64,000 bases of DNA from an uncultured Ignavibacteria bacterium (GTDB lineage: Bacteria; Bacteroidota; Ignavibacteria; UBA10030; UBA6906): assembly GCA_963701735.1 (NCBI GenBank), contig CAVPBI010000019.1, positions 948-64,947 on the forward strand, in the 5' to 3' direction. Position numbers and translations under genes: made by a program. Shown here in pieces: positions 1 to 64,000 of the stretch. The notes below the pieces were generated by a model, which did not search any database, was not told the DNA's origin, and saw only the letters and a list, made by a program, of their open reading frames with translations. The number at the start of each line of letters is the position of its first letter. Within the stretch, counting starts at the first letter, position 1.

Positions 1-1
1 G

Positions 2-2167
2 CTCCGCGCTGTTGCCTCCGGTCAATGGGTACAAACCAGCGGACCCTCGGGCGCGTTCGTCCAGGCGCTCGCCATCAACGGCACGGACCTCTTCGCGGGA
101 ACGTATCGGGGAGGCGTCTTTCTTTCCACCAATGACGGGGAGAGCTGGACCGCGGTCAACCGGGGACTGTCCGACAGAGACGTGAACTGTCTATCCGTCC
201 GTGGCACGAATCTTTTTGCCGGCACCAATAGTGGCATCTTCCTCTCCGCCAATAGTGGAGCAACCTGGATCCCCGTCAATGTGGGAATGTCCAATGCGAT
301 CGTGAACTGCCTTGCCATCAGCGGGTTGGATGTCTTTGCCGGGACGTGGAACAACGGCGTCTTCCGGTCGACGGACGACGGTGCGCACTGGACAAAGGTG
401 GCGAACGGCCTGACGAACATGGACGTCCAGGCTCTTGCTGTTGTGGATACGATGCTTCTTGCCGGCACAAACAACGGTGTGTTCGTGTCCTCCAACAACG
501 GTACCGACTGGACGGAGGTCAACGATGGCCTTGCGAGCAAGGTCGTCAAATGCCTCATCGCCAGCCCCGCCCGTGACGGGACAGGTGGGACCAACCTGTT
601 CGTCGGGACGGGTGGTGGCGTCTTCGTCTCGACGGACAACGGCGCACACTGGGCCCCGGCCAGCGAAGGACTCAAGCACCGGGATGTCCAGTGCCTCGCC
701 GTTTCCCCTGACGGTGGCGGGATGGGTGGTACGAAGATCCTTGCCGGGACCCTGGGTGGGCTCTTTGTGTCTGGCGATGACGGGGGCGGTTGGACTGAAG
801 TCGCTTCGAATCTCGTGAATGCGGATGTCTATTCCATCGTGTCAAATGGCGTGAACGCCTTCGCGGGCACGTCCTGCGGGGTGTTTCTCTCGACTGATGG
901 CGCGGTCAATTGGGGTCAGGTGAATGCCGGCCTGATGGGGACAAGCCCTCTCAGTTTTGCCGTAAGTGGGACGGAACTGTTTGCGGGAATGATGTACGGC
1001 GGGGTGTTCTCTTCCACCAACAGCGGGATGACCTGGACCGGCGGCTGCACGGACATGAGGAACACCTCGGTTGTGTCGCTCGCCGTAAGTCCTGCCGGAG
1101 ACGCGGCAGGCGGGACACACCTTCTCGCCGGAACTTCAAGCGCAGGCGTCTTTCTTTCTGTGGATAGCGGGCGAACCTGGAAGGCCGTGAATGCAGGTCT
1201 GACGAATACCCGGATACTGTCGCTCGCCGTGAGTCCCGCTGCTGGCGGGACGGGTGGGACGAAGCTCTTTGCCGGCATTGCCGACAATGGAGTGTTTGTC
1301 TCGTCTGACAATGGCACGAACTGGGTGGCTTCGAACGAGGGTCTTCCCCTGGATCAGTACGGTCGATATCCCAGCGTTACATGCTTTGCCCAATCAGGCA
1401 CGACTGTCTTCGCAGGGACCAAGGGTTCCGGGGTCTTTGTGTCCACCGACAGGGGCACAACATGGGTCCAGCCGGGTTCGGGTCCGTATCCATACATCCT
1501 GTCGCTAGCGGTCAGCGGCTCGATTCTCTACGCCGGCACAAGTGGCGCCCGGGTGTTTGCGTCCACAGACAAGGGCGCGAGCTGGAGTTCGGTCAGCAAC
1601 GGACTTACCGACTTCGTGATCAGATCGCTCGTTGTCAGCGGGACGAGCCTCTTTGCGGGCACAACAGGGGGGATCTTCGTAACCAGCAACAAGGGGGCGA
1701 ACTGGACGAGAGTCAATGAGGGTCTCGTGAATGTGAATGTTCTTTCGCTCGCGGTCATAGGGATGGATCTCTTCGCGGGAACGTTCGGCGCCGGTGTGTG
1801 GCAGCGGACACTCTCGGAAATGGTCACATCGGCGCCGCCTTCCGAAGACCGGCTCCCCGAGGCATTTGAGTTGTTCCAGAACTACCCGAATCCCTTCAAC
1901 CCGAGCACGACGATCGAGTACGCGCTGCCGCAGCGTTCGTACGTGACGCTGGCCGTCTTCGATGCACTCGGGCAGCGCGTTGTGACGCTCGTTCAGGAGG
2001 AGAAAGAGGCCGGATATCATCGGGCCGTGTTTGATGCCGCCGGACTTGCCAGCGGTGTCTACCTGTACCGGCTGCAGGTCCGCACCACGGACGCTGCAAC
2101 CGGCCGCGAATCCGGGAGCGGGCCTGGAGATGTTGCGCGGACGCGGAAGCTCATCCGGGTTCGATGA
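2..2167 (+). CDS. Secreted BNR/Asp-box repeat beta-propeller protein with a T9SS C-terminal sorting domain. It is 5' partial: the frame stays open back to the window start.
   Basis: More than 12 tandem repeats of the form LFAGTxxGVFxSTDxGxxWTxVNxGL (S-x-D-x-G-x-T-W Asp-box). The C terminus reads FQNYPNPFNPSTTIEYALP...VFDALGQ...GVYLYRLQ, the T9SS CTD signature. The frame is open from nt 2, and the ORF track only lists the first Met at 182. Confidence 0.85.
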   Translation, partial: LRAVASGQWVQTSGPSGAFVQALAINGTDLFAGTYRGGVFLSTNDGESWTAVNRGLSDRDVNCLSVRGTNLFAGTNSGIFLSANSGATWIPVNVGMSNAIVNCLAISGLDVFAGTWNNGVFRSTDDGAHWTKVANGLTNMDVQALAVVDTMLLAGTNNGVFVSSNNGTDWTEVNDGLASKVVKCLIASPARDGTGGTNLFVGTGGGVFVSTDNGAHWAPASEGLKHRDVQCLAVSPDGGGMGGTKILAGTLGGLFVSGDDGGGWTEVASNLVNADVYSIVSNGVNAFAGTSCGVFLSTDGAVNWGQVNAGLMGTSPLSFAVSGTELFAGMMYGGVFSSTNSGMTWTGGCTDMRNTSVVSLAVSPAGDAAGGTHLLAGTSSAGVFLSVDSGRTWKAVNAGLTNTRILSLAVSPAAGGTGGTKLFAGIADNGVFVSSDNGTNWVASNEGLPLDQYGRYPSVTCFAQSGTTVFAGTKGSGVFVSTDRGTTWVQPGSGPYPYILSLAVSGSILYAGTSGARVFASTDKGASWSSVSNGLTDFVIRSLVVSGTSLFAGTTGGIFVTSNKGANWTRVNEGLVNVNVLSLAVIGMDLFAGTFGAGVWQRTLSEMVTSAPPSEDRLPEAFELFQNYPNPFNPSTTIEYALPQRSYVTLAVFDALGQRVVTLVQEEKEAGYHRAVFDAAGLASGVYLYRLQVRTTDAATGRESGSGPGDVARTRKLIRVR

Positions 2168-2201
2168 CTCGCTGTGGTGTGGCCGTTGTCTGTGTCGACG
2201 G

Positions 2202-2266
2202 GCCGCCCTGGCTGGACCCTGAACCGGCACCTGCGTCCTGGAGCCCACCTCGACGACCCATCGTGG
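2202..2266 (+). repeat. Conserved upstream element, copy 1 (upstream of the PLC-like T9SS gene).
   Basis: GCCGCCCTGGCTGGACCCTGAACCGGCACCTGCGTCCTGGAGCCCACCTCGACGACCCATCGTGG. Confidence 0.5.
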
Positions 2267-2386
2267 AGTGTTGTTGACAAAACCATGATAGTCTTCTTCA
2301 GTCCCGCTTGCCTGGTCGTCCGCCTCGTGCGGCCCCGGCAGTTCCGGATTTGGCTCAGAAGCCAGGATGAAAGGGAGTTGACCTCC

Positions 2387-3898
2387 ATGGCCACGTCACC
2401 GCGCGTGGTAATGCGTTTCGGGGTGGCACTTCTTCTGATTCTCCTGTCGTCCCCGCTTGCGTGGTCCCACAAGCAGCCGGTCCATCAGTACCTTGTTCGT
2501 GAAGGGTATGCCCTGCTTGTGAAAACGTACGGGACAGATATCCCGCAGCTCTCGCGGTTCATAGGGTCAGCGGGCCAATCTGCGATCGGAGACTCCGCGT
2601 GGCAACAGGGCTATGTCACGACGGGGGCATGGCGGGAGGACGAGGAGGACGTCGTCTACCATTACGATATCCTTCCCGGCTTGAACTACGCGCTCACCAG
2701 CATTACGCATTTTTGGTCTGCGGATCGCGGGGATGGCGTCGACAACATGTTCAGGCTCAGAATCGAGCAGCCGCCGCTCCCACCGATCAGCACGGATATT
2801 GGACCCTTCCCGAATGCATATGCCAAACTGAGGAAGTATGCCGAGGGCGGGTGGGTGCTGAACTATCCCCGGCTCTTCGTCTGCCGCAACACAGCGAACA
2901 ACCACTGGCTGGTGATCGCCCCACTTGTTTCGGAGGCCGGCTTCGGGGTTCCGCTGGCGTACAGCGGACTGGCCGACTTCTATTCAAGCGCAAGGCTCAC
3001 GGTGCGAGCGGACCAGCCCAATCTCTGCACAGTCCTTGATGTCACAGACGTGAAGACTATCGAGTTGAGTGATCTGTCGGAGATCGAGGTCGCTGATGAC
3101 GTCCGGAATATCGTGGCCTGGGAAGTGCTCGGGAGGATGTGTCACTTGCTGGCCGACATGAGTGTTCCTGCTCACGCGCATCTGGATGAGCATGGTCTGC
3201 TGGCGGATAGCTACGAAGACTATGTTGGCGGCGCTGGCGATCCCTACCTGGCCTGGAATGCCGACAATGTTGGTCCGGCGATTGTTCTGAACGGTCCGGC
3301 AGACGAAGTGCTTCACGCCCTGATGTACACCACGCAGGAGCAGGCCGACCATTTTGGCAGCAACGGACCCGCCAATGGGGACGGCAACGACGTCATCGGC
3401 GGGGACGCCACGGCGGCAGAGCGAGAGATCCTGAATGCCGTCGACCTGGGGTCCCTCGGCGGGCCGACCACCGATGCCGGGCCCTGGTCGGTCGGTGATC
3501 TGGACATCATCAGGGACAAGACTCTCCCGTATACGATCAGGGCGACGGCCGGACTGCTGTACTGGTTCTCTGTCTCCACCGGACTGATCTCTCCAATCGT
3601 ATCGGTCGCGCCGGGTCAGGGCCAGAATGTGCCGGCCGTGATACACCTCGCACAGAACTACCCGAACCCGTTCAATCCGGCGACGACAATCGCATACGCG
3701 GTGCCGGAGAGATCGCACGTAACGCTCACGGTGTACAATACGCTCGGTGAGAGAGTTGAGGAACTGGTGAACTGTGAGCTGGAGGCTGGCTATCATGACA
3801 TTCTGTTCGATGCCAGCGGCCTGGCGGGCGGGGTCTATCTGTACCGTCTGCAAGCGGGCGACTTCATGCAGACACGGCGATTGTTGTTCCTGAAGTAG
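2387..3898 (+). CDS. Secreted zinc-dependent phospholipase C / S1-P1 nuclease-like domain protein with a T9SS CTD.
   Basis: Signal peptide MATSPRVVMRFGVALLLILLSSPLAWS|HK. An AAGGGAG Shine-Dalgarno sits 10 nt upstream of the ATG at 2387. A mature N-terminal W/H plus the motif HLLADMSVPAHAHLDEH resembles the Zn-ligand motif HYFGDIDTPYH of PLC. The C terminus LAQNYPNPFNPATTIAYAVP...GVYLYRLQAGDFMQTRRLLFLK is a T9SS CTD. Confidence 0.7.
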   Translation: MATSPRVVMRFGVALLLILLSSPLAWSHKQPVHQYLVREGYALLVKTYGTDIPQLSRFIGSAGQSAIGDSAWQQGYVTTGAWREDEEDVVYHYDILPGLNYALTSITHFWSADRGDGVDNMFRLRIEQPPLPPISTDIGPFPNAYAKLRKYAEGGWVLNYPRLFVCRNTANNHWLVIAPLVSEAGFGVPLAYSGLADFYSSARLTVRADQPNLCTVLDVTDVKTIELSDLSEIEVADDVRNIVAWEVLGRMCHLLADMSVPAHAHLDEHGLLADSYEDYVGGAGDPYLAWNADNVGPAIVLNGPADEVLHALMYTTQEQADHFGSNGPANGDGNDVIGGDATAAEREILNAVDLGSLGGPTTDAGPWSVGDLDIIRDKTLPYTIRATAGLLYWFSVSTGLISPIVSVAPGQGQNVPAVIHLAQNYPNPFNPATTIAYAVPERSHVTLTVYNTLGERVEELVNCELEAGYHDILFDASGLAGGVYLYRLQAGDFMQTRRLLFLK

Positions 3899-3943
3899 CT
3901 GTCTTGATTCCTATAGCGCTCTGACCACTTCGAAGTGTCGGTG

Positions 3944-3995
3944 CGCCGCCGAGCGCTTCTGAGGCATCGTCTCACCCGACGACCCATCGACTCTT
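3944..3995 (+). repeat. Conserved upstream element, copy 2 (partial, core only), upstream of the 4012 T9SS gene.
   Basis: ...TCTCACCCGACGACCCATCGACTC. Confidence 0.4.
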
Positions 3996-4011
3996 CCGCA
4001 AGGAGGATACG

Positions 4012-6073
4012 ATGAAAAGCCGCGTCGTCTTCTGCGCCCTCGTTGTTGTTGCGCTCGCTCCGTGCGCGTCGGCCCAGTGGGTACCCACCGGCGGACCGGA
4101 GGGAGGCGAAATCAACTCCATTGCGACAAACGGGTCGATGATCTTCGCTGCGACATTCAATGGCGTGTTCCGTTCCACTGATGGCGGAATGACGTGGGCG
4201 CATATCAACGAAGGGTTGACCAAACCCTGGATTACCTGCTTGCGCATCAATGGCCCGAATCTCTTCGCATCCACCGCCTCGAGCGTCTTTGTCTCTTCTG
4301 ATAACGGTGATCACTGGGTGGAGGGAGGGCCGGGACTTCCTCTCTACTATTATATACGGTCGATGGCGTGTGTAGGCACGGACGTCTTCGCCGGCGTTGA
4401 CGTCGGTGGCGTCTATCGCTCCACCGACAACGGGACCAGCTGGACCGCCGCAAATGAAGGTCTCTCCGACACGAGCATCACCGCGCTCGCAGCCTTTGGA
4501 TCCTCGCTCTTCGCCGGCACACTGGACGGCCTGCATCGCTCGACAGATCTCGGCGTGACATGGGTTCGATCTGACTCAGGGCTTGCTTCGGTCACGGTCA
4601 CATCGATGGTTGCATCGGGGGAGATTCTGCTCGCAGGCGGCTCGAAAGGGGTCTACTCCTCAACTGACACCGGGAGAAGCTGGTCGGCCACGAGCGAGGG
4701 TATCGGCAACAAATGGGTGACCTCCTTGCTCGTCCTCGATACCATGGTCGTTGCCGGGACTACGGACGGCCTGTTCCTCACGACCGACCTCGGAGCGACG
4801 TGGTCTCCCTCGGATAGCGGCCTTTCGCTGGCACAGGTAGTATCCCTGGCCACAGACGGCATGAACCTGTATGCGGGCACCTTCGGGGGCATGTTTGTTT
4901 CCACCGACCGGGGTGCAAGCTGGAACTGGTCGAACAGCGGAATGATTGCCGTGGAAATCACTGCGCTGGCAATTGACGGATCCACGATATTTGCCGGATC
5001 CTTCGGAAGCGGTGTATACCGCACCACGGACGCGGGAAGCACCTGGGAGCACGTCGTCGCAGGTCTGACCAATCCACGAGTAGCCGCGCTTCTTGTTGCA
5101 GGCCAGACGCTGCTGGCCGGTACATACTACGGGGGTGTCTACCGATCAGCCGATCAGGGATCTTCGTGGTACGAAGCCAACGAGGGACTCTCACAGCGGG
5201 TTGTGACCGCGCTGGCAACCGACGGTCTGAACATCTTCGCGGGTGGTTACGGCGGAGTGTCTCTCTCCACCGACGGAGGTGTGACGTGGACGAACAGGAG
5301 CAGCGGATTGCCCGGCGAGGAGGTGAGCGCCCTTTCGGTGTACGACTCCGTCGTCTACGCGGGCACATTTGGCGCCGGGGTATTCGTGTCGACGGACAGC
5401 GGGGCATCGTGGGATACCGCGAACACGGGAATGCCGATGACATACATATACGATTTCGGTTCGATTGGGAGCAGGGTGTTCGCGGTGGGCGATGATGGGG
5501 CATTCTTCACGACAAACAGCGGTGCATCATGGAATCCCACAGCGGCCAGCCTGCCCTTCCCGTACCTGCGGTCCATGGCGATTTCCGGAACCAACCTCTT
5601 CGCAGGGGGAAGCTTCGGGCGCGTCTATGTCACAGAGGATTATGGAGCGCACTGGAAGGATGTGAGGGAAGGGGCCCCTCTCGTTGCGATCGATGCACTT
5701 GTTTCAGACGGAACAGACCTCTTCGGCGGGACCTGGTGCCATGGGGTTGTGCGGCGTCCTCTCTCCGAAATGGTCACGTCGCTCGACGAGCTGGAACCGG
5801 GTTCTCTGCCGGGAGAGCTATTCGCTGGCAAGCTACCCCAACCCTTTCAACTCGCGCACGACGATCCGGTACGCGCTTCCCAAGCGCTCCCACCTGAGGC
5901 TCGACGTATTCAACACGCTCGGGCAATGCGTGGCCACGCTCGTTCTGGGGGAGCAGGAAGCCGGGGTTCACGAGACAGCGTTTGATGCTTCCGCCTGCGC
6001 GAGCGGGGTGTACCTGTACCGGTTGAACGCTGGGGACTATGTGGAGACCAAGAGAGTCGTCCTTATTCGATAG
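4012..6073 (+). CDS. Secreted BNR/Asp-box repeat protein with a T9SS CTD. A +1 frameshift near 5790-5830 separates the body (frame 1) from the CTD (frame 2).
   Basis: AAGGAGG lies 7 nt upstream of the ATG at 4012, and the signal peptide is MKSRVVFCALVVVALAPCASA|QW. The repeats have the same architecture as 2..2167. Frame 1 runs to ...PLSEMVTSLDELEPGSLPGE and then goes out of frame. Frame 2 (5684..6073) carries the CTD: SYSLASYPNPFNSRTTIRYALP...GVYLYRLNAGDYVETKRVVLIR. Confidence 0.75.
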
Positions 6074-6205
6074 AATCAGCGACTCGTCTGCCACCAGCCC
6101 TCATGAATCCCCCGGGACTCGAGGGTCCTTGCATATCTGGGCTGTGCGGGAGTATCTTGCTGCCATACACGGAACTCTGGCGCCCGATGGCAATCCGCCC
6201 TCTGG

Positions 6206-6270
6206 GCCGCCGCCCTGGACCCTGATCTGGTGTCTCCGTTGTAGAGCCCACCCGACGACCTTCTGGCTCG
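6206..6270 (+). repeat. Conserved upstream element, copy 3 (upstream of the Ser/Thr kinase gene).
   Basis: GCCGCCGCCCTGGACCCTGATCTGGTGTCTCCGTTGTAGAGCCCACCCGACGACCTTCTGGCTCG. Confidence 0.5.
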
Positions 6271-6306
6271 TGCATCGCCGTGCCTCCACTGTGGTAAGGA
6301 ACCGCC

Positions 6307-8940
6307 GTGGCTTCCCTGGTGGGTCAGCTGGTTTCTCACTATAGGATTCTCGAGCATCTCGGGGGCGGGGGGATGGGTGTCGTGTATAAGGCCCACGACC
6401 TCCACCTCGACCGGCTCGTTGCCCTCAAGTTCCTCCCTCCGGAATTGACCAGAGACCCCGACGCAAAGGCGCGGTTCATTCATGAGGCCAAGGCCGCGTC
6501 CGCGCTCCAGCACGACAACATCTGCACCATCCACGACGTCGATGAAACCTCTGACGGCCAGCTCTTCATTTGCATGGACCTCTACTGCGGCGAGACTCTC
6601 AAGCGGAAGATCGACAGCGGGCCAGTCCCGGTTGAGGAGGCCATCGGGCTTGCCATCCAGGTAGCCCGAGGGCTCGCGAAGGCGCACGAGGCGGGGATGG
6701 TGCACCGCGATGTCAAGCCGGCGAACATCGTGGTCACGAAGGAAGGGGAGGTGAAGATCGTGGATTTCGGTCTGGCGAAACTTACACGCCAGACGAAACT
6801 CACCAGGGAAGGTTCGACACTGGGGACCGTCGCATACATGTCGCCGGAGCAGGCACGGGGAGAAACAATTGACCACCGAAGCGACATCTGGTCGCTGGGA
6901 GTAGTGCTTCATGAAATGATCACCGGTCACCTGCCGTTCAAGAGCGACTACGAGCAGGCGCTGGTCTATTCCATACTCAACGATGAGGTGCAGCCCATCA
7001 CGGGGATTGATCCGCGGCTCGATGAAGTTATCCGGAAGACACTGGAGAAGGAACCGTCGGCCCGCTACCAGCGGATGGATGAGGTTGAATCCGCTCTGCG
7101 GCAGCTGAAAAGCCTCGATGGTTCAGCCGGGCTGGAAACAGGCCTCGGCGGGAGATGGCGCGGTGTGAAAAGAGGGTGGGTTGTCCTATCGGGGATCATC
7201 CTGCTCGGAGGCATGGCTGGTGTCATGGGGTCTCTCGTTTTCTGGCCCGGTGCAAAGGAGACTCCCTCCCAGGTCAAACGACTGGTCGTGCTGCCGTTTG
7301 AGAACCTGGGTCCGGCCGAGAACGAGTATTTCACGGATGGGGTGACGGAGGAGCTGACGAGCCGGCTTTCCTCTCTGAGGAACCTGAGGGTCATTTCGCG
7401 GACCAGTGCCGTTCAGTACGCGAAAACCGGCAAACCGTTGGAACAGATCACCAGAGAACTGGGCGTCGATTACGTGCTGGAGGGGGCCGTGCGTTGGGCC
7501 CCCTCTCCGGGGGGTGGGAGCCGGGTGCGCATCAATTCCAACCTCACGCGCACGTCCGACAAGACGACGCTCTGGGCGGAGACATACGACCGCGTGATCG
7601 ATGATGTCTTCGCGCTTCAGTCGGAGATATCCCAGAAGGTAGTCGAGCGGCTTGGTGTCACGCTCCTCGCGTCGGAGCGGAAGAATGTCGAGATGCCTCC
7701 GACGCTGAATCTTGGGGCCTACCAGGCATTCCTGCGCGCGCGCTACTACAGGAGCCGGCCTCACTTCACCGCGTCGAACTGGGTGCGTGTTGTGGACGCG
7801 TACCAGCAGGCGGTGGAGCTCGATACGGGATTCGCGCTGGCCTTTGCAGAGCTCGCGTGGGCCCATGCCCGTCTTTACTATCTCTGGCACGATCATTCCC
7901 CGGGCCGCCTGGAATCGGCCACGCGCGCAGCGGAGAAGGCGCTGGCCCTCTCTCCGGAGATGCCCGGTGTCCACCTTGCGCTTGGATACTACTACCTGTA
8001 TGCGGATCGGGATCCGAAGAGAGCGCTCGATCAGTTCGCCATAGCTGAAAAGGGCATGCCTCACAGCGTAGAGATCCTCGAAGCCAAGACCGCGGTTGCA
8101 TCGGTCGATGGGCGATGGGAAGATGCGTTGGAAAGCGTGTGCGAAGCCGTTGAACTCAGTCCGCGAGACGGGTCGCTGATGGTCGATCAGGCTGAGGTGT
8201 ACTGGGTGCTCCGGCGATATGAGGAGGCTGTCAGGACTTGCGATCTGGCCATTGAGCTCGCGCCGGATGATGCCTGGCCATATCTCATGAAAACGTTCTC
8301 GCTCTGGAGCTGGAGAGGCGGAAGTGCTGAGACGCGGGCAATTCTCCAGGCCGTCCCGGTCTCTCACGACTGGGCGGCCTGGGTGTGGTACTGGCAGAGG
8401 ATGTTTGAACGAGACTATGGTGCGGCAATCGAAGGGCTTTCTACAGACTCCAGTGTGTGGATTCGCACCAAGTGCTGGGCGATGCCGAAGTCGCTCCTGT
8501 CTGGCTATGCCTATCTGCTGTCGGGGGATCGGGAGAAATCGCGAACGGCGTACGAATCTGCGCGTGGGATGCTTGAAGCCGAGGTCAGGCAATGGCCGGA
8601 TGACCCGCGGTACCACAGCTCGCTCGGGATAGCGTATGCCGCCCTGGGCCGAAGTGAAGAAGCAGTGCGAGAGGGGAGGAAAGCAGTGGAGCTTCTTCCG
8701 GTCGCAACGGACGCGTTCTACGGGATCCCGTACGTTCAGGACCTCGCCTTCGTCTACACTCTAAACGGAGACACCGAAAAAGCGGTGGACCGGCTCGCGT
8801 ATCTTCTGTCCATCCCGTCGTGGTTTTCGGCCGCATGGCTCCGCATGGATCCGGAGTGGGATCTGCTGCGGGACAAGCCCGCGTTCAAGAGACTCCTGGG
8901 GGGTACAACGCAGTCAGGGACAGGCGGACCCCGGCGTTGA
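6307..8940 (+). CDS. Ser/Thr protein kinase with a transmembrane segment, a TolB-like N-terminal-type domain and C-terminal TPR repeats.
   Basis: GTG start with an AAGGA Shine-Dalgarno. Kinase motifs GGGGMGVVYKA, HRDVKPANIVV, DFGLAK, SPEQ. A transmembrane segment GWVVLSGIILLGGMAGVMG is followed by VVLPFENLGPAENEYFTDGVTEELTSRLS...VISRTS (TolB-N-like), then TPR-like repeats. Confidence 0.9.
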   Translation: MASLVGQLVSHYRILEHLGGGGMGVVYKAHDLHLDRLVALKFLPPELTRDPDAKARFIHEAKAASALQHDNICTIHDVDETSDGQLFICMDLYCGETLKRKIDSGPVPVEEAIGLAIQVARGLAKAHEAGMVHRDVKPANIVVTKEGEVKIVDFGLAKLTRQTKLTREGSTLGTVAYMSPEQARGETIDHRSDIWSLGVVLHEMITGHLPFKSDYEQALVYSILNDEVQPITGIDPRLDEVIRKTLEKEPSARYQRMDEVESALRQLKSLDGSAGLETGLGGRWRGVKRGWVVLSGIILLGGMAGVMGSLVFWPGAKETPSQVKRLVVLPFENLGPAENEYFTDGVTEELTSRLSSLRNLRVISRTSAVQYAKTGKPLEQITRELGVDYVLEGAVRWAPSPGGGSRVRINSNLTRTSDKTTLWAETYDRVIDDVFALQSEISQKVVERLGVTLLASERKNVEMPPTLNLGAYQAFLRARYYRSRPHFTASNWVRVVDAYQQAVELDTGFALAFAELAWAHARLYYLWHDHSPGRLESATRAAEKALALSPEMPGVHLALGYYYLYADRDPKRALDQFAIAEKGMPHSVEILEAKTAVASVDGRWEDALESVCEAVELSPRDGSLMVDQAEVYWVLRRYEEAVRTCDLAIELAPDDAWPYLMKTFSLWSWRGGSAETRAILQAVPVSHDWAAWVWYWQRMFERDYGAAIEGLSTDSSVWIRTKCWAMPKSLLSGYAYLLSGDREKSRTAYESARGMLEAEVRQWPDDPRYHSSLGIAYAALGRSEEAVREGRKAVELLPVATDAFYGIPYVQDLAFVYTLNGDTEKAVDRLAYLLSIPSWFSAAWLRMDPEWDLLRDKPAFKRLLGGTTQSGTGGPRR

Positions 8941-9056
8941 CCTCCCGCCCCTGAGCGCGTATCTTGAAATCCCGATGTGGTTGACGGCGCTCTCGGGTGT
9001 GCCCGGCCCGCGTGCGTTGGGAGCAAGAAGTCGCTGGTAAATTCAGTTTGTTTCAG

Positions 9057-9093
9057 CCGTGTTCAGGGTTGCTGTTGACACCTGTGTTGACAG
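9057..9093 (+). repeat. Left-end cluster of CTGTTGACA-type direct repeats (GTGTTCAGG, CTGTTGACA, GTGTTGACAG). These are candidate integrase arm-type sites.
   Basis: Seen directly. The same 9-mer family recurs at 18148-18173 and 18548-18616. Confidence 0.55.
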
Positions 9094-9104
9094 GGAGGCC
9101 CAGA

Positions 9105-10124
9105 ATGGACACGGTAGGCTTGTGGAAACGCCGCCTGAGTAAGGCGGCGGTTTACTATGTAGGCTACAGCGACGACACTGGCAGGCGACGCTGGAAGTCG
9201 CTTGGCGTGTCAACGAAGGCTGAAGCACAGAAGCAACTGACCCGCTTCAAAGAAATTCTCTCCCAGACTGGCCGCAGGGCTAGCCCATCCCTCAGTCAAT
9301 TCAGCAAAGAGTTTGAACAGTACGCCAAGGGGACCTACGCGCCCCAGTCGTGCTACCTATTCACGTTGACGCTCCGAAGCCTCAGGGAGTGTGTTGGCGA
9401 TATAGCCCTGTCGAAGGTGACGCCCAGAGACGTTGACAAGTGGCTGACGCTCAGACTGTCGCAGGTGAAGCCAGTGTCGGCTAACGTGCAGCTTCGCACC
9501 CTTCGCAGTGCATTTTCAACCGCTCTGCGGTGGAACCTTCTTCCCACAAATCCCGCCAAAGCCGTGACCCTGCCCAGAGTGTCTGGGGAGCCTGCCTCAT
9601 TCCTGACGCGTGCAGAACTTGCTCTGCTGCTTCAACACCTACCTGCATACGTCAGGCCGATTGTCAGGCTTGGTTTCCACACAGGAATGCGTCGTGGTGA
9701 ACTGCTATCCCTCCGATGGTCGCAGGTTGATTTCTGCCGTGGCATCGTCCACGTTCATTCATCGACCACGTTCAAGGTCAAGGCTGGCAGTGATAGGGTG
9801 GTACCATTAAACAGTGAGGCCAGGGCTGTCCTGTTGGCGTTGGACCAGACACAGGAGCTAGTATTCCACCGCGATGGTCGGCCTGTATTGGGCAACCACA
9901 TCACGAAGCTATTCCGTGAGGCGGTCAGGGATGCCAAGCTGGATCACCGGCTCCACTTCCATAGTCTCCGCCATTCATTCTGTTCAAACCTTGCCGCCCA
10001 GGGTGTCAGCCTGTATCAAATCGGTGCCCTAGCCGGTCACAAATAGCCGGTAGTCACGCAAGGGTACTCCCACCTCCAGCCGGAGGATATGGGAAAGGTC
10101 GTGGAACTCCTGGCGGCGAACTAG
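9105..10124 (+). pseudogene. Tyrosine recombinase / phage-type integrase interrupted by an in-frame TAG at 10044-10046, which lies upstream of the catalytic Tyr.
   Basis: AGGGAGG lies 6 nt upstream of the ATG at 9105. HSLRHSF and ALAGHK motifs are present. After the TAG the same frame continues PVVTQGYSHLQPEDMGKVVELLAAN*, which is the conserved C-terminal box carrying the catalytic Tyr. The ORF track's upstream Met at 8997 overlaps the tRNA-derived repeat and is unlikely to be real. Confidence 0.75.
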
Positions 10125-10238
10125 GGGCAATGAAGCCGGCTGTTGCTGCATGTGGTGCAGGGCATGGGTGGGATCAAGCTGGGAATCCGATTGAAGCAGT
10201 CGGTGATGCACTTGAACAAAGTGCTGTTTGGGCTGTGC

Positions 10239-10751
10239 CTACTGGCCGCCATAAGCCATCCTGATATTGATGAACTTCAATTCACCTTCAGTGACGTTGA
10301 AGCCATCTATCGATTGACCCGTGTTCCAATAGACAACCTCAATAAGAAGGGGCGTGAAACTCCAAACCAGCGATGCCTCCTTGTCGTCGCCCCGCTCATC
10401 CGTTCTCTGGAGGGGTTCACCCAGCTTAGATTCGAATTTCCAGATCTTGTCCGTGACACGCAGCCCTGCTATTACGTGGTCAGGGTACGTCATGAATTTC
10501 CTGTTCCCTACTCCTTGAACTGTGATCTCCGAGACGTTCTGGTTCGGGTCGAAAGTGATGGTCAAGCCTGAATTCCTGAACCGGTGGATTTCGTTCGGCG
10601 GACTCTCAACCACATCGCTGGGTCTACCTAGGATTTCATAGACACGGTTCTTCGGGTCGCCCAGGTGAATAGGAAGTTGCCACTCCGGATCCTTCTTGCA
10701 CCCCGGCACAAGGATCCCCAGGACCAGCAGGGTCAGTGCTAAGTGTCTCAT
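10239..10751 (-). CDS. Hypothetical lipoprotein (island cargo).
   Basis: Start ATG at 10751 with AGGGGG 7 nt upstream. The lipobox reads LVLGILVPG|C. I recognise no family. Confidence 0.5.
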   Translation of the reverse strand: MRHLALTLLVLGILVPGCKKDPEWQLPIHLGDPKNRVYEILGRPSDVVESPPNEIHRFRNSGLTITFDPNQNVSEITVQGVGNRKFMTYPDHVIAGLRVTDKIWKFESKLGEPLQRTDERGDDKEASLVWSFTPLLIEVVYWNTGQSIDGFNVTEGELKFINIRMAYGGQ

Positions 10752-11341
10752 GGCACCCCCTAGAAGTTTCCCCGAAGGTACGACACCGGCTCCGCTATTC
10801 CAACCACCACCATCGCTCCCTGGGCCACTCCAGCGGGGCTGTAACCCAGATCTACAGCCATCTCCAGCCTGAGGAGCTGCATGGGGTGGTCGCCCGCATT
10901 GAAGTGCCACTGAACTAGCGATCCGTAGGTGAATCGCGTGTGCGGGCTGGGGCACCCTGTAGAATCAATTCTTTGGAGATCACTAGTTTTCGGCCTCCAA
11001 AAAGGTGCTACTGACGCGGGGTTTGGAAGGCACCCTGACGGGTCGGCGAAGAACAGGGCTAGGCCGGTATAAGACTAGCCATTTCTGACAATGGTCCAGT
11101 GATAACGTTTTGAGTGGCCTGTTTCTGGCAAGAAACACGCTTCTAGTGGCCCCCCGAACGACACCTCTCAATTCCCCGCGAGGGGCACTAGACCCCTTCT
11201 TCCTGGGGTTAACTACTCTTTCATCATTTCGGTTGATTCACGATGAAGTTCCGTCTGGTACACTTCATCGGGTTAATAGGTGCTACCATTGTGATTTCTG
11301 GATGTGATTGAACACCCGATGGCTTCCGCTGCTTCAGGGTT

Positions 11342-11404
11342 GCCGCCTTGGACTTTGTTCCGGACTCTTCGTTGCAAAGCCCACTCGGACGACCTATCGG
11401 GCTG
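11342..11404 (+). repeat. Conserved upstream element, copy 4 (upstream of the 11528 T9SS gene).
   Basis: GCCGCCTTGGACTTTGTTCCGGACTCTTCGTTGCAAAGCCCACTCGGACGACCTATCGGGCTG. Confidence 0.5.
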
Positions 11405-11527
11405 ATTATCGTACGAATTGTCCAATCGTTCATTGACCCTGCACGCGGTTTCCTGGTGTCGCATTTAGCGCCGCCGAGTGTTGCTGCTCCATCGTCCTAC
11501 ATCCTTCCTCAAGGGGAGGCGACATCC

Positions 11528-12769
11528 ATGAACAGAATACTCATTCTAGCTGGAATGTGTCTTGCTCAGGTTCTTCCGATTGCAAGTGGAATCTCTCAAT
11601 GGATTTCCAGAGGTGGCCCGAACGATGTGTTTTGCTTTGCTGTCGATGCAGAGCGTGGGCTATGGCTTGGAAGTCGGTTTGAAGGAGTCTATCGGTCGCT
11701 GGACGGGGGTGACAGTTGGATTCTGAGCGACACGGGACTGACCAATAAACATATCAACACATTGATGGTTACGCCACGCGGTGTGTTTGCGGGTACGAGG
11801 GGCGGCATATTTCTCTCCACAGACGGCGGCAGTTTGTGGGCCCATTCCGACGGTGGCATCGACACGAGCGTTGCCGCCAACGAAGTAATGGCACTTGCTA
11901 GGGTTGGGACTTATTTGTTCGCGGGGATGGGGGGAAATGGAGTCTACAGGTCGTCGGATGAGGGAGTAACTTGGTCTCAAGCCAGTTCAGGATTGGACGA
12001 GAACTATATCTGGTCAATGGCAGCCGTTGGCAACGACATCTTTGCGGGGACCGACAAGTCAATCTATATAAGTCAAAATTCTGCGAGCACATGGACCCAA
12101 GTGAACTTGGGATTGCCTACATCACCCGTATACGCAATTACTTCGTTGGGGTCGATTCTCATAATTGGCACAGACAAAGGAGTGTACACGCTCACCAACG
12201 TGGGAAGCACTTGGCAACACAAGAGTCTCGGGCGCCCAAATGAAGATGTGTGGTCTGTGGTCGTCGATAGCGCACGCGTCTTCACAGCCAATTATGGTTA
12301 TGGGGTCTTTCGGTCGGATGATTCCTGTTCAACATGGCATGATGTCAGTACAGGACTAACCAACCTCGTGGTCTGGCGCATTGTCATGGTTACACATGCT
12401 ACGAGGGAGACCGATTTGCTTGTGGGAACAAACGGGTCGGGCGTTTGGCAGCGGCCTCACTTTGAACTGCTAACTGCAGTTGACGATCACAGCGGGATGG
12501 TGCCACAGGCGTTCCTACTGTCTCAGAACTACCCCAACCCATTCAATCCCAATACGATTATCACGTACGAGTTACCCAAATTGTCTGAGGTCAGGTTAGG
12601 TGTCTACGACATGCTTGGACGTGAGGTATCCGTGTTGGTGAATGACAGGAGAGAGGCGGGAGTTCACGAGGTTCAGTTTGATGGGTCTGGTTTTGCGGGC
12701 GGCGTGTACTTCTACCGACTTCAGACGGGAGATTTCATGGCGACGAAGTGGCTCCTCTTATTAAAGTGA
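11528..12769 (+). CDS. Secreted BNR/Asp-box repeat protein with a T9SS CTD (island cargo, lower GC).
   Basis: AAGGGGAGG lies upstream of the ATG at 11528, and the signal peptide is MNRILILAGMCLAQVLPIASG. STDGGSLW-type repeats are present. The C terminus LSQNYPNPFNPNTIITYELP...GVYFYRLQTGDFMATKWLLLLK is a T9SS CTD. Confidence 0.8.
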   Translation: MNRILILAGMCLAQVLPIASGISQWISRGGPNDVFCFAVDAERGLWLGSRFEGVYRSLDGGDSWILSDTGLTNKHINTLMVTPRGVFAGTRGGIFLSTDGGSLWAHSDGGIDTSVAANEVMALARVGTYLFAGMGGNGVYRSSDEGVTWSQASSGLDENYIWSMAAVGNDIFAGTDKSIYISQNSASTWTQVNLGLPTSPVYAITSLGSILIIGTDKGVYTLTNVGSTWQHKSLGRPNEDVWSVVVDSARVFTANYGYGVFRSDDSCSTWHDVSTGLTNLVVWRIVMVTHATRETDLLVGTNGSGVWQRPHFELLTAVDDHSGMVPQAFLLSQNYPNPFNPNTIITYELPKLSEVRLGVYDMLGREVSVLVNDRREAGVHEVQFDGSGFAGGVYFYRLQTGDFMATKWLLLLK

Positions 12770-12968
12770 AGGCGGGCTCAGATATCCCACGCAAGCAATT
12801 CTTTCAGAGGCGAATGCCGAAGTCGGGAAAGATTCCCGAGTTGTGTTTTTCGTAACCGCCGCCGTTTGGGGGAATCAAAGGCGGATGGTCTACAATGCGG
12901 AGACCAAATCGCGTGTTGGTCGACAAGAAGCGGGATGTACAAACATTCGAAATAGAGAGGCAAGAACC

Positions 12969-14510
12969 GTGAAAAGCACTCTTCTCATGGTGACCCTTTG
13001 CAGCCTTCTGCCTGCGACGATACATGCGCAATGGTTCAAGATGACTGACGGTGACGTGTTTGCATTCGCCAAGAGCGCCTCGGATCTCTTTGCGGGAACT
13101 ACCGGTGGAGTCTTGCTTTCAACCGATGAGGGGACAACTTGGACTGCGGTCAACACGGGGTTACCGACGGACCCTCGCGTCCGTGCCCTCGCCGTCTCCG
13201 GCGGGAATCTCTTCGCTGGGTGTTATGTCGATGGCGTCTTTCTCTCCACCGACAACGGTGCAAGCTGGAGTAATACCGGCTTCCAAGGCACTAATGTTAC
13301 AGCTTTTGCCGTCTTGGGTACTAATCTCTTTGTTGGGACTGGCGGCTTCGGCGTCTATCTCTCAGCGGACAACGGCACAAGCTGGACTACAGCGAGTGCC
13401 GGCTTGACGCCTGATGTCCGCTGTCTTGCCGTCAGCGGCTCGAATCTTTTTGCAGGGACCTATGGCGGCGACGCCATCTATCTCTCAACGAACAACGGGA
13501 CAAGTTGGACTGCGGTCAATACCGGCTTGACGACCTTTGTTGTCCATGCTCTTGCGGTCTCGGACACGAATCTCATTGCAGGGGCTCGGGACGGCACCTT
13601 TCTTTCAACCGACAACGGAGCGAACTGGACACTAGCCTCCCCGAAAACGGAAGTTCGGGCCTTGGCGGTCAGTGACACCAGTCTTTTTGCCGGATTTAGC
13701 GGCTCAGGCGTTGATGGTTCGACCAACGGCGGCACAAGTTGGTTCGAAGGTTATTGGAATGGGGGTCGTGCCGCTTGTAGGGCACTCTGTATTACGACCT
13801 CGTATCTCTTTTTTGGAGACGAGAACGGGGCTTGGCGGAGAAGCCTAACTGAGTTGCTGCCGGAATTCTATCCCCCCCGTATTGGAAGCGTGCGTGATGT
13901 CCCGAATGACCAAGGCGGTAAGGTCAGCATGCTCTGGTCCCGGTCAAGCCTGGATATAACGGCTATTCAGACTATCACAGAGTATAGAGTATGGCGCGGG
14001 GTGAGGAACGCACTCTTGTCAATTGTCTGGGAGTATGTTGGCTCGAGCCCCGCGCAAGGCTTTCCTGAGTACTCCTATACGGTGCCGACGCCCTCTGACT
14101 CCGGCCCCCAAGGCAACTCCATGTACTACTTCCGCGTGAGTGCTCAAACTACAACACCTGAGACATCCTTTTTCTCTAAGCCCGACAGCGGCTACAGCGT
14201 GAACAACCTCCTGATTGGTGTGGATGATGATAATCAGTCAGTAGTCTCCTCGTATTCACTCAGCCAGAACTACCCAAATCCATTCAATCCGAGCACGACA
14301 ATCAGATACGCGCTGCCGGAGAGGTCTCACGTCACTCTCACAGTCTTCAACGCGCTCGGGCAGCAGGTAGCCACCCTGGTTCAGGCAGAGCAGGAGGCTG
14401 GGTATCACGAGGTGCAGTATGAAGCTTCAAGCCTTGCAAGCGGAGTATACCCCTACAGGTTGCAGGCGGGAGATTTCGCACAGACGCGACGACTTGTATT
14501 GCTGCGCTAG
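12969..14510 (+). CDS. Secreted BNR/Asp-box repeat protein with a central Ig/CARDB-like region and a T9SS CTD.
   Basis: GTG at 12969 (VKSTLLMVTLCSLLPATIHA|QW) with GAGAGG upstream. An alternative start is the ATG at 12987. LFAGTxGGVxLSTDxGTxWT repeats are present. The C terminus LSQNYPNPFNPSTTIRYALPERSHVTLTVFNALGQ...GVYPYRLQAGDFAQTRRLVLLR is a T9SS CTD. Confidence 0.8.
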   Translation: MKSTLLMVTLCSLLPATIHAQWFKMTDGDVFAFAKSASDLFAGTTGGVLLSTDEGTTWTAVNTGLPTDPRVRALAVSGGNLFAGCYVDGVFLSTDNGASWSNTGFQGTNVTAFAVLGTNLFVGTGGFGVYLSADNGTSWTTASAGLTPDVRCLAVSGSNLFAGTYGGDAIYLSTNNGTSWTAVNTGLTTFVVHALAVSDTNLIAGARDGTFLSTDNGANWTLASPKTEVRALAVSDTSLFAGFSGSGVDGSTNGGTSWFEGYWNGGRAACRALCITTSYLFFGDENGAWRRSLTELLPEFYPPRIGSVRDVPNDQGGKVSMLWSRSSLDITAIQTITEYRVWRGVRNALLSIVWEYVGSSPAQGFPEYSYTVPTPSDSGPQGNSMYYFRVSAQTTTPETSFFSKPDSGYSVNNLLIGVDDDNQSVVSSYSLSQNYPNPFNPSTTIRYALPERSHVTLTVFNALGQQVATLVQAEQEAGYHEVQYEASSLASGVYPYRLQAGDFAQTRRLVLLR

Positions 14511-14626
14511 CATCTGTTGCTCAACGTCTTCTGCATTTCAGCAGGCCGCGGACCGGTGCTCAGAGTGGCCCTTCTTTCGTGTCTTTCCGGCCCGTTACTT
14601 CATGCCCCAATGCCCCGGAGGCACCA

Positions 14627-16078
14627 ATGAAGCCAAGTCCATTCCCACTCCTGACCATGTTCAGCCTCTTCGTCGTGTTCGCGAGCCAGACGGATGCGCA
14701 GACGCTAGTCCTGGACACAACGTATAGCACGTCATCCTACGAGGAGGCATATGCACTCGTTCTGCCTCCCTCTGGTGGGTACGTGGTGGCAGGCACTTCC
14801 AGCCCTGGCGGCAACAGTCCTGGAACCGCAGCAATCACACTATTTGACAGTCTACTCCGATTCGAGCGCAGGGTTTCCTACTATGGGGCGTACTCCGCCA
14901 CTGGATATTCGATGAAACACACCTTTGACAACGGATATGTGATTACAGGGGTAACTCGTAGCTCTGATGGTGTTGGGGGCAGTGACATATATGTCTTGAA
15001 GGTAGATGCACAAGGTGATCCGAATTGGGACACCTGGTACGGCACCAACTATGCTGACGTAGGACGCGATGTCGCTCAGGCTCAGGATCTTGGGTATGTG
15101 GTTGTAGGGGACAAGGGTGACCAATCCGGAGGGCAGGATTTGTGGCTGGTGAAGTTCGACCTATATGGAAACTTTGACTGGGAGAAATCCTACGGGGACG
15201 CTGATCTTGGTAGGGCGATCTGTGAAACGGGCGATGGGGGGTTTGTCGTGGCAGGTGAAGTCACGTCCTCTCCGAACACAGATGCATTTGTAATGGGTGT
15301 CTCGGCTGATGGGAGTAGACTCTGGTCGAAGCGCTTGGCCCCTCGTACCATAACGAATGCCGCCGCGGTAAAGAGGATACCTTCGGGAGGATATATCGTT
15401 GCCGGGTCCGCCACAGCCTGGCCAAACTTGGATTACGATATCTATCTGATGAGATTCAACGAGACAGGAGATACGCTCTGGACAAAGATCGTGGAACTAC
15501 CCGGGGACCAGATCCCTGCATCCGTCGAGATCGGCGTCGGGGGTGGGTTTGTGGTAGCTGGGAGGAACATCCGGGATTCAAACTCTGACCTCACAGACAT
15601 CCTGATCGCCCGGTTCGATGATGCTGGTAATATGCGATGGAGTAGACTGATCGGTGGGGCAAAGGCTGACTACGGCTATTCCGTCGGAGTGGCTAAGGAC
15701 ACTTCGTACGTTGTGGCGGGAACTTCCTTCAGTTCGAGCAGCGGAACGGCCGATATCATGCTTTGTGGAGTGAAGGACATCCTCTCCGATGTTGGACCTG
15801 GAGTCTCGGCCCCAAACGGTTTCGCTCTTGGCCAGAACTATCCAAACCCTTTCAACCCGAGCACGACCATCAAGTACGAGTTGCCGAAAGCGTCGGTCGT
15901 GAGGCTGAGTGTCTACGACTTACTCGGTCGTGAGGTATCCGTGTTGGTGGATGAGAGGAGGGATGCTGGAGTGCACCAGGTTCAATTCGATGCCTCTGGA
16001 CTGGCAAGTGGAGTGTACCTGTACCGACTGCAGGCTGGCGACTTCGTCCAGACCCGCAGACTGGTTCTAATACATTAA
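14627..16078 (+). CDS. Secreted SBBP-type beta-propeller repeat protein with a T9SS CTD.
   Basis: Signal peptide MKPSPFPLLTMFSLFVVFASQTDA|Q. There are about seven repeats of the form Y(G/S)xxxxDxGxxIxxTxDGG(Y/F)VVAG, which are SBBP-like. The C terminus LGQNYPNPFNPSTTIKYELP...GVYLYRLQAGDFVQTRRLVLIH is a T9SS CTD. Confidence 0.75.
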   Translation: MKPSPFPLLTMFSLFVVFASQTDAQTLVLDTTYSTSSYEEAYALVLPPSGGYVVAGTSSPGGNSPGTAAITLFDSLLRFERRVSYYGAYSATGYSMKHTFDNGYVITGVTRSSDGVGGSDIYVLKVDAQGDPNWDTWYGTNYADVGRDVAQAQDLGYVVVGDKGDQSGGQDLWLVKFDLYGNFDWEKSYGDADLGRAICETGDGGFVVAGEVTSSPNTDAFVMGVSADGSRLWSKRLAPRTITNAAAVKRIPSGGYIVAGSATAWPNLDYDIYLMRFNETGDTLWTKIVELPGDQIPASVEIGVGGGFVVAGRNIRDSNSDLTDILIARFDDAGNMRWSRLIGGAKADYGYSVGVAKDTSYVVAGTSFSSSSGTADIMLCGVKDILSDVGPGVSAPNGFALGQNYPNPFNPSTTIKYELPKASVVRLSVYDLLGREVSVLVDERRDAGVHQVQFDASGLASGVYLYRLQAGDFVQTRRLVLIH

Positions 16079-16100
16079 CCACGGCCCAGACTCTTCAAAT

Positions 16101-16135
16101 GGGGGGCCTGTTTTTGGCCCCCCCGCTTCTTTCCG
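16101..16135 (+). terminator. Rho-independent terminator downstream of the 14627..16078 gene.
   Basis: GGGGGGCC-tgttttt-GGCCCCCC stem-loop followed by a CTTCTTTCC T-rich tract. Confidence 0.6.
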
Positions 16136-16367
16136 TCCAAAAATCCAGCCAAAACCACAGCTCTGCGAAGCCTGTTTGCGCTATCTCCTCCAAGGGGTAT
16201 CCAGAGTACCCCCCGGGAGAGTTCGCCCCGAAACCTCGTGTTGAGTGGGGGTTTTTCAGCGACGAATGGCTCTCCCCGGACCTCTCCGGGGCCCTTGCTA
16301 TTGGTCCCCTCGTGCAGTACGTTCGGCCACATGTTGTTTGGTGCTCTGTGGCTTCTCCAGCCATCGA

Positions 16368-16432
16368 GCCGCCGCTTTGGACCCTGGAATAGTTCTTCCG
16401 TTGTAGAGCCCACCCTGACGACCCCCTGGCTG
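16368..16432 (+). repeat. Conserved upstream element, copy 5 (upstream of the 16619 T9SS beta-lactamase-like gene).
   Basis: GCCGCCGCTTTGGACCCTGGAATAGTTCTTCCGTTGTAGAGCCCACCCTGACGACCCCCTGGCTG. A 25-nt core is identical to copy 3 apart from one inserted T. Confidence 0.5.
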
Positions 16433-16618
16433 TAAGCCTCGACGTACACTGATTTCACGGTGACTGAGAGACTCAGTGGCTCGACGTAGAAGTCAGCGAG
16501 CCGTCGAGTGTTTCTGGTCTGCCCGACGACGCGCCGAGTTCTGCGTCAAGGTGTCATTCACTGGTTGTCGTAGCGGCCTGTTCAGGTTGAGAGTTACCTA
16601 CACAACAACGGAGGAGTT

Positions 16619-18145
16619 ATGCCCCGATTGTATTTGCTTCTTTTCGCTGTGGCGCTGGCTGTTAATGCGAACGGCCAGAGTTCAGTGTCGCTGCAACCAC
16701 ACCGGGGTCCATTGAGAGAAAACATTCCCGCAGCCGCCACGCGAGCGACTGCGTCCGTTTCCCAAACCAGTGCCCCTAGTACCTCCACTTCGCTCGACAG
16801 TTTTTTTACCGCGTATATGGCCACATACCACATTCCGGGGGTAGCGGCATGCATTATCAAGAAGAATAGGGTGGCATGGCAAGGATACTATGGATTGGCG
16901 GACATGTCCCTGAACATCAACGTTACCGACAGTACCATCTTCATGCTTGGCTCAATCTCAAAAACAGTCACCACCACTGCGCTGATGCAACTGTATGAGG
17001 CCGGCCGTTTCCAGCTTGACGATAGCGTAGACAGATATGTCCGGTTTGAAGTCCGCAACCCAAACCACCCGAGTGTTCCGATTACATTCAGAATGTTGCT
17101 CACTCACACTTCTTCGATAGGGGACAACTGGGCCGTTTTGTCCAATCTCTATGTCATGGGCGACCACCCGTTGTCGCTCGGTACGTTTCTTAGGAGGTAT
17201 TTGTTGCCAGGAGAAAGGTACTACAGTTTAGGTAACTTCTATAGGTATGCCCCGGGGACCACCTGGAATTACTGTAATGTCGGGGCTGCTCTTTGCGGTT
17301 ACCTTGTTGAAAGGATATCAGGGATTCCATTTGACCAGTATTGCAGAGACAGCGTCTTTGTGCCTTTACGAATGGCACGGACGGCCTGGTTCCTCCGAGA
17401 TCTGGACACCGCCTTGGTTGCACGCCCCTACACGTATTCGTCTGGAACGTATATTGACCAGGGCCTGTATGGTTACCCTGACTATCCGGATGGCCAACTA
17501 CGAACGACAGCTGCTTCCCTCGCCAGGTTTCTCATGGCCAACATGAACGGCGGCGAACTGGATGGCCAGAAGGTGCTCGACAGTTCAACCGTTCGCCTGA
17601 TGCGCACACGGTGGTTCTTCGGTGGAGCCGGGGGTAGACAAGAAGACCAAGGCTTGATATGGTACACAGCGACGATTAACGGTAAGAGACTCTGGGGACA
17701 CACGGGCGGAGATGCCGGTGTTACAACCGCGGCATTCCTGTCGGAACAGGATAGCACTGGCGTTCTGTTTCTGTCAAACCTCTCCCCCGACGATTTCGCC
17801 TGGCGAGACATTGTCGATCGATTGATGACCGAAGCCGACACACTTACTGTGGACGTGCGTCAACCCGTCGCCTATGGGCCGGAGGAAGTTCTGCTGCACC
17901 AGAACTATCCCAACCCATTTAACCCCAGCACTACTATTCGATACGCGCTACCGATACGCTCACACGTCGTGCTCACCATCTTCAATATGCTAGGAGAGAG
18001 GGTAGCGGAGCTTGTGAATGGAGAGGTAGAGGCTGGCTATCATGAGGTCCAGTTCGATGGAGCGACTCTCGCAAGTGGTGTGTACTTCTACCGACTGCAA
18101 GCGGGAGATTTTGTGCACTCGAAGAAATTGATGATTGTGCGTTAA
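16619..18145 (+). CDS. Serine beta-lactamase / PBP4-family hydrolase with a T9SS CTD.
   Basis: AGGAG lies upstream of the ATG. Signal peptide MPRLYLLLFAVALAVNANG|QS. SxxK (SISK), YxN (YCN) and HTGGDAG motifs are present. The C terminus LHQNYPNPFNPSTTIRYALP...GVYFYRLQAGDFVHSKKLMIVR is a T9SS CTD. Confidence 0.8.
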   Translation: MPRLYLLLFAVALAVNANGQSSVSLQPHRGPLRENIPAAATRATASVSQTSAPSTSTSLDSFFTAYMATYHIPGVAACIIKKNRVAWQGYYGLADMSLNINVTDSTIFMLGSISKTVTTTALMQLYEAGRFQLDDSVDRYVRFEVRNPNHPSVPITFRMLLTHTSSIGDNWAVLSNLYVMGDHPLSLGTFLRRYLLPGERYYSLGNFYRYAPGTTWNYCNVGAALCGYLVERISGIPFDQYCRDSVFVPLRMARTAWFLRDLDTALVARPYTYSSGTYIDQGLYGYPDYPDGQLRTTAASLARFLMANMNGGELDGQKVLDSSTVRLMRTRWFFGGAGGRQEDQGLIWYTATINGKRLWGHTGGDAGVTTAAFLSEQDSTGVLFLSNLSPDDFAWRDIVDRLMTEADTLTVDVRQPVAYGPEEVLLHQNYPNPFNPSTTIRYALPIRSHVVLTIFNMLGERVAELVNGEVEAGYHEVQFDGATLASGVYFYRLQAGDFVHSKKLMIVR

Positions 18146-18173
18146 TCACTTGACATCACACGTTTGACAACAG

Positions 18174-18205
18174 GCCCAGGCAGCGATGTCTGGGCTTTCT
18201 TTTTC
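18174..18205 (+). terminator. Rho-independent terminator downstream of the 16619..18145 gene.
   Basis: GCCCAG-gcagcgatgt-CTGGGC followed by TTTCTTTTTC. Confidence 0.6.
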
Positions 18206-18547
18206 ATCCCCCTCGCCCTCCTAGTACTTCCCGAATGATTTTCAAAAATATTGTGTGCGGACCAAATAGATTGAAGCCTACCCCCCTTGAATAGCGGGTT
18301 TTGGGTCGAGTTCAGGTTGAGTTTGATTTCAATCTGGATAAAGGGACTCTGAGACCATGACGCCCTGACGTAGGCCATGCCTTTCACAAGAACTCCCCGC
18401 TCAACAACGAGTTTTACGGCTAGCTCCAGCGGGTGACCAGTGAGGTGGGGTGGAGGGGGTCGGAGGGGAAAGCGGTGTTGAAGGTGTTTGATTAGCTGTG
18501 TGACCTCTTGAAGGCGGGAAGGTGGGGCGACCCTTGACTGCCGGCCA

Positions 18548-18616
18548 GGGTGTTCGTACCTTTGCTCCGGCGTGTTGACAAACGTGTTGACAGAAGTTGT
18601 CGACACTTGTCAACAG
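18548..18616 (+). repeat. Right-end cluster of GTGTTGACA / CTGTTGACA repeats (direct and inverted) immediately upstream of tRNA-Pro. These are candidate arm-type sites.
   Basis: Sequence: GTGTTCG...CGTGTTGACAaacGTGTTGACAGaaGTTGTCGACActTGTCAACAG. It mirrors the left-end cluster at 9057-9093, and a further pair lies at 18148-18173. Confidence 0.55.
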
Positions 18617-18674
18617 TCGCCAAAACTAACGCCTGAACATGACAGAAAATCGCTGAAACAAGCCTAAATTCCCT

Positions 18675-18749
18675 CGGGGTGTAGCTCAGCCCGGTTAGAG
18701 CGCTTGCTTTGGGAGCAAGAAGTCGCTGGTTCGAATCCAGTCACCCCGA
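18675..18749 (+). tRNA. tRNA-Pro, anticodon TGG.
   Basis: Cloverleaf read by hand. Acceptor CGGGGTG/CACCCCG, D-stem GCTC/GAGC, anticodon stem CTTGC/GCAAG with loop TTTGGGA, T-arm GCTGG-TTCGAAT-CCAGT, discriminator A. Confidence 0.85.
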
Positions 18750-18775
18750 CTCACACTCGACTTTTGTTGCCCTCC

Positions 18776-19477
18776 TCAGAAGGCCGTGTAGAGGTAATAC
18801 ACGCCGCCAAGTATCACCATCACGCCGGCGACCCGTTTCATCCACAGCGCCCCCTTCGAGCGTTCGGTCCAGTGAAGGTACCGCTGCACGGTTCCGACGG
18901 AACCCCCGGCTCCGGCAATCACGGCACAGTGCCCGATCCCAAACGCCGCAATGAGTCCCAGTGCCTCAAGGGGATTCGTTGATGCCACGCTGAACACCAC
19001 TCCAAGCACCGGTGCCATATATGCAAACGTGCACGGTCCCAGACCGATGCCGAAGATCAACCCGAGCAGGAGCGCACCCTTCCACCCCCGGGCGACCGAC
19101 GTCTGAGGTACGGCACCTCGCCACGATACATGGATGACATCCAGGAAGTAGAGCCCGACGATGAAGAACACCCCAGCCACGATGAGATTGCCCCAGACGC
19201 CGACATCGCCCATCATTCTGCCTGCGGAAGCCGTGATCACTCCAATCAGTCCGATGGTGATCAGAATCCCCACGGCGAAGATCAACGAGAGGAGGTACGG
19301 CCGCGCCGTGCCGGTCTGTTCCTGACTGCTGATGTAGCCGACAACAAGGGGGATGCTGGAGAGATGACAGGGACTGAGAACGATGCTCAAGACACCCCAA
19401 CCTGCTGCAGCAAGTAGAGCGATGCCGAAGCTGTCGCTCATGGCCATCGTCAGCCATGTGAAGAGTTCATCGAGCAT
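18776..19477 (-). CDS. ccdA: Cytochrome c-type biogenesis protein CcdA / DsbD-family transmembrane thiol-disulfide transporter.
   Basis: Six TM segments. LSPCHL and GLGPCTF carry the paired Cys motifs. Confidence 0.8.
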   Translation of the reverse strand: MLDELFTWLTMAMSDSFGIALLAAAGWGVLSIVLSPCHLSSIPLVVGYISSQEQTGTARPYLLSLIFAVGILITIGLIGVITASAGRMMGDVGVWGNLIVAGVFFIVGLYFLDVIHVSWRGAVPQTSVARGWKGALLLGLIFGIGLGPCTFAYMAPVLGVVFSVASTNPLEALGLIAAFGIGHCAVIAGAGGSVGTVQRYLHWTERSKGALWMKRVAGVMVILGGVYYLYTAF

Positions 19478-19480
19478 GAG

Positions 19481-19891
19481 TCATCCCGCAGTGCGGATCT
19501 TCAGGCCGTGCTTCTGCAGAAGGCTGTCGATTGCCGGTTCGGGATAGAATCCCTCGTGTCGAAAGAATTCCTTCCCGTCCTTGTCGAGAAATACCTGCGT
19601 GGGGATGACCCGTATGCCATACGTCTCGGCGTATTCATGCTGCTCGGGCTTCCAGACGTCGTAGAATACGACGGCGATCTGGTTACCATACTTCTTCTCG
19701 ATGGCCGCCATGACAGGTTGCATCTGCCTGCACGGGACGCATTTGACTGATCCGAGTTCGACGAATGTCACAAGCGGCTTCCCGGTTTCGCCGGTCTTTG
19801 CCGGCGACGTCTCATGCACTTCTTGAGACAGAACCACGCCTGCGCTCATGATGAACGCCATAAGAATGAGGAGTGTCCTTTGAGCTGCCAT
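19481..19891 (-). CDS. Secreted thioredoxin-fold protein (TlpA/ResA-like) with a CVPC active site.
   Basis: Start at 19891 with GAAGGA upstream. Signal peptide MAAQRTLLILMAFIMSAGVVLS. VELGSVKCVPCRQM is the CxxC motif. Confidence 0.75.
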   Translation of the reverse strand: MAAQRTLLILMAFIMSAGVVLSQEVHETSPAKTGETGKPLVTFVELGSVKCVPCRQMQPVMAAIEKKYGNQIAVVFYDVWKPEQHEYAETYGIRVIPTQVFLDKDGKEFFRHEGFYPEPAIDSLLQKHGLKIRTAG

Positions 19892-19957
19892 GGAATCCTT
19901 CCCCCTGTGAGTGTGATGCGTGCCTGGCCGCACAGGGCCAGCAGCATTGCTACAGGT

Positions 19958-21076
19958 TCACGAAAACTCGCCGAACAGCCATCCCGCGATCACGGAAAGC
20001 ATGATGATGGTCAGGATGTATACGGGGGCCTGTCTTCTCCCCATGATCTTGAAAAGGACGATCATGCTCGGAAGGCTCAGAGCGTTCCCCGTCAGGAACA
20101 GCGTGAGTGCCGGCCCCCGCCCCATGCCCAGCCCCATCAGCTTCTGGATGATCGGCACTTCCGTCAGCGTTGCGAAGTACATGAACGCACCGAAGGTCGA
20201 GGCAACAAGGTTGGCGAGGAGCGTGTTCTCCCCGACGAGCCCGACCACGAAGTCCCTTGGAATGGCAACTTCGATAATGCCGGCGATGAACACGCCCACA
20301 AAGAGGTAGGGGAGGATCTTCTTGGTCAGCTCCCACGTCTCGCGCAGCCATTCCAGGTTGTGTTCTCTCCGGAATTTGAAGAACACGATGCCCAGCACAG
20401 CCCCCACCATCACAATGATGAGCACCGCCTTGAGGGTTTGGTCAAGCGACAGCCCGAACACCACCAGGATGGCAAGTTGAAGCAGGAAGAACGTGAGGAT
20501 GGTGGAATTCGAATAGGGCACATCCCCACTCATCCCAGCGGCGAACGGTTCCTGGGAGTTCTTCTTGTCATGACCGCGGAAGAGCGCAGCCATCAGGAGC
20601 CCGGCGAGCACCGAGATGACGAGTGCGGCAACAAGCCTCCCCACGGCAAAATCCCAGCCGAGCACGCTACCGGTCAGCAGTATTGCGGTAACGTTGATGG
20701 CGGGGCCTGTGAAGAGAAATGCGACGGCGGGGCCGATACCCGCTCCGCGTCTGTAGATGCCGGTGAAGAGGGGAAGGATTGTGCAGGAGCAGACGGCAAG
20801 GATTCCTCCTGAAACACTGGCGATCGGATAGGCAATCCACTTCTTGGTCGTGGGGCCCAGAAGCCGCACGATGGCATCCTTCTTCACGTACACCGCAATC
20901 GTGCCGGCGATGAAGAAGGCCGGGACGAGACACGTGAGCACATGAAGCCGCGAGTACTCATGGAGAAGCGAAAGCCCGGCGGAGATCGATCGCAGCACGA
21001 TGGGCGCATCGATGGGAGCGAAGTAGAAGATGACAAACACTGCTGCAAGCAGTGTGAATTTCCCCCACTCCTTCAT
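19958..21076 (-). CDS. Predicted permease (DUF318 / YraQ-like two-domain permease) of the ArsR-thioredoxin cluster.
   Basis: About 10 TM segments. It is arranged as in ArsR, redox-active disulfide protein and permease loci. It overlaps the upstream gene by 4 nt (ATGA). Confidence 0.65.
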   Translation of the reverse strand: MKEWGKFTLLAAVFVIFYFAPIDAPIVLRSISAGLSLLHEYSRLHVLTCLVPAFFIAGTIAVYVKKDAIVRLLGPTTKKWIAYPIASVSGGILAVCSCTILPLFTGIYRRGAGIGPAVAFLFTGPAINVTAILLTGSVLGWDFAVGRLVAALVISVLAGLLMAALFRGHDKKNSQEPFAAGMSGDVPYSNSTILTFFLLQLAILVVFGLSLDQTLKAVLIIVMVGAVLGIVFFKFRREHNLEWLRETWELTKKILPYLFVGVFIAGIIEVAIPRDFVVGLVGENTLLANLVASTFGAFMYFATLTEVPIIQKLMGLGMGRGPALTLFLTGNALSLPSMIVLFKIMGRRQAPVYILTIIMLSVIAGWLFGEFS

Positions 21077-21324
21077 TGGGCTGCCCGGACGTTTGCGGTT
21101 ATCAGCTCTTTGATCCTGTCGATGGATGGCACGCCTCCCTGCCAGACGAGCTTCTCATCGATGACCAGTCCAGGTGTTCGCATCACGCCGTACGACGCAA
21201 TGCCCTCAAGGTCGATGACCTTCGACACGGTGGCCTGAAGATTCATCTCGGCAACGGCATCAAGCGTCCGCCGCTCCAGTGTGCGGCAGTTCATGCAGCC
21301 TGGCCCGAGTACTTTGATTGTCAT
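21073..21324 (-). CDS. Small thioredoxin-family protein (redox-active disulfide protein 2-like).
   Basis: MTIKVLGPGCMNCRTLE carries a CxxC in a thioredoxin fold. AGGAGGAG lies upstream of the ATG at 21324. Confidence 0.7.
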   Translation of the reverse strand: MTIKVLGPGCMNCRTLERRTLDAVAEMNLQATVSKVIDLEGIASYGVMRTPGLVIDEKLVWQGGVPSIDRIKELITANVRAAQ

Positions 21325-21338
21325 GGTTTCTCCTCCTG

Positions 21339-21656
21339 TCATGCTTCCTGTAATGCTTCGGCTCTCTTTTCGACGTCCCGGCGTGCAAGCGATGTGACAA
21401 TGTCCAGCAGCCTGAACGTTCGGGCGTCCACGACCTTGAAGTTGACCCGCAATCCGTCTTTCCAGGAGAACAGGATGCCCGCCTGCACGAGAATCTTCAG
21501 GTGGCGCGAGAGATTGGACTGCTCCATGCCGAGCTCAGGCGCGATCTCGCAGTTGCACCGTGGCCCCTGGCGGAGGAAATCCAGAATACGGATCCGGTTC
21601 GGGTGTGCCAGTGCCTCGAAGATATCGCTCTTGAGCTCGGCGGCGGTCGTTGTCAT
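21339..21656 (-). CDS. ArsR/SmtB-family metalloregulatory transcriptional repressor.
   Basis: HTH region AHPNRIRILDFLRQGPRCNCEIAPELGMEQSNLSRHLKIL. Start at 21656 with GAGGG upstream. Confidence 0.8.
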   Translation of the reverse strand: MTTTAAELKSDIFEALAHPNRIRILDFLRQGPRCNCEIAPELGMEQSNLSRHLKILVQAGILFSWKDGLRVNFKVVDARTFRLLDIVTSLARRDVEKRAEALQEA

Positions 21657-21688
21657 CAGGAAGCCCTCTGAATGTTGAACTATATGAG

Positions 21689-21702
21689 TATATGTGCATA
21701 TA
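21689..21702 (+). promoter_or_regulatory. Inverted repeat TATATG-TG-CATATA in an AT-rich patch, about 35 bp upstream of arsR. Candidate ArsR operator and -10 region.
   Basis: A 6-bp-arm perfect inverted repeat. It is the only AT-rich patch in this GC-rich interval. Confidence 0.45.
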
Positions 21703-22099
21703 GCGTGCCCGCGAGGAGGGTGCGCCTGCAGCCGGCAAATGCCGATTCTCCGGCTCGTTCTTTCTCGGAATCCGTAAGCCATTGTCGTTTTCAAGAGAGG
21801 GCGAACGCCGTGGAACATCTGTGGAGGGGATGTCTTGCCGCGCATCAAAAGGGGCAATCACAGGTGTGATGTCACGGCGTCGAAGCAACCGTACCGGTGG
21901 GGCCCTGTCCCTACGCGTCTGTTGAAAGCCTCGTCTACATCAGCGAAGGTCAGGGAGTGTCGTGGCAGTGCACCGACCCATCAGGGCCACGGAACCGCCG
22001 AGCACATTGCTCCTGAAGTTCCCTCCAGGCACCTACATGTACCGGCTCACCTTCGGCTCGCGCACTGAAAGCCTGAGGATGCTCCTCCTGAAATGGAAA

Positions 22100-22120
22100 G
22101 CCCCGGCACCAGGCCGGGGC
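22100..22120 (-). terminator. Stem-loop terminator downstream of the 22148..23263 gene.
   Basis: GCCCCGGC-accag-GCCGGGGC. On the minus strand it is followed by TTTCCATTTCAGG. Confidence 0.5.
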
Positions 22121-22147
22121 TCCTCCGCGCAACCCGCGGTGTGTCAG

Positions 22148-23263
22148 TCACTTCTTCTGAAACGTCAGCATCTCGCGACACTCGGATGCCATCCACTTCA
22201 CGCCGTCGGTTCTGAGTCGCTGCCGCCCGCTGTCGGCACGCTTCGGCAGATAGACCTTCCCGATCACCTCCATTCCGAGCTCCTTCGCGACGCCGGTCAC
22301 GTCTGACGGGTAATCCAGCAGGCCGAACGGTCCGCCGACCGCCTCAGTAATCACCGAGACCCGCCCGCCCGGCTTCAGAATCCGGGCGCTCTCGCGCATC
22401 AGCGACTTCAGCTTCATCATCGTCTCCGACCGCGCCGCGGCAGGGGAGAAATCAGTGTCCTCGCCGTGCGCGAAAAACTCGGCCGGCGGATCAAGCAGTA
22501 CGTAATCCACAGACGAGCTCTGCTCCGGAATCCCCGTCTGCAGGACGTTGGCCCGGTTGATCCTGCCGTCGGCGGGATCAACATCGTACATGCGCACCGA
22601 ACGGTCCTTGAAATAGGGGAGGGTCTCGATCACATCTCCTGTCGTGCCGCTGCCGGCCATCGGGTCCACGACGACGCCACCCGGCGGGCAGTAATAATAG
22701 AGTGCGTTGGCCACGATCTGACCCGCAAGGCGGCCTTTGTACCCCGGCTTTCCGAACCGCGGATCGGGCGAATCGATCGACCAGATGTTCTTTTCCTTCA
22801 GATCGAACCCGTACTTCGTGCGCTCATCCTCTCTCTTTGCCAGCTCATCTTCGCGAATCTTCTTCTGCAGATCGGAGATGGTCCACTTTGCGTGAATCGC
22901 CATCTTCTCGTAGTGATCGCGGCGCTTGCTCTCGTCCACCTTCGTGGCGAGCTCGAAGTAGAAGATGTCGGGCAGAGGCCGCTTTTCGACGTCGGGGTAG
23001 TACGTGTAGAATTGCTGGCACTGCTTCAGCATGTGGTACGGGAACTTGAATCCCGGCATCTCGGAGAGTTTCTTGAGAATCTGGTCGGCGAAGATGCCTT
23101 CCTTGAGGGCCGTCGGAATAACGCGGTCAACGAGGAATTTCCCGAGGTCCCAGTAGTTGTCCGCTGAGAACGTGCTCAACTTCTCGATGAGAGGTTCGAG
23201 CAACGACACGTGCGTGGGACGGGGTACCGGACGGGGTGCGGGTTTGCGCGCGGTTTTCTTCAT
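22148..23263 (-). CDS. SAM-dependent methyltransferase-like protein (gamma-class N6-adenine DNA MTase or UPF0020 RNA MTase-like) with a degenerate motif IV. It has no adjacent restriction-enzyme gene, so it is orphan.
   Basis: GGVVVDPMAGSGTTGDV is motif I (DPxxGSG). LLDPPAEFF takes the place of motif IV (D/NPPY) but lacks the aromatic residue. The N-terminal 200 aa are unassigned. Confidence 0.55.
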   Translation of the reverse strand: MKKTARKPAPRPVPRPTHVSLLEPLIEKLSTFSADNYWDLGKFLVDRVIPTALKEGIFADQILKKLSEMPGFKFPYHMLKQCQQFYTYYPDVEKRPLPDIFYFELATKVDESKRRDHYEKMAIHAKWTISDLQKKIREDELAKREDERTKYGFDLKEKNIWSIDSPDPRFGKPGYKGRLAGQIVANALYYYCPPGGVVVDPMAGSGTTGDVIETLPYFKDRSVRMYDVDPADGRINRANVLQTGIPEQSSSVDYVLLDPPAEFFAHGEDTDFSPAAARSETMMKLKSLMRESARILKPGGRVSVITEAVGGPFGLLDYPSDVTGVAKELGMEVIGKVYLPKRADSGRQRLRTDGVKWMASECREMLTFQKK

Positions 23264-23420
23264 GGCATCCTCGCGAAGAGTAGAGGAGAAAGATCGACAA
23301 AACAGGAGAGATTGAACCTATATACGCGAATTGAGAGTCTGACGCAAGAGGAAATGCCCCACCCGGAGTCGGGGGCACCATGGTCGTACGTGGCCTTGTG
23401 CTGAACGAATTCCTGCCCGC

Positions 23421-23449
23421 CGGGGACGGTGCGGTTTGAAAGGAACCGT
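23421..23449 (+). promoter_or_regulatory. Sigma70-type promoter for the tRNA-Arg/tRNA-Glu operon.
   Basis: TTGAAA-17 nt-TATATT, ending about 25 nt upstream of the tRNA-Arg 5' end. Confidence 0.55.
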
Positions 23450-23474
23450 CAGAAATGGTATATTTAAATTCTTG

Positions 23475-23547
23475 GGGCCCGTAGCTCAACGGATAGAGCA
23501 ACAGCCTTCTAAGCTGTAGGTTGCGCGTTCGATTCGCGCCGGGCCTA
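23475..23547 (+). tRNA. tRNA-Arg, anticodon TCT.
   Basis: Acceptor GGGCCCG/CGGGCCT, U8 A9, D-arm GCTC..GAGC, anticodon stem ACAGC/GCTGT with loop CTTCTAA, T-arm GCGCG-TTCGATT-CGCGC. Confidence 0.85.
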
Positions 23548-23603
23548 CACGGCGTCACAGCGATTTCCGTTGTCCGTACCCCACTCCGCGTCGTCGCTTT
23601 CCC

Positions 23604-23676
23604 GCCCCCATCGTCTAGAGGCCTAGGACACGAGCTTTTCAAGCTTGGAACACCGGTTCGAATCCGGTTGGGGGCA
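23604..23676 (+). tRNA. tRNA-Glu, anticodon TTC.
   Basis: Near-identical architecture to E. coli tRNA-Glu (GCCCCCATCGTCTAGAGGCCTAGGACAC...). Anticodon loop TTTTCAA, T-arm ACCGG-TTCGAAT-CCGGT. Confidence 0.85.
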
Positions 23677-23686
23677 CACCGCTTTC

Positions 23687-25228
23687 TCACCCACGAGGCT
23701 GGACAGACATATCCTCACGAGCCTCATCCAACACCCGCCTGGTCCCGGCACTCCACAGAATCATGACGGGCACACCTATGGCCAGCGCCTGCGCTGGAAG
23801 GAAACCGGCTGCCTGTATCACGAACGGCGCATCACGCGAGATCAGAAACGGCAGACAGACCATCAGCCAGATGGCAACCGCTGCGGCGGGGCGGAATAGC
23901 TCCCGGTTCATGCACACTATCGCCACCAGCGACACCAGGATGTAGTTCCCGGGCGCAAACGGGCTCGCCAGCGTCCCGAGGCTCACGAGCGAAAGCCAGA
24001 CAGAGGCTGCTTCTGTACCAGAGCGTGGCCGGCGCTGCCCTGCCCAGATGGCCAGCGCAATGATCCCCGCAAGATAGACCATCGAAACCACCCGCCCGAC
24101 CTCGGGCGTCATTCCGGGAATCCCCAGCATCCCGAGTTTGAGCGGAATCCCGAAGGGCGCCATATTCCGGGCAACTCCAAAACTCCGGGAGAGCGGGCGA
24201 GCAAATGCCTCCCCGCTAGAGAGGCGTGGGAGCTCGTATTCGAAAAATGCCTTGAAGGATGCCGGCCCCGCGACCAGGAATGCGACTACAGTAAGGACAA
24301 TCCCGGCCGCGGTGGTCCATGCCACCTCGCGCCACTGCCGGCGGGCAAGCAAATAGAGAAAGAGCATTCCAGGGAAGATCTTGGCAACCATGGTGATGGC
24401 CAGCGCCAGGCCGCCGGCTGGGACGCGAAGCGAGAAGAGCACAAGCGCGATGGCGGAAGTCGCGAAGACGAGGATCTGGACGTTCGACATTTGCAGACCG
24501 ACCAGCACCGGCATCGAGCACCACAGAAGCGGGGCCATGCCGATCACGCGGAGCCTCCCTTCGGGTTCCAGGCGGAAGGCAATCAAGCCTATTGCGAGCA
24601 TCAGCGTGAGCGCACCCGCCGAAAACCAGACGGCGCGTACCGCGAGAAACTCGCCGCCGGCAATCGCCCGTATCGCGATGGGGAGAAGAAGGAAGGTCGG
24701 GGGATAGTGGTAGAGGTCGACGTCGAACCCGTCCAGCTTCCTGTCGACGTAGTGTTCCTCCCTGTACACGTTCGGCTCGCCTTCAACGGCGAGTCGCGCG
24801 CTTTCAGTGTATGCAGTCAGGCAGCAGTGGTGAACGAGCCACTGGTCGCCCGGGAAGATGGAATGCTGATGCGCGCCGGGGTCGAGCATGAACATCGAGA
24901 GTCGTGCGGTCTGCACGACAGCCATCGCTGCAAGCACTACCCATGCGGCGCTGAGCGCGGGCTTCGTCTTCCGGACCCCGTCCAGTGTCCCGGGCAGTCG
25001 CCGTGCCAGCCAGAAGATTCCGATCGCGACAATGGCAAGCACAAAGGGGATGGCCGCAAACGAGGGAAGGCCCGCACCCTGCAGGCCGACGTACCCGGCG
25101 AGGCCGGCACAGACGCCCACGACAGACGCGACCATGAAGCGCTCGATTCCAGGATGAACCCTCGGCGAGGGAGAGGCCGTCACATTGGCAGAGAGACCAG
25201 GCAGGATCTGGGAAGGATGATTGTCCAT
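23687..25228 (-). CDS. Large polytopic integral membrane protein (12 or more TM segments). It may be a DUF2029/GT87-like or mannosyltransferase-like glycosyltransferase. Function is unknown.
   Basis: GGAGG lies 9 nt upstream of the ATG at 25228 (MDNHPSQ...). Many hydrophobic helices. No diagnostic catalytic motif is readable. The ORF track's 635-aa version starts too far upstream. Confidence 0.5.
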   Translation of the reverse strand: MDNHPSQILPGLSANVTASPSPRVHPGIERFMVASVVGVCAGLAGYVGLQGAGLPSFAAIPFVLAIVAIGIFWLARRLPGTLDGVRKTKPALSAAWVVLAAMAVVQTARLSMFMLDPGAHQHSIFPGDQWLVHHCCLTAYTESARLAVEGEPNVYREEHYVDRKLDGFDVDLYHYPPTFLLLPIAIRAIAGGEFLAVRAVWFSAGALTLMLAIGLIAFRLEPEGRLRVIGMAPLLWCSMPVLVGLQMSNVQILVFATSAIALVLFSLRVPAGGLALAITMVAKIFPGMLFLYLLARRQWREVAWTTAAGIVLTVVAFLVAGPASFKAFFEYELPRLSSGEAFARPLSRSFGVARNMAPFGIPLKLGMLGIPGMTPEVGRVVSMVYLAGIIALAIWAGQRRPRSGTEAASVWLSLVSLGTLASPFAPGNYILVSLVAIVCMNRELFRPAAAVAIWLMVCLPFLISRDAPFVIQAAGFLPAQALAIGVPVMILWSAGTRRVLDEAREDMSVQPRG

Positions 25229-25433
25229 GCGAATACTCCTCCACCTCAGGTGCAACGTTCGGCGCGGGATCAAGGGCAGAAATCGCGCCCCCGCGCGCAC
25301 CCTTGCACCGTGAATTATCAAAGGACAGACTTTGAAGGGGCCAAAGAAGGAAAACATACTGTAAAACACAAATCCTGGATTGCTTCTCAGCGGCCCAGGC
25401 TGGATATTATGTGCAAATCCCAAGGAGGGTATC

Positions 25434-26111
25434 CCCATGTTCATCGGCCACGCCGCGGTTGCGTTCGCGGCCAAGAAAGCGGCGCCGAAGGCGTCGCTCG
25501 GAACCCTCATGATGGCCGCCCAGTTCATCGACCTCCTCTGGCCGGTCTTCCTCCTCTTTGGCCTGGAACATGTTCGCATCGATCCCGGCAACACGGCGCT
25601 GACACCGCTCGACTTCTATGACTACCCGTTCTCGCACAGCCTCCTCGCGGTCGTTGTATGGGGATTCGTGTTCGGCGGGGCGTACTTCGCCGCACGACGC
25701 TACCGCACCGGCGCCATCGTGCTCGGCCTGCTCGTCATCAGTCACTGGGTGCTGGACTTCCTGACGCACCGTCCGGACCTCCCGCTCGCACCCGGCAGCG
25801 AGACACGTGTTGGGCTCGGACTGTGGGACTCCGTTGCTGCGACATTGATCGTCGAAGGTTTGCTGTTCGCTGGATGCGTTGCCCTGTACGTACGAACGAC
25901 GAAGGCGATCGACCGGATCGGAACCTATGCCCTCTGGGGATTGGTGGCGTTCCTTGTGGTGATCTACTCGATGAATGTCTTTGGGCCCCCGCCGCCCGAC
26001 ACCGGCGTCATCGCATACGCGGGGAACGCAAGCTGGCTCTTCGTTCTCTGGGGGTACTGGATCGACAGGCATCGCGCTGTTCGTGTGCAGGTTCTCTCCC
26101 CGGCGTCATAA
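25434..26111 (+). CDS. Membrane-bound metal-dependent hydrolase, YdjM/DUF457 family.
   Basis: GGAGGG lies upstream of the ATG at 25434. The N terminus MFIGHAAVAFAAK is typical of the family, and 4-5 TM segments follow. Confidence 0.6.
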   Translation, partial: PMFIGHAAVAFAAKKAAPKASLGTLMMAAQFIDLLWPVFLLFGLEHVRIDPGNTALTPLDFYDYPFSHSLLAVVVWGFVFGGAYFAARRYRTGAIVLGLLVISHWVLDFLTHRPDLPLAPGSETRVGLGLWDSVAATLIVEGLLFAGCVALYVRTTKAIDRIGTYALWGLVAFLVVIYSMNVFGPPPPDTGVIAYAGNASWLFVLWGYWIDRHRAVRVQVLSPAS

Positions 26112-26138
26112 TACCAACGAACGTATCCGACTCGAACA

Positions 26139-26501
26139 ATGACACTCCATCGCAGCATTGCCTGGGCGCTCGTAGCCCTTGGCGTCTCCCAGCTCATCCT
26201 CGGGATCTCCTGGTCGTGGGAAGTCTGGGTGCGCGTCGCGCACGACGGATTCTTCGACGCGATCGACCCATGGATGGACCGGAACGCCGCGTTCTGGTTC
26301 GCGTACCTGGGTCTGCCGATCATCTTCAGCGGCGCCCTCTGCCTGCGGCTGTTGAAGGATACCGGCAGGCCGCTCCCGCGCAGCGTGGGGATCTGGATGC
26401 TCTGCCTCGGCGCGATCGGCACGCTCTTCGTGCCGGCTTCGGGGCTCATCTTCCTTGCCGTCCTCGGTGCGCTGGTTCTTCTCCCCGTGAAAACGCGATG
26501 A
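26139..26501 (+). CDS. Small hypothetical membrane protein with 4 TM segments.
   Basis: Hydrophobic helices. Its stop overlaps the next start (ATGA), which suggests translational coupling. Confidence 0.45.
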   Translation: MTLHRSIAWALVALGVSQLILGISWSWEVWVRVAHDGFFDAIDPWMDRNAAFWFAYLGLPIIFSGALCLRLLKDTGRPLPRSVGIWMLCLGAIGTLFVPASGLIFLAVLGALVLLPVKTR

Positions 26502-27662
26502 CACGCTCTCCGGGCATTCTCCTTCTTGCCGCCGTCGCTGCATTGGCGCTCGCGGCGTGTTCGCGCGACGTCCCGGCGCTCGTCGAAGAAGTGGAGACCG
26601 ATTCGACGCAGCAGAACCTGCGGGGTGTCTGGCGGGAGGAGGATCTCGCGGGAGGGGTGGACAGCATTATGGCGGAGTACGCCGCCCTGGACGGTCCGGG
26701 CGCCGCGGTGCTCGTGGCGCGTCAGGGGGAGCCCCTGGTGATGAAGGGGTACGGCCTTGCTGAACTCGAGACAGCAAGAGCCGTCACGCCGACAACCAAC
26801 TTTCGTCTCGCATCTCTCACAAAGCAGTTCAATGCGGCCACCATCCTGATGTTGCGGGGGGAGGGGTTGCTGTCGCTGGACGACCCGATTGCCAGGTACC
26901 TTCCCGAGCTTCCCGCCTACGCCAACAACGTCACGGTACGGCAGCTTCTTCAGCACATCTCCGGCCTGCCTGACTACGAGGATTATCTGAGGATCACCCA
27001 CCTCGTCCCCGTCCGGGAACGCGAGGTCCCGTTCATGATCGCCGACGCCGAGTCGCTTCTGGCTCGGGAGGGGACGACCTACCACTACAGCAACACGGGG
27101 TACGCGCTGCTTGGCGTGATCGCCGAACGTGCCGCGGGATTGCCGTTCCCGGAAGTACTCCGGACCCGGATCTTCGCGCCCGCGGGGATGGACGGATCGA
27201 TTGCCTATGTAGCCGATGGTCCGCCTGTGCGCGAGCGGGCGTACGGGTACTCGCGCGCTCAGGTCTTGCGAATGTGGAAGCGCACGGACCAGAGCATGAC
27301 GAGCGCCGTGCTGGGCGACGGGGGTGATCTATTCTTCGGTGCGCGACTGGCTTCAGTGGGACAGGGCGTGGAACAGCTGTCTGCTTCTCGATTCGCTTAC
27401 GCAGGAAGAGGCATTCACCCCCGGGACGCTCGTGGACGGCTCACGGACGAAGTACGGATACGGCTGGATGATCGAGCACTATCGCGGGCTGCGCGCTGTA
27501 GCGCACAGCGGCGGGACGATGGGGTTCACGCACTTCATGGTCAGGTTCCCGGAAGACCAGTTCACCGTCGTGATCCTGTCGAACCGCGACCAAACGAGCG
27601 TAGTCCCGCTGGTCTTCAGGATCGTGGACCTGTATCTTGCCGGGACGATACCACCGGCATGA
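26498..27662 (+). CDS. Beta-lactamase-family serine hydrolase lipoprotein. A frameshift in a G5 run at 27320-27324 separates the N-terminal 2/3 (frame 2) from the C-terminal part (frame 3, 27324..27662).
   Basis: Lipobox LALAAC. SxxK = SLTK, YxN = YSNTGY, and HSGGTMGF lies in the downstream frame. Deleting one G from GACGGGGGTGATC restores ...GDGVIYSSVRDWLQW.... Confidence 0.7.
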
Positions 27663-27720
27663 TGCCGCCACGGGGCACTCCTCTCCTCCGGCAAACGCCA
27701 GTGGCCCGACCCTCGTACCC

Positions 27721-28590
27721 ATGAGTACCGCCCACAGCGCAACGACCCACCCCCGCCAGGATTCAATCCTCATCCGGGGCTGCAGTCTTGTGTGTCGGGA
27801 GCTGGGGGATGGTGCGCCCATCATCTTCATCCACGGGACGCTTGCGGGGATGGATACGTTCCGGCGGCAACTGCTCTGGTTCGGACAGCGGGCCCGGGCA
27901 ATCGCGTACTCGCGCCGGTTCCATCCGCCAAGCGGACCCAACGGTGCGGCCGGGCCGTACACGCTTGACGATCACGCCGCCGATCTGATCGCGCTCGTCC
28001 GGGCCCTCCGCCTCGTCAAACCCCATCTGGTCGGTTCGTCCTACGGTGCGTACGTCGCCATCCGGGCGTGCCTCATGGAGCCCGCCCTTGCCTCGTCGCT
28101 CGTTGCCGCCGAACCGCCGATGCTGCGCCTGCTCGAGCTGACACCCGAGGGTCGTGCTGCGCTCGGGGTCTTTCGCGAAAGGGGACTCGATCCTGCGCGG
28201 GAAGCGTTCAGCCGCGGGGATGATGACGGCGGCGTCGCGCATTTCTTCGATGGGATCCGCGGAGAGAGAGGGGCGTTTGGGGCATTGTCGAATCTGCAGC
28301 GTGCGGACCTTCTGCGGTTCGGACCGGAACTGAGGATGGAACTCGCCTCCGACTTCGATCTCTATATGCCGCCGATCTCGCTCGAGGAGATGAAAGCGCT
28401 CAAGGTCCCCACGCTGCTGCTCTCAGGGGAAAAGAGCCCGAGGCTCTTTCACATCATCACGGACATGGTGCGCACCGCCATCCCCGGGTCGGAGATGCGG
28501 TCGATCCCCTCTGCGGACCACAGCATCCACACGTCTGCCCCTGCCGCCTACAGCGAGGCGGTGTGGGAGTTCATCTCCGCCCGAGTGTGA
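27721..28590 (+). CDS. Alpha/beta-fold hydrolase.
   Basis: PIIFIHG oxyanion region and GSSYG nucleophile elbow. The start is ambiguous between 27637 and 27721. Confidence 0.7.
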   Translation: MSTAHSATTHPRQDSILIRGCSLVCRELGDGAPIIFIHGTLAGMDTFRRQLLWFGQRARAIAYSRRFHPPSGPNGAAGPYTLDDHAADLIALVRALRLVKPHLVGSSYGAYVAIRACLMEPALASSLVAAEPPMLRLLELTPEGRAALGVFRERGLDPAREAFSRGDDDGGVAHFFDGIRGERGAFGALSNLQRADLLRFGPELRMELASDFDLYMPPISLEEMKALKVPTLLLSGEKSPRLFHIITDMVRTAIPGSEMRSIPSADHSIHTSAPAAYSEAVWEFISARV

Positions 28591-28722
28591 GTGGCAGTAT
28601 CCCCGAGTCCTGCCCTGGACGCAGGGACACCGAAGTCTTCCCCGGGCGACATCAGCCGGACGCCACAGCCAGGGGCGAGGCAACCCGGAGCATCGCCGTC
28701 CGATCTGAAGAGTTCCGATTCC

Positions 28723-31225
28723 TCAACCCCTGGCTCGAAGCGCCCCGAAACCGTATCCCCTCGACCGCAAGGCGCGAATCAGATCCCCGAGGCGCGTGTA
28801 GAGTTTGTCGGTCCGTCGCGGATCGGTTCCGATATGCAGAAGCAACAACGCTCCGTTCAATCCCATGCTTGAGGATTCCTCCACCCGCATCACCCGAGCC
28901 ATGATCGAGTCACTGCTTGCGTACTGCGCGCCCATCTCCGGGTGCGTGTAATCCGCATTCGTGTACGTGCCCGGCGTGAGGTTCACCAGGGTGACCCCTA
29001 CCGAATCGCACCATTGCGCCACCTCCGAATTGTACCATTCATACGGCGGCAGGAAATACGGGGCCCGCTCCTTCGTGAGCCCGAACGGCGTCATGGCGCT
29101 GTAGTTCGCGGCCAGGTCCGCGAGGAATTCCTTCCTGGTCACCAGCAAGGAATCGCGTCGCGACCAGTCGGCATACAAGAGATGCCGGTCTGAGTGGGGG
29201 CCAAGATAGTGGCCGTCTGCCGCAAGCGAGCGGATGAGCGGGGCGAAGGCGGGATTTCTGTAGAAGTCTCCGGTGAAGAAGAATGACGCACGGACGGACT
29301 CCTCCTGAAGAGTCTTCCGTATGCTCTCTCCGCCGTCGGCGTATTCGTGCCCCGAGAACATCAGGTACACAACCCTGGAGGTTGTGTCCATCCTGACAAT
29401 GCCGCCCTGATCGACGCGCGACGGTTGCAGCAATCGCTGTCCTTTCCCGTCCTGCTCCAGGAGTGCGAACGGGAGCGTGAGGCTCGCAGTCCCGTCCATC
29501 GTCGGTTCGTTCGTGGAGTAGTCGCCCCAGTCGTCGTGGTAGACCGCGAGATCAGACTGGAACGCACCGAACGCGTCCGGCTTGCTGAGATGGATGCCGA
29601 TGAGAGCGTTGAATATCGATCCGTAGACGGGTCCGTCCACCAACCCGCCGTCGATCGGGTACCCGTACACATGGGAGAGGGCCGAATGGGGATCCTTCGG
29701 GGCCGTGCCCCACGAGGGGAGTCCGACGATCATGCTGGTCCCCCACGGATTGCACCCCAGGAGCCAGTCGCGCAACGAACCCTGCATGGCCATATACGTG
29801 GAATCGAACGAGAGTTGCCCGTACAGCATGCTCTGGGCAAGCAACGCGCTCACGAGGTTGTTCGAGCACCAGATGAACGGGACCCCGAAGAGGAACGGGT
29901 TCGCGCGACCGCGGGCATACACAGTGTCGATGCCCCGTCGGAGTGACGCGATTGCGGAATCAGTTGTGCCGGGAGTGGCTGTCCGGCTATTGGCACGAGC
30001 GCGGAGAACGCGGCCGTGATTCATGAACGGATACCACTGGTAGTGCCGCGCGCGGTCGGCCCCCATCCACGGCGTGAGCGGCTCGAGCGCTGCATACGTC
30101 ATCGCCTTTCGCCTGGTAGCTGGTATCGCCCGTGAGCTCGTAGAGGGCTGCGGCGGCGAGCTCCATGTCGTCTGCCCAGCTGTCCTCCTCGTAGAAGTAC
30201 GGTGCCTTGCAGGGGGCTGTCTGGCACACGCCGGGATGCTCTTCGCCGAACGCAAAAGCCGTCACCGCGCGCTCGTGGAGGAGATGTGCGGCATCAGGAT
30301 CCGACCCGGCGAACACGAGCGCTCCGAGGGCGAAGGCGGAAGCGAACTTTCCTGCAGTCGAGGCGACCCCGGTGGTGCGGTTCTTGAACTCGAAGATCCC
30401 CTGCGGCTCGCCGTTGACAAAATAGACGGGGCGTTCCCGCCCGCGGCCGTAGTCGACGGTATCCTCGGTAGGGAGGCGAAAACCCCGATGGTCCCGGTCG
30501 TCGGCAATCTGGTTGTACATCTCGCGCGGCGCGGGGTTCATCTTCAGGAGCCACTTGATTCCCCAGCCGGCTTCGTCAAGGATGTCGGAAACACCGTTCG
30601 CTCCGGGTCTGCCCGACGCGTCGAATGCATCCCGAAAGACTCCGGGCGCGGCCCGGTAGGCGATCAGCATCGAGACGACGGCCGTGGCCGATGTCGTCAC
30701 GTACTGCAGGTAGTCCGATGCATCATGCCATCCGCCGACCACGTCAATGAACGTGGAGTCGAATCCCGGGCGGTACACGACATATCCATCTCGCGTATGA
30801 CAGGAGTCGTTCAGGAAGGGGTTATAGCCGCACCTCTGCTGGCGCATGTAGTGAAGCAGGAAGTCCGCCGTCCCGTCGTACACATGAGGCCCTATGCGAA
30901 ACGAGGGCGAGACCTCTCCGCCGGCGCGGATATAGTACGCTCCGTCGCTCGTGAACCGGGAGAAGTCAAGTCGATACGATGCGCGGAATGGTCCGTACGC
31001 TCCGCATGAGGCGACGGCCGTCGATCGCCAGACCGGATCGTGCGTGAGCGCATCGTGCAGGGCAAACTCTCCGATGTGCAGCGAGCTGTCCGACGTTCCG
31101 AGCACGGCCACCTTCATCGAGACAGGCAGATAGCCGAGCTGATTGACGCGAATCCACGTGCCGCCCTGGGCGGTGGTGACGAGTACCAGCGTGAGAAGCG
31201 TCGCGAGGCTGTTGGCCCTGGGCAT
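28723..31225 (-). CDS. Secreted glycoside hydrolase family 9 enzyme fused to a C-terminal polysaccharide deacetylase (CE4/NodB-like) domain. A frameshift near 30101-30113 splits it into two ORFs.
   Basis: Signal peptide MPRANSLATLLTLVLVTTAQG. GH9 motifs GGWHDASDY and DEAGWGIKWLLKM lie in the upstream ORF. WMGADRARHYQW and the catalytic signature YHDDWGDYSTNE lie in the downstream ORF, followed by VVYLMFSGHEYADGG...FFFTGDF (NodB-like). The two ORFs overlap by about 270 nt in adjacent frames. Confidence 0.75.
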
Positions 31226-31518
31226 GAGAATCCTCCGTTGAGGGACAGTCTACAGGAGTGGCGCAAGAAAGGCAAGACAAGATCGTCCTATGGGCAAGGA
31301 GAGTGCGGCGTTGCGTCGATGCCGCACACCCGGGCGGCATTCTCCGAAGTAGTTCATCTCCCCTGACGCGCCGCGCCGGCCCCGCCTGCCGGCAAGAACC
31401 AGCAGGAGGCGGGTTGCCGCCGACTTTGAGCGGCAGGAGCGCGCCGTGCGGGGTGGCGCTTGACTCACACTCCCCGGATTGGTATCATAAATTCTGTTCT
31501 TTTGAAAGGACCCATTGT

Positions 31519-32091
31519 ATGCGTCATGGTAGCGTAGTGTTCGCCGCGACAGTCGCGGCGCTTGTGGTGCTTGCGGGATGTCAGTCCAAGAAATCAGACG
31601 CGTCGGGTTCCGGCGCGGATCTGCTGGGAAAGGCCACGGGCACGGTTGCGGGCGTGAAGTGGACGGTGCCGGGTCGCTGGAGCGCGCAGGCGGAACGACC
31701 GATGCGCGTTGCCACGTACACGATTCCCGCGACCGAAGGGGATCAGGAGGGTGCGGAGTGCGTCGTGTCGTTCTTCGGTTCAGGCCAGGGTGGCCCCGTG
31801 GAGATGAACATCGATCGCTGGAAAGGGCAGTTTGAGAAGCCCGAAGAGGTGGCGAGAAACTCCGCGGACGTGAACGGCGTACCGGTCACGACCGTCGAGC
31901 TTGCCGGAACGTATCTCGCCCCCGGGGGACCGATGATGCAGTCCACCGGGAAGAAGGAGGGCGCGCGGCTCCTCGGGGCGGTCATCACCGCACCGGAAGG
32001 GATGGTGTTCTTCAAGATGACCGGGCCGTCGAAGACGGTCGACGCGGGACGGAAGGAATTCCACGCGATGGTGAATTCGCTCAGCAAGTAG
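31519..32091 (+). CDS. Hypothetical lipoprotein.
   Basis: AAAGGA lies 8 nt upstream. Lipobox VVLAGC. A TTGACT-17-TATCAT promoter sits about 40-70 nt upstream. Confidence 0.55.
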   Translation: MRHGSVVFAATVAALVVLAGCQSKKSDASGSGADLLGKATGTVAGVKWTVPGRWSAQAERPMRVATYTIPATEGDQEGAECVVSFFGSGQGGPVEMNIDRWKGQFEKPEEVARNSADVNGVPVTTVELAGTYLAPGGPMMQSTGKKEGARLLGAVITAPEGMVFFKMTGPSKTVDAGRKEFHAMVNSLSK

Positions 32092-32116
32092 CAGAAACAG
32101 CATCGAGAGCATCTGA

Positions 32117-32152
32117 ACGCCTCGTCCCCGGTCAATGCGGGACGGGGCGTTC
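32117..32152. terminator. Bidirectional stem-loop terminator between convergent genes.
   Basis: ACGCCTCGTCCCCGG-tcaatg-CGGGACGGGGCGT. Confidence 0.55.
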
Positions 32153-32170
32153 GTGTTGTACCGGTCGTGG

Positions 32171-32482
32171 CTACGTTACGGCCTGAGGTCGCTGCCCGGC
32201 CGCGGTGCTCGCCCGCCGCGCGAACTCGACATCCAGCGTGGTAAGCCCCCCGGCGTCGTGCGTCACGAGTTCGATCCGGACCCTGTTATAGACGTTCGAC
32301 CACTCCGGATGATGGTTCATGGACTCCGCGATCAGCGCGACGCTCGACATGAACCCGAACGCCTGCACGAAATCCTGAAACACAAAATCCCTGCGCAGTT
32401 TTCCTTCGACCAGCTCCCATCCGGGGATCGAGGGAAGGGTGGCGTAGATCTGATCAGGGGTGAGTTGAGTGCGGGCCGGCAT
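32171..32482 (-). CDS. phhB: Pterin-4a-carbinolamine dehydratase.
   Basis: Motif NHHPEW.NVYNRV is diagnostic of PCD/DCoH. The start is MPARTQL at 32482. Confidence 0.85.
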
Positions 32483-32625
32483 GGCAGTCTCCTCGAGACG
32501 GTGATGATGATCTATACCGACGGCGTCGAACAATGTCAAGGGACCGCGGCGCGCCGGGTCCGGTGCATCTCACCTCAGGGTTTGCTATATTGCCCCATTC
32601 TCGCACCACGTCTCCGGATCCGACC

Positions 32626-33621
32626 ATGTCTTCCCCTCTGATTCTCTCAGGCGATATCGGCGGCACCAAAACGCACCTTGCGGCCTATTCCAGCAACGGC
32701 GACGATCTCATCCCGGTGTTCGAACGAACGTACCGCAGCCGTGATTTCGACGGACTTCCGGCGGTTCTCGAGGCAATGCTCGGTGAACGGCCGATGGAGG
32801 TCGCCGCCGCGGCGTTCGGGATCGCCGGTCCCATCGTCGAACACAGGAGCAAGCTGACAAACCTCGGGTGGGACGTGGACGGGCAGGAGGTGGCGGACTG
32901 CCTCAAGCTGAAGCACGTCGGCCTCCTGAATGACCTCGAGGCGATGGCGTATGGGACGCTCAGGCTCCGCGAGAACGAGCGGGTCGTACTGCAAAAAGGG
33001 AAGCGCCAGGAACGACGGACGATCGCGGTTATCGCCGCGGGCACAGGCCTCGGCGAGGCGGGCTTGCTCTGGGACGGACGCCGCTATCTTTCGATCCCGA
33101 CGGAGGGCGGACACAGCGACTTCGGTCCGCGGAACGAACTGGAGATCGAGCTGCTGCGCTTTCTGCTCGGGCGACACAAGCGCGTGAGCTACGAGCGGAT
33201 CGTGTGCGGACCCGGGCTCAAAAACACCTACGACTTCTTCCGCCACCGGTCGGGTATGCCGGAGCCCGACTGGCTCACCTCCGAATTTGCCACCGGTGAT
33301 CCTGCCGCGGTCATCGCGCGTGCTGGAAGCAGCGGCAAGGATGCGGTCTGCAAGGAAACGCTTGACCTCTTTGTTTCGCTCTATGGGGCAGAGGCAGGAA
33401 ACCTGGCGCTCAAGTTGTGCTCGACGGGCGGCGTCTTCGTCGGAGGCGGTATTGCCCCGAAGCTCCTCCCGCTCATCCAGCAGGGCTCTTTCATGCATTC
33501 GTTCGTGTTCAAGGGACGCTATCAGCCGCTGCTGGAACAGATGCCTGTGGAGGTGATCTTGAATGAGAAGGCCGGGCTCATCGGAGCGGCACATTACGCG
33601 CAGGTCTTCGAGATGCAGTGA
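32626..33621 (+). CDS. glk: Glucokinase (Glk family).
   Basis: LSGDIGGTKTHLA is the N-terminal ATP-binding motif of the glucokinase family. Length is about 330 aa. Confidence 0.8.
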   Translation: MSSPLILSGDIGGTKTHLAAYSSNGDDLIPVFERTYRSRDFDGLPAVLEAMLGERPMEVAAAAFGIAGPIVEHRSKLTNLGWDVDGQEVADCLKLKHVGLLNDLEAMAYGTLRLRENERVVLQKGKRQERRTIAVIAAGTGLGEAGLLWDGRRYLSIPTEGGHSDFGPRNELEIELLRFLLGRHKRVSYERIVCGPGLKNTYDFFRHRSGMPEPDWLTSEFATGDPAAVIARAGSSGKDAVCKETLDLFVSLYGAEAGNLALKLCSTGGVFVGGGIAPKLLPLIQQGSFMHSFVFKGRYQPLLEQMPVEVILNEKAGLIGAAHYAQVFEMQ

Positions 33622-33644
33622 CCCCCCGGAGGAGTGCCCCCCCC

Positions 33645-35156
33645 ATGCCTACACTCGCGGCCATCGATGTTGGTTCGAACGCCATCCGGCTCGCCATCGC
33701 CGAGGTGGATGGCAACCAGCTCATCACTGTCGTCAACCTCGTGCGGGAATCTGTCCGCCTGGGGCAGGATGTCTTCACCTCCTCGATGATTTCGGAAGAG
33801 ACGATCGACAAGGCGGTCCAGTCGTTCAAGAACTTCCGGGAGGCGATTGATCAGGCCGGCGTACGGTGGACACGAGCCGTGGCGACGAGCGCGATGCGGG
33901 AAGCGCTCAACCGTGATATCTTTGTCGACCGCATTGCCCAGGCATCGGGCATCGATGTCGCCACCATCAGCAGCGAGGAGGAAGCGCGCCTGATCCACCT
34001 CGCCGTGGCGCAGCGGATCAGCATGCGGAACAAGGCCGCGCTGCTGGTGGACATCGGCGGCGGCAGCACGGAGGTGACGCTCGCGACTGGAGGGAATATC
34101 CTCTCCACGGAAAGCTTCAAGATGGGCGCGGTGCGGATGCTGCAGCAGCTGGAGGGGAAGAAGCACGGCGAGCGACACTTCAATCAGCTCGTGCAGGAGT
34201 ATGTGGACGCCACGCAGAAGCGGATCAAGCGGGAGGTCGGCAATCGCACCATCGACCTGTGCGTCGGGACGGGTGGCAACGTGGACACGATCGGGGAGCT
34301 GCGGAAGCAGATCCTTGGCAAGGATCGGGATACGGTCGTCACGCTCTCCGACCTTGACTCGCTGATCAAGCGCCTGCAGGCGCTCACGTACGAGGAGCGG
34401 GTCTCGCAGCTGCGCCTTCGGCCGGACCGGGCCGATGTGATCGTCCCGGCGGCGGTGATCCTGCAGCAGATCATGAAGCAGGCGCGGGTGGACGAGGCAC
34501 AGATTCCGCACGTGGGGCTGAAGGACGGGCTCCTCATCGACATGGTGCAGGAGCTGTACGGCGACAAGCGTGCCCTCAACCGCGAACAGGTGATCGCCTC
34601 CGCGACGCAGCTGGGGCGGAAGTACGCGTTCGACGAGCAGCACGGGACCACGGTGGCCCGGCACGCCGTGGAGCTCTTTGACAGAACCCGCAACCTCCAC
34701 AACCTCTCGCTCGAGCACCGGCCTCTGCTGGAAGTGGCGGCACTCCTGCACGACATCGGCAACTTTGTGAATTCCACCGACCATCACAAGCACACGCAGT
34801 ACCTGCTGATGTCGTCGCCGATCGTGGGGCTGACCGAGGACCAGATGGCGCTCGTGTCCAACGTCGCGCGCTACCACCGGAAGTCGATGCCCAAGCCCCA
34901 GCACGACCTGTACCGCATGCTGTCGTCGAAGGACCGGGTGGTGGTGTCGAAGCTGGCGGCGATCCTCAGGCTGGCCGACGCGATGGACAACGAGCACGCG
35001 TCAAAGGTCAGCGCTTTCGACGTGGACTACAGGCGCCCGAAATTCACGGTCCGGCTTCGGGGCGAGGGGGATCTCCTGCTCGAAAAGTGGTCGTTGATGA
35101 AGAAAGCCCAGATGTTTGAAGAAGTGTTCAGCGTCCGGTTGGTGCTGGAGGAGTAG
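33645..35156 (+). CDS. ppx: Exopolyphosphatase / guanosine pentaphosphate phosphohydrolase (Ppx/GppA) with a C-terminal HD domain.
   Basis: GGAGGAG lies 10 nt upstream of the ATG. AAIDVGSNAIRLAIAEV is the Ppx/GppA motif. The HD-like motif is LLHDIGNFVNSTDHHKH. Confidence 0.85.
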   Translation: MPTLAAIDVGSNAIRLAIAEVDGNQLITVVNLVRESVRLGQDVFTSSMISEETIDKAVQSFKNFREAIDQAGVRWTRAVATSAMREALNRDIFVDRIAQASGIDVATISSEEEARLIHLAVAQRISMRNKAALLVDIGGGSTEVTLATGGNILSTESFKMGAVRMLQQLEGKKHGERHFNQLVQEYVDATQKRIKREVGNRTIDLCVGTGGNVDTIGELRKQILGKDRDTVVTLSDLDSLIKRLQALTYEERVSQLRLRPDRADVIVPAAVILQQIMKQARVDEAQIPHVGLKDGLLIDMVQELYGDKRALNREQVIASATQLGRKYAFDEQHGTTVARHAVELFDRTRNLHNLSLEHRPLLEVAALLHDIGNFVNSTDHHKHTQYLLMSSPIVGLTEDQMALVSNVARYHRKSMPKPQHDLYRMLSSKDRVVVSKLAAILRLADAMDNEHASKVSAFDVDYRRPKFTVRLRGEGDLLLEKWSLMKKAQMFEEVFSVRLVLEE

Positions 35157-35287
35157 ATGACGCGCGCCTCAGCATCGGGTCGGCGGTTCGGCACCGCGAT
35201 CCCGGGTCAGGGTGGTGGCTCCGGGACCGCCGGACATCGGGGCTATCCTGACCGCGTCGCTCAGAGGAGCGGTGGCGCACGTTCCAG

Positions 35288-36223
35288 ATGCAGCTCCGCC
35301 GCACGCGCCGCAGGAGCACCGAGGCCTCGGTGCATGACCTGAGAGTATCAATGCGCCGGCTGATGGCGACCGCTGACATGATCCGCACGCTCGTCCCGGA
35401 CGAGGGGCTTGAGAAGACACGGCGGTCATTGCGGAAGCACCTCAAGGCGTTCAACCAGCTGCGCGATACGCACATCCAGATTCTCGCTTTGCGCGCACTC
35501 GCACGGGAGTATCCGCCGCTTCGTCAGCTTGGTGCGGAACTGCGCGCGCGCGAGGCGAAGCTGATCCGGGCGGCGCGCGGGACCATCGCCTCGATCAAGC
35601 CGACACAGCTGGAGCGCTCGCTGGCGGACGTGTCGGTGCGACTTGGCACGCTCCTGCGCCTTCCCGGGATGCAGGGTGTTGCAACGGCGACTGTCGTCGG
35701 AGCGATGGGCGCCGCGTTTGCGCGGGCGTTTGAGGTGCGCCAGCAGGTGAACCCGGGCGACCCTTCGAGCATCCACCGTCTGAGGGTCGTGTTCAAGAGA
35801 TGCCGCTACATGATGGAGGTGCTGCAGCCGATCCTGCCCGGCGTCGACAAGCGCTTCCTGAAATCGCTGAACGCCTATCAGACGCGGATGGGTGATATCC
35901 AGGATATGCAGGTGATCACGGCGTGCGTGAACAGCTTCACACTGAACAGCCGGTACGCGCCGACGCTCTCACTCGTGCCCGTCCAGCAGCGCCTCGCAGA
36001 AATGCGGAAGCAGAGGGTCGACGAGTTCCTCGCCCGTGCGGACGAGCTGTATGCTCTCTGGGTGACGGCGAGAGTCGAGCCGCACGTCCCTGCATCCCCG
36101 GCGGCCAGACCACGCAGGACGTCACGCGCAGACAGTGGTCCCAGCGTCGTGCGCAAAGCGCGCACGTCCATCGCACGGCGTCCCGCGCGTCGCGGGATCA
36201 GGCGGCGTCCCGCGCGCCACTGA
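35288..36223 (+). CDS. CHAD-domain protein (polyphosphate-associated).
   Basis: VHDLRVSMRRLMA and IHRLRVVFKRCRYMMEVL are typical CHAD helices. It sits next to ppx. Confidence 0.7.
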   Translation: MQLRRTRRRSTEASVHDLRVSMRRLMATADMIRTLVPDEGLEKTRRSLRKHLKAFNQLRDTHIQILALRALAREYPPLRQLGAELRAREAKLIRAARGTIASIKPTQLERSLADVSVRLGTLLRLPGMQGVATATVVGAMGAAFARAFEVRQQVNPGDPSSIHRLRVVFKRCRYMMEVLQPILPGVDKRFLKSLNAYQTRMGDIQDMQVITACVNSFTLNSRYAPTLSLVPVQQRLAEMRKQRVDEFLARADELYALWVTARVEPHVPASPAARPRRTSRADSGPSVVRKARTSIARRPARRGIRRRPARH

Positions 36224-36247
36224 CCCACCTTCACCTCAAGGGCTGCA

Positions 36248-36751
36248 ATGGAACTCTACATTCTTCGGCATGGGATCGCCGCCGAGCGCGGATCCGGGGA
36301 GTTTCCGTCGGACAGCCAGCGCCCTCTTACGCCCGATGGCATCAAGAAGCTCAGGCGGATTGTCAGCGCGATGCAATCGCTTGACCTCACGTTCGATCTG
36401 ATCCTCTCCAGCCCGTACGCGCGCACCCGGCAAACGGCGGACATCGTGGCCAAGGGCCTCGGCCTGGAGCGCGCGCTCGAGCTCTCAGCGCTGCTGGAGC
36501 CAGGGGCGGACCTGGAGGCGTTGATCGCCGAGCTCGCGTCGCGAAGGAAGGACGCCGAACGCATCCTCCTCGTCGGCCATGAGCCGATGCTGAGCTCGTT
36601 GATCTCATTGTTGGTGTCAGGCGAAACCGACCTCGAGATCACGCTCAAGAAGGGCGGGCTCTGCAAGCTCGCGATCCGCACCGTGTCTCCGGGTCGGTGC
36701 GCCATCCTCGAGTGGCTTCTCACGCCCAGGCATCTTGTAGCCATCCGGTAG
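36248..36751 (+). CDS. sixA: Phosphohistidine phosphatase SixA.
   Basis: MELYILRHGIA..RPLTPDG...LLVGHEP is the histidine phosphatase RHG motif. Length is 167 aa. Confidence 0.85.
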   Translation: MELYILRHGIAAERGSGEFPSDSQRPLTPDGIKKLRRIVSAMQSLDLTFDLILSSPYARTRQTADIVAKGLGLERALELSALLEPGADLEALIAELASRRKDAERILLVGHEPMLSSLISLLVSGETDLEITLKKGGLCKLAIRTVSPGRCAILEWLLTPRHLVAIR

Positions 36752-36947
36752 GACCGACATCTGCGCCAGATCGTCGCGTTGCGTCCTGACCCGTCGTCCC
36801 CCCTGATCCCATGCAGCCCCCGATCCAGTCGCGCGTCTGCGCCCCCTGTTCACCTCCGGTTTCATTGATTTTCCTGGCCAACTTTCGTAGTATATAGATC
36901 AAGCAATTTTTCGCGATTCCACTTCGAACTGACGCGCTGGAGGCAGA

Positions 36948-37937
<990 letters not shown>

Positions 37938-37995
37938 GAGGGAACACAGCCGAGGGAAGAAGGAACAGGGACGAGGGACGCACGCCCGGGACCGC

Positions 37996-38871
37996 ATGGA
38001 TACCAGAGACATACTCAGGAAAGTACGGTACATCGAGATCAAGACGCGCGGTCTCGTGAACCAGATCTTCTCGGGGGAATACCACAGCGTCTTCAAAGGA
38101 CGGGGGATCGAGTTCAGCGAAGTGCGGGAGTACCAGTACGGCGACGACATCCGCACCATCGACTGGAACGTCTCCGCGCGGCTCAACCACCCGTACGTCA
38201 AAGTGTTCGAAGAAGAGCGCGAGCTGACGGTCATGCTGGTCGTCGACCTGAGCGGCTCGGGCGGCTTCGGCAGCGCGACGCAGCTGAAGAATGAGATCGC
38301 TACGGAGATCTGCGCCGTCCTCGCGTTCTCGGCGATCAAGAACAACGACAAGGTCGGCCTGCTTCTCTTCACGGACAAGATCGAAAAGTTCGTCTCGCCC
38401 AAGAAAGGCCGTGCGCACATCCTCCGCATCATCCGGGAGCTGCTCTCCTTTCAGCCGACGGGCAGCGGGACCGACATCACGAAGGCCCTGGAGTATTTCA
38501 ATCACGTGTCGAAGAAGCGGTCGATCGCGTTCCTCATCTCTGACTTCATCGACGACGGGTACGACAAGATTCTGCGAATCATCAGCCGCAAGCACGACGT
38601 GATCGCGGTGGAGCTGTCGGACCCTCGCGAGATGGCGCTGCCCAGCGCCGGCCTGCTGGTGCTGCGCGACGCGGAGACCGGGGAGCAGCGGGTGGTGGAT
38701 ACCGGCAACGCGGTCGTCCGCAACGAATTCGAGCGGCACTGGCGCCAGCGGCGGCTGGACCGGCGAGGCATCTTCGTGAGGAGCAAGGTCGACGCGATCG
38801 AGGTCAGGATCGATAGGCCGTATATCAAGCCGATCGTTGACTTCTTCAGGCTCCGGGAGCGCCGCCTGTGA
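37996..38871 (+). CDS. DUF58-family protein (vWA-like, MoxR partner).
   Basis: YQYGDDIRTIDWNVSARL is the DUF58 signature region. It lies immediately downstream of moxR. Confidence 0.85.
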   Translation: MDTRDILRKVRYIEIKTRGLVNQIFSGEYHSVFKGRGIEFSEVREYQYGDDIRTIDWNVSARLNHPYVKVFEEERELTVMLVVDLSGSGGFGSATQLKNEIATEICAVLAFSAIKNNDKVGLLLFTDKIEKFVSPKKGRAHILRIIRELLSFQPTGSGTDITKALEYFNHVSKKRSIAFLISDFIDDGYDKILRIISRKHDVIAVELSDPREMALPSAGLLVLRDAETGEQRVVDTGNAVVRNEFERHWRQRRLDRRGIFVRSKVDAIEVRIDRPYIKPIVDFFRLRERRL

Positions 38872-39929
38872 AGTTGCCCATGATGACTCTTCTTCTGGCC
38901 GTTGGGCTGGGCTGCATGCCGTTCGGCCCCGGGCGGGCGCAGGCGCAGCCCGTCAAGGCGCTGGCGTCCGCGGATTCCTCGCGTTACTTCATCGGTGACT
39001 GGATCCGCGTGACCGTCGAGCTCCGTCACCCGCGCGGGACCACGTTCCAGCCGTCCGTTCCTGATTCTCTCGGCGGATTTACGGTGCTCCAGCGGCTGCC
39101 GTTCGTGACGATGTCAGACACCGTGACCAGGACTGGCGTCATCATTGCCCGCTACGATTCGGCGTCAGCCATGATCCCGGGTCTGACCTACCTGTCGTCC
39201 GTCCCGGGCGATACCGCCCTGCAGCCCGTGTCAACCAATGCGGTCTCTCTGACTGTCCAACGGGTACAGGTGGACAGTGCCGGGCAGGCGCGCGACATCA
39301 AGCCGGTCATGTCCATCCCGTACACGCTTGCCGAGATTCTCCTGCTCGTCGGAGCGCTCCTCGTGGCGGCAGCGGGCGCGTACGCTGCGTACAGGTATTT
39401 CAAGAAGAAGCGGCAGACGACGGTCGTCGACACGCGGCTTCCCGTGTTGAAGGCCGCGCACGTGGTCGCGTATGAGCAGCTCGCGGTGCTCAAAGAGAAG
39501 CGGCTGTGGCAGCAGGGGAAGGTGAAAGAGTATCATTCGGAGCTGACGGACATTCTGCGGCGGTATCTCGAAGACCGGTTCGGCATGATGGCCCTCGAGG
39601 AGACGACGGGAGAGATCATCGAGGGGCTGCACCGGATGAAGCTTCTGCCGAGGATCATTGGCGATGTCTCGGCGGTTCTCGTGCGGGCGGACCTTGTGAA
39701 GTTCGCGAAGCATATGCCGGAGATCGGCGAGCACGACGCCAGCCTGAAGTCGGTCTACGATGTCGTCGAGCGCACGAAGGCAGCACCGTCGCCATCCGGT
39801 CTGCCGTCCCAGTCGCCATCGGCGCCGGTGCCAGCCACGCCGTCGACTCCCGGGCAACCCAGGCCGTCGGCCACAGGGCGGAGTCCGAAGCCGGCCGCGG
39901 ACAAGGAGGGCGCCCATGTGGGGGCCTAA
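38868..39929 (+). CDS. Hypothetical membrane protein of the Bat operon. Its position matches the DUF4381-type protein found between DUF58 and batA.
   Basis: Signal peptide, a central TM segment (ILLLVGALLVAAAGAYAAYRYFKKKR), and a Pro/Ser-rich C terminus. Its start overlaps the upstream stop. Confidence 0.55.
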   Translation: MKLPMMTLLLAVGLGCMPFGPGRAQAQPVKALASADSSRYFIGDWIRVTVELRHPRGTTFQPSVPDSLGGFTVLQRLPFVTMSDTVTRTGVIIARYDSASAMIPGLTYLSSVPGDTALQPVSTNAVSLTVQRVQVDSAGQARDIKPVMSIPYTLAEILLLVGALLVAAAGAYAAYRYFKKKRQTTVVDTRLPVLKAAHVVAYEQLAVLKEKRLWQQGKVKEYHSELTDILRRYLEDRFGMMALEETTGEIIEGLHRMKLLPRIIGDVSAVLVRADLVKFAKHMPEIGEHDASLKSVYDVVERTKAAPSPSGLPSQSPSAPVPATPSTPGQPRPSATGRSPKPAADKEGAHVGA

Positions 39930-40914
39930 CGTCACCTTCGCGACTCCGTGGGCGCTCTACGGACTTCTGGTGATACCGCTGCTCGTGTTCTGGTACATCC
40001 GGCGGCACAGGGCATCACTCGGCACGCTCCGGTTTTCGTCGCTCACTCCGTTTGCGGCGCTGAAGCCGACGATGCGCGAGCGGCTGCGGCATCTCCCGTT
40101 CGTCCTCCGCATGGCGGGGCTCGCGCTGCTGATCGTCGCCCTCGCGCGGCCGCAGAGCGTGTCGGACGGAGAGAACATCTACACCGAAGGGATCGACATC
40201 GTCCTGGCGCTGGACATCTCCGGCAGCATGCTCGCGGAGGACTTCCAGCCGAATCGTATCGGTGCGGCGAAGGACGTTGCGCAGAAATTTGTGGACGCGC
40301 GGACGAACGACCGCATCGGCCTTGTCGTGTTCGCCGGGCAGAGCTTCACGCAGTGTCCGATGACGCTTGACTATCGCGTGCTGAAGAACCTGCTCCGCCA
40401 GATCAAGCCGGGAATGGTGGAAGACGGCACGGCGCTCGGTATGGGCATCGCCCAGGGCGTCAACCGTATCAAGGAGAGCACCGCAAAAAGCAAGGTGATG
40501 ATCCTGCTCACCGACGGCGTGAACAATCGAGGTGAGATCGATCCGCTCACGGCGGCCCAGCTGGCGCAGACGTTCGGCATCCGCATCTACACGATTGGAG
40601 TCGGGACGATCGGGGAGGCGCCGTATCCGGTACAGACTCCGTTCGGCATCCGCTATCAGAACGTGCCTGTGGATGTGGACGAAAAGTCACTCAAAGCGAT
40701 CGCCGACATGACCGGGGGGGAGTACTTCCGGGCCACGACCAATCGCGCCCTGGAGCGCATTTACGCCGACATCGACAAGCTGGAGAAGACCCGGATCGAG
40801 GTGCGCTCGTACCGATCCTATGCCGAGCTGTTCTACGGATGGGCGGGCTTTGCGCTGATGTTGCTGGTCCTCGAGGCGATCATCTCCCGCACGTATCTGA
40901 GGAAGCATCCCTGA
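39916..40914 (+). CDS. batA: BatA: vWA-domain aerotolerance protein.
   Basis: AAGGAGGG lies upstream of the ATG at 39916. N-terminal TM helices are followed by vWA MIDAS motifs (LALDISGSM, TDGVNN). Confidence 0.85.
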   Translation: MWGPNVTFATPWALYGLLVIPLLVFWYIRRHRASLGTLRFSSLTPFAALKPTMRERLRHLPFVLRMAGLALLIVALARPQSVSDGENIYTEGIDIVLALDISGSMLAEDFQPNRIGAAKDVAQKFVDARTNDRIGLVVFAGQSFTQCPMTLDYRVLKNLLRQIKPGMVEDGTALGMGIAQGVNRIKESTAKSKVMILLTDGVNNRGEIDPLTAAQLAQTFGIRIYTIGVGTIGEAPYPVQTPFGIRYQNVPVDVDEKSLKAIADMTGGEYFRATTNRALERIYADIDKLEKTRIEVRSYRSYAELFYGWAGFALMLLVLEAIISRTYLRKHP

Positions 40915-41966
40915 TGATACGCTTCGCTCAACCGGACACGCTCTATCTGCTGGCGATTCTCCCGGCCCTCGGCCTGCTGTTCTGGCTCAGCGCCAGGCTG
41001 CGCCGCGCAGCCATGGAACGCTTCGGCAGCCTCCCGCTCCTGGCCAGGCTCAGCGACGCCGCGGGGAACGGCAAGCGCATGGCAAAGGTCGTGCTGATCC
41101 TCCTCGCGGTCGGCATGGTCATCGTTGGCCTCGCCAATCCCCAGGTGGGGACGCGGATGGAGGAAGTGAAGCAGGAAGGGATCGACCTGTTCATTGCGCT
41201 CGACGTTTCGCTCAGCATGAAAGCGGAGGATGTCAAGCCCAACCGTCTCGAGAAGGCGCGACTGGAGCTGCATACGCTGATCGATCGGCTGGGCGGGGAC
41301 AGGATCGGACTGATCGTGTTCGCGGGGGACGCCTTCACGCAGTTTCCGCTCACGACGGACTACAGCGCCGCGAATCTCTTCCTTGATGCCATCGACGTCG
41401 ATGTCGTGCCGGTTCCGGGCACGAGCATCGCCGCGGCGATCGAACGCGCAATCGAGTCGTTCGATTTCGAGGAGCCGACGACGAAGGCTATCGCGATCAT
41501 CACCGACGGAGAGAACACCGAAGGCGATGCGTTCGAAGCCGCCAAGGAAGCGGCCGAGAAGGGGGTGCTGATCTATACGATCGGTCTCGGCTCGCCGGCG
41601 GGGGCGCCGATCCCGATGTACAGCGCGTCGGGGAGGCAGACCGATTTCAAGCGCGACAAAATGGGGAATGTGGTCGTCACGAAGCTGGACGAGATGGGTC
41701 TGGAGAAGCTTGCGACGATCGGCAACGGGAAGTTCTTCCGCGCGACGACGGGACAGGACGAGCTCGAGGAGATCTACAAATCGTTGAGTGTTCTCGAAAA
41801 GCGGGAATTCGGGACGAAGCGATTCACGGACTATGAGGATCGGTTCCAGTGGTTCCTGGGGGCCGCGCTCCTCCTGCTGATCGGCGAGCTGCTCTTATCG
41901 GAGCGCCGCTCGGCATGGATTGCCCGGTGGAATCCGCTGGCCCGGAAAGAGGAGGTGGCGGTATGA
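40914..41966 (+). CDS. batB: BatB: vWA-domain aerotolerance protein.
   Basis: The ATG at 40914 overlaps the batA stop. IALDVSLSM and TDGENTEGD are vWA motifs, and a C-terminal TM segment is present. Confidence 0.85.
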   Translation: MIRFAQPDTLYLLAILPALGLLFWLSARLRRAAMERFGSLPLLARLSDAAGNGKRMAKVVLILLAVGMVIVGLANPQVGTRMEEVKQEGIDLFIALDVSLSMKAEDVKPNRLEKARLELHTLIDRLGGDRIGLIVFAGDAFTQFPLTTDYSAANLFLDAIDVDVVPVPGTSIAAAIERAIESFDFEEPTTKAIAIITDGENTEGDAFEAAKEAAEKGVLIYTIGLGSPAGAPIPMYSASGRQTDFKRDKMGNVVVTKLDEMGLEKLATIGNGKFFRATTGQDELEEIYKSLSVLEKREFGTKRFTDYEDRFQWFLGAALLLLIGELLLSERRSAWIARWNPLARKEEVAV

Positions 41967-42787
41967 AGAGGAGCGTGCTGGAGCATCCCAGGGGCGGACA
42001 TGCGAGCCGGAGTGGGAGCGACGGGTTCGGTGAGGGAGGGGTTATCGTGAGGCGTGACGGCATGACCACACGCCACCTGGTCCCGTGTCTCGCGCTGGCA
42101 TTGGTGTGCGGATTCACCGCTGTACCCGCCTGGACCCAGTCCGTCCGCTCGCTCGTCCACAGCGGCAACGACGAGTACACGGAGGGCAAGTACACCGATG
42201 CGGAGGTGAACTACCGGAAGGCGCTCGAGAAGGAGGCGGAACTCGTCCAGGGCCACTTCAACCTCGGCAACGCGCTGCACAAGCAGGGGAAGCAGGAAGA
42301 GGCGGTGCGCCAGTATGAGCAGGCGATCAACCGGGCGGTGGACGCGGAAACGAAGGCGAACGGCTACTACAATGTCGGGAACTCGTTCCTCTCGCAGCAG
42401 AAATACCAGGAGGCGATCCAGTCCTATGTCGAGGGCCTGAAACTGAAGCCGGACGACGCCGACGCGAAGTACAATCTGTCCTATGCGCTGGATATGCTGA
42501 AGCAGCAGGAGCAGCAACAGAAACAGCAGCAGCAGAACAAGGACAAGAATCAGCAGAATCAGGACAACAAGAACCAGCAGCAGGACCAGCAACAACAGCA
42601 ACAGAAGCAGGATCAGCCGCCGCCGAAGCAACAGCCGCAGCCCCAGCCGTCCTCCCAGCAGCAGCGCCAGATGTCAAAGGAGCAGGCGGAGCGCATCCTG
42701 GACGTGCTGAAGAACAGCGAGCGCGACATCCAGAAGAAGCTGCGCGTTCGCCAGGCGGTCAGGCCCAAGGGGGACAAGGACTGGTAA
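41963..42787 (+). CDS. batC: BatC: TPR-repeat protein with a Q/N-rich low-complexity linker.
   Basis: The start overlaps the batB stop (ATGA). TPR motifs (GNALHKQGKQEEAVRQYEQAI, YNVGNSFLSQQKYQEAIQSY) are present. A Q-rich tract spans 42490-42680. Confidence 0.8.
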   Translation: MKRSVLEHPRGGHASRSGSDGFGEGGVIVRRDGMTTRHLVPCLALALVCGFTAVPAWTQSVRSLVHSGNDEYTEGKYTDAEVNYRKALEKEAELVQGHFNLGNALHKQGKQEEAVRQYEQAINRAVDAETKANGYYNVGNSFLSQQKYQEAIQSYVEGLKLKPDDADAKYNLSYALDMLKQQEQQQKQQQQNKDKNQQNQDNKNQQQDQQQQQQKQDQPPPKQQPQPQPSSQQQRQMSKEQAERILDVLKNSERDIQKKLRVRQAVRPKGDKDW

Positions 42788-42788
42788 G

Positions 42789-44624
42789 ATGAAACGTTTC
42801 CTCGTGTTCATAGTGATCCTCGCTGTCGCCCTCCCGGCGGTGGCGCAGGAGACGTCCTTCAAGGCGCAGGTTGACCGCGCGAGCGTTGGCATGGGCGAGC
42901 AATTCACGCTGACGCTCGTGCTCACGAATCCCGGCAGGGCGGGCGGACAGAACCTGCAGCTGCCGAACATGAGCAAGTTCTTTATTCTCTCCGGCCCGAA
43001 CCAGTCGAGCAGCGTCCAGATCATCAACGGCGCGATGTCGTCAACCGTCACCTACAGCTACGCCCTGCAGCCGCGGGAGGTTGGGAGGCACACGATCGGG
43101 GCGGCGACGATCGAGGTGGGGGGCACGGTTCTTCGGACGGAGCCTGTCGACATCGAAGTCGTCAAGGGAAGCGGCGCCGCCACGGCGGCAAAACAGCAGA
43201 ACACCTCCGGCGATCTCGGGAAGGAACTCGACGAGAACCTGTTCCTCCGCGCAAGCGTCGACCGCACGCAGGTGCTCCAGGGCGAGCAGGTGAACCTGAC
43301 GTTCAAGCTCTATACGCGTGTCTCGGTTGTGAATTACGCGGTCGAGAAGAATCCGTCGATGACGGGATTCTGGGCGGAAGACGTGGAGGTCCCCAAGAAC
43401 GTCCAGCTGACGACGGAAACCATCAACGGAAAGCAGTACCGTGTGGGAGTCATCAAGCGCCAGGCGCTGTTCCCGACGCAGTCCGGCACGCTCCGCATCT
43501 CCCCGATGGAGCTCCAGGCGACGGTGCAGGTACAGTCACGCTCGGCCGATCCATTCGATGCCTTCTTCCGGGATCCGTTCGGGCGGAACGTCAACCACAC
43601 AATCCGCAGCAATACCGTCTCCATCAACGTGGAGCCCCTGCCGGCCGACAGTCCGCCGGAGTTCCGCGGGGCCGTGGGGCAGTTCGCGATGAGCGCCACG
43701 GTGGACAAGCGCACCACGCGCGCGAACGAGCCGGTATCACTCAAAATCACGATCTCGGGGACGGGGAACATCAAGCTGCTCGAGTCGCCCGTTCCAGAGA
43801 TCCCGCCGGATTTCGAACAGTACCCCCCGAAGGTCACGGACATGATCAACCGGGGGCAGTCGCGCATTACCGGCAGCAAAACGTTCGAGTACCTGTTGCT
43901 GCCGCGGTATCCCGGACTGAAGGTGATCAAGCCGCTGACGTTCGTCTATTTCGACCCCGTGAAAAGGGAGTTCACGCGCCTCCGTTCTCCGCAGATCGAA
44001 CTGAACGTGGAGCAAGGCAGTGCCTCGTCGACCCCGCTGATCACCGGCCTGCCGCGCGAGGACGTACAGGTGCTCAGCGAGGACATACGGTTCATCAAGG
44101 TGAGTTCGAGCTCTCTGGCGCGGAGGGGGGAGTCGTTGCACACGTCGCCGGCCTTCATCGTGCTCGTTCTGCTGCCGCTGCTTGGACTCGCGGGGGCGGT
44201 TGTGTACACGCGCCAGCGGCAGGTGGCGATGGCTGACGCCGTCGGGTACCGGACCAGACGCGCGATCAAGGTCGCGCAGCGGGGTCTGCACGAGGCGGAA
44301 TATCTCCTGAAAGAGAAGTCGGGGGCCAAGGGCGAGCCCGCCTCAAACCAACGGCTCAGATTCTATGCGGAAGTCTCCCGCGCGCTTTCAAAGTACCTCG
44401 GAGACAAGCTGGGTATCTCGCAGGCGGAGATGTCGGTGGACGTGCTTGCCGAGACGCTCCGGAAGCGCCGCGTGGATCCCGGACTTATCCATGCGGTCAA
44501 GGCATCGCAGGAATCGTGCGACATGGCGCGGTTTGCGCCGACGAGCCTGGAGCTGCCCGCCATGCAGAAGACGTACGACGAAGCGCGGCGGATTATCGTT
44601 GAACTCGAACGGACGCTCAAGTGA
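42789..44624 (+). CDS. batD: BatD: oxygen-tolerance protein.
   Basis: Signal peptide MKRFLVFIVILAVALPAVAQ. It is large and periplasmic with a C-terminal TM segment, in the conserved position after batC. Confidence 0.8.
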   Translation: MKRFLVFIVILAVALPAVAQETSFKAQVDRASVGMGEQFTLTLVLTNPGRAGGQNLQLPNMSKFFILSGPNQSSSVQIINGAMSSTVTYSYALQPREVGRHTIGAATIEVGGTVLRTEPVDIEVVKGSGAATAAKQQNTSGDLGKELDENLFLRASVDRTQVLQGEQVNLTFKLYTRVSVVNYAVEKNPSMTGFWAEDVEVPKNVQLTTETINGKQYRVGVIKRQALFPTQSGTLRISPMELQATVQVQSRSADPFDAFFRDPFGRNVNHTIRSNTVSINVEPLPADSPPEFRGAVGQFAMSATVDKRTTRANEPVSLKITISGTGNIKLLESPVPEIPPDFEQYPPKVTDMINRGQSRITGSKTFEYLLLPRYPGLKVIKPLTFVYFDPVKREFTRLRSPQIELNVEQGSASSTPLITGLPREDVQVLSEDIRFIKVSSSSLARRGESLHTSPAFIVLVLLPLLGLAGAVVYTRQRQVAMADAVGYRTRRAIKVAQRGLHEAEYLLKEKSGAKGEPASNQRLRFYAEVSRALSKYLGDKLGISQAEMSVDVLAETLRKRRVDPGLIHAVKASQESCDMARFAPTSLELPAMQKTYDEARRIIVELERTLK

Positions 44625-45379
44625 CCACTCTCCGCACGCTCATTCTGCTGCTTCTGGTTTCCGCGGGAACTGTGTTCGCGCAGAATCCCGAGCAGGTGTT
44701 TCAGCAGGGGAACATGCTCTACCAGCAGGGGAGTCTCGACGAGGCGCGCAAGGCCTACGAGACGCTCCTCGGGCAGGGATACGTCAGCGGTGAGCTGTAC
44801 TACAACCTCGGGAATGTCTACTACCGGACCGGGAGCATCGCCCGGGGCATTTTGTTTTACGAGCGCGCCGCGCGGCTGATCCCGCAGGATGAAGACCTCC
44901 AGCACAACCTCACGCTCGCGAATCTCCGCATTACCGACCGCATCGAACCGACGCCGAGGCTGTTCATCTGGGGTTGGTGGGAAGGGTTGAAGAATGCCCT
45001 CTCGCTCCAGGGCCTGACGTGGCTCACGTTCACCGCATATCTCATCCTGATCGCATCTGGCGCGCTGCTCCTGCTGGGAGGGAGCTATACGGTGCGGCGC
45101 ATCGGTCTGATCGGCTCGGCGGTGACGGGCGCTGTGTTCCTGCTCCTGCTGGCCGTGTTCATCGGCAGGCTGGCGGATCTCGGCGCGACAGATGAGGCGA
45201 TCATGATGGCCTCGGTTGCGACCGTGAAGAACTCCCCCGACCCGAAGAGTTCGGATGCGTTCGTCCTGCACAGCGGCGTGAAGCTCTGGGTGGTCGACCG
45301 CGTGAGCGAGTGGGTGAAGATCCGGCTGGCGGACGGAAAGCAGGGGTGGGTGGAGCGGAGTTCGATTGAGGTGATCTAG
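44621..45379 (+). CDS. batE: BatE: TPR plus SH3b-domain protein.
   Basis: An N-terminal TPR region (YYNLGNVYYRTGSIARGILFYERAARL) and a C-terminal SH3-like region (WVKIRLADGKQGWVERSSIEVI). Confidence 0.8.
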   Translation: MTTLRTLILLLLVSAGTVFAQNPEQVFQQGNMLYQQGSLDEARKAYETLLGQGYVSGELYYNLGNVYYRTGSIARGILFYERAARLIPQDEDLQHNLTLANLRITDRIEPTPRLFIWGWWEGLKNALSLQGLTWLTFTAYLILIASGALLLLGGSYTVRRIGLIGSAVTGAVFLLLLAVFIGRLADLGATDEAIMMASVATVKNSPDPKSSDAFVLHSGVKLWVVDRVSEWVKIRLADGKQGWVERSSIEVI

Positions 45380-45410
45380 GGGATCTGCGGGCTCACGTCA
45401 CCCGCGACGG

Positions 45411-46134
45411 CTATCGCCGTCTGATCCACGACTCTCTGCCATATCGTTGCTCGATGAGCTGTTTCATCCTTGCTTCCCCCGGTGGCGTTGCGGGTTCCCC
45501 TGCATTCCACACCTCGCACAACTTCTCCTTCAGCGTTGTCCCATCGATGCGCAGATTGCGCATGAACGCCGAGTGACCACGTCCTTCACGGTAGTGAGGC
45601 CTCCGATCTGGAAGCGGCAGCACATCCTCGACGATCGAAAAATCCAATCCGAGCAGAAGCGTCCCGTGAACCAGGACGGCGCGTCCTCGCCGCCGTTGCG
45701 CGTTTCCTGAAATCTTCCGGCCAGCGATCGTGAGGTCGCTGTCGCCTTCAAGCTGAACGACTTCTCCAGTGAGCGACGCGATCGCTCCCGCAAGTCTCCC
45801 GAGCGACAAACCTGTGCGCGCCGCGGACCGACGAAGCGTCGTGATCGGCTCCCGGACGGATCACGACAGCGTAGTTCAGCACTCCGGGCCCCTGCACGAC
45901 CGTGCCGCCCCCGCTGACACGCCTGAGCACCGGAATTCCTCTCGCCGCACAGTTCTCCTCGCGCACCTCCTTCCGGAGCTCCCCGGAAAGTCCCAGCACG
46001 ACGAAATGCCCCGGACTCTCCCAGCATCGGAGGGTCTCCGCGCCGGACCCCTCCTCGCATTGGTCGAGCATCGCCTCGTCACAGGCCAGGTTTTCGGCTG
46101 CAGACGGGTATGTGAGGTCAAGAAACCGCACCAA
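45411..46134 (-). CDS. lipB: Octanoyltransferase / lipoate-protein ligase (LipB/LplA family). A frameshift near 45855-45870 splits it into two ORFs.
   Basis: The upstream ORF carries RRVSGGGTVVQGPGVLNYAVVI. In the other frame the sequence continues SVREPITTL...GRKISGNAQRRRGRAVLVHGTLLL, which is colinear with E. coli LipB (...GVRELVTLL...[23 protein letters not shown]). Confidence 0.75.
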
Positions 46135-46160
46135 AGGGCCTATTTGATAAGGACGGGCGA

Positions 46161-48920
46161 ATGATGTACATTATGCTTCTTCGCTCAAGATACCCCGAAT
46201 TTCCTCAATTTCGGACAGGTTTTCGCATCGTGGCGACGGAAAATACACAACAACCGAACGTGACGCAAGGCGGGGCGGACGGCGACCAGTGGCTCGAAGC
46301 CCTCGAGTTCGTCATCAGGTCCGTCCTGAAGGACAAGTCTCCCGAATCCGTTCCGGGTCTTCTGGAGAAGCTCGGCCAGGAGCTGCGTGCCTCTGGCATC
46401 CCCGTTCCGCGGGCGGTCACGACCCCGTACGTCAATACGCTCGGCCCGAAGAACGAGCCGCCGTATCCCGGAGACCGGGAGATCGAGCGGCGGATCAAGA
46501 GCATCATCCGCTGGAACGCGATGGCCATGGTCGTGAAGGCCAACCGGCTGCACGGCGGCGTGGGCGGACACATCTCCACGTACGCTTCGGCGGCGACGCT
46601 GTATGAGGTGGCATTCAACCACTTCTTCCGCGGCGGCGACGGTGATCGCTCGGCGGACATGATCTACTTCCAGGGGCACGCCTCGCCCGGCATCTATGCG
46701 CGCGCGTATCTCGAAGGGCGGATCTCCGAATCGCAGCTCCACGCGTTCAGACGGGAGCTCGCCGACGGGGGAGGGCTGTCGTCGTATCCCCATCCGTACC
46801 TGATGCCGTCCTTCTGGCAGTTCCCCACCGTCTCGATGGGCCTCGGTCCGCTGATGTCGATCTACCAGGCTCGCTTCAACAGATATCTCTCCGCCCGCGG
46901 CTTCATCGCCGGCGAGGAGCCGAAGGTCTGGGCGTTCCTGGGTGACGGCGAAATGGACGAGCCCGAATCGCTCGGATCGATCACGCTTGCATCGCGCGAA
47001 TCGCTCGACAATCTGATCTGGGTCGTCAACTGCAACCTGCAGCGGCTTGACGGACCGGTGCGCGGCAACGGCAAGATCATCCAGGAGCTGGAAGCGGCAT
47101 TCCGCGGCGCCGGATGGAACGTCATCAAGGTGATCTGGAGCTCTGACTGGGATCCGCTCTTCGCAATGGACGAGAAGGGGCTGCTGCTCAAGCGGATGTC
47201 CGAAGCGGTGGATGGAGATTTCCAGAAGTACTCGGTCGAGCCGGGGAGCTATACGCGGAAGCACTTCTTCGGCAAGTATCCCGAGCTGCTGCCGCTGGCG
47301 AACACGCTGACGGACGAGCAGATCCGGAAGATGCGCCGGGGCGGACACGATCCCCGGAAGGTGTACGCCGCATACAAGGCGGCAGTGGAGCATAAGGGTG
47401 CGCCGACCGTCATTCTCGCGAAGACGGTCAAGGGGTACGGCCTCGGCGAAGCCGGCGAAGGCCGGAACGTCACGCACCAGCAGAAGAAGCTGAACGAGAA
47501 GGAGCTCCGCGAATTCCGTGCCCGGTTCGGGATCCCGATCAGCGACGAGGAGATCGCGGACACGCCGTTCTACAAGCCGGCTTCCGACAGCGAAGAGATG
47601 AAGTATCTGCTCGAGCGCCGGAAGGCGTTGGGAGGATTTGTTCCCCAGCGGCGCACCGAGTATCAGATGCTGCAGACGCCCCCGCTGACGGCCTTCGCCG
47701 AGTTCTTCAAGGGCTCCGAACGGTTTGAGGTCTCCACGACGATGGCGCTCGTGAGGATGCTCGGAGCGCTCCTGCGCAACAAGGAGATCGGCCGCCGCAT
47801 CGTCCCCATTATCCCGGACGAGGCCCGGACGTTCGGCATGGACCCCCTGTTCCGCGAGGTCGGCATCTATTCCCCGAAAGGACAGCTCTACGAGCCGGTT
47901 GATGCCGAGTCGCTGCTGTACTATCATGAGGCGAAGGACGGACAGATTCTCGAAGAGGGGATCACCGAGGCAGGATCGATGTCGTCCTTCATCGCGGCCG
48001 GGACCGCATATGCGACGCACAACCAGCCGATGATCCCGTTCTATGTGTACTACTCGATGTTCGGGTTCCAGCGGATCGGGGATCTGGTGTGGGCCGCGGC
48101 GGATATGAAGGTGCGCGGGTTCCTGTGCGGAGCGACCGCCGGACGCACCACGCTGAACGGCGAAGGGCTCCAGCACGAGGATGGACACAGCCACGTGCTG
48201 GCGAGCACCGTCCCGACGCTGATGACCTACGATCCTGCATTCGCCTACGAAATCGCGGTCATCGTGCAGAACGGCCTCGAGCGCATGTATGCGAAGGGCG
48301 AGGATATCTTCTACTATCTGACGCTCTACAACGAAAACTATGCGATGCCCGCGATGCCCGAGGGAGCCCAGGAGGGCATCCTGAAGGGGATGTACAGGTT
48401 CCGCAGGGGACCGGCCGACCGGAAGCTGAAAGTGCAGCTCTTCGGGAGCGGCCCGATCCTGCGCGAGGTCCTCCGTGCGCAGGAGATCCTCGAGACGCGG
48501 TACGGCGTCGCGGCCGACGTCTGGAGCGTCACCAGCTACAAACAGCTCCGCAGCGATGCGCTGAGCGTGCGCCGGTGGAACATGCTGCATCCGACCGAAG
48601 CGCCCCGTCAATCGTACGTCGAAACGATTCTCGAGAATGAAGAGGGCCCGTTCGTCGCGGCCTCGGACTATATGAAGATCGTTCCCGACCAGATCGCCCC
48701 GTGGGTGCCGGGCGGCCTGATGACCCTGGGCACAGACGGGTTCGGTCGCAGCGACACGCGGCCCGCGTTGCGGCGGTTCTTCGAGGTGGACGCGGAGTGC
48801 ATTACGGTTGCCGCGCTGTCTGCGCTTGCGGAAGAGGGGAAGATCAAGTCGGAGGCGGTCGCGCGCGCAATCCAGGACCTCCACATCGATCCCGAGAAAG
48901 CGTTTCCGTTGACGGTTTGA
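46161..48920 (+). CDS. aceE: Pyruvate dehydrogenase E1 component (homodimeric AceE type).
   Basis: The first 120 residues are colinear with E. coli AceE (DQWLEALEFVIRSV..., RRIKSIIRWNAMAMVV). Length is about 900 aa. A GTG at 46230 is an alternative start. Confidence 0.9.
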   Translation: MMYIMLLRSRYPEFPQFRTGFRIVATENTQQPNVTQGGADGDQWLEALEFVIRSVLKDKSPESVPGLLEKLGQELRASGIPVPRAVTTPYVNTLGPKNEPPYPGDREIERRIKSIIRWNAMAMVVKANRLHGGVGGHISTYASAATLYEVAFNHFFRGGDGDRSADMIYFQGHASPGIYARAYLEGRISESQLHAFRRELADGGGLSSYPHPYLMPSFWQFPTVSMGLGPLMSIYQARFNRYLSARGFIAGEEPKVWAFLGDGEMDEPESLGSITLASRESLDNLIWVVNCNLQRLDGPVRGNGKIIQELEAAFRGAGWNVIKVIWSSDWDPLFAMDEKGLLLKRMSEAVDGDFQKYSVEPGSYTRKHFFGKYPELLPLANTLTDEQIRKMRRGGHDPRKVYAAYKAAVEHKGAPTVILAKTVKGYGLGEAGEGRNVTHQQKKLNEKELREFRARFGIPISDEEIADTPFYKPASDSEEMKYLLERRKALGGFVPQRRTEYQMLQTPPLTAFAEFFKGSERFEVSTTMALVRMLGALLRNKEIGRRIVPIIPDEARTFGMDPLFREVGIYSPKGQLYEPVDAESLLYYHEAKDGQILEEGITEAGSMSSFIAAGTAYATHNQPMIPFYVYYSMFGFQRIGDLVWAAADMKVRGFLCGATAGRTTLNGEGLQHEDGHSHVLASTVPTLMTYDPAFAYEIAVIVQNGLERMYAKGEDIFYYLTLYNENYAMPAMPEGAQEGILKGMYRFRRGPADRKLKVQLFGSGPILREVLRAQEILETRYGVAADVWSVTSYKQLRSDALSVRRWNMLHPTEAPRQSYVETILENEEGPFVAASDYMKIVPDQIAPWVPGGLMTLGTDGFGRSDTRPALRRFFEVDAECITVAALSALAEEGKIKSEAVARAIQDLHIDPEKAFPLTV

Positions 48921-48950
48921 CCTCCGAAGGAGGAGCGAAGGAGAGAACAC

Positions 48951-50271
48951 ATGGACGTACGGCTTCCGCGGCTCGGTGAGGGCGCGGACTCAGGAATGGT
49001 TGCCAGCCTGCTCGTCAAGGCGGGCGACACGGTGGCGAAGGATCAGCCGATCCTCGAGCTTGAGAGCGAGAAGGCGGTCGCGACGATTCCGTCGCCCGAG
49101 GCCGGGACGGTCTCGGCCCTGCACGTGAAGGAAGGCGACACGATCAAGGTGGGGCAGTTGATCCTCACGCTGGGCGGGGGAGCTGCCGGGACCGCACCGG
49201 TACCCGTGCCGTCGAAGATCATCGATGTCTCTGTCGGGGACGAGGAAGAAGAGCGGCCCGCCGGGATGGCACCGCGCGCGCCCTGTGCCGGAGGGTTGGG
49301 AGGACGTTGGGCCGGAACCCGAGCCTCTGCCCGAGGGAATTCCTCCGCCTGCGGCTCCCACAATTCGCAGGGTCGCCCGGGAACTGGGAATCGACCTCTC
49401 CCGCGTCCGGGGAAGCGAGCGCGGTGGCAGGATCGTCATGGCCGACCTGCGCAGGTACATTCAGCGTTTGCAGCAGCAGCCCGCCGGGACGCGGCCCGCA
49501 GCTCCTTCATCACCGGCGCCTGCTCCGAAACCCGCGCCTGCGTCGATCGATTTCTCGAAGTGGGGACCCGTCGAAAAGACGAAGCTGACGAACCTCCGGA
49601 CCCTTATCAGCTCGAAGATGTCGGAGTCATGGACGACCGTCCCGCACGTCACGCAGTTCGACGAGGCCGACATCACCGGCATCCTGGAGATGAAGAAGAA
49701 GTACGACCCCGCCTATGAGAAGAAGGGCGGGAAGCTGACGCTTACGGCGTTCGCGCTGAAGGCCGTCGCGGGCGTTCTGCAGAAGCATCCGATGTTCAAC
49801 GCGAGCATCGACCTCGCGGCCGGAGAGCTTGTGCAGAAGCGCTACTATCACGTTGGGATCGCAGTGGACACGGAGCAGGGGCTCATCGTCCCGGTCCTGA
49901 GAGACGTGGACAAGAAGCCGATGCTGCAGCTGGCGACCGAGCTGAACTCGCTCGCCGAGAGGACGCGCGCCCGGAAGGTTGCACTGGAGGAGATGCAGGG
50001 TGCGTCCTTCACAATTTCCAACCAGGGTGGTATCGGCAGCGGGCACTTCACGCCGATCGTGAACGTGCCGGAGGTAGCGATCCTCGGCATGGGGCGCGGC
50101 GTCCTCAAGCCGGTCGTGCGGGGCGGCAAGGCGGCGAATCGCATGATGCTGCCGCTGTCACTCTCGTACGACCACCGGATGCTCGATGGCGCCAACGCGG
50201 CGCGCTTCATGGTGGACCTGGTGGCGGCGTTCGAGGGGTTCGACGAAGCGCAGCTGAAGCAAGGAATGTGA
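48951..50271 (+). CDS. aceF: Dihydrolipoamide acetyltransferase E2. A frameshift in a GC-rich linker near 49270-49285 separates the lipoyl domain from the PSBD and catalytic domains.
   Basis: Lipoyl domain ...ELESEKAVATIPSPEAGTV... in frame 0. The PSBD TIRRVARELGIDLSRVRGSERGGRIV and the catalytic motif DHRMLDGANAARF are in frame 1 (49225..50271). Confidence 0.8.
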
Positions 50272-50289
50272 CGACAGGAGAATGACAGG

Positions 50290-51714
50290 GTGAACACGAT
50301 CAGTACCGATCTCGTAGTGCTTGGCGCCGGCCCCGGAGGATACGCGGCCGCGTTCTACGCTGCAGACAAGGGGAAGAAGGTGATCCTGGTGGAGCAGGAG
50401 CCCCGCCTGGGCGGAGTCTGCCTGAACCGCGGCTGCATCCCTTCGAAGGCCCTGCTGCACGCGGCGCACCTGCTGTCTGAGGCGAAGGAGTCCGGCATCC
50501 GCGGCATTCACTTCGAAAAGCCGCGCGTCGACCTGAACACGATGCGCGCGTGGAAGAACTCCATCCTCGACAAGCTGTCCGGCGGCGTCGCCGCCACCGC
50601 ACAGCGTCGAGGCGTGACGGTCATGTACGGACGCGGGTATTTCGAGGATTCCTCGACGCTGAGGGTCGAGACGGCCGAAGGGCAGCAGTTCCTGACGTAC
50701 GACAGGGCCATCATCGCTGTCGGTTCCCGCGCCGCACTCCCCGCGGCCTTTGATCTCGGGAACCCCCGGATCATGACGTCAACGGAAGCCCTGGAGATCG
50801 AGGAGGTGCCGAAGGACTTCCTGATCGTGGGCGGCGGGTACATCGGATTCGAGCTCGGGACGGTCTATGCGACTCTCGGGAGCAATGTCGTAATCGTCGA
50901 AGCTCTTCCACAGATTCTCGCAGGGGCGGATCAGGATCTGGTGCGTCCCGTGGTTCGCAGGGCGGAAAAGGTCATGAAGGAAATCCGCACGGGGGTCAAG
51001 GTCGGGAAGATGGCGACCGCGGGGAAACAGATCAAGGTGTCGATGGAGTTGGAGGGGAAGCAGGTCGAGGAGCTGTACGACCGCGTCCTCGTGGCGGTGG
51101 GTCGGCGGCCCAACACGGAGGACCTCGGGCTCGAGAACACGAAGGTGGCGCTCGACGAGAAGGGGTTCATCACAGTGAACGACCGGCAGGAGACGGGCGA
51201 TCCGAAGCTCCTCGCGATCGGCGACGTCGCCGGCGGCGTGCTCCTCGCCCACAAGGCGTCGAAAGAGGCGCGCATCGCGGTGGATGGGATCACCGGCGAG
51301 ATGAGCTCATCGGACGACATCATCATCCCCGCGGTGGTCTTCACCGATCCGGAGATTGCGTGGTGCGGGTTGACGGAGGTCGAGGCGAAGGAGCGCGGAG
51401 TGAAGGTGGAGGTGGCGAGGTTCCCCTGGACGGCTTCGGGCCGCGCGATGACCTTCGATAGGCCGGACGGCCTGACGAAGCTGATTGTCGAGCCCGAGAC
51501 CGAGCGCATTCTTGGCGTCGGGATTGTCGGCACCGGTGCAGGAGAGCTGATTGCCGAGGGCGTGCTGGCGATCGAGATGGGTGCCACTGCGCGCGATCTC
51601 GCCGAAGCCGTGCATCCTCATCCGACGCTGTCGGAGACGATGGCCGAAGCCGCCGAGGCGTTCTACGGCTACGCGACGCACATCTACAGCGGCAAGAAGA
51701 AGCGGGAATCGTAA
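50290..51714 (+). CDS. lpd: Dihydrolipoyl dehydrogenase (E3).
   Basis: GTG start with CAGGAG upstream. DLVVLGAGPGGY is the FAD fingerprint. GGVCLNRGCIPSK is the redox disulfide. The C-terminal HPTLSE dimerisation motif is present. Confidence 0.9.
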   Translation: MNTISTDLVVLGAGPGGYAAAFYAADKGKKVILVEQEPRLGGVCLNRGCIPSKALLHAAHLLSEAKESGIRGIHFEKPRVDLNTMRAWKNSILDKLSGGVAATAQRRGVTVMYGRGYFEDSSTLRVETAEGQQFLTYDRAIIAVGSRAALPAAFDLGNPRIMTSTEALEIEEVPKDFLIVGGGYIGFELGTVYATLGSNVVIVEALPQILAGADQDLVRPVVRRAEKVMKEIRTGVKVGKMATAGKQIKVSMELEGKQVEELYDRVLVAVGRRPNTEDLGLENTKVALDEKGFITVNDRQETGDPKLLAIGDVAGGVLLAHKASKEARIAVDGITGEMSSSDDIIIPAVVFTDPEIAWCGLTEVEAKERGVKVEVARFPWTASGRAMTFDRPDGLTKLIVEPETERILGVGIVGTGAGELIAEGVLAIEMGATARDLAEAVHPHPTLSETMAEAAEAFYGYATHIYSGKKKRES

Positions 51715-51820
51715 GGCGCGGCTGGTTTCTGAGGCGACCCGCACCGAAAGCGCGCAGCTCGGTCCACTCTCGAATGCAAACGGCCCCGGATGATCCGGGG
51801 CCGTTTGTTTCCCGGGACAC

Positions 51821-52480
51821 TCATCGTCGCGCGCCAGGTGCTGTCGGGCCTGGCGCGAAGCGATCCTGCCTTACTTCGTCGCAGGCTCCGGCTTCTGCTT
51901 CAGTGCGGCTTCGATCGCCGACACCACAGTCCGCCGACATCGGCTCGTCGCCTGGCGCGAACCTGGCGATCACTTCGCCGTCGCGTCCGATCAGGTACTT
52001 CTGGAAATTCCATTTCACCGCCCCGGCGTACTTCGGGTTCGTGGCATCCGACGTGAGGAACCGGTAGAGCGGGTGCTGGTCGTCGCCCTTCACCGAAATC
52101 TTCGAGAACATCGGGAATGTCACGCCGTACTTCGTGGAGCAGAACTCCTTGATATCGGCGTTGGTCCCCGGCTCCTGCCCCATGAAGTTGTTGGCGGGGA
52201 AGCCGAGGACCTCAAGGCCGCGGTCGCGGTAGGTCTCGTAGAGCTTCTCGAGACCCTCGTACTGCTTGGTATTGCCGCAACGGGAGGCGACATTGACGAT
52301 CAGCAGGACCTTCCCTTTGAAGGAGGAGAGGGCCACGTCTTTGTCATCAATCGACTTCATCGTGAAGTCGAGGACGCTGCGCTCGGTCATCGGTTCTGCG
52401 GCTGTGGCTGCTTTGCCGCCAAAAAGGGACGAGAAATTGAAGATGGAAAGAAACATGGCAACTGAGATGATTGTGATCAC
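51821..52480 (-). CDS. gpx: Glutathione peroxidase (Cys-type). A C-terminal frameshift near 51924-51932 means the real stop is probably at 51871.
   Basis: GTG at 52480 with AGGAG upstream. The active site is LIVNVASRCG, and FPANNFMGQEPG and KWNFQKYLI are present. After ...DEPMSAD another frame reads VVSAIEAALKQKPEPATK*, a normal GPx C terminus. Confidence 0.8.
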   Translation of the reverse strand: MITIISVAMFLSIFNFSSLFGGKAATAAEPMTERSVLDFTMKSIDDKDVALSSFKGKVLLIVNVASRCGNTKQYEGLEKLYETYRDRGLEVLGFPANNFMGQEPGTNADIKEFCSTKYGVTFPMFSKISVKGDDQHPLYRFLTSDATNPKYAGAVKWNFQKYLIGRDGEVIARFAPGDEPMSADCGVGDRSRTEAEAGACDEVRQDRFAPGPTAPGARR

Positions 52481-52786
52481 GGGTGATGCTCCTATGGGTC
52501 GCAGGTAACGATACTAAAACACTGCCGGACATGCGAGAGTTCCGTATTCAGGCTGCTGGCGGGGTTGGGAAAGTTGGACATCGTGTGAATCGGCCCTATA
52601 TTCCATTGTTTTCCGGTTGCGGTCCTGCCTGTCTGATCCCGGGGTCAGTCGATAGGGAACGGCTATGAGCTGGCTTGTTGCACTCAGCACGTCACGGGGG
52701 GCGGAGGCACCACCTCTCCGCGCGACTCCCCTGCACACCATAGCGCAACCGGGTCTGACGGTGGCAGTCGGAGGGAATCCGGACAC

Positions 52787-54387
52787 ATGCGTCTTTCCAC
52801 TCCGATGCGCGGCTCATCGAGCGGCTGGGCTGTCGTGGGGACCGGGATCCTTCTGAGCGGGTCGCGGGCCACGATGATGACGCACGCCGACTGGGCGAAC
52901 GTGCTGGGCCGGCCAGATTTCGATCCGCGGACACTCGATGGACATTTCGCGGCAATGCGGTGGAAGGGCGAGACGATCGAGGTTTTCACCGATCAACTGG
53001 GTCTCCGCACGCTATACTGGGGTGAGAGCGGAGGCGGGATGTTCGTCTCGACGCGGCTGGACTGGGTGACCGCGGCCACCGGGCATGACGATCTTGATTT
53101 CCATGCGCTTGGAAGCCGCTGGCTGTTGTTCAATCAGATGTCATACGCGTCCAGCGTCAAGCAGATCGGACGCCTCGGGCCGGGTGGGCGCGCGCAGTTC
53201 AGATCAGGATCATTGATAGACTCTCTCCGTGACGCCCTGGCTCCCGCAGTCCGAACCGGCCTCCCCCAGGGTGGCGCTTGACCTGGCCGGGGCTTTCGTT
53301 GGCTGTGCCCTTGACCATCCAGCTGACTCCCGCGCTTGCGCTCTCCGGCGGGCTCGATTCGCGGCTGCTGCTTGCCTTCCTTGTCGGGTCCGGGAAGGCC
53401 AATTTCACGACGTACTCGATTGGGGACCCGGCCGACCCGGATGTGCGTGTTGCGGGCGAGATGACATCGCAACTCAATCTCCGGCATGACCATTACTACG
53501 ACCCTCTCCCTGACCCGCACACCTGTCTGGAGCACGTGCGGTCATACGTCGCACAGGTCCACCTCGTCGAACCCGCAAGCACATGGTCGAAGTTGCGCTA
53601 TTACCCCATCCTTCGCGAGCGGGGACAACTCGTGATTGACGGCGGCTATGGGGAGTTCGGCCGGCGCCAGTTCTTCAATCGCGTGGTCCGGCTCGGGAGA
53701 GCTGCGGTGCGAGCGCGGGACGGGAAGGGGTTGATCCACCTGGTGCGGCATTCTCGTGCTGACATCTTCGTCCCGGAGGTAACGCGGTCGCTTGAACAGG
53801 GCGCACTGGCGGTATTTCAAGAGGCGCTGGACAGCATGCCGGCGCATAGACTTGATGCGGGAGATTTTGTGGATCTGTTCGCCGTCCGTTTTCGGATTTC
53901 CAACTCCGGCGGTCCCGAGCAGGCACGGCAGGACTCTGAGGTTCTCAACTTCATGCCGCTGGTGCAGCCATCGTATCTTCGAGCCGTGCTTGCAGTGCCC
54001 GCGCGTTTCAGGGCGAACGGCCGGGCGTACTATGATCGTATCCGCATGATGGACTCCCGCCTGATGCGATTTCCAAGGGTCAAAGGCGGCGACACGATCC
54101 CCTTTGGCCTGTCCACCAACCTTTCCTGGCTCATAGCCAAGGCGAGGGGTCTGGCTGGAAAGGGATATGTGGATCCGCGGCCGGACGAGCTCCTGACGCG
54201 GCTCAGGGAATACGTGCTGGACCTTGTCCATTCGGTTGCTGTTTCTGGCAGCGGAATCTACGACAACCAGAAGGTCATCGCTGCGGTCGACCGATACTAC
54301 CGCGGAGACGGCCTTGGCCGGTCAACCGTCGATTGGTGGTTGACATTTGAGCTGTGGAAGCAGGCTCTGAGCAGTCCACCGGGTTAG
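52787..54387 (+). CDS. Asparagine synthetase (AsnB)-family protein that lacks the N-terminal Cys nucleophile. It is split between two frames (52787..53281 and 53278..54387), and a further frame change near 52780 is possible.
   Basis: The N-domain is AsnB-like (FTDQLGLRTLYWGESGGGMFVSTRLDW). The PP-loop is LSGGLDSRLLLAFL. There is no MCG start. An upstream ORF at 52665 begins MSWLVAL, with Ser where the nucleophile Cys would be. Confidence 0.6.
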
Positions 54388-54486
54388 GGCGGCAACCCCG
54401 GCGGCGCCCGCACGTATCAGTGGTCGAGCACGAACGCTATGCGCCCAGGTAGGGCGGGAGTCCTCACTCACGCAGGGAGCAGACTC

Positions 54487-54654
54487 ATGCGCAATCTACA
54501 GGTAGCAGTATTCATCGTTGGGGTCCTCTCGTTTCTCGCGTCGGCCTTGTTTGTCGGGCAGGGGATGGGCGATACACTCTGGCGGGCAGGGGTCGCAGCG
54601 ATGCTGACCGACCTGGCCTGGACGGCTGTCTGGCCGGCGACGGGCCGTGGTTAG
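54487..54654 (+). CDS. Small two-TM membrane protein (hypothetical).
   Basis: AGGGAG lies upstream of the ATG at 54487. It has two hydrophobic helices. Support is weak. Confidence 0.3.
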   Translation: MRNLQVAVFIVGVLSFLASALFVGQGMGDTLWRAGVAAMLTDLAWTAVWPATGRG

Positions 54655-54712
54655 GGATGTGCCCCGCCCCCCCGGCCTGGCTGGTGTCATGCGACGCCCG
54701 AAGGGCTGCCCC

Positions 54713-54734
54713 ACGTGCGTCACCTAGGTGACGC
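54713..54734 (+). promoter_or_regulatory. Perfect 22-bp palindrome GTGCGTCACCTAGGTGACGCAC abutting a TTGACT-16-TAGCTT promoter-like element. It is a candidate operator upstream of the TraR/DksA-family gene.
   Basis: Exact reverse-complement symmetry. TTGACT at 54735-54740 follows immediately. Confidence 0.5.
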
Positions 54735-54858
54735 ACTTGACTTTTGCCGTTCGATTCGTAGCTTACCGTTGAAGGACGGTTCCGGTGAACCTGTCCGCCT
54801 TCGCGAGAACCGGTCGCTGTGAATTCATGGAGACGGGGTAATCCCCCGGGAGCGGGAG

Positions 54859-55215
54859 ATGGTGACACGGCAACAGCGACAGATACGACGTGCGGTTCTT
54901 TCGCGTTTGCACACGCACCTGCGGGACGTGTACAACTACGAGGGGGCGAGAGAAACGTTCATTGACGGCACGGTGAGCCTGGGAGAGCTCGAGACCATCC
55001 TTGCGTTCAAGAGCGATCCCATACTCGACGAGTTGCTCTGTGTCCTGGAACGCATGGCGACCGGCACCTTCGGCCAGTGCATCGGCTGCAAGCGTTCGAT
55101 CGCCAGTATTCTTCTGCTCCAGGATCCGGCTCGACGTCTGTGCGAGTTGTGCGAAGAGCACGTGAGTCATCACGCGTTCATCGAAGCCAGTCAACAGCCG
55201 CACGTCATCCTCTGA
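54859..55215 (+). CDS. TraR/DksA-family C4-type zinc-finger protein.
   Basis: GQCIGCKRSIASILLLQDPARRLCELCEE carries CxxC...CxxC. Length is about 118 aa. Confidence 0.65.
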   Translation: MVTRQQRQIRRAVLSRLHTHLRDVYNYEGARETFIDGTVSLGELETILAFKSDPILDELLCVLERMATGTFGQCIGCKRSIASILLLQDPARRLCELCEEHVSHHAFIEASQQPHVIL

Positions 55216-55306
55216 GAGGCGCTTCGGGGAAGCCTGCTCGAGGCCGGCCGCGTTCACGCTGTGAGCGGCAGCGGATGTGTACGCACTCCTTCCTTTCATC
55301 CATCCC

Positions 55307-56224
55307 ATGAAACGTGATCTTCTTTCCTTCGCGCTCTGGAGCGGCGAAGACCTCAAGCAAGTTCTCAACCTGACCGCCAGGCTGCGGGACCGGTCCGACG
55401 GAGTGTTCCGGCCGCTGGCCAACCGTGGTGTCGGCCTTGTGTTCGAGCGCGAATCGCTCCGAACGCGCGTGTCGTTTGAGGTCGGCGTTGTCCAGCTCGG
55501 CGGACATCCGGTCTTCCTTCAGCAGGAGACGATCGGCATCGCGACGCGGGAATCGGTCCATGACATCGGGCTGGTGCTCTCCGAATACGCCGCGCTCATC
55601 GTCGCGCGCACGACCCGGCACCAGACCTGTGCGCAGCTGGCAGAGAGCTCGACCGTTCCGCTCATCAACGCGATGACCGACCTGTTGCATCCGTGTCAGA
55701 TTCTGACGGACGCGTTCACGCTGCAGGAGGTGAACCTGCTCTCCCCGAAGACCCGGATCGTCTATATTGGCCACGGCAACAACATCGCCAACTCATGGCT
55801 GGAGCTTGCCGAGAAGATCCCTCTTCACCTTGTCCTGTGCTGTCCCGACGGGTATGAGCCGCACGCGCAGATTCTGGAGCAGAGTCGTGCGGCAGGGGTG
55901 AGTACCATTGAGTTCATCGATCAACCGACCGCTGCCGTCAAGAACGCCGACGTCGTCTACACCGATGTGTGGCCTGACATGCATGGCGGTGCGGACGCGG
56001 GGAAACGCATTCTCCAGTTCAAGCCGTACCAGGTGAACCGCCAGCTCCTGCAGCACGCGAAGCCGTCGTGCGTTGTCATGCACCGGCTTCCCGCAAACCG
56101 GGGCGAGGAAATCACAAGCGACGTGCTGGACGGCAAGAACTCACTCGCCCTGCGCCAGGCCGCAAACCGCATGCACCTCCAGAAAGCGGTGATGGCAACG
56201 CTTCTCGGCGCAAGCCCGGAGTGA
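55307..56224 (+). CDS. Ornithine/aspartate carbamoyltransferase-family protein, closest in motifs to OTCase. Specificity is unknown.
   Basis: FERESLRTRVSFE (STRTR carbamoyl-phosphate motif), HPCQILTD (HPxQ) and MHRLPANRGEE (HxLP) are present. The OTC-like GHGNNIANS is also present. Confidence 0.75.
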   Translation: MKRDLLSFALWSGEDLKQVLNLTARLRDRSDGVFRPLANRGVGLVFERESLRTRVSFEVGVVQLGGHPVFLQQETIGIATRESVHDIGLVLSEYAALIVARTTRHQTCAQLAESSTVPLINAMTDLLHPCQILTDAFTLQEVNLLSPKTRIVYIGHGNNIANSWLELAEKIPLHLVLCCPDGYEPHAQILEQSRAAGVSTIEFIDQPTAAVKNADVVYTDVWPDMHGGADAGKRILQFKPYQVNRQLLQHAKPSCVVMHRLPANRGEEITSDVLDGKNSLALRQAANRMHLQKAVMATLLGASPE

Positions 56225-56417
56225 CGGTGCCCGGTCTCCCTGCGGACTGACGCTGCTGTCAGGCGTCCACTTCTATTGCTCCACTGCCTACTTCAGTGCA
56301 CACCCGTGTGCCCCTTCCCGCCAGGAATCCACGCATGTGGGCCGTATTTGACCCCCCACCCCTGGCACATGGATTGAGCTCCTCCCTGGCGAGAGTGACA
56401 TCGGAGGGAGGATCGCC

Positions 56418-57545
56418 ATGAAACGGACACTGATCGTCGCAGCCGCGTTCTTCGTCTGCATCGCGCTCACCACCGCCCCGGCTTCATCGCAGGTGAGCGT
56501 CAGCATATCGTTCGGGGATTTCTACAGCTCGCTCAGCCCGTACGGCGACTGGGTATATGTCGACTACGGCGTGTATGCCTGGCGTCCGGGGAGGAGCGTG
56601 CAGGGGTGGATGCCATACGCGTATGGCCGGTGGGTGTGGTCGGCGTATGGCTGGTACTGGGTGTCCGAGGAGCCCTGGTCGTGGGCCGTGTATCACTACG
56701 GCCGCTGGTACTATGACGACTGGTACGGATGGATCTGGGTCCCGGGCTATGACTGGGCACCTGCATGGGTGGAGTGGCGGTACGGGCCCGACTATGTGGG
56801 CTGGGCGCCGCTCGGTCCCTACGCGCTGTTCAGCGCGCAGCGTGGCCTCTATTATTCACAGGCGTACCGTGCGCCCTACGAGCACTGGACGTTCGTTGCG
56901 CACGGATCGATGACCCGTCCTGACGTCTACAGGTATCGCTACGGTGGGGACGACATCCGGCGTGTCTACGGGGCGAGCCGGTACACCGGCTCTGTGCGGT
57001 ATCGCGACGGCGTCGTGGAATCGCGCGGCCCGGACCGGGAATATGTCGAACGTCGCGGGCGCGTCAGCATCGGCACCGCGGACGTCGTGGATGTGCATGA
57101 CTACTCCAGAGTGAGAGCCACGCGGCAGGGCGACCGTGAACGGATCGAAGCGTACCGCCCGCACGTCACCCGCGAAGTGGCCGAACGGTCCATGCGCCCC
57201 GACCGGGTCACGCGCAGCGAGCGCACGCCGTCCATCGACAGCAGATACCTCGACCAGCGGCAGCGGAACATCCGTCAGAGTCCCGAGCCCACCGCGCCGC
57301 CGGAGGATCGGCAGCAGTCTGTGCCACAGGTGACCCCCAGGGAGCGTGAGCGCTCGGTCCCGGATGTGCGTCCGCAGGATCGTGAGCAGCGCAGCCGGCA
57401 GCAGGTCCAGCCATCGGCGGCCCGTCAGGACCAGCAGCGGGAGTCGCAGTCCGTCGTGAAGGAGACTCCGAAGCAGCCTCGCGCCCGGCCCGAGGCTCCG
57501 AAGGACGCCCAGCGTCCAGAGCCGAAGCCGCGCGACAGAGACTGA
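56418..57545 (+). CDS. Secreted protein that is extremely rich in Trp and Tyr, with an Arg/Gln/Glu/Pro-rich low-complexity tail. Function is unknown.
   Basis: Signal peptide MKRTLIVAAAFFVCIALTTAPASS|Q. The core reads WVWSAYGWYWVSEEPWSWAVYHYGRWYYDDWYGWIWVPGYDWAPAWVEWRYGPDYVGW. The tail is RQ-rich and runs about 150 aa. Confidence 0.6.
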   Translation: MKRTLIVAAAFFVCIALTTAPASSQVSVSISFGDFYSSLSPYGDWVYVDYGVYAWRPGRSVQGWMPYAYGRWVWSAYGWYWVSEEPWSWAVYHYGRWYYDDWYGWIWVPGYDWAPAWVEWRYGPDYVGWAPLGPYALFSAQRGLYYSQAYRAPYEHWTFVAHGSMTRPDVYRYRYGGDDIRRVYGASRYTGSVRYRDGVVESRGPDREYVERRGRVSIGTADVVDVHDYSRVRATRQGDRERIEAYRPHVTREVAERSMRPDRVTRSERTPSIDSRYLDQRQRNIRQSPEPTAPPEDRQQSVPQVTPRERERSVPDVRPQDREQRSRQQVQPSAARQDQQRESQSVVKETPKQPRARPEAPKDAQRPEPKPRDRD

Positions 57546-57775
57546 ACGTGGAGCGCCCAGGTCGCCTAAACGCTCCGGGCCCTGATGACAGGGCCCGGAG
57601 CGTTTTCATCCGTGGGGCTGGCTCTTCCACCTGTATCGAATCTGAAGCAATCCGCTCTCGTACCGCGCGGCATCGATGGTGTCGAACCCAGCGTTCTGAG
57701 GAGTGCGTCAGGAAGAGGGGCACCCCCTCGCCCAGAATGACCGGGTGGATCGAGAGAACGATATCGTCCACACGT

Positions 57776-58963
57776 CTACTCCTCCGGTATGAACCGGATG
57801 CACACGGGGGAAGGTATCGAAGCGTTGTCCCGGGCTGGCGCAAGCGTGCCATCGTTTTGGTTGATGCGCATGACGACAATGGAGTTGGAACGCTGGTTCG
57901 CTGCCAGCAGAAATTGGCCCGTGGGGTCGATCGCGAAATTGCGGGGTGATTTTCCAAGCGTGGATTGGTGCTGGACCGTCTTGATCTTCCCGCTGGACCT
58001 CTCGACGGCGAACGCGGCAATGCTGTCGTGGCCCCGATTGGAGGCGTACACGAACCGGCCGGAAGGGTGGGCATGGATATCGGCGCAGGTGTTCTCCCCC
58101 TTGAACGAGGATGGAAGCGCCGACACTGTGTGGACTTCAGCGAGTGAGCCCGTTGCATTGTTGTACGAGAGGACCGTCACGGTGGAGTTGAGCTCGTTTA
58201 TGACATAGAGCATGTTTGCGTCCGGGGAGAAGTCCAGATGCCTTGGCCCCGCGCCTGGTGCCATGACCACTTCTGGCTGCTCGGCGGGCGCCAGGCCGCC
58301 CGAGTCGGGATCGAAGGTGTAGACCATGACGCGATCGATACCCAGATCGGCCGAGAACGCTCGGCGATTGGCGTGGTCAAGAACGACTGAGTGCGCATGC
58401 GGCCGTTCCTGCCGCTTCGGGTTCAGTCCCTTGCCCACATGCTGTACGTTTGCGACCAGACGGTCAAGGTGTCCGTCTTCCCGCACAGGGAATGCGCAGA
58501 CATTTCCGCCGGTGTAGTTCGCCACAAGCACGAACCGCCCGAGCTTGTCGATTGACAGATGCGCGGGGTCCGCACCATGGGAGGGCTGGACGTTGAGGTG
58601 CCTGAGCCTCCCGGAATCGCGGTCGACCGCGAAGGCGTGGACGGAGCCGCCGGGCTTTCCCTCGAATTCGGATGTTTCGCTTACCGCAAAGAGGTAGCGT
58701 CCGCGTGGGTCAGCCGCAAGGAACGATGGGTTCGTTATGTCGCCTGTCGCGCCCAGGACCTTGATGCTGCCACGTGCCGGGTCGAACGAACAATGATAGA
58801 TCCCCTTGCTTTCTCCGCCCGTGTAGGTCCCCACATAGAATCGCATCGGCGTGTTGACACCGGGGGGGAAGGAACGAAGGGATAGTCTGGAGGGCCACAA
58901 GGTGACGCCGGCCAACCCACCCGCAAGAGCGAGGAACCGGCGACGATTCACGGTCTTCGTCAT
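57776..58963 (-). CDS. Lactonase of the 7-bladed beta-propeller family (6-phosphogluconolactonase-like), Tat-secreted.
   Basis: Tat motif NRRRFLALAGGLAG. FYVGTYT...IYHCSFD is the family N-terminus. The start is at 58963. Confidence 0.75.
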   Translation of the reverse strand: MTKTVNRRRFLALAGGLAGVTLWPSRLSLRSFPPGVNTPMRFYVGTYTGGESKGIYHCSFDPARGSIKVLGATGDITNPSFLAADPRGRYLFAVSETSEFEGKPGGSVHAFAVDRDSGRLRHLNVQPSHGADPAHLSIDKLGRFVLVANYTGGNVCAFPVREDGHLDRLVANVQHVGKGLNPKRQERPHAHSVVLDHANRRAFSADLGIDRVMVYTFDPDSGGLAPAEQPEVVMAPGAGPRHLDFSPDANMLYVINELNSTVTVLSYNNATGSLAEVHTVSALPSSFKGENTCADIHAHPSGRFVYASNRGHDSIAAFAVERSSGKIKTVQHQSTLGKSPRNFAIDPTGQFLLAANQRSNSIVVMRINQNDGTLAPARDNASIPSPVCIRFIPEE

Positions 58964-59065
58964 GGCGCGCGCCTGAACTTCTCGTTGAGCTGTCGGCTGA
59001 CCCTTGCAGTGCAACAGCCAATCTACGCCCGCCTCGCTTGAGAAGCAACGCAGGATGTCTGGGGC

Positions 59066-59521
59066 TCACCGCTGGACGATAACCTGCTCGAGAATGAGCC
59101 ACTGGCTTGTGCGGCCGGGCCCGATGGTCCACTGGATAGGGTTGGGGGAGCGTGCCTTGTCGACATACTGCATGACGCTGACCCGGACGCTCTTGCCCGA
59201 CAACTCATAGCGTGCGCCCGAGTAGCTTGCCTTGAAGCCCTGTGCGCGGAATTTGGGCATCGCATCGCGAATCATTTTCTTGTATTGCCAGCCCTGAGCC
59301 GTGACCCACTGTGACTCACCATTCGGCCCGCTCTGATTGGCCTTGATGATGGCTTCGTCCGCATACAGGTCTGCGAGACGAGGATCGTAGGCGCGTTCGA
59401 GGTTCACATAGGATTCGATGACCTGTCGGGCCCGCTCAAGGCTGGCGTCTGGTCGTTCCTGGGAATGAGCGGCCGCAGCAAGTGCTACCGTAAGCAACAG
59501 CGTTCCGAACCGTCTGGTCAT
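59066..59521 (-). CDS. Secreted hypothetical protein (NTF2/SnoaL-like fold suspected).
   Basis: Signal peptide MTRRFGTLLLTVALAAAAHS|QE. No catalytic motif was recognised. Confidence 0.45.
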   Translation of the reverse strand: MTRRFGTLLLTVALAAAAHSQERPDASLERARQVIESYVNLERAYDPRLADLYADEAIIKANQSGPNGESQWVTAQGWQYKKMIRDAMPKFRAQGFKASYSGARYELSGKSVRVSVMQYVDKARSPNPIQWTIGPGRTSQWLILEQVIVQR

Positions 59522-59722
59522 AGATTCCGTGTGTTTGTGGGTTCCGCCAAAATACCTGCAGAATTCGGGCCAGATAGGGACTCGGGAAAATGGGGGGAAA
59601 TGGAGGGAATGACGGGAACAGGAGAGGAAGAATGGAGGAATACGGGATGGGGAAGCAGGAAAGGGTATGCGTCGCGCCGGTGGTTCAAGGCGCACGCGCA
59701 ACAGCCATTCACGCCGGGCGAC

Positions 59723-60616
59723 CTAGCCCGGTTGCCCTATCAGGTCGGTCTTCCTCTTCAAGAGCTGCGTTGCCTTCCACCCCTGGATTTCGAAGACCTG
59801 GGGCGTCGCCGACGTGCGTACGTAGTACTTCCCGGCCGCCGGGTGGGGGAGGAACACGAGCCGGACTCCATCCACGGCGAGCATGCCGGCGGGTTGCCCC
59901 ACCGTTGTGATCGCGGTGTCGACAAACTCATCGGCCACGATCGACGATAGTGCGGTCAGGAAACCTTCGACCCGTGTCGGATCAATCGTGGCACCATCCA
60001 CACGCCAGAGCGTGTCCACGCGGTCGAGCACGAAGGTGGTGTCCCCGTACTGGAACCGCACGCTCTTCACGCTCTCCTTTGCGGCCGCATAGATGGACCG
60101 GTCGCGCCAATCCTTCACGGGCTTCACGAACGTCCAGGTCAGCGAACCGTCGACGAGGTGCACGTCCACCGACCCTTCGCGCCGCACGTAGGTCTGCGTG
60201 TAGGTCGGGCCCGTCTTTCCGATTCTCACCGCCGCCTTCTCCGTCTCCTTCTCGAACACCCTCAGGAGCGTCGCGGTGGAGTCGACCTGGAAGACCCCCT
60301 GCTTCTGTGGATTCGATGAGGCGAGGGCCGTGATGATCATGTGCGAGGCCTGGCTGAGGGCCGTGCCGACGGCATTCTGATCCGCCTTGTACCGGATCGG
60401 CTCCGTGAGCATCCACGTGCCGCCTTCGCGAGCGAGCACCACGCGGGCACCTGCCGAAGATATCTCGAGGCGATTCACCGCTGCCGAGTCGAGCGTAAGG
60501 AGCGGCTCCCCCATTCCTGCGCGGGTGCTTTGTTCGCCCGGCCGCTGCGTGACGATCACCGCGGCGAGGATCAGAACGATGAGAATCGCGATCAGAACCA
60601 GCGTGCTTCGTTTCAT
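59723..60616 (-). CDS. DUF4340-domain protein, the usual partner of gldG in gliding ABC clusters.
   Basis: An N-terminal TM anchor is followed by a periplasmic domain. It lies directly downstream of gldG. Confidence 0.6.
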   Translation of the reverse strand: MKRSTLVLIAILIVLILAAVIVTQRPGEQSTRAGMGEPLLTLDSAAVNRLEISSAGARVVLAREGGTWMLTEPIRYKADQNAVGTALSQASHMIITALASSNPQKQGVFQVDSTATLLRVFEKETEKAAVRIGKTGPTYTQTYVRREGSVDVHLVDGSLTWTFVKPVKDWRDRSIYAAAKESVKSVRFQYGDTTFVLDRVDTLWRVDGATIDPTRVEGFLTALSSIVADEFVDTAITTVGQPAGMLAVDGVRLVFLPHPAAGKYYVRTSATPQVFEIQGWKATQLLKRKTDLIGQPG

Positions 60617-60617
60617 G

Positions 60618-62204
60618 TCAGGCGGCCTCCAGCGCCTTCCGTCGTGCGAGGCGGAGTTTCCAGCGCAGCAGACCGTATCCGATGATCAGGAGCGGCGGCA
60701 CGATGAGCGTGGCGTACTTGACGGTCCGCTTCGCACCGTCGGAGACCTGCTCGAGCGGCGGCATCGAGATGTCCTTCGAGCGGATGCCGATCAACCCGGC
60801 GTCATCGGCCAGATAGTCGATCATGTTTGCAAAGATTGTGACGTTGTCCCTGTTGCCGAGATACTGATCGCGCATGAACTCGCCGTCACCGATGAGAATG
60901 ACGCGTGCGTCGGAAGCCTGCCGTAGCGGCGACGCGAGCTGCGGGGCGGATCCGGCCGCGGTGTCGGACGGAACCGGCGTGTCTGCGAACGCGCTCCGGA
61001 GCGGACCGCTGATGCTCACGCCGAGCGGGATCGACTGTTCTGCGAAATCGGCGTCGGTGAACCGTGCCACGGGATCATACATGAACATCCCTGTCATGCG
61101 GCCGGCACGGGGCGAGGACCGCATCAGGAATTCACTCGTGAGCCCGCGGGCGGAAACCCCGGCCGTGTCGACGGAGCTCGCAAAGAACAGCACCACGCCC
61201 TGCAGGTCCTTCACCATCATGTTCCCCTCGCTGAAGGCGCTCACCATGGGGAGATACGGGAAGGGAACCTGGGACTGCATCGAAAAGCCCATCTGCTGCT
61301 GGACGATGCTGATGTTGGCGCACTGGACGTCCCGCACCAGGTCGGTGTTCAGCCGGAGCCCGTACGCGTTCAGCATGTCGCCCATGCCCAGCTCGAGCGC
61401 CCGGCCGAACCGGTTCTGCAGATTGGCGTCCACGGCATTCAGACAGAAGGCGACGCGACCCCCGCGCATCAGGTACTGGTCGATCTGGAACCGCACATGG
61501 TCCGGGATCGGCTGTGTCGGGGCGATCATCATGAGGGCCGCAACGTCCTGCGGTACGGGCGCGTTCCGGGCCAGGTCCACCGTTGCGGTCTCGTACTGCC
61601 GGCGCACGAGCTCCAGGACCCGGTTCATGTCATTCAACGGAGGCTCGCCCTGTCCGGTCAGGAATCCGATCTTCTTCCGCGTTGTGGTGGTCAGCCGCTT
61701 GATCGTGCTGCTGATCTCGTACTCCAGTCCGTTCGTGTTCTGGACGACGGGCAGGACTTCCTTCTTGTCCTCATACAGAAAGACCAGCCCGAGGTACCCC
61801 TTCTTGATTTCAAATTTGTCTTCCTTGACGACCTGCACCTGGACGGGGGCGACGCCCTGCTGCTGTGCCTCCTGCTCCGACTTCTCGTCGGACGGGTCGA
61901 TGAACTCGTACTGCAGGTTCCCGTGCGAGTATGCGCGGTACTCGTTCAGCTGGTCGAGCACCTCGCGCCGGTGGTTGTTGTACGGGGCCGGGAGGTCTTC
62001 CGTGAAATAGGCCTTGACCGTGACCCGATCGTCGAGCGACCGCATCAGCTCCTTGCTCGCGTCAGAGAGCGTGAAGAGCCCGTTGCGGGTGACGTCCAGC
62101 CGGCCGAAGATCCGGATGGACACGATGTTGAGCAGAATCAGAATGCCGAGGACGATCGCGGCGCGGGTGAGCGTCTGGACGCGCAGGCTTTTCATGACTA
62201 CCAC
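60618..62204 (-). CDS. gldG: GldG-like auxiliary component of the gliding-motility ABC transporter.
   Basis: It has N- and C-terminal TM segments and a large periplasmic domain. Its position downstream of gldF is conserved. Confidence 0.75.
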   Translation of the reverse strand: MVVMKSLRVQTLTRAAIVLGILILLNIVSIRIFGRLDVTRNGLFTLSDASKELMRSLDDRVTVKAYFTEDLPAPYNNHRREVLDQLNEYRAYSHGNLQYEFIDPSDEKSEQEAQQQGVAPVQVQVVKEDKFEIKKGYLGLVFLYEDKKEVLPVVQNTNGLEYEISSTIKRLTTTTRKKIGFLTGQGEPPLNDMNRVLELVRRQYETATVDLARNAPVPQDVAALMMIAPTQPIPDHVRFQIDQYLMRGGRVAFCLNAVDANLQNRFGRALELGMGDMLNAYGLRLNTDLVRDVQCANISIVQQQMGFSMQSQVPFPYLPMVSAFSEGNMMVKDLQGVVLFFASSVDTAGVSARGLTSEFLMRSSPRAGRMTGMFMYDPVARFTDADFAEQSIPLGVSISGPLRSAFADTPVPSDTAAGSAPQLASPLRQASDARVILIGDGEFMRDQYLGNRDNVTIFANMIDYLADDAGLIGIRSKDISMPPLEQVSDGAKRTVKYATLIVPPLLIIGYGLLRWKLRLARRKALEAA

Positions 62205-62914
62205 TTCCTCCTTTCCAGTGACATCGTGGCAAGAAGGAGCGAGAATCCGATCAGGGACGCAAAGTAGATCAGATCCCGCGAGTCGATGACGCCTCGGGCG
62301 ATGTTGGAGAAATGATAATCGATGCCGAGGAACTCGAATGTCGAGGCCAGACCCTCGGGCACGTAGATCAGCACCTTGTTCAGCAGGAACAGGGCGAGGA
62401 TGACCAGGAAACTGATGATGAACGCGACGATCTGGTTCTCCGTGAGGCTTGACGCGAGCAGGCCGATGCCGACGTAGACCGCCGCCATCAGGAGCAGGCC
62501 GAGGTAGCCGCTCACGGCAGGACCGATGTCCAGCGGGCCGAGGAAGGCGAGGACGATGACATAGAGCAGCGTTGGCAGCAGCGTGATCGCCACCAGCACC
62601 CAGGCGGCGAGGAATTTCCCGAGGACGATTTCGGAATCGCGCACGGGCCGCGTCGTGAGCAGCTCGAGGGTCCCCGTTTTCTGCTCCTCGGCGAGCAGGC
62701 GCATCGTGATCGCGGGGATGAAGAACAGAAAGACGAGCGGGACCAGCTCGAAGACCACCCGCATGGACGCCACGTTCATCAGAAAGAGGTTCGAGCTGAA
62801 GAACCAGCCCACGATGGCCAGAAACACGACGATGACAACGTAGGCCACCGGCGAGTTGAAGTATGACCGGAGCTCGCGCCGGTAGATGGTCAGAATCGTT
62901 CGAAGCGATGGCAT
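62198..62914 (-). CDS. gldF: ABC-2-type permease GldF.
   Basis: Six TM segments. It overlaps gldG and follows gldA. Confidence 0.75.
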   Translation of the reverse strand: MPSLRTILTIYRRELRSYFNSPVAYVVIVVFLAIVGWFFSSNLFLMNVASMRVVFELVPLVFLFFIPAITMRLLAEEQKTGTLELLTTRPVRDSEIVLGKFLAAWVLVAITLLPTLLYVIVLAFLGPLDIGPAVSGYLGLLLMAAVYVGIGLLASSLTENQIVAFIISFLVILALFLLNKVLIYVPEGLASTFEFLGIDYHFSNIARGVIDSRDLIYFASLIGFSLLLATMSLERRKW

Positions 62915-62916
62915 GG

Positions 62917-63861
62917 TCAGGCGATTGTCAGTTTATGGAACACATCCTCGAGCGTGGTGCCCTTCCGGTGCATTTCCAGGAGGACCCAGTTTTCCGAGAC
63001 CGCCAGGCGGAAGGCCGCCTCGCGGACGTCTGCCCCCTTCTCCACCTCCAGCTCAAACCGGCTGACCCCTTCGTGACGGGAGAGGAGCGTCACGTTTTTC
63101 GCGTACGCCAGGATCCGGAGCTTTGGCGCGACCATTTCGAGCGGATCGGCCGTGCCGGTCTTCACCTCCAGCGTCAGGGTTTCGCCCGAGGTGAACTGCC
63201 GCTGCAACTGTTCCGGGGTCCCGTCGGCCACGATCCCGCCCTCGTTGATGATCAGCACGCGGTCGCACGTGGCCTGCACCTCGGAGAGGATGTGCGTGGA
63301 GAGGATGACCGTCTTTGCCCGTCCGAGCTGGCGGATGAGCTTGCGGATCTCCACGATCTGGTTCGGGTCAAGGCCGCTGGTGGGCTCGTCCAGGATCAGG
63401 ACCTCGGGATCGTGGATCATGGCCTGCGCAAGTCCGACGCGCTGGCGATACCCCTTCGAGAGCTCCCCGATGTCCTTATGGCGGACGTCCTCCAGTCCGC
63501 AGACCCCGACCATTTCCTTCACGTTGCCCGGGATCGCCGCATCGGACATCCCCTGGAGCCGCGCCGAATAGTCGAGGTAGTCGAGGACGTTCATGTCATA
63601 GTACAGGGGGTTCATCTCGGGGAGATATCCGATCTTGCGCCGGACCTCGAGCGAGTGGTCGCTGATCGAAAGGCCATCCACCTCCACCGTCCCCGCGTTC
63701 GGGGGCATGTAGCAGGTGATGATCTTCATCGTCGTGGTCTTTCCGGCCCCGTTCGGCCCGAGAAAGCCGAGGATCTCGCCGGTGCGCACGTCAAAGGAGA
63801 TGTTGTTCACCGCTGCCTGGTCACCGTACTTCTTCACCAGATTGCGGACTGTGATCGCCAT
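62917..63861 (-). CDS. gldA: ABC transporter ATP-binding protein GldA.
   Basis: Walker A GPNGAGKTT, signature LSKGYRQRVGLAQA, Walker B LILDEPTSGLD. Confidence 0.85.
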   Translation of the reverse strand: MAITVRNLVKKYGDQAAVNNISFDVRTGEILGFLGPNGAGKTTTMKIITCYMPPNAGTVEVDGLSISDHSLEVRRKIGYLPEMNPLYYDMNVLDYLDYSARLQGMSDAAIPGNVKEMVGVCGLEDVRHKDIGELSKGYRQRVGLAQAMIHDPEVLILDEPTSGLDPNQIVEIRKLIRQLGRAKTVILSTHILSEVQATCDRVLIINEGGIVADGTPEQLQRQFTSGETLTLEVKTGTADPLEMVAPKLRILAYAKNVTLLSRHEGVSRFELEVEKGADVREAAFRLAVSENWVLLEMHRKGTTLEDVFHKLTIA

Positions 63862-64000
63862 GCGTTATTCTGCGCTGATGTGAGTGAGGACGCTGCGAGA
63901 CAAAACAAACAACGTCAAATCTATGAACGGGGGCGGGAATAATCAAGGAGCGGGGTGTTCCGGAATGACAAGCTTTGCAATGATATAACCGATGACGACG

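Follow-up and report, generated by a model that had tools for sequence, protein, structure and literature searches.

A conserved element of roughly 100 bases recurs in the 64,000-nucleotide stretch of DNA analysed here (the window), which comes from an uncultured Ignavibacteria bacterium. Judged from its sequence and position, it most likely serves as a common control element in the mRNA leaders of many T9SS-cargo and signalling-kinase genes. The covariance model and the search of related MAGs proposed in the preliminary description of this DNA yielded 61 distinct copies of the main form (type A), 4 in the window and the others in Ignavibacteriota/Bacteroidota MAGs and in metagenomes, all of them aligning to the model end to end (58-116 bits). 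The element is thus not private to its source genome.

The element in the window

The type A element begins with a 5' hairpin of variable sequence, followed by two direct repeats, 19-bp units of the form G(A/G)GCC-N9-GACCC that lie 40 nt apart, by a C-rich tract and often by a small 3' hairpin. Inside the units the spacers are 8-10 nt long (+/-1 nt), a hairpin that we call P2 is confined to the A1 subclass and one hexaloop hairpin shows a conserved loop, (G)ACCCUG.

Five copies had been listed originally as one family. Four of them (c1, c3, c4 and c5) are indeed homologous and represent type A, all on the + strand as described; they were recovered as a single family (D10) in the repeat search, with nhmmer E values from 4e-16 to 9e-20 (the rest of the 64 kb gave E >= 0.5) and 60-116 bits under the covariance model. 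Their original positions (2202-2266, 6206-6270, 11342-11404 and 16368-16432) stand, with about 35 nt more of conserved sequence on their 5' side, which form the hairpin (Table 1). Copies c3 and c5 do have a common 25-nt core except for one inserted T, c1 starts only 10 nt past the stop codon of the upstream gene (2167), and c4 is the most diverged copy of the window (GGACTTT, AAAGCC). The fifth member, copy 2 (3944-3995), is of a different kind, type B: it gives E = 1.2 with the full type A model and has neither TGGACCCTG nor CCGTTGTAGAGCC. Type B is a shorter module related to type A, and copy 2 is a clear member of it. The sixth half-site suspected near 16515 belongs to another type B module, whose core it forms. 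Between copy 2 and the ATG at 4012 the sequence TCTTCC-GCAA-GGAGGA can be read as a possible SD-sequestering hairpin.

Table 1. Type A and type B elements, predicted promoters and downstream genes in the window.
Feature	Positions	Strand	Score	Remarks
c1, type A	2177-2273	+	59.7 bits, E=1.8e-15
c1, 5' hairpin	2177-2208	+
c1, unit 1	2200-2219	+		GGGCC..GACCC
c1, unit 2	2241-2259	+		GAGCC..GACCC
Gene after c1	2387-3898	+	Por_Secre_tail E=1.4e-6	secreted protein, T9SS C-terminal sorting domain
Copy 2, type B	3904-3992	+	E=4.2e-15	..GTCGGTGCGCCGCCGAGCGCTTCTG..ATCGTCTCACCCGACGACCCATCGACTC
Gene after copy 2	4012-5985	+		BNR/Sortilin-Vps10 repeat protein
Predicted primary-sigma promoter of c3	6129-6158	+		TTGCAT, 18-nt spacer, TATCTT
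c3, type A	6178-6276	+	80.9 bits
c3, 5' hairpin	6178-6212	+
c3, unit 1	6204-6222	+
c3, P2 hairpin	6215-6230	+		CTGGA/TCTGG
c3, unit 2	6244-6261	+
Gene after c3	6307-8940	+	Pkinase E=1.2e-48	Ser/Thr protein kinase with TPR repeats
c4, type A	11310-11409	+	62.7 bits
Type B remnant 3' of c4	11467-11500	+	E=3.6e-4	degenerate, GCGCCGCCGAGTGTT..CATCGTCCTAC
Gene after c4	11528-12769	+		BNR/Sortilin repeats, T9SS sorting domain (Por_Secre_tail)
Predicted primary-sigma promoter of c5	16295-16323	+		TTGCTA, 17-nt spacer, TACGTT
c5, type A	16339-16438	+	115.9 bits
c5, 5' hairpin	16339-16374	+
c5, unit 1	16366-16384	+
c5, unit 2	16406-16424	+
c5, small 3' hairpin	16428-16438	+		GGCT-GTA-AGCC
Type B, leader shared with c5	16461-16540	+	E=3e-16	holds the earlier half-site, CCCGACGAC
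Gene after c5	16619-18145	+		beta-lactamase fold, T9SS sorting domain (Por_Secre_tail)

No conserved ORF was found within the element in the 61 type A copies. At the core the copies fall into all three reading frames (32/16/13) as a result of 1-nt indels, and the candidate coding frame running from an ATG through the core is open in 15 copies only. A coding role is therefore excluded; the element had already been called non-coding, although on the grounds of stops in all three frames, and two of the consensus frames are in fact open.

Distribution and downstream genes

The element is found in Ignavibacteria from soil and wetland, and it is conserved in several named MAG species. Copies tend to cluster, with 4 within 16 kb in the window and 3-4 in L007/L028, L020 and L127 (our labels for other sequences carrying it). 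None of the 4227 families of Rfam 15 matched the element, even at E <= 5-10.

A same-strand ORF starts between 2 and about 390 nt downstream in 51 of the 61 copies, with one exception at 750 nt, where two copies precede the same ORF; the other 10 are at 49-535 nt from the end of their contig. A GGAGG Shine-Dalgarno sequence and a signal peptide accompany many of the ORFs. This placement bears out the original view of a shared cis element tied to gene starts and not of a MITE-like repeat; in the window, copies 1 to 5 have their start codon 129, 27, 47, 134 and 196 nt, respectively, beyond the end of GACGACC. Among the genes that follow the element, T9SS cargo, BNR/Sortilin propellers, Ser/Thr kinases with TPR repeats and Reg_prop sensor kinases are over-represented. 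The suspected association with C-terminal sorting domains is seen in 14 of 49 downstream ORFs, which carry Por_Secre_tail, and the same set includes 7 BNR/Sortilin proteins, 6 with Pkinase and TPR, 5 with Reg_prop (2 of them with HisKA/HATPase) and 2 with a beta-lactamase fold. As for the four T9SS genes and one kinase reported for the window, Pfam identifies the kinase and three of the sorting domains; none was called in 4012-5985, but the 3' end of this gene groups with the other sorting domains in one DNA repeat family. Two further cargo genes (12843-14510 and 14579-16078) are preceded by gaps of 73 and 68 nt, too short to accommodate an element.

Promoter and position

A primary-sigma promoter (consensus TTGACA-N17-TAnnTT) is predicted at a fixed distance upstream in 46 of the 61 copies, compared with 4% of the shuffled controls, when scored as TTGnnn-N16-18-[TC]Ann[TAC]T with the end of the -10 hexamer 87-105 nt before the end of GACGACC. 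In the window this distance is 102 nt for c3; the predicted promoter of c5 is preceded by a terminator-like hairpin (16101-16123), and no canonical promoter was recognised upstream of c1 and c4. The conserved block begins about 10-20 nt past the predicted transcription start and spans about +10 to +100, a position that is unusual for an operator and normal for a leader element. Since the promoter lies upstream at a fixed distance, the block is probably transcribed as a 5' leader, which favours the 5'-UTR element that had been one of the options in the preliminary description.

RNA structure

Structure is indicated by the 5' hairpin, which is kept by quite different sequences (c1 of the window, L038, L031, L087, L002 and L006). 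At pair 18-59, for example, 25 copies have C-G and 16 have U-A. Overall 72.6% of the cells are paired and in 21 of 24 pairs both partners have changed, values matched by none of 500 shuffles and with the true register clearly better than slid ones, although these covariation statistics derive from related sequences in an alignment that is partly fitted to the model. Across the proposed helices of the sense strand, G.U cells outnumber A.C cells (184 vs 76).

For the most conserved part, RNA secondary structure is weakly supported. The blocks there barely vary and so provide no covariation, RNAalifold returned no consensus structure for the sense strand, and this strand folds no more stably than its shuffles do (mean z = -0.35), in contrast to the antisense strand, for which folding is better (mean z = -1.49). 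In the window no intrinsic terminator was found between the element and the start codon. No conserved anti-SD pairing was found either, and the complementarity between the UUCCUCCG tract and the SD is in weak excess only (t = -2.5, n = 31), so that no expression platform is defined.

Interpretation and alternatives

The explanation that we favour, to which we would give about an even chance, is that of a cis-acting leader RNA bound by a putative trans-acting factor. The element would be a conserved 5' leader for a set of mRNAs of one Ignavibacteria lineage. Transcription would start at a strong primary-sigma promoter (TTGACA-N17-TAnnTT) and, after some 10-20 nt, a hairpin (P0/P1) would form, constant in position and variable in sequence between copies. 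A near-invariant, C-rich and largely unpaired stretch would then be exposed, with the two G(A/G)GCC-N9-GACCC repeats 40 nt apart and, in the long leaders, a third, shortened unit (type B) as well. These units may be the RNA binding sites of one factor, most likely a multimeric RNA-binding protein and less likely a small RNA, that could act on translation, stability or transcript elongation. In this way Ser/Thr kinases and sensor histidine kinases would come under common control with T9SS-secreted beta-propeller and hydrolase proteins. We infer this regulatory function, whatever its direction.

The main rival, and a rather unlikely one, is an operator array in which a transcription factor recognises the two units on double-stranded DNA, each an imperfect inverted repeat (GRGYC-N9-GRGYC) just downstream of the promoter, and blocks or modulates elongation; the response-regulator or other DNA-binding site originally considered survives in this form. 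A core of short, invariant blocks whose spacing hardly changes, the two 19-bp units being 40 bp apart, would suit it, as would the nested imperfect inverted repeats that the blocks form, the lack of thermodynamic or covariation signal in the sense-strand core and the presence in the regulon of signalling proteins, which are often autoregulated. However, about +25 to +95 from the predicted start would be an atypical position, the half-sites are strictly asymmetric (GAGCC always 5', GACCC always 3'), 40 bp is not an integral number of helical turns and the compensatory changes in the adjacent hairpin are left unexplained by a DNA site. The spacers also vary by +/-1 bp, which is easier to accommodate for a protein on flexible RNA than for a dimer on B-DNA. 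An internal ECF-type promoter, with TGGAC-N16-CGT(T/C) as -35/-10 and AGAGCCCACCCCGACGACC as initial transcribed sequence, would provide a second, stress-responsive start inside the leader. The motif TGGAC-N16-CGT is exact in the four window copies, and sigma control of T9SS genes has been described in Porphyromonas gingivalis, as has SM6 in Flavobacterium psychrophilum (see below). This option, raised in the preliminary description, now looks improbable: CGT has U as its third base in 30 of the 61 copies and C in 28 (so that about half read CGC), the -35 would be GGACC or TTGACC and without the AAC core, a canonical primary-sigma promoter is predicted at a constant distance, about 60 nt further upstream, its start some 10-20 nt ahead of the block, and conservation peaks downstream of the putative -10, atypically for a promoter. 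Moreover, sigma factors are absent from the 25 most frequent Pfam families listed for the 49 downstream ORFs and none was found in the approximately 30 window ORFs scanned.

The better folding of the antisense strand could be taken to indicate a functional antisense RNA or single-stranded DNA, in which the four invariant blocks would form two nested helices with G.U pairs. In 23 of the 61 copies z is below -2 against dinucleotide shuffles, c5 reaches -48.5 kcal/mol (z = -3.9), and the mismatches fixed between the paired blocks are, with few exceptions, A.C on the sense strand and hence G.U on the antisense, a pattern that is partly a selection effect, the helix-finding algorithm accepting G.U pairs. 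We consider this reading very improbable, since there is no conserved antisense promoter, the sequence 3' of the element is unconserved between gene families, sporadic block variants are C-to-U changes opposite G that keep pairing on the sense strand and not on the antisense, and in the other helices it is the sense strand that has more G.U than A.C. Transitions aside, GAGCC is similar to the reverse complement of GACCC, and the folding may therefore be a by-product of the internal repeat. Finally, the copies could be non-functional remnants of upstream regions carried along with duplicated cargo genes, as many downstream genes are paralogous BNR/Sortilin cargo in tandem arrays and the copies are clustered. 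This is hardly credible given the conservation across families and species: the downstream families are unrelated (kinase, histidine kinase, beta-lactamase fold, membrane protein) and the element is far better conserved than adjacent spacer or coding DNA repeats (60-77% identical).

Comparison with known systems

In Porphyromonas gingivalis an ECF sigma factor (PorXY-SigP) controls T9SS machinery genes. In Flavobacterium psychrophilum, T9SS genes have an ECF-like promoter motif, SM6, upstream (PMC9723704). A common upstream motif joining genes of the type IX secretion pathway is what our element shares with them, but these are cases of promoter control of machinery genes, whereas the element precedes cargo and signalling genes, lies downstream of a predicted primary-sigma promoter and fails the features of ECF promoters. 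The ops/JUMPstart element with RfaH and the UpxY leaders of Bacteroides capsule operons are also transcribed early, in front of genes for surface or secreted products, and elongation control is one possible outcome here too. Unlike them, the element targets mostly single genes and not long operons; the ops consensus GGCGGTAGnnTG is absent from it, as read from the alignment, and no NusG paralogue was seen adjoining the copies in a non-systematic look.

The CsrA/RsmA GGA sites and the TRAP and PyrR leaders resemble the element in having two or three short repeated units, here 40 nt apart, in an otherwise unstructured leader. A second point of likeness is the conserved loop on the one hexaloop hairpin. 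The likeness is functional only, and we do not claim membership. The unit GRGCC-N9-GACCC resembles none of those sites. With regard to the orphan cis-regulatory leader RNAs (Rfam 'Cis-reg; leader', riboswitch candidates), the element differs in that its core consists of tandemly repeated sequence in which little pairing can be demonstrated, in that no terminator or SD-sequestering expression platform was found, and in its regulon of secreted proteins and signalling kinases instead of a metabolic pathway, which does not suggest a metabolite as ligand. What it has in common with them is the location on the sense strand between promoter and start codon, the recurrence upstream of functionally related genes in many genomes and the presence, beside the conserved nucleotides, of at least one stem whose evolution is compensatory.

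Two related modules in the window

The conserved element is real and broader than the preliminary description could see: it is a promoter and leader unit, absent from Rfam 15 and specific to an Ignavibacteria lineage, that stands 5' of genes for type IX secretion (T9SS) cargo, Ser/Thr kinases and sensor kinases. Five copies and a possible sixth half-site had been described as one family. An alignment of the five noted sites showed that four of them (c1, c3, c4 and c5) have the common skeleton GCCGCC..TGGAC-N16-CGT-N5-AGCCCAC-N2-3-GACGACC, and a repeat search of the 64-kb window groups the same four as a single family (D10). A profile built from them, which we call type A, scores them at E = 4e-16 to 9e-20, against E ≥ 0.5 for the rest of the 64 kb. 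The remaining site, copy 2 (3944-3995), reaches E = 1.2 with this profile and has only ACCCGACGACCCATCG in common with the others; it belongs instead to a shorter module, type B. The motif of the sixth half-site (~16515) is indeed present, as part of another type B module.

Type B, with the consensus ..GGCTCGAYGTAGGAGTC..GCCGYCGAGYGTTTCTG..CGTCCYACCCGACGACCCAYCGAGTC, is a second module found 3' of type A in leaders of ~150-250 nt. The type A covariance model sees it weakly (E = 0.02-0.04) and it was located with a dedicated profile, which also finds it at several external loci, either solo or 3' of a type A element. It retains GAGCC/GCCGCC and ACCCGACGACC and is missing the middle of type A, and thus looks like a shortened duplicate of the repeat unit. 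Downstream of copy 2, the sequence TCTTCC-GCAA-GGAGGA reads as a candidate hairpin that would hold the Shine-Dalgarno (SD) sequence.

Features of the window, in window positions
Feature	Position	Evidence or remark
Type A, c1	2177-2273	+ strand
Type A, c3	6178-6276	+ strand
Type A, c4	11310-11409	+ strand
Type A, c5	16339-16438	+ strand
Promoter of c3 (predicted)	6129-6158	
Promoter of c5 (predicted)	16295-16323	
Type B	3904-3992	E = 4e-15, dedicated profile; copy 2
Type B	16461-16540	E = 3e-16, dedicated profile; includes the sixth half-site
Type B, weak match	11467-11500	E = 3.6e-4, dedicated profile
T9SS sorting domain genes	2387-3898, 11528-12769, 16619-18145	Pfam
BNR/Sortilin repeat gene	4012-5985	Pfam; 3' end in the DNA repeat family of other sorting domains
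Pkinase + TPR gene	6307-8940	Pfam
Integrase	8997-10046	
tRNA-Pro	18675-18750	
~120-nt blade repeat	110-1706, 4279-5533, 11681-11840, 13104-13743	at least four neighbouring cargo genes

Distribution across genomes

With one genome taken for each GTDB species, a scan for the exact pattern found 12 loci. Nine of these are genuine copies and come from seven MAGs, which carry the labels Ignavibacteriota, Ignavibacteria or Bacteroidetes; the other three are chance matches within genes of Actinomycetes, Haliangiales and Streptomyces. A looser pattern gave at least 120 loci in a metagenome collection. Profile and covariance-model searches, of the kind suggested previously for related MAGs, identified 63 full-length type A matches, 61 of them distinct, among the matches listed and the window. 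Three copies lie in CAWABB010000001.1, an uncultured Ignavibacteria MAG. For three proteins of the window no exact match was on record in the contig index.

Four independently fetched loci, with kinases 60-76% identical to the Ser/Thr kinase of the window and T9SS cargo genes included, contain no copy of the element in a total of 83 kb. The element is thus confined to a lineage and does not accompany the kinase orthogroup as such. A locus from another lineage (ENA contig_3754, 13073-20988) carries a 73%-identical orthologue of the kinase and no leader copy; four genes for Ser/Thr kinases and one for a GAF-SpoIIE phosphatase are clustered there in 11 kb.

That no described motif matches the element, as stated in the preliminary description, agrees with the literature on Ignavibacteria and T9SS RNA motifs, promoters and regulons, where we found nothing describing it, and with Rfam 15. 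At gathering thresholds, Rfam 15 identifies only three tRNAs in the whole window; nothing overlaps the element at E ≤ 10 in window 16250-16650, or at E ≤ 5 in an external locus with three copies (L007).

Anatomy of the type A element

The 5' hairpin (P0/P1) has the typical form GGYGCYC-GATGGCT-loop-AGCCATC-GRG(C)CGCC, and its position is taken by unrelated sequences in c1 and in the external loci L038, L031, L087 and L002. It is followed by repeat unit 1, G(A/G)GCC-N9-GACCC, which in the main subclass (A1) overlaps a second hairpin, P2 (CUGGA-CCCUGU-UCCAG). Next come a pyrimidine tract, UUCCUCCG, and repeat unit 2, GAGCC-N9-GACCC, which matches the AGAGCCCACCCCGACGACC motif noted previously. 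A small hairpin, GGCU-GNR-AGCC, is often present after unit 2. The two units are 40 nt apart (GACCC to GACCC) in 45/61 copies, with internal spacers of 8-10 nt, and the stretch from the UUCCUCCG tract to just past unit 2 is 44% C and 18% G.

Promoter and downstream genes

When the alignment was extended upstream, a canonical promoter, TTGAC(A)-N17-TA(T/C)ATT(T), appeared 5' of the element; it is also compatible with the Bacteroidota-type TAnnTTTG -7 box. The pattern TTGnnn-N16-18-[TC]Ann[TAC]T is found in 46/61 copies, against 4% of shuffled controls, when its -10 box is required to end 87-105 nt 5' of where GACGACC ends. Given this promoter at a fixed distance, the whole conserved block, starting ~10-20 nt past the start site, is predicted to be transcribed. 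In the window, c1 and c4 have no such promoter upstream; c1 starts 10 nt 3' of the stop codon of the preceding gene and may be transcribed by read-through from it. Three external copies (L129; L031, 1797-1921; L020, 12914-13038) lack the TTGACA/TATATT promoter and have in common the sequence ATCTGCACTCCC(T/A)CCTC(T/C)CCCGCGG..ATCCTC, ~100-160 nt 5' of the end of GACGACC, which may be a promoter of another kind or mark where an upstream element ends.

In 51/61 copies the element is followed on its own strand by an ORF, at a distance of 2 to ~390 nt except in one case (750 nt) where two copies precede the same ORF; for the remaining ten the contig ends 49-535 nt from the element. As a rule the ORFs are preceded by a GGAGG SD sequence and begin with a signal peptide or the N-terminus of a kinase. 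Pfam families were tallied for 49 downstream ORFs, many of which are truncated where the contig stops: 14 contain the C-terminal sorting domain of T9SS substrates (Por_Secre_tail), seven Sortilin-Vps10 or BNR, six Pkinase with TPR, five Reg_prop (two with HisKA/HATPase/Y_Y_Y) and two a beta-lactamase fold. The association with genes for T9SS cargo and a Ser/Thr kinase, first seen in the window, therefore holds across genomes, and sensor histidine kinases are added to it.

Neighbouring features of the window

A 30-nt direct repeat (93% identical) is found at 9009-9038, at the start of the integrase region, and at 18701-18730, inside the tRNA-Pro gene, and GC falls from ~0.61 to ~0.54 between roughly 10 and 18 kb. 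These features bound a ~9.7-kb integrative island at tRNA-Pro. Its cargo includes four T9SS cargo genes, two of them with a leader (c4 and c5), so that cargo genes seem to be transferred horizontally together with their leaders. Between genes 11528-12769 and 12843-14510, a terminator-like hairpin (12823-12839), TCGGGAAAGATTCCCGA followed by GTTGTGTTTT, lies in the 73-nt spacer; cargo genes that lack a leader of their own may for this reason not simply share a transcript with the first gene.

Other repeats of the window are coding. The ~120-nt repeat, present in 28 copies, encodes (G)GVF(L/V)STDNGxxW, the blades of BNR/Sortilin beta-propellers, and the C-terminal sorting domains form DNA repeat families of their own (D2 and D3, ~200 nt). 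A CAG/CAA-rich low-complexity tract (D7, 42492-42649) encodes a Q/K/N-rich stretch at the end of ORF 41849-42787, adjoining a BatD-like gene (42789-44624). The adjacent paralogues 39760-40914 and 40839-41966, with DNA segments 74% identical at 40186-40378 and 41175-41367, are probably a duplicated pair of von Willebrand-type genes that lie upstream of BatD in a Bat (aerotolerance) operon.

Structure of the predicted transcript

The preliminary description had offered a structured 5'-UTR element as one option. In its favour are the position in a predicted transcript and the compensatory change in P0/P1; on the other side, the invariant core has no supported pairing, and RNAalifold gave no consensus structure for the sense strand with either the MAFFT or the model-fitted alignment. 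In the model-fitted alignment of P0/P1, 72.6% of cells are paired and 21 of the 24 pairs have changed on both sides (pair 18-59, for example, is CG in 25 copies and UA in 16). The covariation values were reached by none of 500 shuffles, the true register was clearly better than slid registers, and results were similar on the MAFFT alignment. The small 3' hairpin also shows both-side changes, and the proposed helices hold 184 G.U against 76 A.C cells on the sense strand. Since the sequences are related and the alignment is partly model-fitted, we take these statistics as supportive and not decisive. Sense-strand folding was no better than that of shuffles (mean z = -0.35), and all-against-all column covariation was uninformative, its ranking being dominated by C/U changes opposite an invariant G.

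Some candidate structures were discarded. P2 is formed in the A1 subclass only and is not a universal hairpin. A third helix, CGUUG/CGACG around UAGAGCCCACCC, is unsupported because the pair at its centre, U-A in 30 copies, is C.A in 28 others. Sequestration of the SD by a conserved block found no consistent partner in minimum-free-energy folds; the SD was paired with non-conserved local sequence in 18 of 31 of them, and by duplex energies the excess complementarity of the SD to the UUCCUCCG tract is only weak (t = -2.5, n = 31). There is no terminator-like site between element and start codon in the window.

The antisense strand does fold better than shuffles (mean z = -1.49, 23/61 copies below -2, paired t = -7.2; c5 of the window, z = -3.9). 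This is because GRGCCGCCG is quasi-complementary to CGACGACCC, and UGGACCCU to AGAGCCCA; nearly all fixed mismatches between these blocks are A.C in sense, and hence G.U in antisense. A functional structure on that strand has, however, a low probability: no antisense promoter was seen, sporadic block variants favour pairing on the sense strand, and the internal repeat may by itself produce the pattern, GAGCC being, bar transitions, close to the reverse complement of GACCC.

What kind of element

A transcribed RNA leader has to be weighed against sites that act as DNA. An internal promoter for an ECF sigma factor, one of the possibilities raised at the outset, would fit the -35/-10 spacing of the window copies. 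Against it, the CGT ends in U in 30 copies and in C in 28, and the putative -35 is GGACC or TTGACC, without the AAC core; moreover, a primary-sigma promoter lies at a fixed distance ~60 nt upstream, the hairpin between this promoter and the ECF-like motif shows compensatory change, and conservation peaks 3' of the putative -10. The upstream promoter and the CGT/CGC variability led us to drop the ECF reading as very improbable. The main rival of an RNA leader is a DNA operator, which we consider unlikely, if less so than the ECF promoter. The element does have two imperfectly palindromic 19-bp units 40 bp apart; their spacers range from 8 to 10 bp, the half-sites are asymmetric and the position is about +25 to +95.

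Against a MITE or dispersed repeat stand the uniform orientation to the promoter and to any downstream ORF and the fixed place between promoter and gene; profile and covariance-model searches found no opposite-strand copy in the window. The initial judgement that it is not a random dispersed repeat was thus sound, and so was the view that it is not coding: a small ORF predicted from the consensus, MASPAIEPPLWTLFQFLRCRAHPDDP, is broken by frame-shifting indels and stops, the candidate ATG is open through the core in only 15/61 copies, and the copies divide 32/16/13 over the three frames at the core. A remnant of gene duplication was rejected, as the genes that follow belong to unrelated families and conservation is far higher in the element than in its flanks.

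We give about an even chance to a leader that regulates in cis at the RNA level, its repeated C-rich units being read by a putative trans-acting factor. Beyond the predicted transcription of the element, its conservation and its specificity to certain gene classes, we infer the mechanism.

Implications

The observations taken together could point to a dedicated post-transcriptional regulon of Ignavibacteria, a composite picture that we put forward tentatively and at somewhat less than even confidence. In it, an undescribed leader made of a 5' hairpin followed by repeated G(A/G)GCC-N9-GACCC units would be bound by a putative RNA-binding regulator coupling T9SS cargo to Ser/Thr-kinase and sensor-kinase signalling, and would travel with cargo on an integrative island. 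If true, this would be a new class of protein-binding or ligand-binding leader. On present evidence, the element would mark cargo genes and kinases as one co-controlled group in an uncultured soil/wetland lineage, with the kinases probably sensing the relevant signal. It is an unlisted candidate for the catalogue of bacterial leader motifs and offers a handle of ~100 nt for finding the regulator, for predicting the regulon in MAGs with the covariance model and for distinguishing RNA from DNA control.

Published regulation of T9SS, through PorXY-SigP and ECF-type promoters, acts on the genes of the secretion machinery (PMC9723704). The leader element, in contrast, marks cargo and kinase genes and would, if the reading holds, be the first known cis-element to serve T9SS cargo genes rather than those of the machinery.

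Follow-up and report, generated by a model that had tools for sequence, protein, structure and literature searches.

The interval 9039-18672 of the window (the whole 64,000-nucleotide stretch of DNA analysed here) is very probably an integrative genomic island, inserted into tRNA-Pro(UGG) in a bacterium of the class Ignavibacteria through the site-specific action of a tyrosine recombinase, in the rare 5'-replacing, or "reversed", configuration. At ~9.6 kb, the island adds one more example to a type of element that is rare but already known.

An unoccupied site sets the boundaries of the island

A contig from a related Ignavibacteria MAG (L004) has the same site unoccupied: a kinase gene is followed, ~70 bp on, by tRNA-Pro, and the spacing of tRNA-Arg and tRNA-Glu is unchanged relative to the window. 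Exact look-ups of the kinase and ArsP proteins returned no record. The left flank is syntenic with this contig, and the alignments of both flanks are collinear and stop exactly at a repeat, with window positions 8019-9038 matching L004 10006-11037 and window positions 18673-28610 matching L004 10980-20912. Indeed, 58 bp of L004 (tRNA positions -2 to 56) match both window ends, which places the element proper at 9039-18672. The first-pass annotation had proposed a tRNA-linked integrated island at 9017-18749 and a search of related genomes for its empty site; that search has now found one, with the left flank aligning up to 9038 and the right from 18673, and the island itself stands, but with these narrower boundaries. 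As L004 is a separate genome whose flanks are 84-95% identical to those of the window, insertion in one lineage and precise loss in the other would look the same in these alignments.

The repeats that bound the element come from the target tRNA. An exact 22-bp direct repeat, corresponding to tRNA positions 35-56, lies at 9017-9038 and 18709-18730, where 0 matches are expected by chance, and it can be extended to 30 nt at 93% identity; the original shared block would have been 58 bp, judging from L004 and from two contigs that carry the integrase (L054 and L056). Composition sets the same interval apart. GC is 0.544 in the island vs 0.610 and 0.611 in the flanks, in agreement with the lower GC seen at first reading, and tetranucleotide usage correlates with that of the host at 0.43-0.62 inside the island vs 0.945 ± 0.02 outside it. 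The compositional check suggested at that stage thus finds both anomalies limited to the island interval.

A hybrid tRNA gene and a stranded 5' fragment

The functional tRNA-Pro(TGG), on the plus strand at 18675-18750, scores 69.7 bits in Rfam, which detected nothing on the island besides tRNA. Alignment to L004 reveals a hybrid gene, in which 18673-18730 (position -2 to 56) is common to element and host, and 18731-18750 is host DNA. Upstream of it, the DNA is unrelated to the native tRNA-Pro upstream region of L004 and is element DNA, so that it is the element which supplies the 5' part of the tRNA. At the opposite end, the host's own tRNA-Pro 5' portion, once positions 1-56, lies displaced at 8994-9038 (plus strand) as the host side of attL, where global alignments with L004 and with the functional tRNA bring it to light; it receives no tRNA score from Rfam. 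Its positions 35-56, the left copy of the exact repeat (9017-9038, plus strand), are intact, and its positions 1-34 have decayed (window 8994-9016, with three deletions of ~11 nt in total and 3-4 substitutions). The arrangement is that of 5' replacement, with element DNA on the 5' side of the intact tRNA, and with the host upstream flank running into a stranded 5' fragment. As an aside, 22 perfect bp next to 34 heavily decayed nt is unlike the expectation of simple neutral decay.

These junctions bear on several of the earlier claims. The 22-bp copy of tRNA-Pro at 9017-9038, with an intact tRNA-Pro(TGG) on the same strand, is confirmed as an exact repeat. The sequence to the left of 9017, which had been described as not tRNA-like, turns out to align at 8994-9016 to tRNA positions 1-34 in their decayed form. 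The geometry, with the partial copy upstream of the intact gene, had been called odd and attributed either to an element that supplies the 5' part of the tRNA or to later rearrangement: it is real, and the non-native upstream DNA, the junctions of L054 and L056, and the tRNA-Val and tRNA-Arg relatives considered below all point to the former, with no need for the latter. It had also been suggested that the 22 bp might belong to a second, degenerate tRNA-Pro gene. They do lie within a degenerate 5' fragment, but this fragment was displaced from the target itself, as expected at an att junction, and is not a second full gene.

In L054 and L056, both contigs of only ~1.1 kb, the left junction keeps tRNA positions 1-56 intact, and from there runs into the non-tRNA arm and integrase seen in the window. 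In L056, the single useful short contig from a metagenome scan with the integrase, the tRNA fragment is preceded by sequence that resembles a right arm and is homologous to those of L058 and L142, and the flank context in which integrase and arm adjoin tRNA-Pro is not that of the window. This junction could belong either to a circular attP form or to a tandem array.

A sigma-70-like promoter match at 8937-8965 (TTGACC-17-TATCTT, plus strand), from a consensus scan only, lies in the host DNA that preceded tRNA-Pro at its original position. Its TATCTT is conserved ahead of the tRNA in L004, where the site is empty; in the window, the match now faces the stranded piece of the tRNA and the gene for the integrase. 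The geometry requires that the promoter of the functional tRNA be carried by the right arm, where a consensus scan and inspection of 18566-18674 found no convincing candidate.

A dead integrase between candidate paired arm sites

The tyrosine integrase pseudogene, int1 (9105-10124, plus strand; PF00589, E = 1.5e-24; phrog_1, E = 6.7e-61), starts 66 bp from the repeat, near one end of the element. A tyrosine recombinase inactivated by a nonsense codon had been reported at 9105, and rightly: an in-frame TAG at 10044-10046 stands seven codons ahead of the catalytic Tyr (AGHK*PVVTQGYSHL), at a codon where the related copy in L054 has TCG (Ser), and an independent Logan assembly 99.9% identical to the window (L001) yields the same 313-aa integrase product. 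The N-terminal match to an Arm-DNA-binding domain falls under the Pfam threshold (PF14657, E = 0.0012), and the sequence suggests a layout in which an Arm-DNA-binding-like segment would be followed by a SAM-like core-binding domain and the catalytic domain. With a stop ahead of the catalytic Tyr and a decayed 5' fragment, the island is a fossil, unable to move. Given this decay, excision would leave a broken tRNA-Pro gene. Neither an excised circle nor a strain-level empty site was observed for the window copy, and with int1 dead, neither is to be expected.

Motif scans delineate an arm at either end. The left (P') arm, at 9039-9104 on the plus strand, contains two direct 8/9-mers 12 bp apart (9072-9080 and 9084-9092), just 5' of the integrase ribosome-binding site, and is conserved in L054 and L056. 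The right (P) arm, at 18566-18674 on the plus strand, contains GTGTTGACA twice in direct (18572-18580 and 18584-18592) and twice in inverted orientation (18598-18606 and 18608-18616), and shows inverted similarity to the left arm. Across the window, TGTTGACA occurs 7 times vs 1.0 expected, and five of the seven occurrences are at the island ends (9073, 9085, 18573 and 18585 on the plus strand, and 18608 on the minus strand). Throughout the family, both arms contain 8-mers in pairs spaced 12 bp apart, and the paired-site layout 5' of the integrase recurs, with other words, in L058, L060, L061, L144, L146 and L150. The clusters of a repeated 9-mer first described at the island ends therefore hold at both ends (9073/9085 and 18573/18585/18608), but not at 18148-18173, where there are 2-mismatch variants only. 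We rejected this last cluster as arm sites: it lies at the terminator of cargo gene 4, directly upstream of the hairpin and partly inside it, and accompanies that gene into a different context (L142).

Integrases of the lambda type are heterobivalent and bind arm-type sites. Like their targets, the island has short repeated words in both arms, off the crossover region; unlike in those systems, the arm-binding domain match is sub-threshold, and no excisionase gene was found in the island.

T9SS cargo and the relic of a second integrase

Between int1 and the right arm lie a lipoprotein-like ORF (MRHLALTLLVLGILVPGC...; 10239-10751, minus strand), taken from the ORF listing and without a family match, the relic of a second integrase, and four cargo genes. 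The relic, recovered by tblastn and in the ORF listing, comprises the last 35 codons and the stop (LGHSSGAVTQIYSHLQPEELHGVVARIEVPLN*; 10811-10918, plus strand), with 66% identity over 10811-10915 to residues 307-341 of P0003. It is oriented as int1, and sits between int1 and the lipoprotein gene on one side and the cargo on the other. By domain search, the cargo genes, all on the plus strand, encode a BNR/sortilin-like β-propeller with a signal peptide and a T9SS type A C-terminal domain (11528-12769, in an ORF open from 11348); a BNR-repeat β-propeller with a T9SS C-terminal domain (12843-14510, with a likely start near 12987); a secreted protein that has a T9SS C-terminal domain and matches an SBBP-repeat propeller only weakly (14579-16078); and a β-lactamase-fold serine hydrolase (PF00144) with a signal peptide and a T9SS C-terminal domain (16619-18145). 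The terminator scan placed an intrinsic-terminator-like hairpin with a T run after this fourth gene (18172-18205, plus strand), which is conserved with the gene in L142.

All four T9SS cargo genes are intact. Cargo gene 4 and its flanks (16349-18205) are found at 94% and 89% nucleotide identity in other contexts, and cargo genes 1 and 2 have paralogues, 30-45% identical, in the left flank of the host. That T9SS substrates moved horizontally on the element is plausible, although the support for this is indirect. The earlier description of the cargo as a lipoprotein with four T9SS-CTD proteins, and not phage genes, is upheld, the first of these as a lipoprotein-like ORF.

We considered two other classes of mobile element and rejected both. 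Against a prophage, Pfam and PHROGs searches of the island ORFs returned no capsid, terminase, tail or lysis genes, their matches being to the integrase and to a β-lactamase domain at fold level only, and phage integrases are at most 28% identical to int1; relatives of int1 in IMG/VR reach at most 34% and lack an informative tRNA context. Against an integrative conjugative or mobilizable element, the island ORFs include no relaxase, coupling protein or type IV secretion genes, and plasmid records gave no match to the island.

Relatives and known systems

Elements of the same design, with intact integrases, occur at other tRNA genes within the integrase family, which numbers roughly 600 members. 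In the tRNA-Val(CAC) element of L144/L145 (integrase P0079), a 61-bp perfect repeat, tRNA-Val -1 to 60, lies upstream of the integrase gene, and the intact tRNA-Val is 6.8 kb downstream; in the P0241 element (L148-L157), positions 1-56 of tRNA-Arg(CCG) lie upstream of the integrase gene, and the intact tRNA-Arg is found ~6.2 kb downstream in eight of the ten contigs. Like the window island, these elements run from a host gene through a tRNA 5' fragment, which ends 1-5 nt into the T-loop, to a left arm with two direct 8-mers, the integrase gene, cargo, a right arm with the same 8-mers and the intact tRNA. Their integrases are 36-38% identical to that of the window. They differ from the window island in their intact integrases and in their perfect repeats of 56-61 bp or more, as well as in their target tRNAs and arm words; they are 6-8 kb long, and have genes for a DnaB-like or AAA_25 helicase and a RepO-like protein in place of the T9SS cargo.

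The family also includes the mirror image. The ~3-kb tRNA-Lys element of L058 belongs to the same integrase family as the window island and has paired arm sites too, but it is classical: its integrase adjoins the intact tRNA, the 3' part is replaced, and the repeat consists of positions 16-74 and ~45 nt more. L060 and L061 appear classical too, a label taken from the intact tRNA adjoining the integrase gene alone, as the far ends were not found within 10 kb. Both geometries are thus found in one family with an otherwise identical architecture, including the paired arm sites and ~16-20 nt of homology on the side that is not rebuilt. The family tree, a rough neighbour-joining one, is too coarse for counting switches of geometry.

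Further afield, a 5'-replacing tRNA-integrating element, in "reversed target orientation", was reportedly described by Zhao and Williams in 2002 (J Bacteriol 184:859). An archaeal case, CalSub-E1 in tRNA-Ser, is given in the passage of PMC6563490 concerned with such elements, according to which recombination at the 5'-distal part of the tRNA is much rarer than that of the 3' type. Recombination at that 5'-distal part is what both reversed elements, as they are described there, have in common with the window island; the reversed geometry would leave a working tRNA with the element's 5' part at one end, and a stranded 5' fragment at the other. Set beside them on the basis of this citing description, the window island has an Ignavibacteria-class host, a shared block of tRNA -2 to 56 and a family that also has classical members. 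Similar in size is the 10K island of Riemerella anatipestifer, ~10 kb in tRNA-Arg with direct repeats at the tRNA gene, for which the integrase and a 53-bp attP are enough for integration, and which excises spontaneously (PMC6764341). It likewise has a tyrosine integrase by one end and lacks phage structural genes, but its integrase adjoins the intact tRNA and the 3' part of that tRNA is replaced, whereas the window island is the mirror image and inactive.

Alternative histories

The relic of the second integrase raises a refinement of the main explanation, to which we give somewhat less than an even chance: two related elements stood in tandem at tRNA-Pro, and an internal deletion took their junction and most of the second integrase, in which case the T9SS cargo came with the relic's element and not with that of int1. 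The same-orientation C-terminal relic, lying where it does between int1 with the lipoprotein gene and the cargo, speaks for such an array, as do the L056 junction, which has the order expected inside one (right arm, tRNA 1-56, left arm, int), and the difference in GC between 9-11 kb (0.55-0.57) and 11-13 kb (0.51-0.53); arrays that arise by re-use of one site are also described for tyrosine-recombinase elements, in the part of PMC6563490 that treats them. However, a search of 10134-10810 found no internal tRNA fragment or arm remnant, the same 8-mer word on both outer arms fits a single element, and replacement of an integrase module could equally have given the relic.

Three other accounts fare much worse. 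Perhaps the element carried a complete tRNA-Pro as its attachment site, and the redundant, integrase-proximal copy of the two resulting full genes decayed; the left arm after position 56 faintly resembles the tRNA T-loop region (GATTTCAGTC vs TCGAATCCAGTC), and relatives have most of a tRNA in their attachment sites (positions 16-74 in L058). We consider this very unlikely, as three independent copies (the window, L054 and L056) all leave the tRNA at the same nucleotide and enter the same non-tRNA arm, with positions 1-56 perfect in two of the three, and the Arg and Val relatives, whose integrases are intact, also end their repeats in the T-loop. Less probable again is non-mobile ancestral DNA, enclosed by a partial local duplication of tRNA-Pro and lost from L004 by deletion between the repeats. 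Two genomes do not polarise the direction of change, and the paralogues of cargo genes 1 and 2 in the left flank would suit a native origin, but this account must contend with an integrase that adjoins the repeat, arm sites typical of the family, the strong compositional anomaly, the same integrase and arm at tRNA-Pro in another flank context (L056), and a cargo gene 4 that occurs elsewhere at 94% identity. Least probable of all is a classical 3'-replacing island that was later inverted or translocated, such that fragment and intact gene swapped ends: the flanks align collinearly with the empty site and stop right at the repeat, what lies stranded is a 5' and not a 3' fragment, and the junction is repeated in L054 and L056, as is the design, with perfect repeats, in the Val and Arg elements. 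In its favour, 3' replacement is the usual geometry of tRNA islands, seen in L058 and apparently in L060 and L061, and the arms have inverted similarity.

Reversed integration and its proposed mechanism

The alignments show that the attachment site of the element holds the tRNA from ~2 nt upstream to position 56, and lacks the tRNA 3' end. Strand exchange would fall somewhere in the shared 58 bp, with the anticodon stem-loop as the likeliest place, and the paired 8-mers of both arms are candidate arm-type binding sites for the N-terminal domain of the integrase. After integration, the working tRNA stands at the integrase-distal end, where element DNA, and hence the promoter, and the shared -2 to 56 run into the host 3' end, and the host's own 5' fragment is left stranded beside the integrase, with the stranded host tRNA promoter perhaps reading into the integrase gene. 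The second-integrase relic marks the island as the remnant of a tandem or mosaic array, and either integrase could have brought the cargo.

Implications

We could speculate, although we think it rather unlikely, that this integrase family, from uncultured bacteria of the Ignavibacteria/Bacteroidota type, has alternated repeatedly between 3'- and 5'-replacing sites around a single central anticodon stem-loop crossover. If so, the stranded host tRNA promoter would drive the integrase only when the element is integrated, and decay of the 5' fragment would make excision destroy a needed tRNA gene, locking the island and its T9SS cargo in the chromosome and leading to loss of the integrase. Standard island finders expect an intact tRNA by the integrase and a 3' fragment far off, and mirror-image elements may be missed or given wrong bounds. 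As both geometries occur in one family with the same architecture otherwise, this family offers a natural system for understanding how the attachment site changes which half of the target is rebuilt. For the Ignavibacteria themselves, the island shows that integrase-bounded DNA whose composition is foreign can carry genes for proteins secreted through the T9SS, and the recurrence of the β-lactamase-fold hydrolase, almost unchanged, in other contexts suggests that the secreted repertoire is partly exchangeable.

An empty site delimits the tRNA-Pro island

The presence of an integrated tRNA-Pro island is confirmed and the interpretation given to it in the first-pass annotation is supported, with three corrections: the left flank is tRNA-like, a third motif cluster is dropped, and the boundaries are revised. 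As that annotation had it, an exact 22-bp repeat accompanies an intact tRNA-Pro on the same strand: a single tRNA-Pro(TGG) lies at 18675-18750 on the + strand (ARAGORN, with Rfam in agreement), and the window holds two exact copies of the 22-mer TTGGGAGCAAGAAGTCGCTGGT, one at 9017-9038 and one at 18709-18730, where chance would give none.

The empty-site comparison proposed earlier proved positive in L004, an uncultured Ignavibacteria MAG found when the Ser/Thr kinase beside the island was searched against species-representative genomes. Here, tRNA-Pro(TGG) sits ~70 bp past the kinase gene and is followed by tRNA-Arg and tRNA-Glu, spaced as in the window (23475-23677). By blastn, window 8019-9038 matches L004 10006-11037 at 84% and window 18673-28610 matches L004 10980-20912 at 95.5%, with nothing in L004 between window 9039 and 18672. 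Because the two alignments overlap, both island ends match the same 58 bp of L004 (10980-11037, tRNA positions -2 to 56), and the flanks join at the repeat. The island therefore stands, with its limits moved by this alignment from 9017-18749 to 9039-18672.

Composition agrees with the lower GC originally described: 0.544 within 9039-18672 versus 0.610 and 0.611 in the left and right flanks, whilst tetranucleotide usage in the island correlates with that of the remaining window at only 0.43-0.62, versus 0.945 ± 0.02 elsewhere. At 18751-23500, where the right flank encodes DsbD-like and ArsP permease proteins, GC dips slightly to 0.57-0.59; since this stretch is kept at 95.5% in L004, it lies outside the island. 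To the left, L004 has nothing that matches window 4007-6120 (a T9SS-CTD BNR-propeller gene) or 6220-8018 (the N-terminal ~570 codons of the Ser/Thr kinase-TPR gene). This is a second indel beside the island, and probably a deletion in L004, because the L002 kinase is full-length.

The element supplies the 5′ part of the tRNA

In a classical integration the element replaces the 3′ part of the tRNA, leaving the intact gene beside the integrase; here the design is reversed. The sequence directly 5′ of the functional tRNA (18640-18674) bears no relation to the native upstream region in L004, and the left flank is syntenic with L004 all the way to the repeat; the 5′ side of the functional tRNA is therefore element DNA. 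The earlier statement that nothing left of 9017 is tRNA-like is contradicted, as the repeat lengthens to 30 nt at 93% identity and 8994-9016 can be aligned with tRNA positions 1-34, albeit with three deletions (~11 nt) and 3-4 substitutions. This stretch is the host's own tRNA 5′ part, cut off by the insertion and later decayed; the stranded fragment (8994-9038) is no longer scored as a tRNA by Rfam, and given this decay, excision would yield a broken tRNA-Pro gene. Beside those 34 decayed tRNA positions, the 22 bp at 9017-9038 are perfect, where ~3.5 changes would be expected given the ~84% flank identity to L004; gene conversion, residual selection or chance may be the cause.

Could the left end instead have held a second full tRNA gene? 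Two ~1.1-kb contigs with further copies of the left junction speak against this: L054, whose integrase is 89% identical to that of the window at the protein level, and L056, 92% identical in nucleotides along the arm and the first part of int. In both, positions 1-56 of the tRNA are perfectly preserved, and both switch at one and the same nucleotide to the non-tRNA arm seen in the window, with the integrase following. As these junctions share one layout, the stranded piece is a truncated 5′ fragment by design. In L056, the sequence 5′ of the tRNA fragment has homologues in the right arms of related elements: L058, a contig with a related integrase, matches it at 81% over 74 nt, patches of it recur in window 18447-18481, and a small ORF is found in L142 as well, another locus with cargo gene 4. 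Arranged as right arm, tRNA 1-56, left arm and int, L056 looks as a circular attP or a tandem junction of such elements would. A G-rich non-coding patch in the window's right arm (18381-18481) is kept in L056 (35 nt, 89%) and L142 (78 nt, 81%).

A dead integrase and T9SS cargo

The tyrosine recombinase gene (from 9105, + strand; PF00589, E = 1.5e-24) was described as nonsense-inactivated, and this holds. Its frame reads ...AGHK*PVVTQGYSHLQPEDM..., with an in-frame TAG at 10044-10046; homologues read LGHSSxxVTxxYSHLQPE in this region, and the stop therefore takes away the catalytic Tyr. The matching codon in L054 is TCG (Ser), and the same stop is present in an independent assembly of the window's sequence; judged by its reading frame, the integrase is dead. 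That of L054 has its own 1-nt deletion at about 870-880, splitting the gene into two calls, through either independent inactivation or assembly error; if the deletion is real, both sequenced Pro-type integrases are disrupted, by different mutations. Between int1 and the lipoprotein gene on one side and the cargo on the other lies a relic (10811-10918, + strand) of a second integrase of the same family: its final 35 codons (10811-10915), 66% identical to the C-terminus of the integrase P0003. The relic suggests a tandem or mosaic past in which an internal deletion took place; a search inside the island found no surviving internal att remnant.

The island's ORFs include no phage genes, in line with the original reading, and no replication or transfer genes; no plasmid match to the island was found, and phage integrases are only distant relatives of its own. 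Between the repeats we recovered the cargo as claimed: a lipoprotein-like ORF on the - strand and, on the + strand, four ORFs each with a terminal T9SS type A sorting domain, namely two BNR/sortilin-like propellers, one only weakly SBBP-like protein and a beta-lactamase-fold serine hydrolase. None of the four is disrupted; all begin with a signal-peptide-like stretch and end in a canonical C-terminal domain. Cargo genes 1 and 2 have paralogues, 30-45% identical, in the host flank (1-6070), and so the cargo enlarges a family already in the host. Gene 4 was found, together with the region upstream of it and its terminator (16349-18205), in two further and otherwise unrelated settings: L142 (9727-11587; 94% nucleotide identity), near a right-arm-like contig end and with different upstream genes, and L143 (2213-3842; 89%), beside tRNA-Met. 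This unit behaves as a gene-sized mobile or exchangeable module, which supports, without proving, the idea that such elements move T9SS substrates horizontally.

Arm-type sites

The word TGTTGACA occurs seven times in the window versus 1.0 expected, five of them at the island ends. Of the motif clusters proposed at both ends, those at 9072-9092 (two direct copies, 12 bp apart, just 5′ of the integrase ribosome-binding site) and 18572-18616 (two direct and two inverted) stand, the left pair being kept in L054 and L056. The one at 18148-18173 falls: it has only 2-mismatch variants, abuts a terminator hairpin and, in L142, accompanies cargo gene 4. The paired-site layout of the window is present in all relatives examined, each with a word of its own: TGTTGAC (L060), TGCTAACA (L061), TTGTTACA (L146) and, recurring in the far arm, TGTAAAC / TGTAGAC (L058), TGGTTGCC (L144) and TAAGCAC (L150). 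An Arm-DNA-binding domain matches the N-terminus of the integrase below threshold (E = 0.0012), and we regard the paired words as putative arm-type sites.

Two geometries in one integrase family

Besides L054, the nearest integrases are at most 43% identical; genomic context was compared for six of them. L058 is classical: its intact tRNA-Lys lies upstream of int at a distance of 82 bp, and positions 16-74 plus ~45 nt are repeated 3 kb downstream. L060 (tRNA-Asp) and L061 (tRNA-Thr) are apparently classical, the intact tRNA abutting int; a search for their far element ends within 10 kb found none. The other three are reversed. In L144/L145, a 61-bp perfect repeat of tRNA-Val(CAC) (-1 to 60) lies directly upstream of an intact integrase, with the intact tRNA 6.8 kb downstream. 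The P0241 element carries tRNA-Arg(CCG) positions 1-56 ~145 bp upstream of int and the intact tRNA ~6.2 kb downstream (eight of ten contigs, from different samples), its repeat ending at position 56, as in the window. In L146, the corresponding position relative to int is taken by a 5′ fragment that resembles tRNA-Arg(ACG). Reversed design, which occurs in this family with intact integrases and perfect repeats, therefore recurs and is not an accident of the tRNA-Pro locus.

The Val element (L144 9854-17882, also L145) is ~7.9 kb, looks intact, and encodes a WD40 protein, a DnaB-like helicase and a RepO-like gene. The P0241-type element (L148-L157, e.g. L150 5049-11475) is ~6.4 kb, encodes an AAA_25 protein, and recurs in many samples in one host context, its repeat comprising ~20 nt upstream plus tRNA 1-56. 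Upstream of the L146 integrase, 8099-10000 holds an intact tRNA-Asp, a RelB/YafQ toxin-antitoxin pair and the tRNA-Arg(ACG)-like fragment, and may be an array of elements. Extra 5′ fragments lie upstream of the intact target tRNAs in L058 (9700-9740, a 41-nt duplicate of flank and tRNA-Lys 1-16) and, at a distance of 6.2 kb, in L060 (3570-3608, 39 nt of tRNA-Asp ending at the anticodon loop); both are probably scars left by previous integrations of the reversed type.

The shared tRNA blocks, 16-74 (L058), 1-56 (window, Arg), -1 to 60 (Val) and 1-39 (L060 relic), all contain the anticodon loop, and on the non-rebuilding side homology extends ~16-20 nt beyond it in both geometries. This would fit a crossover placed centrally, in the anticodon stem-loop, and an attachment site that is stretched to one end of the gene, 3′ or 5′.

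PMC6563490 describes recombination with the 5′-distal part of a tRNA gene as considerably rarer than the 3′ type and names bacterial (Zhao & Williams 2002) and archaeal examples. Small integrase-only tRNA islands are known in Bacteroidota, such as the Riemerella 10K island (PMC6764341). With both already described, the island is a new, decayed member of a rare known class, and the mix of classical and reversed geometries within one integrase family is the most interesting by-product.
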